Source of the DNA: an uncultured virus (IMG/VR IMGVR_UViG_3300020045_010788)
Taxonomy: Duplodnaviria; Heunggongvirae; Uroviricota; Caudoviricetes
Strand: one strand, 5' to 3'
Length of the DNA: 20,000 nt
Virus record (IMG/VR): IMGVR_UViG_3300020045_010788
The translations under genes and the position numbers were made by a program. How positions within the stretch are numbered: position 1 is the first letter of the stretch; each line of letters opens with the position of its first letter. The notes beneath the pieces were generated by a model. That model was given only the letters and a program-made list of their open reading frames with translations, searched no databases and was not told the origin of the DNA. Below are positions 1 through 20,000 of the stretch, in pieces.

Positions 1-235
1 AAATAGAATAATATAAATTAGTATCAGTGTCTAATGCAACTTCTACGTTTTTGAATAATTTAGTATATACATCAAGACTATTGGGCATCTTAAGCGCAAG
101 ATCAGTTATCATCTGATTATATAGGCGACCAGTATTCAATGAAATAACCTCTGGATGAAATCTGTTTTTATCTTCCATTGAATAACGTTCGGTTAATCGT
201 ATGCCAATAAGTTCTATAAGTTGTTTCTTTTTCAT
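1..235 (-). CDS. Partial CDS running off the window; probable virion ring/tail-adaptor-like protein (MKKKQLIELIGIRLTERYS...)
   Basis: Translated by hand, open from ATG at 235 to the window edge. The ATG overlaps the TGA of the upstream gene. Function inferred from context. Confidence 0.6.
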   Translation of the reverse strand, partial: MKKKQLIELIGIRLTERYSMEDKNRFHPEVISLNTGRLYNQMITDLALKMPNSLDVYTKLFKNVEVALDTDTNLYYSI

Positions 236-2757
236 CTTACCGGCAATTTAAACTGTTGAGCATATTGCAGTATTGAATTATCCTTTAAATTAAGTCCTAT
301 CGCTTCAATCATTCGACCAGCAATCCTTATCTTATCCTCATCCCTCCATTCCATTTCGACCGTTTCGCTTTCAGTTACGCTTGTTATAACGTTATCATCT
401 GAGTTATCTTGGTTAAAATCTACATAATTACCTAAAGACATATTGCCATTAACATAAGTAGAAGTTAATGTTTGCAATGTTGATACAGAACTAAAATCTA
501 AATAACTACTACTGCTTAATACCACTGGAGTTGAGAATGATCCTATAATATTTCCCGATAATCCACTATTATTAGTATAAACAACAATCCCATTCGTTAA
601 TACAATATATGCAACACGAAGATCAGGATAATTAATATTAGCATGAATATATCCGAATTGAACACATCCACATAACACATCGTTCAAAGTAGATAATATC
701 CCTATCCAACTACGATTAATAGATCTTAATAAAATAAAGTTCCCCGTTCCGCCTGTTTGCTTATAAATTCCCACCCCCGTAACACATGCATATATATTAC
801 CACTAGAATCGGCGGATAAGCCACTCCAAGCACGACTGGTTTGGCTTAAAGCCATAAAATTGCCCGTCCCGCCTGTTTGCTTATAAATATCACCACCTGA
901 AACACATGCGTAAATATCTCCATTTGGAGCAGAACATAGTCCATTCCAATATCTAGCTGTTTGGCTTAAAGCTATAAAATTACCGGTACCGCCTGTTTGC
1001 TTATAAATATCACCGTTTAAGACACATGCATAAATGTCGCCATTCGGGGCAGAACATAAGCCATTCCAAGCACGACTGGTTTGGCTTAAAGCCATAAAAT
1101 TGCCCGTCCCGCCTGTTTGCTTATAAATATCACCGTTTAAGACACATGCATAAATGTCGCCATTCGGGGCAGAACATAGTCCCCTCCAATTGCGACTCGT
1201 TTGAGACAATGGAGCGAAACTACCAATACCACCAGCCTGCCTATAAATATCTCCTCCAAATACACAGCTATAAATATCTGAATTAATTGGAGATTGACAT
1301 AATCCACACCAAGAAAGACCGTTTTCGTATAATGAATATTCACTATTATAATGACTGTATAAATTAATCCCTACACTATTTATATCATAATAAATATCCC
1401 CTAAATTAGAATTAGTAGAAGCTATCCCACTTAACTCAATCGCACTTATCTGATTATAAGCATCTCCTTCTTTTTTCACATTAATAAGCGCCGAAGTAGA
1501 ATACCCACTACTATTATTCTGAGGAATTGTAACCGTTGTTCCAAAAAGAAAATTACTAAATGAAAAATAACATATTAAATCGGCATCCTTATAAACCGAT
1601 ATGATTAAAGCCTTTGTTGCTAAAGAATATTCATATTCAATTGAAATATTATTAGACCCATACATTCCAGTAATAAATATGTTCGATAAATAATCATCTG
1701 AACTTGGAGAAATGCTAAGTATATTTCCCGTTAATACGGCGTTACCGGTTAATCCAATCATCGAAATAGTTGATCCGACGTACCCAGTTAATGATCCAGT
1801 AGAGACTAGGGTCGTTTTATTATAATTAGAATATAGTTTTAAAAACGACTTATTAAGAGCTATGTTATAATAAATTGAATAATACAACCGAGTATAATTA
1901 TTATTTATAAGGGTTACGCCATCTAAAAACGAAGTCCCGTCCTCAGTTATGTCTATAGTTGATATAGCTAACGTAGCCGATCCGCTAATCCCAGAATTCG
2001 CATATTCATTTATGGTTACACTCCCGCCAACAACCGTAGTTGTAGCATACGCCACCTTATTAATAAATCCGGTATCCTTATAAATATTAAATTCATATAA
2101 TAGCGTACTAATATTTAATGTTATCTTCCAATATAAGCTAAAGTAATCAGAATTGTCTTCTGTAATACCGGTTAAAACAAGATTGGATATTTGAGAGTAA
2201 ATATCACCTTTAATTATTATCGCAGAGGTGGCTCCAGCTTCTTTATAAATTTGGTTTAAATTTTCATCAATGTAATAATCAATGAATGGTTTGGTGGGGT
2301 AACGCAAATAGTTAAATTTAACGTATGTTGATCTTAATGGTTCAAATTGGATTTTACCTCCTCTTATCAAACAAATAGGATATTGGCTTGTAGGCATAAC
2401 AATAGAACTGCCAATTCTATCAGCATATTCCCCATCCGTAACTCTTGAAACTGGCCTATGATAAGTATTTGACCCAATGGTTTGAGGATATATGCAATTA
2501 CTCCAATAATAATAATTCGCAGGTAGATCGGATATTCCATTTGAATTTATAGCCATGTCAGGAGACAATGCAACTTTCATTCTCTCTATGACGTTTGTTA
2601 CTATTTGAGTACGCTCATACTGAGACCTCTCATCATCATAGAATTGTTGTTGGACTATTGGGGCGAGTTTATTAAAATCAGCAGCCGTAAAGCTATCTCC
2701 ATACTGCTCTTTATTGCATACAAACCAGATAAATTCTAGTAAATCCCAATTTGTCAT
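232..2757 (-). CDS. Virion ring/head-tail adaptor-like protein with a large internal insertion (beta-rich repeats plus 40-aa propeller repeats)
   Basis: N-terminal NKEQYG..FN..QQQF, LPANY, YLRYPTKP and C-terminal EW...IGLNLKD..I.QYAQ resemble Bacteroidota phage ring proteins. Likely start is ATG 2757, downstream of the promoter box at 2793-2800. Confidence 0.65.
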   Translation of the reverse strand: MTNWDLLEFIWFVCNKEQYGDSFTAADFNKLAPIVQQQFYDDERSQYERTQIVTNVIERMKVALSPDMAINSNGISDLPANYYYWSNCIYPQTIGSNTYHRPVSRVTDGEYADRIGSSIVMPTSQYPICLIRGGKIQFEPLRSTYVKFNYLRYPTKPFIDYYIDENLNQIYKEAGATSAIIIKGDIYSQISNLVLTGITEDNSDYFSLYWKITLNISTLLYEFNIYKDTGFINKVAYATTTVVGGSVTINEYANSGISGSATLAISTIDITEDGTSFLDGVTLINNNYTRLYYSIYYNIALNKSFLKLYSNYNKTTLVSTGSLTGYVGSTISMIGLTGNAVLTGNILSISPSSDDYLSNIFITGMYGSNNISIEYEYSLATKALIISVYKDADLICYFSFSNFLFGTTVTIPQNNSSGYSTSALINVKKEGDAYNQISAIELSGIASTNSNLGDIYYDINSVGINLYSHYNSEYSLYENGLSWCGLCQSPINSDIYSCVFGGDIYRQAGGIGSFAPLSQTSRNWRGLCSAPNGDIYACVLNGDIYKQTGGTGNFMALSQTSRAWNGLCSAPNGDIYACVLNGDIYKQTGGTGNFIALSQTARYWNGLCSAPNGDIYACVSGGDIYKQTGGTGNFMALSQTSRAWSGLSADSSGNIYACVTGVGIYKQTGGTGNFILLRSINRSWIGILSTLNDVLCGCVQFGYIHANINYPDLRVAYIVLTNGIVVYTNNSGLSGNIIGSFSTPVVLSSSSYLDFSSVSTLQTLTSTYVNGNMSLGNYVDFNQDNSDDNVITSVTESETVEMEWRDEDKIRIAGRMIEAIGLNLKDNSILQYAQQFKLPVR
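640..1311 (-). repeat. In-frame 120-bp (40-aa) tandem repeat, five full units and one partial (WxGLCSAPNGDIYACVxxGDIYKQTGGTGNFxALSQTxR)
   Basis: ACACA motif recurs at 782, 902, 1022, 1142, 1262; Trp codons at 706, 826, 946, 1066, 1186, 1309. Confidence 0.95.
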
Positions 2758-2792
2758 ATTTGCGAGTGTGAGTGGGCGTTGAAAATTCACAC

Positions 2793-2800
2793 CAAATATA
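2793..2800 (-). promoter_or_regulatory. Bacteroidota-type -7 promoter box TATATTTG
   Basis: Matches TAnnTTTG, ~36 nt upstream of ATG 2757. Confidence 0.6.
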
Positions 2801-2855
2801 AACAAATTATTTTATATATAATTTATTTGTTATCTCAAGAATCTATCCCTTAGAA

Positions 2856-3071
2856 TTATTGATCAAATTCCCAAATCAAATCCTCCAATGTCTTTTTCTC
2901 TGATTGATACACTGTTTTTAATAGCATTGCAGATCCCGACCTTTTTGACATTAGCTCAAGCATATTCACTATGGCCTCGACAACTCGCATCCGATCTAAT
3001 GTAATTTGTTTTCTTATTGTATTCATAGTATTTAGTTTTAAAAGGCCTATCAAATTCTCTATTTGGTTCAA
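2856..3071 (-). CDS. Hypothetical protein
   Basis: ORF co-oriented with the operon; start uncertain. Confidence 0.5.
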   Translation of the reverse strand: MNQIENLIGLLKLNTMNTIRKQITLDRMRVVEAIVNMLELMSKRSGSAMLLKTVYQSEKKTLEDLIWEFDQ

Positions 3072-3080
3072 TTGTTTGGT

Positions 3081-3653
3081 TTATGTATGATGTTTATTAT
3101 TTTCATTTAAAGTGTATTCATTTAAATGACACTCAGAACACAATGAAACAAGTTCAAATAAATACTCATGATCTAAATGAGCATAAGTCAAATGATGAAC
3201 TTCTGTAGCCGCCTTATGGCATATAACACAAATATAATCATCTCTTTTTAATATTATTGATCTTAATGCCTTCCATTCAGGAGCCTTAATGTAATTGTCA
3301 TATTTTGCCCTAAATGATATATGAAATTTATCCTTTATGGATTTTATGAAATCATAAACCTGGCTGTCGGATTGTTCTATATATTTATGATATTCATCCA
3401 AGCTCCTTACAGGTATTTTATTCAAATCATATTCTGACTGCTTAAGCGGCTTATTATTTAATTCCTTGCATTTTTTACAATATTGTCTCAATTGCTTCGA
3501 CCCGTTACTTATAGTAAATAATACTAAATGATAATCATGCTCGCATTCTATTTCATCAACGTCATACCTGCTGCATAAATCACACCATTTAATTTTTCTA
3601 TTACGAAACAACCGATCCGATAATAGACCACCACATTTACAATACTCACTCAT
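3081..3653 (-). CDS. HNH endonuclease with N-terminal Zn-binding motifs
   Basis: W..LR..IL.RD.Y.CxxC...ATEVHHLTY...LVSLCxxCH; additional Cys pairs near the N-terminus. Confidence 0.85.
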   Translation of the reverse strand: MSEYCKCGGLLSDRLFRNRKIKWCDLCSRYDVDEIECEHDYHLVLFTISNGSKQLRQYCKKCKELNNKPLKQSEYDLNKIPVRSLDEYHKYIEQSDSQVYDFIKSIKDKFHISFRAKYDNYIKAPEWKALRSIILKRDDYICVICHKAATEVHHLTYAHLDHEYLFELVSLCSECHLNEYTLNENNKHHT

Positions 3654-5367
3654 ACCATCGCTCTATTGGTTCATTGTCTCTTATCTTTTCAGCCAAAACA
3701 GGCAATCCGGTATCATCAATATAAAAACTATAATTATCAAAGTCTATACCTCGCGAATAATCGCAGCTTACGACCGAGTGGCTTTGCGACCCCTTTTCCT
3801 TTGATACAGATATAACAGCTTCAGCTTTTTTCATAATATAACTACCCAAATGGCCTGTAGCAAAATTATCGTTTTTATTCTGGTGTATAACTGTACTTAT
3901 ATGACAATTATATTGCTTTGTCCATCTAAGAATCAACCCAACTACTCGCGTAGCTTCATCTTCATCGTTTATTGCATTTGCCAAATCAGCAACTCCGTCA
4001 ATTGCAACAAATCCAACCTCATTAAATACAGACAATGCATATTCTATAATGTCACATCTTTCAATTGGAGAATGCTCTCGCAAATTAAATCCTAAAAAAT
4101 GTTCTGGTTTTTGAGAGGCAAGCCTTTCTATTCGTTTCATTACATTAGCAGAGTCGTAAAGGCCTTGTTCTGTATCAAAATATAATATACATCTCTTATT
4201 TTCAGGTAATTGAGCATAAAATTTATTGTAAAGATTGCCATTTTTAACTAAGCATCCTGACAACATAGAAAGATTAAATGTTTTACGAGATTTCGCTTTT
4301 CCAATTATAGCGCTAAAATTGCCTAATGTTAATAGCCTCTTTCTAATAGTAGAAGTCCCGTTTGAATCTGAAATATAAAGAATAACTGGAGGTCGTTCAA
4401 TTTCAATGTCGGTATCAATCATAGACCTTCTTAATATTTCCTTTTTCTCATCAATAGTTTTTTCTGTTTGGCTCGTTTTCGGTTCGATTTTATGAGGCTT
4501 TAACTCTAATTTGTCGGATAAATATTTTGCACATGCCTTAAAGTCTCCATTATATTCCAATAAAGCCATAACTTGAAAAGGCGTATATCCTGAATTCTCA
4601 TCAAAGGGAAAGGCGTTTGCCGAGAAAACATAAAACACATTTGGGGCGACCTTTCCTAAAGTAGCCGAAATACCTTTAACCTTACCTGGCCTAGTCCATT
4701 CACCATGCTTCAATTCCTTCCATCCGTGTGACGAAAGGATATTTTTCATATCCGCTATTGCATCAGAGGTTTTATTGTAAATATCACCAGGCTTATCCGT
4801 TTGCTCATATTCATTAGGAATGATCCTTGTCCATGTATTAAAGCTTTTTGCTATTTCAAGTAAATAAATTCGTTCCTCTTTTGTTATTGTCGGAATGTTG
4901 AATATATCGTTTTTAATCAATAAATATCCGGGTGATGGGTATGCAATAAAATAACCTCCATCTCCTCTAGTTTCAAAAATAGCATCAGGTATCCATTTTC
5001 CTTGCTCATTTTTCTTTGGCACGCTTGCCAGTTTCTGATTGCCTTCAATAAAATCACACTTCCAAAGAATATGATAACCTCCGTTCTGCGTTTGCTCAAT
5101 AGGAAATTTATATTTGTCATATAACTCTTTTATCTTTTCAATAAATTCAGTCAATCTTTGCTTAGCCATTCCATCGTGAGAATCCAAATCTAAGCATTCC
5201 AATCCTTTGTTTAAAATACCGCATTTAATACCAATTGCCTTTGCGTTAACAAAATCATTAATACCAAAATGCTTATTCCACGTACTTTTAACAAATGGCG
5301 TTTTATCTAAATTACACGGTATTATCTCATACCCTGAATCGATATATTTTTTAATTATGTCTATCAT
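3646..5367 (-). CDS. Bifunctional primase-polymerase fused to an AAA/RecA-like helicase
   Basis: N-terminal CLDLD, TQNGGYH, ETRGDGGYFIAYPS (Prim-Pol); C-terminal Walker A GKAKSRKT, YFDTEQ, IDGVAD, VIHQNK, GHLGS. Confidence 0.9.
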   Translation of the reverse strand: MIDIIKKYIDSGYEIIPCNLDKTPFVKSTWNKHFGINDFVNAKAIGIKCGILNKGLECLDLDSHDGMAKQRLTEFIEKIKELYDKYKFPIEQTQNGGYHILWKCDFIEGNQKLASVPKKNEQGKWIPDAIFETRGDGGYFIAYPSPGYLLIKNDIFNIPTITKEERIYLLEIAKSFNTWTRIIPNEYEQTDKPGDIYNKTSDAIADMKNILSSHGWKELKHGEWTRPGKVKGISATLGKVAPNVFYVFSANAFPFDENSGYTPFQVMALLEYNGDFKACAKYLSDKLELKPHKIEPKTSQTEKTIDEKKEILRRSMIDTDIEIERPPVILYISDSNGTSTIRKRLLTLGNFSAIIGKAKSRKTFNLSMLSGCLVKNGNLYNKFYAQLPENKRCILYFDTEQGLYDSANVMKRIERLASQKPEHFLGFNLREHSPIERCDIIEYALSVFNEVGFVAIDGVADLANAINDEDEATRVVGLILRWTKQYNCHISTVIHQNKNDNFATGHLGSYIMKKAEAVISVSKEKGSQSHSVVSCDYSRGIDFDNYSFYIDDTGLPVLAEKIRDNEPIERWYE

Positions 5368-6065
5368 TTAGATTTTGGTTTTAGCCAGTTATTTAAAGTT
5401 GTATTGAAAGATGAATATGTTTTTTTTGTGTAATTCTCCAAGTTTAAAATTGTATCTTTTATGTGGTCAATTGGGTACGACCTTCTATATTTTTCAAACA
5501 TCTCAACCGTAATTTGATCTTTTAGTTTTAATACCTTGTTCAGGGGTCGTTTATTTATATTGTTTTCAAATAGCCATTTTACAAAATGAGGATATTCAGA
5601 ATCAATGATTCCATCCACTTTTTTAATTTCTGAATCATAAAAAGCCGAATATGTATATATATTATATTCTTTCCTCTCCTCTCCTGCTTCGAGGGGGGCT
5701 AAAGGGAGGCTAAAGGGAGGCTTTTTATTACCTCGCCCACCCATTGATCCAGCGATACTTAGCTTATGCCTATACATTAAATGATCTAATATTCTTTGTG
5801 AATAAATACCTATTCCGTCTTCCATAAAAAGGCCTATTTTTATATAGAAACTGAGATATTCGTTAAGCTTGTCTTTAGGCACGTTTAAGCCAAGCGAAAG
5901 CCCGGCTAAAGCCTCCCTTTTTATATATCCATTAGATTCACAGAGGCTCTCTAATAGAGCAAAAAAAATAGCATATCCTTCCCATCCGTATTCAGCCCTA
6001 ACCTCCAATATTTTATGATCATTTCTTGCGTTATAATCATGGTCGAAATAAAATGAATTTTTCAT
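5364..6065 (-). CDS. Phage replication initiator-like protein (DUF4373/Lin1244-type N-terminus)
   Basis: YFDHDYNARND.KI...YGWEGY.IFF.LLE.L motif, low-complexity linker, C-terminal TLNNWL; lies directly upstream of the primase-helicase. Confidence 0.8.
   Translation of the reverse strand: MKNSFYFDHDYNARNDHKILEVRAEYGWEGYAIFFALLESLCESNGYIKREALAGLSLGLNVPKDKLNEYLSFYIKIGLFMEDGIGIYSQRILDHLMYRHKLSIAGSMGGRGNKKPPFSLPLAPLEAGEERKEYNIYTYSAFYDSEIKKVDGIIDSEYPHFVKWLFENNINKRPLNKVLKLKDQITVEMFEKYRRSYPIDHIKDTILNLENYTKKTYSSFNTTLNNWLKPKSK
5691..5920. repeat. Iteron-like 11-mer AAAGGGAGGCT (two tandem exact, one degenerate, one inverted) inside the initiator gene
   Basis: Exact copies at 5701-5711 and 5712-5722, degenerate at 5691-5700, inverted AGCCTCCCTTT at 5910-5920. 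Confidence 0.55.
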
Positions 6066-6303
6066 AACAAAAGGCCCTCTCCATGATTATTATTGTGACA
6101 ACTTAGATGCTCTAATTGCTTATAATCTTTCAGCATATTATAAAATAAATAACCCCTTAAAATGCAAAATGCCAACGTTGGAAGCGGATAACCGAATAAC
6201 CGTTTTCGTTGACAATTGCACCCTAAGGGGTATGTTGTTAATATTTTTATCATCTTTGACGGTTTCAATTTCGGGCTTCCACTCCCGGTGTCTTTTCACG
6301 ACA

Positions 6304-6311
6304 CAAATATA
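6304..6311 (-). promoter_or_regulatory. Bacteroidota-type -7 box TATATTTG upstream of the replication operon
   Basis: CAAATATA on the + strand. Confidence 0.55.
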
Positions 6312-6324
6312 CAAAACTTTTTAA

Positions 6325-6489
6325 TTATGCAGGCATTTCAATAATATTTTCGTCAATTTCATCTATCCAATTTTCGGTTATCCACTCATCAACTCCAATG
6401 AATAGCCACATATTAAGGACTGAGTCATATTTAGCTACTTGCCATTCGGCCGCATTTTTAATCCAGTAATATCCGGTTTTTCGTTTCAT
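6325..6489 (-). CDS. Small Trp-rich phage protein, 54 aa (MKRKTGYYWIKNAAEWQVAKY...)
   Basis: Translated by hand; not in the ORF track. Confidence 0.65.
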   Translation of the reverse strand: MKRKTGYYWIKNAAEWQVAKYDSVLNMWLFIGVDEWITENWIDEIDENIIEMPA

Positions 6490-6532
6490 ACGCGCCATTT
6501 TATGTAAACATCATTATTATTGGGATTATAAG

Positions 6533-6557
6533 ACTAACTAAATTTAGTTTAGTTAGT
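6533..6557. terminator. AT-rich hairpin, possible terminator
   Basis: ACTAACTAAA / TTTAGTTAGT 10-bp inverted repeat in an intergenic gap. Confidence 0.35.
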
Positions 6558-6573
6558 TGATTTTTAAACTCAA

Positions 6574-6864
6574 TTATCTGAATTTTAAAACATTATTATA
6601 TCTATCACTTCTACTAATTTCAGTATTCCTAAACTCCAAAAGACCATTCCATTTTTCTTTAAGCTGCCCAATTCTGCCAATATAGGCACCACTTAATTGC
6701 TTCTGATAAATAAAAATAGGAACAGGCAATGTAGTGCTTTTTAATTGCACCCAGTCAACTGTATCAATTACTATGAATGTTTCGTATTTATATGGAGCAA
6801 AATGAGGCGAAACACAGCTAACTGATGTAGTGATAAGGATAGCGTAAATAAGCACTGTTTTCAT
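6574..6864 (-). CDS. Putative lipoprotein
   Basis: MK, hydrophobic stretch, lipobox-like SVSC. Confidence 0.55.
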   Translation of the reverse strand: MKTVLIYAILITTSVSCVSPHFAPYKYETFIVIDTVDWVQLKSTTLPVPIFIYQKQLSGAYIGRIGQLKEKWNGLLEFRNTEISRSDRYNNVLKFR

Positions 6865-7035
6865 ATTAATTTGAATGAAATTTACTTAAAAAATGCCTAT
6901 AGTCAGACCTATTAAAGAATCTCTGATTTACCTGGGATTGTTCTTCAATCCTCGGACTTTGATTATGTATTTCCGTGTAATGCTGGGCTTGCAAAATATG
7001 TAATGCCTTTTTCACTTAAAAATATATTCATAGCG

Positions 7036-7067
7036 CAAATATATGTTATGTATCTGATATATTACAA
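7036..7067 (-). promoter_or_regulatory. Leftward promoter (TTG ... TATATTTG)
   Basis: CAAATATA at 7036-7043 and CAA at 7065-7067, 21-nt spacer; sits at the strand-switch point. Confidence 0.6.
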
Positions 7068-7086
7068 TCTAAATGGATAATTTTTT

Positions 7087-7165
7087 GATGATAAATATCA
7101 TCAATATTAGATGATATAAATCACTTATAATAATTTGTAAGCTTATTTTATATGTAATTACTTTG
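7087..7165 (+). promoter_or_regulatory. Two palindromic operators plus a rightward promoter in front of the cassette array
   Basis: GATGATAAATATCATC 7087-7102, GATGATATAAATCACT 7110-7125, TTG ending 7137, TTACTTTG ending 7165; same spacing as 13459-13537. Confidence 0.7.
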
Positions 7166-7202
7166 TGTTTATATGAATAAATACAATATTTAAATACAAA
7201 AC

Positions 7203-7475
7203 ATGGATAATCATAACATTGTCAACGAAGAAAAAGGAAATGACGTTAACCACGTGTTAGCACCTGTTAATGTTATGCAGTTAATCTACGACTTTAATAT
7301 GGCAATAATCTTTTCAGATTTGATACCAGAAAAAACGTGTGGATATTTTGCAGACATTATGAATAAAGTGCTTACTAAACATAACTTATTAGCCGAGTAT
7401 CAAAATTACGTTAAAAGATTCGCAGAGTTGCCGCCGTCTTTCGAATGGCAGCTAACGTTGGGGTATGAAATGTAG
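7203..7475 (+). CDS. Cassette 1 hypothetical protein
   Basis: ORF spans the half-site CACGTGTTAGC (GTT 7256) and ends inside site 1. Confidence 0.6.
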   Translation: MDNHNIVNEEKGNDVNHVLAPVNVMQLIYDFNMAIIFSDLIPEKTCGYFADIMNKVLTKHNLLAEYQNYVKRFAELPPSFEWQLTLGYEM

Positions 7476-7573
7476 CGGTTTACGGGCTGCTTTCTTATCC
7501 ACCGAACAGAAACTAAAAGCGAGGCAGTATGATTGCACAACCACTGCACCCGCTATATTTTATACCCGTTGTT
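7454..7573. repeat. attC-like hairpin site 1
   Basis: AACG..GGGTATGAAATGTAGCGG / CCGCTATATTTTATACCC..TGTT. Confidence 0.85.
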
Positions 7574-7614
7574 GTGCGTATGTACTTTATTATTAACAAT
7601 TAAAATATATCAAA

Positions 7615-7914
7615 ATGATTACACAAGGAAATTGGATTGCTCGAATTGATGAAATGGGAATAGATATTATTGAAGAAAAAACGGGATTCGGCGTAGTATG
7701 GCTTGGCAACGAAGAAGAATTAAAAGCGTGTGAGTATCCATTAGAAACAGCAAAAGCTAATGCTCAATTAATATCTGCCGCCCCTGACCTACTAAATGCA
7801 ATACAGTATTATTTAGATGTTCTTGAAGAAGTAAGAGGGAAAGAATTTAGTAAAAACTCTGACCATGTGCTTAAAAAAATGTTATATGCAGTAGCTAAAG
7901 CACGAGGCATTTAG
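7615..7914 (+). CDS. Cassette 2 phage protein (ANAxLIxAAPxLL motif family)
   Basis: TQGNW N-terminus and ANAQLISAAPDLL; paralog of cassette 4. Confidence 0.8.
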   Translation: MITQGNWIARIDEMGIDIIEEKTGFGVVWLGNEEELKACEYPLETAKANAQLISAAPDLLNAIQYYLDVLEEVRGKEFSKNSDHVLKKMLYAVAKARGI

Positions 7915-7924
7915 TATTACGTAC

Positions 7925-8048
7925 AACGGTGGACGTATGGTGGCGTACCGGATTAAATAACGAAAAACTTATCAATTTATGACAAAGCAAATAGATACCT
8001 CCGAACTTTCGCATACCACTGAAACCGGTATGCACTATACGGCGTGTT
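7925..8048. repeat. attC-like hairpin site 2
   Basis: AACG..CGTATGGTGGCGTACCGG / CCGGTATGCACTATACG..TGTT. Confidence 0.85.
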
Positions 8049-8626
8049 ATAACCAGCCTTTTATTCTTGTTGGGTTTGAAGAAAGCCAGGCAATTACAAT
8101 AGAATTAAGGAAACGTGGATATAATGCTTTTTCATGTGACTTACAAGATTGTTCAGGCGGGCATCCAGAATGGCATTTAAAAATGGATATATTCTTAGCT
8201 ATTAATATGCGAAAATGGGGCATGATAATATTGCACCCGCCTTGCACTTTTACTGCACTTTGTGGGAACCGATGGTACTGGAATAGCTTTGAAAGAGTTG
8301 ACGGCGTTGAATTATGCCAAAAAGCTTGGAATGAAGCTTGCAAAGTATGTGACCATGTGGCTTTAGAACAGCCAAAAACTATAATGCAAAGATATATAGG
8401 CAAAAGAAGCCAAACTATACACCCATGGCAATTTGGACACGGTGAAACAAAAGAAACTTGGCTTTGGCTTAAAAACTTACCTGAATTAAAACCTACCAAC
8501 ATTGTTGAAGGTAGAGAAAATTTAATTTGGAAAATGCCACCATCAAAAAACCGTCAAAAATTACGTTCAAAAACTTACCCTGGAATCGCTGCCGCAATCG
8601 CTGAACAATGGACGGCTGTCTTTTAA
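7979..8626 (+). CDS. Cassette 3 phage DNA cytosine methyltransferase-like protein
   Basis: ILVGFEESQ, AFSCDL, HPPCT, LEQP, PWQFGH...K.T.LWLKNLP, RSKTYPGIA.AIA.QW; start codon lies inside site 2. Confidence 0.8.
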   Translation: MTKQIDTSELSHTTETGMHYTACYNQPFILVGFEESQAITIELRKRGYNAFSCDLQDCSGGHPEWHLKMDIFLAINMRKWGMIILHPPCTFTALCGNRWYWNSFERVDGVELCQKAWNEACKVCDHVALEQPKTIMQRYIGKRSQTIHPWQFGHGETKETWLWLKNLPELKPTNIVEGRENLIWKMPPSKNRQKLRSKTYPGIAAAIAEQWTAVF

Positions 8627-8636
8627 GGTTGGTTAT

Positions 8637-8765
8637 AACGATTCCGCAGCTATGAGCGGTTGCGGACTTCGGAGCTGCGTTTTTATCGCACGACAAAAAC
8701 CAGCGTAATGCGAGACGAAATGTTGAATGCCAGTACTACACCCGCAATCGCTTATAGGTGCTGTT
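8637..8765. repeat. attC-like hairpin site 3
   Basis: AACG..CTATGAGCGGTTGCGG / CCGCAATCGCTTATAG..TGTT. Confidence 0.85.
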
Positions 8766-8804
8766 ATAAACAGGATTTATTTATTCACAATTAATTATAA
8801 AACA

Positions 8805-9092
8805 ATGTCAAACGAAGCGCATACACAAGGTAATTGGAAATATAGACCCGATGTAGTAGGTAATAGTTTCTATATAGAAACTGTTGACCAATCTCACGAT
8901 AGGACATTTATTGGCGAAATAGGCGGAGGACTTCAATCAAAATCAGAAATTGAAGCAAATGCAAAACTTGTATCTACTGCTCCTGAACTTTTAGAAGCGT
9001 GTCAAAGAGCATTAGAAGTTTTGGAATCTGAACAAATATTTGGACAAGCAAGATTATTATTAGCAGTTGCCATTAAGAAGGCTGTTTCTTAG
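8805..9092 (+). CDS. Cassette 4 phage protein (ANAxLVxxAPELL motif family)
   Basis: HTQGNW...EANAKLVSTAPELLEA; likely ATG 8805 after an A/T-rich leader. Confidence 0.8.
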   Translation: MSNEAHTQGNWKYRPDVVGNSFYIETVDQSHDRTFIGEIGGGLQSKSEIEANAKLVSTAPELLEACQRALEVLESEQIFGQARLLLAVAIKKAVS

Positions 9093-9101
9093 CTTGTTTA
9101 T

Positions 9102-9222
9102 AACGTTGAGCATAAGATTAGTGCGGGATTTCAAAGCTGCGAACCTATCCCACGCTAAAAACTTGATAAAAGGAAGCAGTAACAATATGGCGCTTAACCC
9201 CGCATTAATTTTATGCTGTGTT
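9102..9222. repeat. attC-like hairpin site 4
   Basis: AACG..GCATAAGATTAGTGCGGG / CCCGCATTAATTTTATGC..TGTT. Confidence 0.85.
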
Positions 9223-9245
9223 ATAGCCAGTTAATTATTAATCAA

Positions 9246-9422
9246 ATGGACGAAATAATAAATGATGGTGAAAAGTATTATTTAAGAGCAAGAATGGATA
9301 ATACATTAGTTTATGAGAGTGCTTCGGGTGGAGATGCAATTGTAATTGTTAATGCCGAAATAATATGTACAATAAGGGCTATTTCAACCGGAAATGTCGG
9401 AATGGTTGACGTTATGGTTTAA
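9246..9422 (+). CDS. Cassette 5 small hypothetical protein
   Basis: Fills the cassette; ATG 9246 (alternative 9213 inside the site). Confidence 0.65.
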   Translation: MDEIINDGEKYYLRARMDNTLVYESASGGDAIVIVNAEIICTIRAISTGNVGMVDVMV

Positions 9423-9430
9423 TTGGCTAT

Positions 9431-9552
9431 AACGTTGAGCGTATGTGCTGTGTGGGAATACGAATAACGTATTTATCCACATACACCAACGCTAAATACG
9501 AGAAATGAACTTTAATAACTTACTGAAACCCACATAGCATATACGCTGTGTT
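9431..9552. repeat. attC-like hairpin site 5
   Basis: AACG..AGCGTATGTGCTGTGTGGG / CCCACATAGCATATACGCT..TGTT. Confidence 0.85.
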
Positions 9553-9567
9553 ATATACAGGCTTTTT

Positions 9568-10203
9568 ATGAAGATTTTAAATTTATACGCAGGAATTGGA
9601 GGCAATAGGCTACTTTGGGGCGATGACCACGAAATAACAGCTATTGAGTATAATTCAGAAATAGCAAAAGAATATCAAAGGTTATTTCCAAATGATACAG
9701 TAATTGTAACCGATGCCCATAAATATTTAATTGACCATGTTTTAGACGGATGGGATTTTATTTGGGCTTCGCCTCCATGCCCAAGCCATAGCCGAATAAA
9801 TACCGATGGAAACCATGCACCACGTTACCCGGAGATGACATTATACCAAGAAATAATAATGCTAAGTAATAACTGGTATAAAGGCAAATGGGTAATTGAA
9901 AATGTAATACCTTATTACGAACCAATCATAAGACCTAATGTAGAAATAGATAGACATTATTTCTGGTGTAATTTTAGGGTAAATAAAATTGAAGTTAAAG
10001 CCGAAAAAAGCATTAAAGACCAAAGCGGTACAAATGGAAGATTTGGTTTTAACCTTAAAGGAATTGACATTAAAGCCAATAAAAGACAAGTATTAAGAAA
10101 CTTGGTTAACCCTGAAATTGGCTTACACTTTTTAAATCGAGCTTTTGAAATTGCAGAAAGTAACAAATCAAAGCAGAAAACTTTATTCGATGCAGTTTTT
10201 TAA
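9568..10203 (+). CDS. Cassette 6 C5 DNA cytosine methyltransferase
   Basis: Motif I LNLYAGIGG, motif IV WASPPC, motif VI IENV, C-terminal LRNLVNPEIG. Confidence 0.88.
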   Translation: MKILNLYAGIGGNRLLWGDDHEITAIEYNSEIAKEYQRLFPNDTVIVTDAHKYLIDHVLDGWDFIWASPPCPSHSRINTDGNHAPRYPEMTLYQEIIMLSNNWYKGKWVIENVIPYYEPIIRPNVEIDRHYFWCNFRVNKIEVKAEKSIKDQSGTNGRFGFNLKGIDIKANKRQVLRNLVNPEIGLHFLNRAFEIAESNKSKQKTLFDAVF

Positions 10204-10213
10204 GCTTGTATAT

Positions 10214-10335
10214 AACGGTTTCCGCTATGAGTAGTGGCGGTTTTGGAACTACTCACTATCAAAATACAACAAATGAATATAGAAAGCACAACACAACAAT
10301 TACCACTTAACCCGCCATTACTTATAGCGAGTGTT
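10214..10335. repeat. attC-like hairpin site 6
   Basis: AACG..CGCTATGAGTAGTGGCGG / CCGCCATTACTTATAGCG..TGTT. Confidence 0.85.
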
Positions 10336-10665
10336 AGTGGCTGTACTTCTTGGGATGAATGGTTAGAAAAAACCGAAGCATCATTAAAAGATATTGGATA
10401 CAGAAAATACAAGCAGAATTTAAAGCACGAAGATTTTGCTTACTGGAAAGAGTTTGAAGGTTATCAGGTTGGTTTATTTTTCTATGATTTTAGAAAACAT
10501 CAAAATCAATTTAACTTACCCGAAAGAATTGGTGTTCAATTTGAATGTATGTTTACTGATATTGACGAAAGAATTGATTTGTCAGTTAGTAAGGATATTT
10601 CGTTAGAACAATTTGAAAATATGGCTAAAACTTTCATTGATGCTATGTTTCAGTATTGCCACTAA
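10273..10665 (+). CDS. Cassette 7 hypothetical protein
   Basis: Starts inside site 6; its stop TAA is part of the TAAC of site 7. Confidence 0.75.
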   Translation: MNIESTTQQLPLNPPLLIASVSGCTSWDEWLEKTEASLKDIGYRKYKQNLKHEDFAYWKEFEGYQVGLFFYDFRKHQNQFNLPERIGVQFECMFTDIDERIDLSVSKDISLEQFENMAKTFIDAMFQYCH

Positions 10666-10786
10666 CGGTGGCGGTATGAAAGCGTGCCGATTTGCGAGCT
10701 GTAAACTATCAAATTTTGACAAATTATGAACGGAGCTACACACTTTAATAAACCACTACACTCGGCATGTTTTATGACCGCGTGTT
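10664..10786. repeat. attC-like hairpin site 7
   Basis: AACG..GCGGTATGAAAGCGTGCCGA / TCGGCATGTTTTATGACCGC..TGTT. Confidence 0.85.
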
Positions 10787-10840
10787 AGCGGTATGGCATT
10801 TGTTTAATTCATTATAAATTAACATTTTAAATTTAAAAAC

Positions 10841-11302
10841 ATGAACATTTTAAAACAAATTAAATCAATTTGCGATGGTATTGAGTATTCAAGAGATATA
10901 CCTGAAGAAGCTAAAAAACTTGCTAAAGAAAATGGCATAGTTGTAATTGTTGGCGGTAGCGATGACTTAATGTACGCATACGGAGCTGAAAGTTATTTAA
11001 CTGATTATTGCGAACACTCCGAAGGTTGGGATGGTTGTGATCTTACAAAACACGCAAGCGACAAACAATTATTGAAAGAAGCCAAACAATTAGGATTAAA
11101 GATTTTTTGGTGCGGAACAATTGAAAAAACAGGCGAGCAAATTGAAGATTACAAAACAGCCGAAAGCGGAGCATTTAGCTATAAAGTAGCTGACAATATT
11201 GAACATCTAAATTTTAAAGTAATGGAAGATGAAGATGTTTATTGCACAGGTATAATTATCAAATTGCCTGACGGATTTATCAGTTCAAAAGATGACGAGT
11301 AG
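10841..11302 (+). CDS. Cassette 8 hypothetical phage protein
   Basis: 153-aa ORF with AKENGIVVIVGGSDDLM and EDEDVYCTGII motifs. Confidence 0.8.
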   Translation: MNILKQIKSICDGIEYSRDIPEEAKKLAKENGIVVIVGGSDDLMYAYGAESYLTDYCEHSEGWDGCDLTKHASDKQLLKEAKQLGLKIFWCGTIEKTGEQIEDYKTAESGAFSYKVADNIEHLNFKVMEDEDVYCTGIIIKLPDGFISSKDDE

Positions 11303-11336
11303 TCTCAATGCGGTAGGCTGTTTTATGCTTACCGCT

Positions 11337-11424
11337 AACGGTGGTTGTATGCGTTCGGTTTTGCTTGCATACGACTATCAATTTACACGGAATTACCCAG
11401 CAAAACTGACGTATACAACGTGTT
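11337..11424. repeat. attC-like hairpin site 8 (short, 88 bp)
   Basis: AACG..GTTGTATGCGTTCGGTTTTGCT / AGCAAAACTGACGTATACAAC..TGTT. Confidence 0.85.
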
Positions 11425-11468
11425 ATCGCTTCGGTTTTTATTACTAATCTTTTAAACAATAAATAATT

Positions 11469-11954
11469 ATGGCAACCAAAATTTTAAGTTACGAAGAAAT
11501 AATTGAACAAGCCCGCTCATCTTGGGGTGGAAAAATTGGAGATGAACGAGCCGAATCAGTAAAAAAAATACTCGATACAAGGCTTGAAAATTACCATAAA
11601 ATTACCGGCATTTCCAAAGATGAAATTCTAATTGCTTTTGAAAAGGCAAGAAATGTAAATACCGTAAACTTTTACCAAGAAAGTAATTTTCCACTTTTGG
11701 AAGATGTTCAAGTATTTGAAACACTCGAAGATTACAAAAAAGCATTTCCATCCGGTAAATATATTTGCCCTTCATGTGGAAAAGAAAGCACAGACCCTTA
11801 CGAGTGTTCACAAGAAAAATGTGACTGGAAAGTTTATGGATTGTTTGGTGATTTAGGGAAAGGAATAAAAGTAATTATCAAAGATAAATTTCTTGAACAT
11901 CCTGTTCCTATGAGAATTTTTAAACCTGTCGAACTGGTTACGGTCGCTTCCTAA
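11469..11954 (+). CDS. Cassette 9 hypothetical protein with Zn-ribbon-like Cys cluster
   Basis: NFYQESNFP, CPSCG...PYEC....CDWKVYGLF. Confidence 0.8.
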   Translation: MATKILSYEEIIEQARSSWGGKIGDERAESVKKILDTRLENYHKITGISKDEILIAFEKARNVNTVNFYQESNFPLLEDVQVFETLEDYKKAFPSGKYICPSCGKESTDPYECSQEKCDWKVYGLFGDLGKGIKVIIKDKFLEHPVPMRIFKPVELVTVAS

Positions 11955-11964
11955 ACTGATCGAT

Positions 11965-12085
11965 AACGATGGCAATAAAAAACGAAAGGGATTTAAAACC
12001 GCTTCTTTATCCACCGTTACAGACCTTGCAAACAGCTACATCGCTTGAATTACAGATAATACCCTTTTGTTTTTTATTGCGTGTT
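11965..12085. repeat. attC-like hairpin site 9
   Basis: AACG..GCAATAAAAAACGAAAGGG / CCCTTTTGTTTTTTATTGC..TGTT. Confidence 0.85.
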
Positions 12086-12123
12086 AGCAAACGTATTTTA
12101 TTAATAACTAAATAATTATCAAA

Positions 12124-12351
12124 ATGGAAGAAAAATTTAACGAGATACTTCAAAAGCATGAAATTAGGTTAATTGACTTTGAAAGAGAAAAAAACGAAAT
12201 GGCTCAAAAATGCCTATTTTTAAAAGAACACGGATTTAACAAAGAACTTGAATGGCTAAACCACGAAAGACAATCAAAAATAGATTTATTTTTAAACTAT
12301 CGTGATGCAATAAAAGAATTAAGAGAGCTTCTAAATGCGTGGAACTCTTAA
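12124..12351 (+). CDS. Cassette 10 small helical hypothetical protein
   Basis: ORF fills the cassette. Confidence 0.75.
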   Translation: MEEKFNEILQKHEIRLIDFEREKNEMAQKCLFLKEHGFNKELEWLNHERQSKIDLFLNYRDAIKELRELLNAWNS

Positions 12352-12361
12352 TATGTTTGCT

Positions 12362-12482
12362 AACGTTTTGCATAAGACCAGTAGCGGAATAGGAAGCAGT
12401 ACACTATCAACCGTTACACACTCAATAAAATGTACTGCACTAACATACACCACTGAAACCGCTATTGGTTTTATGCGGTGTT
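12362..12482. repeat. attC-like hairpin site 10
   Basis: AACG..GCATAAGACCAGTAGCGG / CCGCTATTGGTTTTATGC..TGTT. Confidence 0.85.
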
Positions 12483-12497
12483 AGCAAATCGTTTATT

Positions 12498-12779
12498 ATG
12501 ACAACAATTGATGAAGAGCAATTAAAATTAGAAATTGCACACATATTTGAAAGTGGAGCAAACGAAATCAGAATTTTAGAAATGGTTAAGAGCTTTGTTA
12601 ATAGCCGAAATATTATTAATCAAAACAAGCCTCAATTACCATTAGAACGCATAAAAACTATGGCACTTGATTGGGCTAAAGATAGAAGTGTTGGCAATGC
12701 TGAACAGGATGATGAATGCAGATACGACTACGAATGTGGTATGCTATCTGCTCGGAGCATTCTTTTAAATGTTTGCTAA
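12498..12779 (+). CDS. Cassette 11 hypothetical protein
   Basis: ATG 12498; its stop TAA is part of the TAAC of site 11. Confidence 0.75.
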   Translation: MTTIDEEQLKLEIAHIFESGANEIRILEMVKSFVNSRNIINQNKPQLPLERIKTMALDWAKDRSVGNAEQDDECRYDYECGMLSARSILLNVC

Positions 12780-12899
12780 CGTTAAATGTTTGTGCAGTTG
12801 GGGATAAAAACCACTGCACTATCAAAAATAGTAGAAACATAATAAATAGATACACAGATGAACACACCACAAACACCCCAATTGCATAAACATAGTGTT
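12778..12899. repeat. attC-like hairpin site 11
   Basis: AACG..ATGTTTGTGCAGTTGGGG / CCCCAATTGCATAAACAT..TGTT. Confidence 0.85.
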
Positions 12900-13181
12900 A
12901 GCCGTTCGGCATTTTTAAAGTTAAAATTTCCATCACTGCCTTATTGTGAGTTTGGTTTAAAATCAGGTAGTTCAACTAAATGGAACGAATCTTGGCACTA
13001 TAAAAATGCAAGTTCAGGCGTTCAGGTAAATGCATTATGGTATGATGATGAAACGGTATCAATAGGTGTTTATGACCCTCGAATTAAAAACAAATTTGAA
13101 GTTAATAAAACCGTTTTTGACAAATCAGGAAACTTCAATCAAGAAATTTTAGAAATGTATTGCCGTCGTTTTTTATGCTGA
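12858..13181 (+). CDS. Cassette 12 hypothetical protein
   Basis: Starts in the loop of site 11; no usable Met after the GTT. Confidence 0.75.
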   Translation: MNTPQTPQLHKHSVSRSAFLKLKFPSLPYCEFGLKSGSSTKWNESWHYKNASSGVQVNALWYDDETVSIGVYDPRIKNKFEVNKTVFDKSGNFNQEILEMYCRRFLC

Positions 13182-13210
13182 CGGCTAACTCGTTTATATA
13201 CGCAATAGCC
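13175..13210. other. Terminal half-site (attI candidate): ATGCTGACGGCTAAC-TCGTTTATATACGC
   Basis: Has the cassette-12 complementary flank and AAC, but reads AACT rather than AACG and has no matching right arm. Confidence 0.5.
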
Positions 13211-13229
13211 ACAATAGTTAACTATCAGT

Positions 13230-13451
13230 ATGATAATAAATAAACCTATTGAAATCATATATGCTATTTCAGAAATAGCAGGATATGGTTTTGGAAAAGA
13301 CAAATTGCTTTATAATTTAAAAACGAAGCACATTAAGAAGCAGTGTTACAATAATGGTTCCATTGGATATTGGTTAAATGGCAAATTTTATTCATTGAAA
13401 AAATTAAGACCAATGTTAACCAAATATATTGAACCAAAAAAGGTCTTTTAA
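13230..13451 (+). CDS. Small basic hypothetical protein next to the array end
   Basis: 73 aa, Lys and aromatic rich (YNNGSIGYWLNGKFYSLKKLR). Confidence 0.75.
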   Translation: MIINKPIEIIYAISEIAGYGFGKDKLLYNLKTKHIKKQCYNNGSIGYWLNGKFYSLKKLRPMLTKYIEPKKVF

Positions 13452-13458
13452 ATTTATT

Positions 13459-13537
13459 GGTGATAAAAAACACCGTGTTTAGATGATGTATATCACCAGT
13501 GATTAGTTGTCAAATGATTGAGATAAGCCTATCTTTG
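13459..13537 (+). promoter_or_regulatory. Two palindromic operators plus a rightward promoter (TTG ... TATCTTTG)
   Basis: GGTGATAAAAAACACC 13459-13474, GATGATGTATATCACC 13482-13497, TTG ending 13509, TATCTTTG 13530-13537. Confidence 0.75.
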
Positions 13538-13706
13538 ATATAACAAAAACGAGTAGCATGAATCACTTAATTATATTTAGAAAGTTTGACATTGCGGGAA
13601 ATATGCGAACAGAATGGCCAACCATATGAATTATGTTTAAAGGCCGGCATAACAAAAAGGAGTATGATTGAATCAATGATAAATAAGCAGAAATTAATTA
13701 ATAAAT

Positions 13707-13868
13707 ATGCAAGAGATAATTAAAGAATTGAGAAGCAAAGGCAAGCTAATGAATAGGATTGCGGATAAAATAGAGATAGGCGCATTAACTATTGGGGAAC
13801 TCGCCGTTATTTGTAATCAGTTTGGATTTAACCTTAATATAACTAAAAATGAGAACACAAATAGTTAA
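13707..13868 (+). CDS. Small 53-aa protein, possibly HTH-like (MQEIIKELRSKGKLMNRIADKIEIGALTIGELAVICNQFG...)
   Basis: Translated by hand; HTH resemblance is weak. Confidence 0.45.
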   Translation: MQEIIKELRSKGKLMNRIADKIEIGALTIGELAVICNQFGFNLNITKNENTNS

Positions 13869-14064
13869 TCAATTGGGGCTATCAGATAGCGATCTCGATA
13901 AAATTAATAACGCATTAACGTATATAGATCAGCCTGGATTTGCTAATGTTTTTAATCCCGAAGCCATAATTAATGACATATGTGACAACATAGATAATTG
14001 CACGATTTGCATTCGCAAATTTGTTGAAATAATGGTTCATAAAACAATTCCTTGCCTAAATTAA
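13849..14064 (+). CDS. Hypothetical protein
   Basis: ORF in the early operon. Confidence 0.6.
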   Translation: MRTQIVNQLGLSDSDLDKINNALTYIDQPGFANVFNPEAIINDICDNIDNCTICIRKFVEIMVHKTIPCLN

Positions 14065-14273
14065 TAATTATGAAATATATGATAAATCGCAATAATAATT
14101 GGAATGACATTATGATATTAGTTATCATTTATTCATATATGATAACATGTATTATTTCCACAATTTTGCTTTTATTAAGCGTTAATCCAAAGATAATATT
14201 TACTTATTTGGCTGGAATTACAATATCATACTCATTAATTGTGCTATTAATTTATAATACCACTAAAAAATGA
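14052..14273 (+). CDS. Small membrane protein with two predicted TM helices
   Basis: Two long hydrophobic stretches; true start probably ATG near 14070-14079. Confidence 0.55.
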   Translation: MPKLIIMKYMINRNNNWNDIMILVIIYSYMITCIISTILLLLSVNPKIIFTYLAGITISYSLIVLLIYNTTKK

Positions 14274-14587
14274 GTATTATATTAAACCCCGATAAAATAG
14301 TATTAGATGAAATCAAATTTTATAGAAAAACAGGGATTAAACCAATTAAAAAAAGGTTGTCCAAGGATGAAAAGTTCGATTTTATTTGCAATACCATTCA
14401 TGTAAGTTTTGGATTAGGATATTCAGCAACGTTTAGTAGGATGACCAAGAAATTCACCCTATTTAAAAACGGAAAGTTTCAAGGATTTATTGATAACGCT
14501 GATTTAAAAGAACAAATAGGCATTATGTGTGATGATATTAATCGAATTGAAAAAAATAAAAGAGATGAAAACAATACCAACGATTGA
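14270..14587 (+). CDS. Hypothetical protein
   Basis: ORF overlapping the preceding gene end. Confidence 0.65.
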   Translation: MSIILNPDKIVLDEIKFYRKTGIKPIKKRLSKDEKFDFICNTIHVSFGLGYSATFSRMTKKFTLFKNGKFQGFIDNADLKEQIGIMCDDINRIEKNKRDENNTND

Positions 14588-14726
14588 AGGCGAAAGAAAT
14601 CATCAAGAATGGCATTGCGGAGGTAAAGAAATAAAGCAATTGACCGCCATGTTCTGGTTTATTAGATCAACTCTTGACACGCGTAAATTGGCGTTAGAAT
14701 TAGATATAAATAAACACCTAAACTGA
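14565..14726 (+). CDS. Small hypothetical protein (MKTIPTIEGERN...)
   Basis: ORF; likely start overlaps the previous gene end. Confidence 0.5.
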   Translation: MKTIPTIEGERNHQEWHCGGKEIKQLTAMFWFIRSTLDTRKLALELDINKHLN

Positions 14727-15014
14727 TGACGCGAGACTATACTAAATATTGTAATGACAAGGAATCCCTGGGGGACTTGTTCAACACAGAAGAAAACAAA
14801 AGAATTAGAGAAAAAGCATCCGGACTTTCGATGTTTTCTGACTGTATACTGGAGGGCTAAACATGGTAGCTAGATTTCGCGATATGGCAACTAAAACGGC
14901 TCTCTTTTTCTCTAAAAAATTAACCGTAATCCATATATCAGAAAATATGGAAATGTGGATTTTAAAGAAAAGAAGAAGATTCAAAGATTTTGATTTTTAT
15001 AAAAACTGAAAAAT

Positions 15015-15206
15015 ATGAAAAAACACCTACAAAAAGCATTAGCCAACGCAGATGCCGAAAGAGACAAGTTAGAACAAAGCGAACTTTTTCAAGGCAAGAA
15101 GCATTCGAGCCTGAAATTAAGCCAGAAAATAAATATAACCATCCTTTGGCTGTTAGTAATAGCCGCCATAGCGTTTTATGTAATTAAAGGCGTGGAGGGT
15201 TGGTAA
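15015..15206 (+). CDS. Small protein with C-terminal TM helix
   Basis: ITILWLLVIAAIAFYVI hydrophobic stretch. Confidence 0.6.
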   Translation: MKKHLQKALANADAERDKLEQSELFQGKKHSSLKLSQKINITILWLLVIAAIAFYVIKGVEGW

Positions 15207-16261
15207 TGAAAACAAAATACTGGATAAATGAGGCTAAGAACGCCTTTTACGTAATAAGCTTTTTTGTGGGAATGGTATTGGCAATGAAGTATGCCGGAAC
15301 AATAGATGATGTAATCAAAGCACTTAAATCACTATGGTAGTAGGCCGATACATAAAGCCAAATATTCTGATTAAGCTGGTTGGGCGTGAAGTTACCGTAC
15401 ATGTAAATGGAGTAATAAAGGAAAAATTCAACGTTGAACCTGGGTTTGATTTTAGAAAATATAGTGATGAAAAGTTGGATTCTTTGAAATAATGGATTAG
15501 TTTTGCTGGTAGAAAATAAAGCGTTATTCATCTCATGCAGGGGATGTAACAATAAAGATAAATTGGCTTTGCCATATTAGCTCGTAAGATGATCCCCTGC
15601 AAGAGATGACATTTTACGGGCTATTTTCTTTTCACCTCTTACCACCAAAGTGAAAAGCAAAAGATCAAATAATGCTAAACAAAAGGGTGAATTACGTCAT
15701 TAATGACTAATAGTGTGTAAAGAGCTGGCAATGCTGAAACCTTGTACCCAGTGAACTTAATATATACCGACAAACACATTATTCCGTTGGGATTGCGGAC
15801 GGTTTGCATGACTGAAATTTAGGGATTGATATTTTTTACCTTAAATTTAAACCTTGGTTAGCCACATTGGTGGGGATATTAAGGGAAATAAAGGTTTATT
15901 ATAACATATCAATATATTTATAAGCATAATGGAAAATAAAATAATATTAAATCTGACTAAAAAAATAATCAAAACACTTCCTAAATTTTTCGATGACTTT
16001 GAAGGATGGGAGTATTCAACTGGTGTTGATGCCGGAAAAGACTTTAAGTCAATTTATAACATTGCTAAAAAAATAAATAAACAACTTAAATAATGAATAG
16101 AAATAAATTGATAGAACAAATGCTCAAACAAAAAGGCGATGCAAATAATAGGATAGACTTAGATGCATATTGCACTGGCCTTATAGACATGTTTAATAAA
16201 TTACATGAACTTAATAATTCCAAAAAACGACTTAAATAATATTCACTAATAACTAAATAAA

Positions 16262-16951
16262 ATGGGACTAGGGTCACACAATCAAACACAAAAAACCTTC
16301 TTAACTGTAGGGTTTGGGAAAATTCGTCAGAAATCATTGGAAAATAAGCAACGAGTTGATGCTAATACTCCGGGTGCAGTTAAGCGATTAACGCAAAGCG
16401 GCGCTGAATCATGGGCATTAGAGCATGATTATATTTCAGGCCTTATCGAAAACATCTTTTATAAAGAAGACGCCGAATTTGGCAACTCATTCGAGGTTAC
16501 AATTTCAGATAAAGGAGAAAAGTACCAATTATCATTTAGTGAAGAAAGTCGTTTTTGGATTGACTTTATGAAAAAGTTGCCAAATATTGACTTATTGCAG
16601 GAGTTGAAGATAACTGCGTATGACTTTACCGATAAAGAAAACAAACATAAGGCCGGGATTAGTGTTATTCAGAATGACGTAAAAATAACATCTTACTACG
16701 AACACAAAAAAGAAGATGGTAAATGGGATTTTTTACACGGATTCCCATCATCAACAGGAATAGATTTTAAGGATAAAGATGAGCTTAAAATGTATTTCAT
16801 AAAGGTTAAGAAGTTCCTTCGTGGTGAATTTAATCGTTTATTCGCAAGCACATTTTCCACTAAAAAGGAAAACAAGCCATTAGATGAACCTGAAATTCAT
16901 TCAGATTTTGATTTACCCGGAGTTGAACCGGATTCAGATCTTCCATTTTAG
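16262..16951 (+). CDS. Putative single-stranded DNA-binding protein
   Basis: Beta-rich core with acidic C-terminal tail ending DSDLPF; lies in a recombination module. Confidence 0.6.
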   Translation: MGLGSHNQTQKTFLTVGFGKIRQKSLENKQRVDANTPGAVKRLTQSGAESWALEHDYISGLIENIFYKEDAEFGNSFEVTISDKGEKYQLSFSEESRFWIDFMKKLPNIDLLQELKITAYDFTDKENKHKAGISVIQNDVKITSYYEHKKEDGKWDFLHGFPSSTGIDFKDKDELKMYFIKVKKFLRGEFNRLFASTFSTKKENKPLDEPEIHSDFDLPGVEPDSDLPF

Positions 16952-16990
16952 AACGGAAGCAAGATAACTACACATTAGAATAAAAAAGCG

Positions 16991-16998
16991 TATCTTTG
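16991..16998 (+). promoter_or_regulatory. Bacteroidota-type -7 box TATCTTTG
   Basis: TAnnTTTG ~30 nt upstream of ATG 17029. Confidence 0.55.
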
Positions 16999-17028
16999 CC
17001 CCATTATAAAACACAATAATATTTTAGA

Positions 17029-17556
17029 ATGGAAACAAAGATATGCTTTAAGTGCCAATGCGAAAAGGCTTATTCTGATTTTTATAAACATCCCAAGATG
17101 CCTGATGGATATTTAGGCAAATGCAAGGAATGCACAAAAAAAGACGTTAGGGATAACTATCAATTAAAAATAAAAGACCCAAACTGGATTGAGATGGAAA
17201 GAGATAGGACTAGGGTAAAGTACCATAGGCTTAATTATAAAGAAAAACATAAACCCTCTCACGATAATAAAGCTAAAATAATTGCACGATATAAGGAAAA
17301 GTATCCAGAAAAACAAATAGCATTAAATCATTCAAAACATATTATAGTTCCAAACGGATTGAATAAACATCATTGGTCTTATAATGAAGAACACTGGATG
17401 GACATTATAGTATTATCAGTAAAAGACCATAATACGGCTCACAGATTTATGGTTTACGATCAAGAAAGGATGATGTTTAGAACACTTAATGGAGTTCTCT
17501 TAGACACAAGAGAATCTCATGAAAACTATATTAACTCAATAATAGAAAATAATTAA
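17029..17556 (+). CDS. Zn-finger/HNH-like endonuclease
   Basis: CFKC...FYKH...CKEC N-terminus; HHWSY...HNTAH C-terminus. Confidence 0.7.
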
Positions 17557-17557
17557 A

Positions 17558-18511
17558 ATGAGAGACACAATCCAAGATATAGAAAAAGTAGAAAACCTAT
17601 TAAAAATAGGAAACTACGAAAAAATGTTTCGGATTAACTTCAACGGATTAAGGCTTTATATTCAGGAAGAACCGTTTGCTTATTATTCTGGCCTTACCGG
17701 AGCGTTATCCGCAAGTACATTTAAGGGTGATCCCGACAGTAAAAGATTAACCGGATGGAGAAACTCAATGATTGATTCATTTGGTCAAAAAAATACAGAT
17801 GACTACGTTAATATGACGGCTGATTTCGGGTCTTTACTCCACATGGCATTAGTTACAATAAAAGAAAAAGGACTAATAAAATGGGACGAAGAACGAGATA
17901 AGGCATATGAATATTTTATTGAATCGTATAAGCAAAAAGGAATTGAGCCGGACTTTAAAACAATAAAAAAGATTGTCTATGAGTATCAAAAACATGTAGC
18001 TTCTTTGCTCCAATTTGTTTATGAACGAGTGCATGAAATATATGCAATTGAAACGCCAGCTAAGTGGCACTCATTGAAAATAGCAACTCCAATAGACTTA
18101 TTTTGTTTGTGCCGACAAACAGAAAAGGGAGACTTTGCGAGTACCACAATAAATATAAAAACGTCATCGCAAATATCAAATCATCAATTGGAACAAATAT
18201 CATGTGAATTACACATGTGGAATCAAACCTATGGCGAAACTACCAAAATGGCCGATTTTACCGCCATAGTTAGAACGAAGGATTGGACTGAAGGCAAGAA
18301 TCCAACGTATGAGTATAAATACTTATCTGATGAACAGGCTAAGGTGTATTGGGAAAATGCAAAAGCCAGGCTTCAATTATGCCTAAATAGCTCATCTAGT
18401 TATTTCCCATCACCTATTAATAAATCATTTAAAGGGGAAACTAAGATAGGGGAACAACCCATCATTATCTCTCAATCATTAGAAGATGAATGGACTGAAT
18501 TAAATAAATAG
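17558..18511 (+). CDS. PD-(D/E)XK exonuclease-like protein
   Basis: FGSLLH, AIE, PIDL, INIKTS, HQLEQ motif order typical of phage exonucleases. Confidence 0.6.
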   Translation: MRDTIQDIEKVENLLKIGNYEKMFRINFNGLRLYIQEEPFAYYSGLTGALSASTFKGDPDSKRLTGWRNSMIDSFGQKNTDDYVNMTADFGSLLHMALVTIKEKGLIKWDEERDKAYEYFIESYKQKGIEPDFKTIKKIVYEYQKHVASLLQFVYERVHEIYAIETPAKWHSLKIATPIDLFCLCRQTEKGDFASTTINIKTSSQISNHQLEQISCELHMWNQTYGETTKMADFTAIVRTKDWTEGKNPTYEYKYLSDEQAKVYWENAKARLQLCLNSSSSYFPSPINKSFKGETKIGEQPIIISQSLEDEWTELNK

Positions 18512-18658
18512 TACTATTCCCAATGCAGGAAAGAGCAAAGGCTTTGTTTTATACTATATTTATAAATAGATGGTTTTAAAACTTAATTGGAAATGAAAAA
18601 TCGATAGGGGAAGGCGAAAACCTTTAAAAGAGTAGCCAATATATAAATACATACAGAT

Positions 18659-18928
18659 ATGTTTATTTTAAGAAGAATCACATCGGAATCAATTGAAATT
18701 AACACATGCTTAGGAATAAGCTATGTAATGATTTTGAAAGAAAGAAACAATGATGAATTTGAAAAAGTGGCCAAATCCATGAAATGGGATGATGCTGACA
18801 TGACAAAAGACATGTACGGCTTTCTTACCTATAATAATGGAGGAGAAACAATGCCATTGTATCAAAAATCTCATTATTTTATTATGGCAAGTGATGGTAA
18901 AACAGTAGCTAACATCACAAACAAGTAG
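18659..18928 (+). CDS. Hypothetical phage protein
   Basis: 89-aa ORF ending YFIMASDGKTVANI. Confidence 0.75.
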   Translation: MFILRRITSESIEINTCLGISYVMILKERNNDEFEKVAKSMKWDDADMTKDMYGFLTYNNGGETMPLYQKSHYFIMASDGKTVANITNK

Positions 18929-19008
18929 ATGTGTATGGCGGGTGGGCTTTTATTTTTTTCTTCGCACACGCAGGAACTAAAATACGAGCTATTCACCCGC
19001 TTGTAGTT

Positions 19009-19130
19009 AACGGTCGCAGGTTTGACCAGTAAGGGATTACGGGCTTCGCTCCTGTCGAAATATCCCAAAGCTGATGCGAGATATAACGTTGCAATTAATC
19101 ACGAAACCTTTATTGGTTATAGCTTGTGTT
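19009..19130. repeat. attC-like hairpin site 12, separate from the main array
   Basis: AACG..CAGGTTTGACCAGTAAGGG / CCTTTATTGGTTATAGCTTG-TGTT; 122 bp; ATA-N6-GTT. Confidence 0.75.
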
Positions 19131-19271
19131 AGCAAATCGGCTTTTATTAATCTAAAAATAAGAATATTATGATGAAAACTTATGTGTTAATGGTTTCGGA
19201 AAGGTTTCCGCAAACCCACAAACGTGTTAGGCGGTCGTTATTTATTTTAAACACTTAAAAACTAATATTAT

Positions 19272-19576
19272 ATGAAGATTTACATTTCAGGAAAAATTTC
19301 GGGACTGCCGATTAAAAACGTAATTGAAAAGTTCAAATGGCACGCTGCATTTTTAGAAATGAAAGGTCATACACCTATTAATCCAATAGAAGTAAGCCCC
19401 TTCAATGATAAAAAAACTGACGTGATTATATGGTTGATGATATTTCGGCCTTATTGGAGTGTGAAGCGATATATATGGTGAAGGACTGGGGTCAATCTAA
19501 GGGGGCTAGGCTTGAATACGCTATTGCCAAAGAATTAGGACTATATATTCTTTTTGATGGAGAATTTAATAATTAG
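19272..19576 (+). pseudogene. Frameshifted DUF4406-family (nucleoside deoxyribosyltransferase-like) gene
   Basis: MKIYISGKISGL...NP continues in another frame as RDYMVDDISALLECEAIYMVKDWGQSKGARLEYAIAKELGL; the break is near the A7 run at ~19410, with a TGA where Trp is expected. Confidence 0.8.
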
Positions 19577-19579
19577 ACT

Positions 19580-19921
19580 ATGAGACAAATATTATTTAAA
19601 GCAAAAATAACCGGAAGTGATTCGTGGATATTTGGATTACCGAATTGCATCTACTCAAATAATAGAATTGATTCAATATATTGCTAAACTAATCAAAGAG
19701 CGGAATATATTACAACTGATACAATCAGTGAATTTACAGGATATTGTGATTCAAAGAATCATAATATTTTTGAAAATGATATACTGATTGCCTCAAACGG
19801 AATTAAAAATAAAAAAGCTCCAGTTAAATTTATTAATGGAGCCTGGAGGTGCAATGGATATTTATTGCATGAATATTTAAAAAACAACGATTGCTATTTA
19901 TGTGGTAACATTTTCGATTAA
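19580..19921 (+). pseudogene. YopX-family gene with an internal TAA
   Basis: MRQILFKAK...WIFG...TISEFTGYCDSKNHNIFENDIL...GNIFD; in-frame TAA at 19685-19687. Confidence 0.8.
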
Positions 19922-19923
19922 TT

Positions 19924-20000
19924 ATGAGATTCGATACATCAATTCCTTATCAACGTGAAAATGCAATAGTTTATATTAAACAATTACTAGATGATAAGGC
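19924..20000 (+). CDS. Partial CDS (MRFDTSIPYQRENAIVYIKQLLDDK...)
   Basis: Open to the window edge. Confidence 0.5.
   Translation, partial: MRFDTSIPYQRENAIVYIKQLLDDK

What the first reader, a model, noticed from the sequence alone, without database searches (positions are those of the whole stretch)
7256..13189. Phage-borne integron-like cassette array with a non-canonical attC-like site family and no integrase in view
Seen: 12 single ORFs alternate with 11 hairpins, all bounded by AACG...TGTT, 120-129 bp long (one 88 bp). Their 16-22 bp stems differ in sequence but keep pairing, with a right-side WWA-N6-GTT and a left-side AAC-N7-11-TWW. Known: integron attC sites have AAC/GTT cores, one gene per cassette, and are recombined as folded ssDNA by IntI tyrosine recombinases. 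Inference: this is a site-specific gene capture and shuffling platform for phage early accessory genes, using a recombinase encoded elsewhere in the phage or by the host. I cannot confirm from here that it is undescribed.
Basis: partly seen in the sequence, partly recalled or inferred. Interest (0 to 1): 0.95.

Follow-up and report, generated by a model that had tools for sequence, protein, structure and literature searches.

The report
Integron-like gene cassette array in phage
This phage keeps eleven small early genes, two of them DNA methyltransferases, as swappable units joined at folded-hairpin recombination sites, a gene-shuffling system that works like a bacterial integron but uses other sites and another recombinase.

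Summary
Eleven covarying hairpins of about 122 nt (one of 88 nt), each TAACG...GTGTTA, alternate with single ORFs at 7453-12900.

- A twelfth hairpin lies at 19008-19131.
- The array ends at 13186 in a hairpin-less docking site. The same motif sits beside a recombinase gene in Bacteroidota genomes.
- The bases after each GTTA are complementary to the bases before the next TAAC, across the ORF. This is the diagnostic end rule of integron cassettes.

The family is large: 317 matches in 74 viral loci and 204 in 80 Bacteroidota-group genome loci, with chromosomal arrays of over 100 sites. Homology between phages breaks exactly at the cores.

The linked recombinase is Xer/IntI-like but lacks the IntI-specific insertion. 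It is absent from this window and from 34 of 40 viral records.

It works like an integron, yet two of its defining features fail (the R-box consensus, and the IntI-specific domain in the linked recombinases). One short member appears in print as a phage attC that IntI1 did not recombine (PMC9892861). My searches found no description of the family.

Earlier notes of this scan report the same system on other DNA.

The parts
7203..7475 (+). First ORF (90 aa) ahead of hairpin 1. It belongs to the backbone or is a cassette without a recognisable left end. Its stop lies inside the 5' arm of hairpin 1.
   Evidence: No Pfam or PHROG hit.
7453..7574 (+). Hairpin 1 (TAACG...GTTGTTG)
   Evidence: (101.9 bits)
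7615..7914 (+). Cassette ORF, 99 aa, phrog_1273 (function unknown)
7924..8049 (+). Hairpin 2 (CAACG...GTGTTA)
   Evidence: (111.3 bits)
8030..8626 (+). Cassette ORF, DNA methyltransferase (phrog_757, E 6e-53). Its ATG lies in the 3' arm of hairpin 2. Homologues are cassettes in other arrays (L020, L052, L066).
8636..8766 (+). Hairpin 3
   Evidence: (83.2 bits)
8805..9092 (+). Cassette ORF, 95 aa, phrog_1273. Paralogue of 7615-7914.
9101..9223 (+). Hairpin 4
   Evidence: (110.6 bits)
9213..9422 (+). Cassette ORF, 69 aa or shorter, no family
9430..9553 (+). Hairpin 5
   Evidence: (121.2 bits)
9568..10203 (+). Cassette ORF, C-5 cytosine DNA methyltransferase (PF00145, phrog_363). A homologue is a cassette in L041.
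10213..10336 (+). Hairpin 6
   Evidence: (112 bits)
10273..10665 (+). Cassette ORF, 130 aa. It starts in the loop of hairpin 6.
10663..10787 (+). Hairpin 7
   Evidence: (111.4 bits)
10841..11302 (+). Cassette ORF, 153 aa, phrog_25176 (function unknown)
11336..11425 (+). Hairpin 8, the short (88-nt) form
   Evidence: (68.3 bits). Short forms of 80-90 nt recur in the family.
11469..11954 (+). Cassette ORF, 161 aa, no family
11964..12086 (+). Hairpin 9
   Evidence: (108.2 bits)
12124..12351 (+). Cassette ORF, 75 aa
12361..12483 (+). Hairpin 10
   Evidence: (120.4 bits)
12499..12779 (+). Cassette ORF, about 93 aa (the longer reading starts at TTG 12465 inside hairpin 10)
12777..12900 (+). Hairpin 11. 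The same hairpin lineage occurs in L001 and L014 with other flanks.
   Evidence: (111.1 bits)
12858..13181 (+). Cassette ORF, 107 aa. It starts in the loop of hairpin 11. Its first ~15 residues are coded by the hairpin and are shared with an otherwise unrelated ORF in L001.
13186..13203 (+). Docking (attI-like) half-site, TAACTCGTTTATATACGC, that closes the array. It has no 3' arm.
   Evidence: The same motif lies between the last hairpin and the recombinase gene in L139, L155, L160 and L191. The regex gives 10 hits in 2.18 Mb, all after the last hairpin.
19008..19131 (+).
   Evidence: (67.5 bits)

Best explanation
**What it is.** The region 7453-13203 is an array of eleven mobile gene cassettes, closed by a docking site. 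It belongs to an integron-like site-specific recombination system of Bacteroidota and their phages.

**The site.** Each recombination site is an imperfect hairpin of about 122 nt with these parts:
- an outer box, nnnnnnTAAC / GTTAnnnnnn;
- a short asymmetric spacer;
- an inner box, TATG / TTATA;
- transition-type mispairs at fixed positions, read as G.T on the + strand and A.C on the other;
- a large loop holding a conserved TATC.

**Shown.**
- Exchange happens at the TAAC and GTTA cores.
- The hairpin travels with the segment that follows it on the modelled strand. A phage cassette is therefore hairpin plus gene, whereas a chromosomal cassette of the same family is gene plus hairpin, as in integrons.
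- The array ends in a hairpin-less site that is conserved beside the recombinase gene elsewhere.

**Inferred.**
- A compact Xer/IntI-like tyrosine recombinase binds the folded site and the docking site, and exchanges strands at TAAC. It is encoded next to such arrays in Bacteroidota chromosomes and in a minority of phages.
- This phage fragment encodes no such enzyme, so its array is served in trans by a host copy, a co-infecting phage or an unseen part of its own genome.
- The cargo here serves early host takeover and restriction evasion. It comprises two DNA methyltransferases and nine small ORFs with no assigned function (three fall in PHROG families of unknown function).
For: **Structure.** There are 26 consensus pairs, 17 with compensatory changes, and three G.T positions kept in 10-11 of 11 sequences.

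**Cassette end rule.**
- In the window, the right end of hairpin i is complementary to the left end of hairpin i+1 for 2-7 nt beyond GTT/AAC (6-7 nt in nine of the eleven). It is the best partner in every row.
- At least 6 nt of complementarity is found in 97 of 182 viral cassettes, against 3 of 182 own-hairpin pairs and 54 of 3619 random pairs.
- The same holds in 64 of 97 genomic cassettes, against 4 of 97 own-hairpin pairs.

**Breakpoints.**
- An L050/L014 cassette is 95% identical from the GTGTTA core to the TAACG core, between unrelated hairpins.
- An L066/L006 block runs from one TAACG to the next TAACG.
- Among 338 HSPs, endpoints pile up at AAC -1/-2/0 (197, 92 and 68) and at GTT +3/+4/+5 (163, 45 and 39). 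130 HSPs cover exactly one hairpin in both loci.

**Linkage.** Of 138 homologous cassette pairs in different viral loci, 5 share the upstream hairpin at 80% identity or more and 0 share the downstream one. Two chromosomal pairs behave the same way.

**Docking site.**

**Recombinase.**
- Its gene lies at the docking end of arrays in L132, L139, L155, L160, L164, L169, L171, L187 and L191, and in phage loci L011, L060, L077 and L192.
- The best family hits are XerA/integron-integrase and IntI, all below their cut-offs.
- Phage and chromosomal forms are 32% identical, E 1e-51.

**Accessory nature.** Primase relatives lack the array and its genes. The methyltransferase cassettes recur as cassettes in unrelated arrays.
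Against: - No recombination was observed. All evidence is comparative.
- No recombinase lies in the 20-kb window, and no whole genome is held.
- 34 of 40 element-bearing viral records have no PF00589 gene, including 17 of the 20 that are at least 90% complete. Action in trans is therefore assumed, not shown.
- 85 of 182 viral cassettes do not show the end rule at 6 nt or more. Some of these will be missed hairpins or multi-gene cassettes.
- Hairpin-only homology blocks (130 of 338) and the L050/L014 case show exchange at both cores. A strict one-core integron mechanism does not predict this.
- The reactive strand is unknown. Both strands fold: the + strand is more stable in 9 of 12 sites by about 1 kcal/mol on average.
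- Chromosomal and phage hairpins share only 2 HSPs at 80% identity or more, so host-phage cassette traffic is not shown.
- IntI1 did not recombine the one short family member tested in print (PMC9892861, section 3.4).
Confidence: 0.75

Rival explanations
1. The hairpins are only RNA elements of the early polycistronic transcript (terminators, RNase targets, mRNA stabilisers or translation starts) and do not recombine.
For: - In phages the modelled strand is the sense strand in 179 of 182 cassettes, so the G.T positions would be G.U pairs in the mRNA.
- 50 of 182 longest ORFs start inside the upstream hairpin.
- In the window three ORFs start in a loop or a 3' arm.
Against: - In chromosomal arrays the same elements are antisense to the genes. 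For example, ORFs share the element's strand in 0 of 10 cassettes in L154, 0 of 8 in L199 and 0 of 7 in L189.
- An RNA role does not explain the ORF-spanning end complementarity.
- It does not explain the breakpoints at the cores.
- It does not explain the hairpin-less docking site or the linked recombinase.
- No Rfam family matches the region at E up to 1.
- A secondary RNA role is not excluded.
Confidence: 0.07
2. It is an ordinary integron fragment (a CALIN). The sites are true attC sites served by a canonical IntI integrase of the host.
For: - The layout, the AAC/GTT cores, the end rule and an attI-like site all match integrons.
- HattCI called one short member (L252 30001-30063) an attC (PMC9892861 supplement).
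- Reviews list Bacteroidota among phyla with integrons (PMC8618304 passage).
Against: - Only 46 of 518 left ends fit RYYYAAC, and only 49 of 518 right ends fit GTTRRRY.
- The recombinases next to the arrays score 157-188 bits against the IntI cut-off of 265. They align to VchIntIA in two pieces that skip the IntI-specific insertion.
- That HattCI-called member was not confirmed by their INFERNAL step and gave no verified IntI1 recombinants (PMC9892861 section 3.4 and figure 2 legend).
- IntegronFinder 2.0 reported, for Bacteroidetes proper, only In0 and one complete integron (Salinibacter), besides integrons in Chlorobi and Ignavibacteriae (passage).
Confidence: 0.08
3. The hairpin itself is the mobile unit: a MITE-like or IS200/IS605-like element that inserts between genes at TAAC/GTTA targets. 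The genes are not cassettes.
For: - 130 of 338 homology blocks between contigs cover exactly one hairpin, from TAAC to GTTA, with unrelated flanks.
- 307 locus pairs share such blocks.
Against: - It does not predict the roughly 10-15 nt inverted repeats that bracket each ORF.
- It does not predict gene-only blocks bounded by the cores.
- It does not predict the docking site and recombinase at one array end.
- A Y1 HUH transposase is present in only 2 of 40 records.
Confidence: 0.07

Closest known systems
Classical integrons (IntI, attI, attC cassettes), especially sedentary chromosomal integrons with homogeneous ~120-nt sites
   Same: - One-gene cassettes are separated by imperfect hairpins with AAC/GTT cores.
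- The cassette end rule holds.
- A hairpin-less docking site lies beside a tyrosine recombinase gene.
- Chromosomal arrays can be very long, at least 148 sites in one genome.
- Chromosomal cargo looks defence-related.
   Different: - The R-box consensus is not met.
- Fixed G.T/A.C mispairs take the place of clearly bulged bases.
- The loop is large and conserved.
- The recombinase lacks the IntI insertion. Its gene is co-oriented with the cassettes.
- Breakpoints occur at both cores.
- Phage cassettes carry the gene on the opposite side of the hairpin.
CALINs in virulent phages (Qi et al. 2023, PMC9892861; read: abstract, section 3.4, passages, supplement rows)
   Same: - Phage-borne attC-like sites flank orphan DNA methyltransferase genes.
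- Their Polaribacter phage P12002L holds 8 matches to my model (E up to 0.01) among its methyltransferase and other small genes, six of them between annotated genes.
- Their attC1 is one of those matches.
   Different: - They found 2 sites in that phage with canonical tools and treated them as ordinary attC.
- The family member (attC1) was the one site that IntI1 did not recombine.
- They do not report the family, its recombinase, its docking site or the chromosomal arrays in the parts I read.
PeSL mobile regulatory cassettes of T4-type phages (PMC2839356, PMC4122927; seen: search listing and the start of the abstracts only)
   Same: Repeated stem-loop motifs flank small variable early genes in phage hyperplastic regions and are proposed to mediate modular shuffling.
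   Different: - As I recall, PeSLs are promoter-terminator motifs thought to act through homologous recombination.
- Here the shared cores are 4-6 nt, the stems differ between sites, breakpoints are exact, and a site-specific recombinase and a docking site are linked.
Xer-dependent elements: CTX-phage folded attP and pdif modules (recalled, not checked in any call)
   Same: A Xer-type recombinase acts on a site made by folding single-stranded DNA, or on modules bracketed by inverted recombinase sites.
   Different: The array-linked enzyme scores far below the XerC and XerD cut-offs (about 155 bits against about 330). No dif-like 28-bp site was looked for.

Membership tests
Integron | Array of mostly single-ORF cassettes separated by imperfect palindromes with AAC...GTT cores | tested here: met
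Integron | The cassette's two ends are complementary across the ORF (R'' matches the R' at the start of the same cassette) | tested here: met
   In the window the next left end is the best partner in all 12 rows. 97 of 182 viral cassettes against 3 of 182 own-hairpin pairs. 64 of 97 genomic cassettes against 4 of 97.
Integron | attC R boxes fit RYYYAAC / GTTRRRY | tested here: not met
   46 of 518 and 49 of 518 distinct elements fit.
Integron | Unpaired central spacer and extrahelical bases that mark the reactive bottom strand | tested here: inconclusive
   There is an asymmetric spacer after the core, with fixed transition mispairs at arm positions 0-4, 11-12 and 16-17. G.T outnumbers A.C by 1237 to 267 and 872 to 145. 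On the complementary strand these appear as 1x1 mismatches. No conserved bulged base was seen.
Integron | IntI integrase carrying the IntI-specific additional domain | tested here: not met
   None in the window. The array-linked recombinases score 157-188 bits against the TIGR02249 cut-off of 265, in two pieces. The alignment to 2a3v skips residues 181-241.
Integron | attI-type docking site between the integrase gene and the first cassette | tested here: met
   A conserved motif, TAACnnnT(T/G)T(A/G)TA(T/C)(A/T)CG, lies next to the recombinase gene in L139, L155, L160 and L191 and at window 13186. The motif was derived from 5 of its 10 hits.
Integron | Sites detected by the attC covariance model (IntegronFinder / HattCI+INFERNAL) | not testable with these tools
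   That model is not on hand and Rfam holds none. In print, the P12002L member was called by HattCI only.
Integron | Sites recombined by an integron integrase | not testable with these tools
   In print, P12002L_attC1 gave no verified IntI1 x attI1 junction (PMC9892861 section 3.4).
Xer/dif systems | The recombinase is XerC or XerD | tested here: not met
   151-161 bits against cut-offs of 330-335.
IS200/IS605-type hairpin elements | Co-occurrence with a Y1 HUH transposase | tested here: not met
   PF01797 is found in 2 of 40 viral records.
PeSL mobile regulatory cassettes | An early promoter joined to a terminator stem-loop in each repeat | not tested
   No Bacteroidota promoter model is on hand. 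The papers were seen only as a listing.
Known structured RNA families (Rfam 15) | Match to a curated covariance model | tested here: not met
   No match in 7000-13400 at E up to 1.

The most novel reading that the evidence does not exclude
Bacteroidota and their phages run a second, independently specialised integron-type system. It consists of a compact Xer/IntI-like recombinase without the IntI insertion, a hairpin site of about 122 nt marked by fixed G.T/A.C mispairs, and a conserved docking site. Phages have turned the system around: the hairpin precedes the gene, and the hairpin loop can supply the start codon. It thus serves as a swap-shop for early counter-defence genes such as methyltransferases, while the hosts use the same chemistry to bank defence genes in arrays of over 100 cassettes.
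Probability: 0.55. Interest if true: 0.9.

Novelty: new variant of a known kind. Interest (0 to 1): 0.8.

Why it matters
Integrons are the textbook gene-capture device of Proteobacteria. Surveys with the standard tools report almost none in Bacteroidetes (IntegronFinder 2.0 passage).

A parallel system in Bacteroidota and in hundreds of their phage contigs would have several consequences:
- It would widen the known reach of folded-DNA cassette recombination.
- It would show that the IntI-specific domain is not needed for a hairpin-based cassette platform.
- It would give a concrete mechanism for the mosaic early regions of these phages and for the spread of anti-restriction methyltransferases.
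- It would offer a new structure-specific recombination tool.

The sites, the docking motif and the candidate enzyme are now defined well enough for a direct recombination assay.

Tried and rejected
- **Whole genome of the window.** None is held.
- **Megablast of the window against phage records.** No match.
- **Distant blastn.** Only gene-level hits to Riemerella, Flavobacterium, Cellulophaga and other phages.
- **Exact 40-mer from the window's end in metagenome contigs.** No match, so I could not read beyond the window.
- **Rfam.** Nothing in the array. There are two weak hits elsewhere, below the gathering scores.
- **Ungapped arm comparison.** It failed because the spacers are asymmetric. 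I replaced it with an anchored gapped stem score.
- **nhmmer.** Alone it misses the short forms.
- **Sequencing runs.**
  - No RNA holder is listed. One freshwater DNA run holds a small share, 0.05 of the words.
  - Laid, it gives short contigs 90-99% like parts of several cassettes and hairpins, with no piece spanning the region.
  - Two contigs begin to match at 10218, just after the TAAC of hairpin 6, with other letters before. I do not count this as evidence.
- **Host-phage cassette traffic.** Only 2 HSPs at 80% identity or more link 18 chromosomal loci to the viral set. I did not claim it.
- **7256 as an attI-like left boundary.** Rejected.
- **Promoter in the conserved TATC loop.** I looked by eye only and saw no fit to the recalled Bacteroidota -33/-7 consensus. 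It was not tested.
- **HUH transposase as the enzyme.** Rejected, 2 of 40 records.
- **Segment-wise identity by MAFFT.** It is noisy where cassette lengths differ, and I used only its two clean cases.

Full report
**Context.** The window is phage-like.
- On the - strand lie a virion protein, an HNH endonuclease, a primase-polymerase/helicase and a replication initiator (232-6065).
- From 7203 a run of small + strand genes follows. It includes two DNA methyltransferases, an endonuclease VII-like gene and an exonuclease-like gene.
- No whole genome is held.
- No phage record matches at the DNA level.
- Distant hits are single genes of phages of Riemerella, Flavobacterium, Cellulophaga and others.

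**Observation.**
- Eleven elements on the + strand run from TAACG to GTGTTA. They measure 120-129 nt and one measures 88 nt, and each lies between two ORFs.
- Aligned, they share little beyond T-N7-TAACGnT, TATG, GG, TATC, CC, TTATA and GTGTTA.
- RNAalifold finds 26 pairs, and 17 of them show double compensatory changes. Three positions are kept as G.T in 10-11 of the 11 sequences.
- A covariance model built from them scores them at 68-121 bits on the + strand and at 25 bits or less on the - strand. It also finds a twelfth copy at 19001-19138.
- A strict pattern hits 4 times in the window and never in 200 shuffles.
- Folding single sequences as ssDNA is only moderately better than shuffles. 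The case rests on covariation, not on energy.

**The end rule.**
- The bases that follow each GTTA are the reverse complement of the bases that precede the next TAAC, on the far side of the ORF.
  - The contiguous extensions are 3, 2, 7, 7, 7, 7, 6, 7, 4, 7, 6 and 6 nt.
  - In every row this is the best partner, while the two ends of one hairpin match far less.
- By eye the complementarity resumes after a conserved G (right side, CAG) opposite T (left side, TTG) and reaches about 15 nt.
- This is the signature of integron cassettes. The outer box of a site is split by recombination, so its two halves end up at the two ends of the cassette.
- In 182 non-redundant cassettes from 56 viral loci, 97 show 6 nt or more. 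The controls give 3 of 182 for own-hairpin pairs and 54 of 3619 for random pairs.
- In 97 cassettes from 30 genome loci, 64 show it, against 4 of 97 own-hairpin pairs.

**Spread.**
The model then found 317 matches at E up to 1e-3 in the 74 loci I gave it (0.99 Mb), usually several per locus on one strand.
- In genome contigs it found at least 123 stretches, almost all labelled Bacteroidota or the Ignavibacteria/Chlorobi relatives, plus some off-size hits in other phyla that are probably chance. The model gave 204 matches at E up to 1e-4 in 80 loci.
One run of sites spans about 128 kb.
- Lengths are bimodal, around 121-123 nt and 85-88 nt.

**Breakpoints.**
- L050 and L014 share a cassette at about 95% nucleotide identity. 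The shared stretch begins at the GTGTTA core and ends at the TAACG core, between hairpins that are unrelated apart from the family positions.
- L066 and L006 share a block that begins at the TAACG of a hairpin, runs through the hairpin and its gene, and stops at the next TAACG.
- I examined 338 HSPs of at least 85% identity and at least 120 nt between non-duplicate loci.
  - Endpoints pile up at AAC -1, -2 and 0 (197, 92 and 68) and at GTT +3, +4 and +5 (163, 45 and 39).
  - 130 of these HSPs cover exactly one hairpin in both loci.
- The right half of window hairpin 11 recurs in L001. Identity stops after GTGTTAG, and a different ORF follows that shares only the hairpin-coded N-terminus.

**Which neighbour travels with the hairpin.**
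- Of 138 homologous cassette pairs in different viral loci, 5 share the upstream hairpin at 80% identity or more, and none shares the downstream one.
- The two informative chromosomal pairs behave the same way on the modelled strand.
- The unit is therefore the hairpin plus the segment 3' of it on that strand.
- In viral loci the ORF is on that strand in 179 of 182 cassettes. In the large chromosomal arrays it is on the other strand, for example in all 10 cassettes of L154, all 8 of L199 and all 7 of L189.
- Chromosomal cassettes thus read gene-then-hairpin, as in integrons, and phage cassettes read hairpin-then-gene.
- Exchange at the other core also occurs, as the L050/L014 case and the hairpin-only blocks show. 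I cannot explain this by a strict one-core mechanism.

**Recombinase and docking site.**
- The window has no recombinase. Only 6 of 40 element-bearing viral records have a PF00589 gene, and only 3 of the 20 that are at least 90% complete.
- Where such a gene exists it tends to sit at the array.
  - This holds for L011 8053-8886 and L077 5377-6048. It also holds for G032, where the gene lies at the other end of a 43-kb record from the L066 array, adjacent only if the record is circular, which I did not test.
  - In genomes, a gene 38-54% identical to L132 3928-5079 (62% over a cut-off fragment in L169) lies at one fixed end of the array. It points the same way as the cassette genes in L139, L155, L160, L164, L169, L171, L187 and L191.
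- These proteins hit the XerA/integron-integrase model first and IntI second, all below the cut-offs, with XerC and XerD lower.
- The IntI matches come in two pieces, and the alignment to VchIntIA (2a3v) skips its residues 181-241. This is, as I recall, the IntI-specific insertion that contacts the extrahelical bases.
- Phage and chromosomal forms are 32% identical over their full length.
- Between the last hairpin and the recombinase gene lies a conserved hairpin-less site, TAAC-N3-T(T/G)T(A/G)TA(T/C)(A/T)CG. The same motif closes the window's array at 13186.
- A regex drawn from five of these sites finds 10 hits in 2.18 Mb. All are on the array strand and all lie after the last hairpin (the window has one distant hairpin further on). 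The five new hits are in L013 and L020. By my estimate about 0.3 hits are expected by chance.

**Strand asymmetry.**
- With G.T and A.C scored alike, stems hold 1237 G.T against 267 A.C in 312 viral elements, and 872 against 145 in 203 genomic elements. They concentrate at arm positions 0-4, 11-12 and 16-17.
- On the complementary strand these appear as regular 1x1 mismatches.
- Either reading could mark the reactive strand: wobble pairs on one strand, or unpaired marks on the other. I could not decide which.

**Accessory nature in this lineage.** Of 15 metagenome loci holding primase relatives at 45-66% identity, only one has hairpins (L253, the same contig as L001), and at another place. None holds any of the 12 array ORFs. 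The two methyltransferase cassettes and the last cassette have homologues in 7, 5 and 2 other array-bearing loci.

**Literature.**
- Qi et al. 2023 (PMC9892861; I read the abstract, section 3.4, passages and supplement rows).
  - They report CALINs in 17 phages, among them Polaribacter phage P12002L.
  - My model finds 8 sites in that genome at E up to 0.01, most of them short forms of about 60-70 nt.
  - Their attC1 is the site at L252 30001-30063.
  - It was called by HattCI only, and it was the one site of six without verified IntI1 junctions.
- Reviews list Bacteroidota among integron-bearing phyla without detail.
- Smyshlyaev et al. (passage) note that the IntI insertion is not fully conserved in their integron-like subgroup.
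- Six full-text searches returned no paper that describes this site family, its recombinase or its arrays. Supplements of the bioRxiv preprints were closed and may bear on this.
- Earlier notes of this scan describe the same system on other DNA. I read them after my own tests. They are not independent evidence.

**Verdict.**
- The array works like an integron, but it fails two defining integron features that I could test: the R-box consensus and the IntI domain.
- I therefore file it as a new variant of a known kind. The enzyme that serves this particular phage has not been seen.

Noticed in passing
window 12858-12905 and L001 12368-12415: Two otherwise unrelated ORFs start inside the loop of the same hairpin lineage. 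They share their first ~15 residues, which are coded by the hairpin's 3' arm. The hairpin can therefore donate a start codon and an N-terminal peptide to whatever gene follows it.
   Followed up: partly
window 18604-18638: Weak match to the DUF805b RNA motif (22.5 bits, gathering score 35.6, E 0.02), just upstream of ORF 18659-18928.
   Followed up: no
window 7615-7914 and 8805-9092: Two cassettes of the same array carry paralogues of one unknown phage family (phrog_1273, E about 1e-13 each).
   Followed up: no
L132 15800-16765 and 18120-19085: Two IS110-family transposase ORFs with identical Pfam scores sit on the opposite strand inside the chromosomal cassette array. Repeated segments 98-100% identical at the protein level (tblastx) in L195 and L206 may be similar insertions.
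   Followed up: partly
L013 (- strand) 2552, 2765, 3921; L020 17988, 18822: Several docking-type half-sites lie in tandem after the last hairpin, with ORF-sized gaps between them, as if some cassettes were bounded by hairpin-less sites.
   Followed up: no
L252 (Polaribacter phage P12002L) 30001-39252: This isolated, published phage carries 8 sites of the family (E up to 0.01), all but one on the coding strand and several between DNA methyltransferase genes. Most are short forms of about 60-70 nt in which the large loop is replaced by 9-11 nt.
   Followed up: partly
G041 contig 4, about 2046808-2174249: One uncultured Bacteroidales genome holds a run of sites about 128 kb long beside a 480-aa recombinase ORF, plus further arrays elsewhere. 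At least 148 sites were scored before the cap.
   Followed up: partly
window 3081-3653 and L001 11711-12268: An HNH endonuclease gene follows the primase gene in both relatives (48% identity). In L001 the hairpins start right after it, and the first hairpin there lacks its outer 5' arm.
   Followed up: no

Follow-up and report, generated by a model that had tools for sequence, protein, structure and literature searches.

The cassette array and its hairpin sites

The window, a stretch of 20,000 nucleotides (20 kb) from an uncultured virus of the Caudoviricetes (IMG/VR record IMGVR_UViG_3300020045_010788), carries an array of 11 cassette bodies between positions 7615 and 13181, each with one open reading frame (ORF) on the + strand in the ORF list, together with 12 hairpin sites running from AAC to GTT (Table 1). 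PHROG/Pfam comparison identified two of the cassettes as DNA methyltransferases; further matches comprise two to phrog_1273 and one to phrog_25176, and the remaining window cassettes have no family match in these collections. AAC and GTT are invariant, and the inverted RYYYAAC/GTTRRRY cores close an imperfect hairpin, which agrees with the attC-like character that the preliminary description gave to the sites. An hmmsearch of all ORFs of at least 90 aa in the 20 kb found no tyrosine recombinase, and the window has the composition of a CALIN (a cluster of two or more attC sites with no integrase near them), with 12 sites and no recombinase in 20 kb, the attC sites being defined here by matches to R1, a model built from the window.

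Table 1. Sites, array terminus and cassette bodies of the window; each pair is G.T unless marked.
Feature	Positions	Strand	Length (nt)	R1 (bits)	AAC-G pair	TWW-G pair	Inner pair	Remarks
s1	7454..7573	+	120	97.7	7457/7570	7467/7561	7472/7556	
s2	7925..8048	+	124	101	7928/8045	7939/8036	7945/8031	N5 variant
s3	8637..8765	+	129	80.6	8640/8762	8654/8753	8659/8748	
s4	9102..9222	+	121	106.4	9105/9219	9116/9210	9121/9205	
s5	9431..9552	+	122	114.5	9434/9549	9445/9540	9450/9535	
s6	10214..10335	+	122	111.5	10217/10332	10229/10323	10234/10318	
s7	10664..10786	+	123	106.1	10667/10783	10678/10773	10684/10768	N5 variant
s8	11337..11424	+	88	44.7	11340/11421	11351/11412	11357/11407	short class; pairs by direct reading
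s9	11965..12085	+	121	106.1	11968/12082	11979/12073 (A-T)	11984/12068	
s10	12362..12482	+	121	121.1	12365/12479	12376/12470	12381/12465	
s11	12778..12899	+	122	110.3	12781/12896	12792/12887	12797/12882	
s13	19009..19130	+	122	96.8	19012/19127	19024/19118	19029/19113	isolated, 6 kb past array
Array terminus	13177..13203	+						flank complementary to s11 right flank, then AAC (13187-13189), then attI-like TCGTTTATATAC
Cassette body	7615-7914	+						
Cassette body	7979-8626	+						DNA methyltransferase (phrog_757)
Cassette body	8727-9092	+						
Cassette body	9213-9422	+						
Cassette body	9568-10203	+						DNA methyltransferase (PF00145)
Cassette body	10234-10665	+						
Cassette body	10841-11302	+						
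Cassette body	11469-11954	+						
Cassette body	12124-12351	+						
Cassette body	12465-12779	+						
Cassette body	12858-13181	+						

Neither a hairpin nor a recombinase gene follows the array terminus. Its ending, AAC followed by N3-4 and (T/G)TATATA, occurs in other arrays too and ahead of the recombinase gene in related phages; the window copy (13187-13203) is an attI look-alike only, failing the strict motif AAC N2-8 ATAT(G/A)TA. Searches with R1 gave 286 matches in 75 sources and, at E<=0.01, 19 matches in three cultured Flavobacteriia phages.

Conservation of the G.T pairs

The G that follows AAC faces the T that precedes GTT in 12/12 window sites (11/11 in the RNAalifold table, with s8 read directly), as had been claimed. 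Two further wobbles had been placed at TWW-G-N4-G, and the words quoted for them are present in the sequence, as is the N5 spacing with an extra base in s2, s7 and s8, but the TWW-G wobble is absent in s9: the first G faces T in 10/11 aligned sites (11/12 with s8), and the second, inner G does so in 11/11 (12/12 with s8). No further conserved pair was identified that would correspond to the G described at position 11-12 of the outer stem facing a T. Other G.T pairs are sporadic, with 70 G.T/T.G against 35 A.C/C.A and 103 other mismatches among 2869+208 non-fixed cells.

In larger alignments, two of the three proposed wobbles, AAC-G and the inner G, are near-invariant and the third, TWW-G, is not conserved. 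The AAC-G and inner pairs are G.T in 125/130 and 129/130 sites near phage recombinases, in 58/58 sites each in bacterial arrays, in 145/148 and 146/148 of the best R1 matches, and in 73/76 and 74/76 sites outside the discovery pattern; because alignments A2, A4 and A5 were fitted to R1, such pair counts are biased toward the structure of the model. The TWW-G position is G.T in 28/130 sites near phage recombinases and Watson-Crick in 98, and it is Watson-Crick in 34/75 sites outside the discovery pattern. Watson-Crick swaps at the two invariant wobbles are almost absent, though either single transition would give one, and the flanking pairs vary on both sides (916, 921 and 372 cells in the alignments of best R1 matches, near-recombinase sites and bacterial sites, respectively). 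Compensatory changes were found by RNAalifold in 15/24 pairs of the 11 window sites; among the 150 best matches, 96% of cells are paired over 24 pairs, and 0/500 column shuffles equalled the observed pairing. The letters around the wobbles are conserved as well, namely the adjoining T-A and A-T pairs, a loop T, and the inner motifs YTATC and CCACT.

Folding of the two strands

The statement that only the + strand folds was too strong: folding predictions give the - strand this hairpin too, interrupted by 1x1 A.C mismatches. When both strands of the window sites were folded as DNA, the mean minimum free energies were -18.1 (+) and -16.6 (-) kcal/mol, with the + strand better in 9/12; for 281 distinct sites of the family, the means were -12.4 (+) and -10.7 (-), with the + strand better in 236, the - strand in 41, and four ties. 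The predicted energy gap is small (0.9-1.7 kcal/mol). Canonical pairing probabilities over 193 sites are likewise higher on the + strand, at 0.48 vs 0.26 for the R box and 0.60 vs 0.39 for the long stem.

The asymmetric internal loop of the preliminary description recurs throughout the family, with 3-5 nt at the 5' side and exactly 1 nt at the 3' side in 335/336 sites. On the wobble strand it may stand for the unpaired central spacer between the R and L boxes of attC, and the corresponding loop on the complement is larger because G.T turns into A.C there. No conserved extrahelical base was found in the long stem, whose arms are equally long in 229/336 sites and in which no bulge recurs at a set position.

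Cassette boundaries and cassette content

To compare cassette ends, the 8 nt preceding AAC were reverse-complemented and matched with the 8 nt that follow GTT in the site before. Within the window, 10/10 adjacent pairs are complementary at 5-7/8 positions; 193 pairs from 76 loci average 5.26/8, compared with 3.02 when a site is matched with its own flank and 2.9 when partners are shuffled. Among 61 pairs of sites from different loci that are at least 85% identical, homology runs on to the left of AAC in only one pair, which represents identical contigs; it breaks at AAC in 60/60 informative pairs and continues for at least 60 nt to the right of AAC in six further pairs (of the 61; see also loci L015 and L056). 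For instance, s4 and the last site of locus L024 share 94% identity, and the genes either side are unrelated. Cassette linkage judged by protein-level pairs was mixed. On sequence comparison, the phage cassette unit is one site followed by one gene, the site going with the gene downstream of it, and the junction falls at the site's left-hand AAC. The phages and the window hold orphan methyltransferases and uncharacterised small genes in such swappable units.

Genes of phage arrays lie on the wobble strand in 183/193 bodies, whereas ORFs of bacterial arrays lie opposite to it in 27/31 and 6/8 bodies. The integron arrangement, in which a gene is followed by its attC and the coding strand is the top strand, was accordingly found in the bacterial relatives (27/31) and not in the phages.

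Recombinase and attI-like motif in related loci

In 79 loci with a recombinase, all 149 R1 matches are on the recombinase strand and 148 of them upstream of the gene. An attI-like motif, AAC N2-8 ATAT(G/A)TA, stands 49-66 nt ahead of the start codon in 50/60 loci, compared with 29/1200 control windows. Related phages thus have the array, then the attI-like motif, and directly after it the Xer-like recombinase, which places the motif beside the recombinase gene at the array end, as attI adjoins an integrase gene.

The recombinases of related arrays score 153-170 bits in two stretches against TIGR02249, whose cut-off is 265, and have about 42 residues fewer than IntI4 (PDB 2a3v) between chain positions 180 and 245 (24 vs 66). 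An integrase of the IntI clade with its additional domain was found neither in the window, which has no recombinase, nor in the relatives, whose enzymes fall below the IntI cut-offs. In line with the distinct recombinase specificity that had been anticipated, the associated enzyme is of a distinct Xer/IntI-like type without the IntI-specific insertion, and enzymes sharing the wobbled sites are only 34-40% identical. A PF00589 recombinase is present in 0/5 whole records, including three complete cultured phage genomes, and therefore most arrays may be inactive or rely on some other enzyme.

Strand polarity and alternative readings

The strand that an integrase chooses at a palindromic site determines whether cassettes enter the right way round. 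We consider it probable that the window hairpins are attC-type sites belonging to an integron-like system that Bacteroidota chromosomes share with phages of Bacteroidota, in which the + strand is folded and cut at 5'-AA|C and is marked by the wobbles and the one-sided loop. The + strand, carrying G opposite T, would fold as single-stranded DNA, and a Xer-like tyrosine recombinase would bind it and make the cut. The helix would stay unbroken on this reactive strand through the AAC-G.T-GTT pair, the inner G.T and the 3-5 x 1 loop, in which a T is conserved; on the complement these features would become A.C mismatches and a bigger open loop, so that the two strands would show the enzyme different shapes. 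The window array lacks an integrase and would be served in trans, because the recombinase gene that sits behind the attI-like motif in related phages is absent from the window. A role of the wobbles as the discriminating signal in strand selection is inferred, though well motivated. The choice of the + strand is also indicated by independent geometry, namely the junction at its 5' AAC, followed by the attI-like motif and recombinase on that strand; this geometry makes the + strand of the window equivalent to the bottom strand of classical attC.

The opposite assignment seems unlikely. The - strand would be the substrate, and its fixed A.C mismatches and open 2 x 4-6 loop would act as the analogues of extrahelical bases and central spacer that the enzyme needs. 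Several observations fit: the long hairpin is still predicted on the - strand, with 1x1 mismatches at fixed places, its extra bases fall in the 3' arm, where the bottom strand of attCaadA7 has them too, a required mismatch on the complement could explain why G.T never turns Watson-Crick, and IntI is reported to require unpaired features (Nivina 2016; Bouvier 2009). With IntI-like chemistry, however, a cut in the 5' AAC of the - strand would shift the junction to the GTT end, so that each site went with its upstream gene, yet the break is at AAC throughout the informative pairs; moreover, the attI-like motif comes after AAC on the + strand, and the first inner mismatch is freely Watson-Crick (34/75 and 98/130).

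Equally doubtful is the suggestion that the G and T are base-specific contacts of the recombinase or an accessory protein on a hairpin, cruciform or duplex, with no part in strand discrimination. The wobbles do stand among other conserved letters, including the neighbouring T-A and A-T pairs, the loop T and the inner YTATC and CCACT motifs, but contacts alone give no account of G facing T, and never C, while the other 16-18 stem pairs covary, and this strong covariation places arm pairing under selection.

The alternative offered in the preliminary description, that the wobbles are G.U pairs of an intercistronic mRNA structure serving processing, stability or translational coupling, has little to commend it. 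The phage wobble strand is mostly the sense strand, and RNA folds favour the + strand in 210/281 sites (means -27.4 vs -24.2); however, both wobbles stay on the non-coding strand in bacterial arrays, the polarity of the sites tracks attI and recombinase and not transcription, and there is no Rfam family match. That the G.T bias reflects C-to-T mutation favouring one strand, or common ancestry of the sites, is most improbable, as the mild 2:1 excess of G.T/T.G over A.C/C.A in non-fixed stem columns is set against invariant pairs that are position-specific beside flanking pairs changing on both sides in hundreds of cells, and that persist in phage and bacterial arrays with such divergent recombinases.

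A wider reading of the favoured + strand model is plausible, although we would stop short of backing it. The system would be widespread in Bacteroidota and their phages, and the strand would be decided by a pair of invariant G.T wobbles together with the one-sided loop, in place of flipped-out bases; the compact Xer/IntI-like recombinase would never have gained, or would have lost, the base-flipping domain, and the anti-restriction cassettes of phages would be mirrored, the recombining strand being the coding strand. With neither extrahelical bases nor an IntI-specific domain, and with two pairs kept as G.T in 96-100% of sites, the family lends itself to simple mutational testing of whether strand choice can rest on the geometry of wobbles or the asymmetry of mismatches alone.

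Comparison with known systems

Strand choice in classical integrons is attributed to extrahelical bases that a domain peculiar to IntI recognises; the extra IntI domain is said to bind these bases, a finding credited to MacDonald and colleagues in 2006. The family shares with the attC sites of IntI (attCaadA7 of class 1; the Vibrio VCR with VchIntIA, PDB 2a3v) the inverted AAC/GTT cores, the imperfect hairpin separating cassettes of one gene each, complementarity between the two ends of a cassette, an attI adjoining the recombinase gene start, a bottom-strand G facing T beside the R box, and the homogeneity of sites within one genome. The coding-sense oligo of attCaadA7 reads AACA...CGTT, so its bottom strand is AACG...TGTT, and on this sequence evidence the AAC-G wobble is no departure from classical attC. 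The departures are a further G.T pair, the inner one, that is likewise invariant, a 5'-arm loop of 3-5 x 1 in place of conserved extrahelical L-box bases, a recombinase without the IntI-specific insertion, and phage genes on the bottom-strand equivalent, with each site ahead of its gene. The extra unpaired bases of the family occupy the 5' arm on the wobble strand, whereas attCaadA7 has its extrahelical bases in the 3' arm of its bottom strand, and this one feature points the opposite way.

The complementary strands of attCaadA7 are described as folding differently through a small number of positions close to the R box that are not Watson-Crick, the bottom strands being canonical more often (46% vs 36%); the effect there is variable, of modest size and confined to three bases of the spacer, whereas two G.T pairs are fixed family-wide here (Mukhortava et al. 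2019, PMC6393395). The term 'wobble' has 0 occurrences in the attC literature searched. In CTX phage, the folded single strand of attP(+) is integrated by XerCD. The window family may resemble it in that a Xer-type recombinase would act on a folded single strand of phage DNA, but attP(+) is a single dif-mimicking integration site with no cassette array, and the window holds an array.

CALIN have been described in phages (Qi et al. 2023, PMC9892861), among them Polaribacter P12002L, a phage of Flavobacteriia in which attC-like sites adjoin genes for methyltransferases, and R1 found further sites of the window's family in the same genome. The two sites tested in that study are short (~55-70 nt) and have no R1 match, in contrast to the 120-nt family here, and its available text does not describe this family, its wobbles, recombinase or reversed polarity (PMC9892861). 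Surveys, according to the available text of the IntegronFinder 2.0 preprint, found almost no integrons in Flavobacteriia and their phages, to which integron-like cassette stores are now extended.

The rAID-1 clusters of Bacteroidales have a XerD-family recombinase followed by co-directional low-GC genes and intergenic repeats 'reminiscent of integrons', and are defined by a 5' XerD-like recombinase at least 44% identical to BF9343_RS08045 with at least two co-directional genes downstream (Ross et al. 2019, 10.1101/471110). The available text of that account mentions no hairpin (0 occurrences of the word), wobble or strand polarity. Downstream genes were found in the bacterial loci and not in the phages, where the array is upstream of the recombinase (148/149 sites). 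rAID-1 cargo is described as immunity genes, whereas the window is phage DNA with methyltransferases, no recombinase and the mirror gene orientation. By description, the bacterial arrays resemble rAID-1, with a recombinase, then genes on its strand and R1 sites between them, and the cassette stores of Flavobacteriia are thereby tied to the rAID-1 clusters of gut Bacteroidales.

Fixed G.T wobbles in the hairpin sites

Within the window array, 11 structured elements (s1 to s11) alternate with 11 single ORFs, ten of the elements being 120–129 nt long and one, s8, 88 nt, and AACG opens and TGTT closes every window element. The alignment of 11 window elements gave a consensus hairpin of 24 pairs, with compensatory changes in 15. 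The pair joining AAC-G to T-GTT is G.T in 11/11 aligned sites, the first inner wobble, at TWW-G, is G.T in 10/11 (A-T in s9), and the second inner G.T, four or five bases further on, recurs in 11/11; all three are also present in the short s8. The TWW-G words quoted in the preliminary description stand in the sequence as written, while the extra conserved G facing a T that it also listed had no match in the window sites.

The neighborhood is phage-like, with primase-polymerase/helicase, replication initiator, HNH and endonuclease-VII-like, exonuclease, and virion protein genes. The isolated site s13, 6 kb past the array, may form a lone or decayed cassette together with the short ORF beside it. 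Two motifs, YTATC(M)A and (A)CCACTNAAMCC, are conserved in the loop regions and could mark an accessory protein site or a promoter; a DnaA-box reading of YTATCCAC was set aside, the full box being found in s5 only. The 3' arm is TAnnTTTG-like, which by eye might be read as a promoter. The Rfam scan of the window at E ≤ 1 returned just two weak, unrelated matches.

Coordinates of the features discussed (window positions unless stated otherwise)
Feature	Position	Strand	Remarks
857-aa ORF	232-2805	-	weak match to virion structural protein PHROG
Repeats in the 857-aa ORF	662-1278		five tandem repeats of 120 nt (40 aa)
Array of elements and ORFs	7454-12899	+	
Site s4	9102-9222	+	
First loop motif of s5	9473-9481		full DnaA-box-like TTATCCACA
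Site s10	12362-12482	+	
Junction at array end	13187		GGCTAAC/TCGTTTATATAC
DUF805b RNA motif	18604-18638	+	weak match, 22.5 bits (gathering score 35.6), E 0.02
Site s13	19009-19130	+	twelfth full element
Short ORF adjoining s13	19272-19787		N-terminal-only match to nucleoside 2-deoxyribosyltransferase PHROGs
P12002L_attC1 (in the related locus L132)	about 30005-30058	-	site of Qi et al.

A pattern scan of IMG/VR yielded at least 128 stretches. For the family, R1 was used, a covariance model derived from the window sites (its E-values are rough); a sequence-only nhmmer profile was less sensitive. R1 gave 286 matches in 75 sources and 56 in short loci, and, at E ≤ 0.01, 19 matches in Flavobacterium phage hemulen6-1, Cellulophaga phage phi17:1, and Polaribacter phage P12002L. 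By length, the sites form classes of about 122, 113, 86, and 45–67 nt, the short ones keeping the outer stem and losing the loop. In one related locus (L051), the stretch from the last R1 site to the recombinase contains two cassettes flanked by small AACG... sites, whose CTCAGATATATTTAG...CTGA hairpin R1 missed; arrays thus contain additional site types. One freshwater DNA sequencing run shared 5% of the window's words, and no RNA run was among the matches listed; contigs from sequencing runs were short relatives of 90–95% likeness, with joint sides of fewer than 40 letters, and are uninformative as to excision or expression.

The larger alignments were all fitted to R1, and A4 is free of pattern bias because its sites were found through the recombinase. 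The wobbles had been described as recurring at fixed positions; two of them, AAC-G.T-GTT and the inner G.T, are essentially invariant, whereas the TWW-G wobble is a lineage habit. A Watson–Crick pair, which would be stronger, in place of either invariant G.T is nearly never seen, though one transition suffices, and this near absence argues that selection acts on G opposite T itself, not simply on the stability of the + strand.

Wobble pairs in the larger alignments
Alignment	Sites	AAC-G.T-GTT	Inner G.T	TWW-G position
A2, best matches	148 distinct	145	146	112 G.T, 34 Watson–Crick
A2, subset outside the discovery pattern	76	73/76	74/76	40/75
A4, via recombinase	130	125	129	28 G.T, 98 Watson–Crick
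A5, bacterial	58	58	58	19

Folding of the two strands

Folded with DNA parameters, the window sites average −18.1 kcal/mol on the + strand vs −16.6 kcal/mol on the − strand, the + strand being better in 9/12. Over 281 distinct family sites, the mean minimum free energy is lower on the + strand (−12.4 vs −10.7 kcal/mol), which is the more stable one in 236 of them, yet the − strand is more stable in 41, with four ties. Among 193 sites, the predicted probability of canonical R-box pairing is 0.48 (+) and 0.26 (−), and that of arm–arm pairing is 0.60 (+) and 0.39 (−). The predicted fold of the − strand is the same long hairpin with 1 × 1 A.C mismatches at fixed places, so the proposal that only the + strand folds well is too strong in its exclusivity, although the + strand is favored; as predicted by folding, the asymmetry between strands is real and significant but moderate. 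The loop alone is constantly asymmetric: in 335/336 sites its 5' side has 3–5 nt and its 3' side exactly 1 nt, and a conserved T lies within it.

Cassette polarity and the position of the crossover

The 8 nt left of AAC, when reverse-complemented, agree with the 8 nt right of the preceding GTT at 5–7 of 8 positions in 10/10 adjacent window pairs, always better than with the right flank of the same site. In integrons, the two ends of a cassette make one R box in the circular form, and complementarity to the previous site is the mark of such cassettes. Across 76 loci, this flank rule has a mean of 5.26/8 vs 3.02 for the own flank and 2.9 for shuffled partners; all sites are on one strand in 74/76 loci, and the longest ORF, which defined the ORF orientation of each body, is on the site strand in 183/193 inter-site bodies.

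The junction was examined in 61 site pairs at least 85% identical and from different loci, among which homology left of AAC was absent except in one pair of identical contigs, and in six further pairs homology ran on for at least 60 nt past GTT on the right. The closest cassette pair has the same pattern, with the break at AAC; the nucleotide comparison of cassettes gave just one informative pair. These breaks place the crossover at AAC, and the site is linked to, and moves with, the downstream gene. Cassette pairs compared at the protein level (n = 17) were mixed in their linkage to the upstream or downstream site and were superseded by site-anchored tests, in which site pairs of at least 0.8 identity had homologous downstream ORFs in 12 cases and upstream ORFs in three, those three being homologous downstream as well. 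In 84/99 near-identical site pairs the flanking ORFs were homologous on neither side, so sites are often shared minus their cargo. Sites s4 and s10 are 93–94% identical to sites in other phage contigs (L024 and L028) with unrelated genes on both sides, and their homology ends at AAC on the left and 8–20 nt past GTT on the right, so that here site cores are shared without cargo, as in Vibrio repeats.

Recombinase and attI-like motif

Clustering of neighboring genes identified, in five contigs, a tyrosine recombinase of 266–277 aa encoded directly behind the array and on its strand, the gene being preceded, in this order, by the last cassette's flank, AAC, and TAT(T/C)ATATATAA. The search with the recombinase alignment, whose members are 34–40% identical to the first one, matched at least 268 viral contigs, and 79 further recombinase loci were kept for site tests. 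R1 matches in these loci were on the recombinase strand in 149/149 cases, 148 of them upstream; a site was present in 51/58 loci with at least 1.5 kb of upstream DNA, and an AAC N2-8 ATAT(G/A)TA motif lay 49–66 nt before the start in 50/60 loci vs 29/1200 control windows. The array end of the window has a similar junction. The window itself has no recombinase gene, and a PF00589 gene was found in 0/5 whole records, three of which are complete genomes of cultured phages, so most arrays are integrase-less clusters.

Among family models, the recombinase matched best the XerA/"integron integrase" model and TIGR02249, scoring under the cut-off of each; the TIGR02249 match is split into two stretches. 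The XerA structure aligns with it end to end and VchIntIA (2a3v) in two pieces, where 24 query residues face 66 of IntI4 (chain positions 180–245); all the recombinases share the catalytic R, K, H-x-x-R, H, and Y. In the VchIntIA–VCR structure, the extrahelical bases are held by the segment that is missing here, in keeping with which the long stem is bulge-free in 229/336 sites.

Bacterial arrays and pairing in mRNA

The bacterial relatives of the recombinase are mostly from Flavobacteriia, with some from Bacteroidales and others. Here, R1 sites lie downstream of the recombinase gene on the opposite strand, and the cassette ORFs run in the direction of the recombinase gene, opposite to the wobble strand, in 27/31 bodies, as they are opposite to it in 6/8 bodies of the few upstream arrays. 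The flank rule is found in 33/38 cases, and the sites are nearly identical within one bacterial genome, like Vibrio repeats. The wobble strand thus tracks recombination polarity, not transcription sense, which argues against G.U pairs in mRNA, the alternative offered in the preliminary description, as the general reason for the wobbles. A search for a terminal AAC or attI in the bacterial arrays gave nothing convincing. The bacterial recombinases (L253 from Flavobacterium difficile, L245, L293, and others) have N-terminal extensions of 80–300 residues that the phage enzymes lack. A ...W(S/H)...W(Y/H)(L/V)P... stretch is conserved in these extensions, and Pfam finds only SAM-like and catalytic domains in the bacterial recombinases.

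Comparison with known systems

Integrons are nearly absent from Bacteroidetes, according to the IntegronFinder 2.0 preprint. The rAID-1 clusters of Bacteroidales combine an XerD-like recombinase with co-directional genes and integron-like repeats between the genes, a layout that fits the bacterial arrays (Ross et al., 10.1101/471110). Integrase-less attC clusters have been reported in phages including P12002L, whose two sites in that study are short and distinct from the R1 matches (Qi et al., 2023, PMC9892861). One of them, P12002L_attC1, reads AACG...TGTT on the gene-sense strand and has one extra T on the 3' arm, with the same polarity to the genes as the window sites. The strands of attCaadA7 fold differently owing to three spacer bases, as shown by Mukhortava et al. 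(2019, PMC6393395). The literature searched, supplements of bioRxiv preprints aside, contained no report of fixed wobbles at such sites and no description of the phage form with reversed genes, and the term "wobble" did not occur in the set of attC papers checked for it.

Read from 5' to 3', the wobble strand carries the cassettes, AA/C, the attI-like motif, and the recombinase gene in sense. A classical integron has this order on its bottom strand, the difference being that the cassette genes are in sense here. By this geometry and by analogy with IntI chemistry, the wobble strand would be the counterpart of the bottom strand. As the plasmid record for the attCaadA7 region shows, the oligonucleotide of Qi et al. 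in coding sense is AACA...CGTT, and the bottom strand is therefore AACG...TGTT. The AAC-G.T-GTT wobble is thus shared with attCaadA7, the paradigm attC, on the strand that IntI1 recombines, whereas the extra bases lie on the 5' arm of the wobble strand, the reverse of attCaadA7.

Follow-up and report, generated by a model that had tools for sequence, protein, structure and literature searches.

The window analysed here, the whole stretch of 20,000 nucleotides from an uncultured virus (IMG/VR IMGVR_UViG_3300020045_010788), probably holds a mobile gene-cassette array that carries no recombinase gene and forms part of an integron-like system of the host family. The original prediction regarded the complementary ends of each cassette as the footprint of circular intermediates. 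The core of this claim gained indirect support from whole-unit differences between phages with cuts at AAC, from an array end common to different last cassettes, and from the link of the same sites to a recombinase on bacterial chromosomes.

Array layout and site structure

The sites were located with R1, a covariance model of the site made in this analysis, whose modelled strand carries the G.T wobbles. The features are as follows.

7203..13189, + strand, whole array: 12 small co-oriented genes with 11 hairpin sites between them, closing with a half-site; R1 matches
7450..7577, + strand, site J0: …AGCTAAC, hairpin, GTTGTGC…; R1 94.1 bits
7921..8052, + strand, site J1; R1 104.8 bits
8633..8769, + strand, site J2; R1 78.7 bits
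9098..9226, + strand, site J3; R1 105.4 bits
9427..9556, + strand, site J4; R1 115.6 bits
10210..10339, + strand, site J5; R1 105.1 bits
10660..10790, + strand, site J6; R1 105.9 bits
11333..11428, + strand, site J7, short form with an AAC-to-GTT span of 82 nt; R1 57.4 bits
11961..12089, + strand, site J8; R1 102.8 bits
12358..12486, + strand, site J9; R1 115.7 bits
12774..12903, + strand, site J10; R1 106.7 bits
8046..8639, + strand, body of cassette 3, taken as the example: DNA methyltransferase, phrog_757
9550-10216, body of the C5 methyltransferase cassette
7571-7927, 8763-9104, 9220-9433 and 10333-10666, remaining cassette bodies of the first half
10784-11339, 11422-11967, 12083-12364, 12480-12780 and 12897-13189, remaining cassette bodies of the second half
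13183..13230, + strand, array end: final …GGCTAAC, followed by backbone without a hairpin
19005..19134, + strand, extra site of the same family, outside 7571-13189; R1 65.4 bits

R1 counted 12 sites in the window without an integrase, and no tyrosine recombinase was found among the 32 ORFs scanned. The array end at 13189 is proposed to be an attI-like insertion point. In cassettes 3, 7 and 12 the ORF start falls within the upstream hairpin: site J1 contains the likely start codon of the cassette-3 methyltransferase (ATG 8030), site J5 the sole early in-frame ATG of cassette 7 (10273), and site J10 the ATG of cassette 12 (12858).

All 11 junctions between cassettes resemble integron attC sites (…AAC hairpin GTT…), with an AAC-to-GTT span of 82-123 nt and covarying stems. 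Among the 11 window sites, 17 of the 26 pairs showed compensatory changes. For 61 distinct sites outside the training set, 92.1% of cells were paired as against 66.7% in shuffles, a value matched by 0/500 shuffles, and changes on both sides were found at 21/26 pairs in an alignment fitted to model R1. The irregularities of the stem consist of a 3x1 spacer and of 1x1 positions that are G.T or A.C depending on the strand, with no bulged bases inside the stem. In the modelled strand the surplus spacer bases belong to the AAC arm, whereas bottom strands of classical attC have their extrahelical bases on the opposite arm, and the mapping of strands to classical attC is therefore not clean.

Complementary ends within each cassette

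The seven start/end pairs on which the prediction was built were all located in the sequence, and the four further pairs were likewise present. Cassette 3, for example, starts with GTTATAACCAGCC… and ends with …GGTTGGTTATAAC. The expected enrichment of own pairs was borne out, since each of the 11 own pairs ranked first in both its row and its column (ties allowed), and permuting the end labels 200,000 times never gave the summed own-pair score of the 11 window cassettes. Over positions 5-16, the start and the reverse complement of the own end had a mean identity of 8.2/12, compared with 4.5 for the two flanks of one hairpin and 3.5 for all non-own pairs. The weak complementarity claimed for the two flanks of a single hairpin also proved correct, as their 33-44% at positions 5-10 equals that of random pairs.

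A position-wise tally of 36 unique cassettes, to which the window contributed 11 and nine cultured Flavobacterium phages 25, resolved the make-up of the helix as GTTA, six cassette-specific pairs, a non-Watson-Crick position 11 and three further pairs. Own Watson-Crick pairing in these cassettes was 78-94% at positions 5-10, 0% at position 11 and 75-89% at positions 12-14, and fell to background from position 15 onward, showing that the helix stops at 14. Position 11 was never Watson-Crick, with T on the end side and usually G on the start side. The predicted outer stem of about 15 bp thus stood as a long own-end stem, its length being corrected to 14 bp including one obligatory wobble.

That the full stem forms only when a cassette is circularised was supported in part. 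A circle does juxtapose the two halves, and in predicted folding of the 11 window units the circular form gained 6.5 kcal/mol on average while the outer pairs rose from 5.4 to 14.2; the top strand beat the bottom strand by 3.1 kcal/mol. Long-range pairing of the ends in single-stranded array DNA would give the same helix, however, so that the word "only" is not proven.

Complementarity between the two ends of one unit is formally the same as terminal inverted repeats, which would suit a transposon-like arrangement in which each gene, bounded by 14-bp repeats, is moved by a transposase. This explanation is extremely improbable. The ends vary across cassettes at positions 5-10 and 12-14 yet stay complementary within each cassette, which suggests that what is recognised is a paired structure, not a sequence; no transposase was found among the genes of the array, and no target-site duplications were seen in the unit differences examined between cultured phages.

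Unit-wise variation and the chromosomal recombinase

The nine cultured Flavobacterium phages, isolated on two related Flavobacterium strains according to their host fields, are 97-100% identical over their shared parts, and their arrays are permutations of 24 discrete units. Near-identical phages differ by whole units with cuts at AAC. In 12/18 informative pairs similarity extended to 3 nt or less from the C of AAC, and for pairs with a common upstream body it ended 4-16 nt past this C in 11/13. In eight of the nine phages, four different last cassettes are followed by one backbone sequence directly 3' of AAC. Four bodies (G7, G8, G23 and G4) have differing upstream neighbours, and in each case the hairpin travels with the downstream body. 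Window cassette 3 also occurs in record L135 with the same hairpin and another upstream flank, the similarity starting from 7922, which is the AAC. The earlier assignment of each hairpin to its downstream gene agrees with the recent events in the cultured phages and with L135.

The linkage of hairpin to body is not absolute. Body G16 is found with two hairpins and an altered R box (filifjonk9-1, mumin9-1), and the left arm after it is common to two contexts. The window methyltransferase body follows three different hairpins in L135-L137, with the arms of site J9 found again ahead of the methyltransferase in L136. The hemulen/stinky deletion, a single event, shows about 10 nt of microhomology across the two hairpin arms and could be microhomology-mediated. 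Neither a circle nor a circle junction nor an empty site of the window phage was observed; the one read run located (5% of sampled words) contained relatives only, and its joints were cross-matches between hairpins.

Exchange by homology offers another account of such modularity. Shuffling of T4-type phages by PeSL, with mini-circles, was reportedly described by Arbiol et al. 2010, and here it would mean that repeated promoter and terminator stem-loops between early genes recombine homologously into mini-circles. A stem-loop does stand between every gene of a phage early region, and some hairpins recur in one genome, with h4 present twice in hemulen6-1 and the h4 and h13 variants being mosaic. 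These features notwithstanding, PeSL-type shuffling is improbable. The hairpins of the nine phages fall into 28 sequence clusters, hairpins adjacent in an array have only the TAAC/GTTA core in common, the breakpoints fall within 4-6 nt of shared sequence, and homologous exchange needs no cassette-specific pairing of ends. Moreover, TAnnTTTG, the -7 promoter motif of Bacteroidota, is in no window hairpin, its three occurrences in 7000-13400 all lying elsewhere.

The arrays could alternatively be fossils, assembled elsewhere, for instance in a recombinase-bearing ancestor, and now immobile, with the end pairing merely inherited. In keeping with this, no recombinase was found in the window or in the complete cultured relatives, and no close relative of the window phage was available that could display recent change: PF00589 was absent from 6/6 complete cultured phage genomes with sites and from the IMG/VR relative L001, as well as from six IMG/VR records with R1 arrays (G002-G005, G013 and G023), all of which are estimated to be incomplete. 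Nevertheless, a fossil array is unlikely, because whole-unit differences between phages at 97-100% identity indicate recent exchange without a phage-borne enzyme, and because no decay of the helix was seen in any of the 11 window cassettes.

A candidate for the enzyme comes from bacterial chromosomes. Of 151 genomes sampled from a single bacterial family, 123 carried the site family (R1, E<=1e-4). In GTDB this is the family that includes Flagellimonas sp. SN16; we take it to be Flavobacteriaceae, and it is likely the host family of the window phage. Three of the three chromosomal arrays picked, chosen by hand from the listed matches and not as random draws, end near a PF00589 recombinase that is co-oriented with the cassette genes and sits at the array side predicted from the phages. 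The recombinases are Xer-like, scoring 199 and 186.5 with TIGR02249 against a cut-off of 265; aligned with VchIntIA (2a3v) in two stretches, they have 17 residues where VchIntIA has 58, and judged by their sequences they are without the IntI-specific insertion.

The 44 cassettes of these three arrays have the same helix as the phages, with own Watson-Crick pairing of 84-95% at positions 4-9 and 66-86% at positions 12-14, and with 0% at position 11, where T.G was found in 39/44. Relative to site polarity, the genes of the phage cassettes lie on the opposite strand to those of the chromosomal cassettes. A phage unit has its hairpin ahead of the gene, and AAC marks the boundary on the sense strand; on the chromosomes each gene is followed by its site, as in the classical layout, and in 40/44 bodies the strand with the wobbles is the antisense strand of the gene. 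This opposite orientation argues against selection acting on mRNA only, with a long-range stem enclosing each gene and the hairpins serving processing or stability, as do RNase III sites of phage early transcripts and rRNA processing stalks. In the phages such a role would fit the position of the hairpins within a co-transcribed row of genes and the fact that the conserved non-Watson-Crick pairs are all G.U on the sense strand. The chromosomal mRNA of those 40 bodies would hold A.C mismatches, but both the helix and the fixed T.G are just as well conserved there; nor would mRNA selection predict the invariant AAC/GTT, unit-wise indels at AAC and a common array end. As the sole explanation it is very unlikely, while an extra RNA role in the phages may exist alongside the DNA role.

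For the preferred reading, a mobile cassette array, the following mechanism can be proposed. Each junction is a folded, attC-like site that comprises an R box (…TAAC / GTTA…) and a covarying stem of about 19 bp, together with an asymmetric spacer and a loop, and the two ends of a cassette are the halves of its specific 14-bp outer helix, the R box included. Within the array, the gene keeps its own halves apart, leaving the hairpin flanked by halves of two cassettes that pair over only 4-5 bp. Excision of a unit (hairpin plus gene) by exchange at AAC would bring its own halves to the flanks of the hairpin and let the full site fold, and this fully folded circular form would presumably be a good insertion substrate. 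The G.T-wobble strand, on which R1 was modelled, may be the one that is recombined, corresponding to the classical attC "bottom" strand. For the phage arrays, the enzyme would most likely be a tyrosine recombinase of the Xer-like host type that acts in trans. Circles as intermediates, the choice of strand and the action of this enzyme on phage arrays are what we infer from the pattern as a whole.

A wider proposal that unites these elements seems possible rather than probable. Flavobacteriia phages may keep a mirror-image cassette pool for a host-wide integron-like system with an Xer-type recombinase, in which a helix present only in the circle, next to the hairpin, serves as a licence, G.T wobbles set the strand, and the host enzyme is borrowed to swap anti-restriction genes, e.g. 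methyltransferases. If so, the 14-bp helix with T.G at position 11 would make circles far better substrates than array sites, and fixed wobbles in place of extrahelical bases would mark the strand for the enzyme.

Comparison with known systems

In the current view, integrons rely on a special domain of the integrase to read the extrahelical bases of attC. The system analysed here would follow the same cassette logic using a plain Xer-like enzyme and sites of another design, and it is found in the majority of genomes sampled from a large family of marine bacteria as well as in their virulent phages. A cassette-specific helix of this length provides a direct, testable handle both on how a recombinase distinguishes free from integrated cassettes and on how strand choice can be encoded without extrahelical bases. 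The system also offers a mechanism for the fast turnover of phage methyltransferase genes, which in cultured Flavobacterium phages accompanies differences in plating efficiency among hosts, according to the relevant part of PMC7077304.

Classical attC sites are imperfect hairpins of 57-141 bp between RYYYAAC and GTTRRRY, as given in the passage of PMC3053210 that defines them, and 11/11 window sites fit this description. Shared with classical integrons, such as class 1 integrons and the Vibrio chromosomal integron, are also arrays of promoterless small genes and a cassette site that is complete only in the circle; the definition in PMC2674596, in the section concerned, takes the attC of the circular form as the cassette's own, so the principle of pairing on circularisation is already known. 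The chromosomal relatives further share the gene-then-site order and the recombinase at one array end. By contrast, no IntI with its specific catalytic-domain insertion was found among the 32 window ORFs scanned, and the recombinase of the chromosomal relatives is without that insertion; its gene is co-oriented with the cassettes instead of divergent. Where classical sites have extrahelical bases, these have fixed wobbles, G.T on one strand and A.C on its complement. Pairing extends over 14 bp with an obligatory wobble at position 11 as opposed to the 7 bp described for classical sites. The phage hairpin precedes the gene, whereas in a classical cassette attC comes after the gene and the sense strand is crossed over at G|TT, and in place of an attI beside an integrase the window has only the hairpin-less array end at 13189.

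Integrase-less clusters of attC-type sites with DNA methyltransferases have been described in virulent phages of marine bacteria as CALIN (Qi et al. 2023, PMC9892861), a class defined by at least two attC sites called with the attC model of IntegronFinder and no intI in the vicinity. In one of them, Polaribacter phage P12002L, two sites with divergent directions were predicted and IntI1 recombined one site with attI1, as stated in parts of that paper; R1 detected seven sites there, some beside methyltransferase genes. In the parts covered, PMC9892861 gives no account of long arrays, cassette-specific end pairing, fixed wobbles, unit-wise variation among related phages or any connection with chromosomal arrays of the host.

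In gut Bacteroidales, rAID-1 comprises an XerD-family recombinase followed by co-oriented short genes, between which lie conserved motifs described as "reminiscent of integrons" (Ross et al., bioRxiv 10.1101/471110; PMC12247911). Compared by description, the three chromosomal arrays have the same layout, while the window is without the recombinase; taxon and cargo are different, and site structure, crossover and circular form are absent from the description of rAID-1 in the parts concerned.

The PeSL of T4-type phages reportedly also combine stem-loops between early genes with modular shuffling and proposed mini-circles, but their units are near-identical, made of promoter and terminator, and exchanged by homology. 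The sites described here vary in sequence while keeping their structure; they are bounded by AAC/GTT and occur in recombinase-linked chromosomal arrays too. In the literature searched, no paper was found on the extended helix or the fixed wobbles, nor on the reversed orientation of the phage genes or the spread in this family. Compared with these systems, it is the length of the helix, the fixed wobble and the setting that are new here.

Helix between the two ends of one cassette

All of the start/end pairs quoted in the original prediction were located in the window sequence, and the observation that the two ends of a cassette are complementary to each other was confirmed and sharpened. Here the start denotes the bases after a hairpin (GTTA...) and the end those before the next hairpin (...TAAC), with positions counted from GTTA. 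Over positions 5-16, identity between the start and the reverse complement of the own end averaged 8.2/12 in the 11 window cassettes, compared with 4.5 for the flanks of one hairpin, which belong to two neighbouring cassettes, and 3.5 for all non-own pairs. Own pairs ranked first in row and column, ties allowed, in 11/11 cassettes, and the diagonal enrichment of own over other pairs was clear, as 0/200,000 label permutations reached the observed sum.

Pooling the 11 window cassettes with the 25 unique cassettes of nine cultured Flavobacterium phages allowed the helix to be followed position by position.

Watson-Crick pairing along the outer helix (n=36)
Positions 1-4: GTTA, invariant
Positions 5-10: own ends 78-94%; neighbour's flank 33-44%; random pairs 33-39%
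Position 11: own ends 0/36; end always T, start G in 29/36
Positions 12-14: own ends 75-89%; neighbour's flank 14-42%
Positions 15 onward: own ends at background

This profile defines a 14-bp helix in which position 11 is an obligatory T.G wobble, and the seven cassettes without G at this position carry a one-base bulge there. The predicted outer stem of ~15 bp therefore held as a long own-end helix and was corrected in its exact length. The claim that the flanks of one hairpin pair poorly also stood, since at positions 5-10 they paired in 33-44% versus 33-39% for random pairs. Stop codons lie 11-13 nt ahead of the C of AAC in 7/11 window cassettes, indicating that the helix begins immediately past the gene. 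The same helix was found in 44 cassettes of bacterial chromosomal arrays, with T.G at position 11 in 39/44.

Hairpin sites and their polarity

The 20-kb window is phage DNA, and its DNA similarity, confined to single genes with 65-75% identity, points to Flavobacteriia phages. Its main features are:

3646-5367, minus strand: PrimPol/helicase
Minus strand: HNH endonuclease; replication initiator; large repeat-rich structural-type protein
Plus strand: exonuclease; endonuclease VII-like gene
7203-13189, plus strand: 12 small genes with 11 elements between them

Each of the 11 elements starts after ...AAC and stops before GTT..., with 82-123 nt between, and two of the array genes, in cassettes 3 and 6, encode DNA methyltransferases. 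An 857-aa ORF (232-2805, minus strand) contains near-identical internal repeats of ~120 nt (roughly 780-1200) and gave weak matches only, to a virion structural protein family. The DUF4406/nucleoside 2-deoxyribosyltransferase-like gene at 19272-19576 consists of two overlapping frames (19272-19481 and 19430-19576), likely owing to a frameshift or sequencing error.

When folded, the 11 junctions have a loop of ~70 nt on a stem of ~19 bp, which an asymmetric spacer separates from an R box of 6-7 bp (xxxTAAC/GTTAxxx). RNAalifold gave 26 pairs, 17 of which showed compensatory changes. In 10-11/11 sites, three of the pairs read G.U on the plus strand and become A.C mismatches on the minus strand. 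A covariance model, R1, was trained on these 11 sites. In 61 distinct sites outside the training set, 92.1% of cells were paired versus 66.7% after shuffling (a value reached by 0/500 shuffles), in an alignment fitted to R1 and thus favoured by the model. Both-side changes occurred in 21/26 pairs of these sites, and two G.U pairs were fixed in 60/61.

R1 also detected a twelfth window site at 19005-19134 (65.4 bits). It is followed, within 19005-19250, by GTTAGCAAATCGG... and another GTTAGG start ~100 nt on, so that this region may represent a second, very short array ahead of the DUF4406 gene. The window hairpin loops share YTATCMA and ACCACT...AAMCC at fixed places (e.g., 7495-7500, 9150-9156, and 10259-10265), and no Bacteroidota -7 promoter motif was found in them. 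Rfam gave just two weak and unrelated matches in the window, none to an attC-type family, and a loose motif scan of IMG/VR gave only single matches, probably by chance. An exact 47-mer taken from the first bases of the window had no match in IMG/VR. The closest relative by PrimPol (66% identity), IMG/VR contig L001, carries two sites, but these are at a contig end and in a different location. A homologue of cassette 8 in Riemerella phage CRP19 lies in a tightly packed region with 0 sites.

Gene orientation relative to R1 bears on whether the end pairing serves solely as structure in the mRNA. In phage cassettes the gene lies on the R1 strand in 40/45 bodies and opposite to it in 0/45, whereas in chromosomal cassettes it lies opposite R1 in 40/44, the layout of classical integrons (gene, then site; crossover G|TT on the sense strand). 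Considering these opposite orientations, the wobble-bearing strand tracks the polarity of the site and not transcription, which argues against an mRNA-only role and supports the G.T strand as the folding and recombining strand.

Exchange of units and the proposed circular form

The R1 site family also occurs in cultured Flavobacterium phages from a trio of related genera (Lillamyvirus, Muminvirus, and Hattifnattvirus), which are 97-100% identical over the shared parts of the array region. Their nine arrays are permutations of 24 discrete units, each composed of a hairpin, a gene body, and AAC: stinky9-1 equals hemulen6-1 less units 5-6, unit 14 is found in three phages, and unit 16 occupies two different places. 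Four bodies (G7, G8, G23, and G4) keep their upstream hairpin behind different neighbours. Among 18 informative pairs, similarity extended to at most 3 nt from the C of AAC in 12, was lost in the loop in 4 because of an allelic hairpin, and was lost at GTT in 2 (body G16); among pairs sharing the upstream body, it was lost 4-16 nt past this C in 11/13, the pairs of both sets being non-independent events. Moreover, the arrays of 8/9 phages close with four different cassettes whose AAC leads straight into one and the same backbone sequence, no hairpin intervening; in the ninth, mumin9-1, the last R1 match examined was not the final one of the array. The window array ends in the same way, with AAC and then backbone at 13189. 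IMG/VR contig L135 also contains cassette 3 of the window, behind the same hairpin but with a different upstream flank, similarity beginning at AAC (7922), and the body of this cassette stands behind other hairpins in contigs L136 and L137.

Together, the unit-wise breakpoints, the array ends, and the cassette 3 data indicate recent exchange at AAC. On a longer time scale, new combinations of hairpin and body also arise at the GTT side. In cassettes 3, 7, and 12 the gene starts inside the upstream hairpin, which fits a hairpin-first unit. In filifjonk9-1 (L131, 4070-4934) and mumin9-1 (L132), body G16 has the R box GTTATAG instead of GTTAACC and its own end is no longer matched; the hairpin after it has the left arm of another hairpin and a loop containing the start of the next gene. 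In L135 (~10595-10620), ...TTATAAC of the methyltransferase cassette is followed by the same 11 bases that close window cassette 4, then by backbone. The cut thus coincides with the fixed T of position -11, either by chance or because a secondary cut point may lie there.

In the proposed mechanism, two array sites would exchange at AAC and thereby free a hairpin with its gene as a circle, in which the cassette's own 14-bp halves would flank the hairpin. When the 11 window units were folded in circular form, the mean gain was 6.5 kcal/mol and the outer pairs rose from 5.4 to 14.2; in array sites, only 4-5 bp of the R box pair. The circle would accordingly be the preferred substrate, inserting at the hairpin-less array end. 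A freshwater sequencing run contained 5% of the sampled window words, and its contigs matching the window are relatives. Four joints in this run connect corresponding parts of different hairpins, with low likeness and short sides, and are neutral as to circles or deletions. The circular-intermediate interpretation is partly supported, by own-end pairing, unit exchange at AAC, and the folding gain of the circular form; the circles themselves, the choice of strand, and the acting enzyme are inferences.

Recombinases, chromosomal arrays, and known systems

A profile search with PF00589 found no recombinase in the 6 complete cultured phage genomes with sites, in the fragment L001, or in six IMG/VR records with R1 arrays, these six all being estimated incomplete. 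Likewise, in L171, a MAG-binned phage contig of 52 kb that carries three sites, none was present among the 11 ORFs of at least 150 aa in the 20 kb examined. The integrase of IMG/VR contig L148 lies directly upstream of a methyltransferase relative, yet no R1 site is present; it was rejected as the site enzyme and is probably an ordinary temperate-phage integrase.

In bacteria, of 151 genomes sampled from the GTDB family that contains Flagellimonas sp. SN16 (Flavobacteriaceae), 123 had R1 matches at E<=1e-4, often clustered on megabase contigs. In three chromosomal arrays hand-picked among these matches, a tyrosine recombinase read in the same direction as the cassette genes lies near the end of each (3/3), on the side matching the hairpin-less end in phages:

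G174: 378-aa recombinase, separated from the last own-end AAC by 126 nt
G172: recombinase ~3 kb away, with an IS inserted between
G069: recombinase ~1 kb away; 202-aa frame only

The insertion in G172 is an rve-family IS transposase (L198, 18346-19182) between the array and the recombinase. In G174, the 126 nt from the last AAC to the recombinase stop codon (L203, 6688-6812) contain a perfect small palindrome and then a T run, a candidate attI-like region or terminator. The recombinases scored 232 and 211 bits with NF040815 (cut-off 220) and 199 and 186.5 bits with TIGR02249 (cut-off 265), and in alignment with VchIntIA 17 of their residues stand opposite 58 of the integron integrase. By these sequence criteria the enzyme is classed as Xer-like.

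Among known systems, rAID-1 of Bacteroidales combines a recombinase of the XerD family with intergenic repeats like those of integrons (10.1101/471110). In virulent phages, Qi et al. (2023, PMC9892861) reported clusters of attC sites that lack an integrase; two of these sites are in Polaribacter phage P12002L, in which R1 finds seven. Methyltransferase content has been linked to plating efficiency by Nilsson et al. (2020, PMC7077304), in passages that mention neither hairpins nor cassettes. In classical integrons, the attC of a cassette is by definition the one seen in circular form (PMC2674596), so that the circular-form principle of the original prediction is already established there, for 7 bp.
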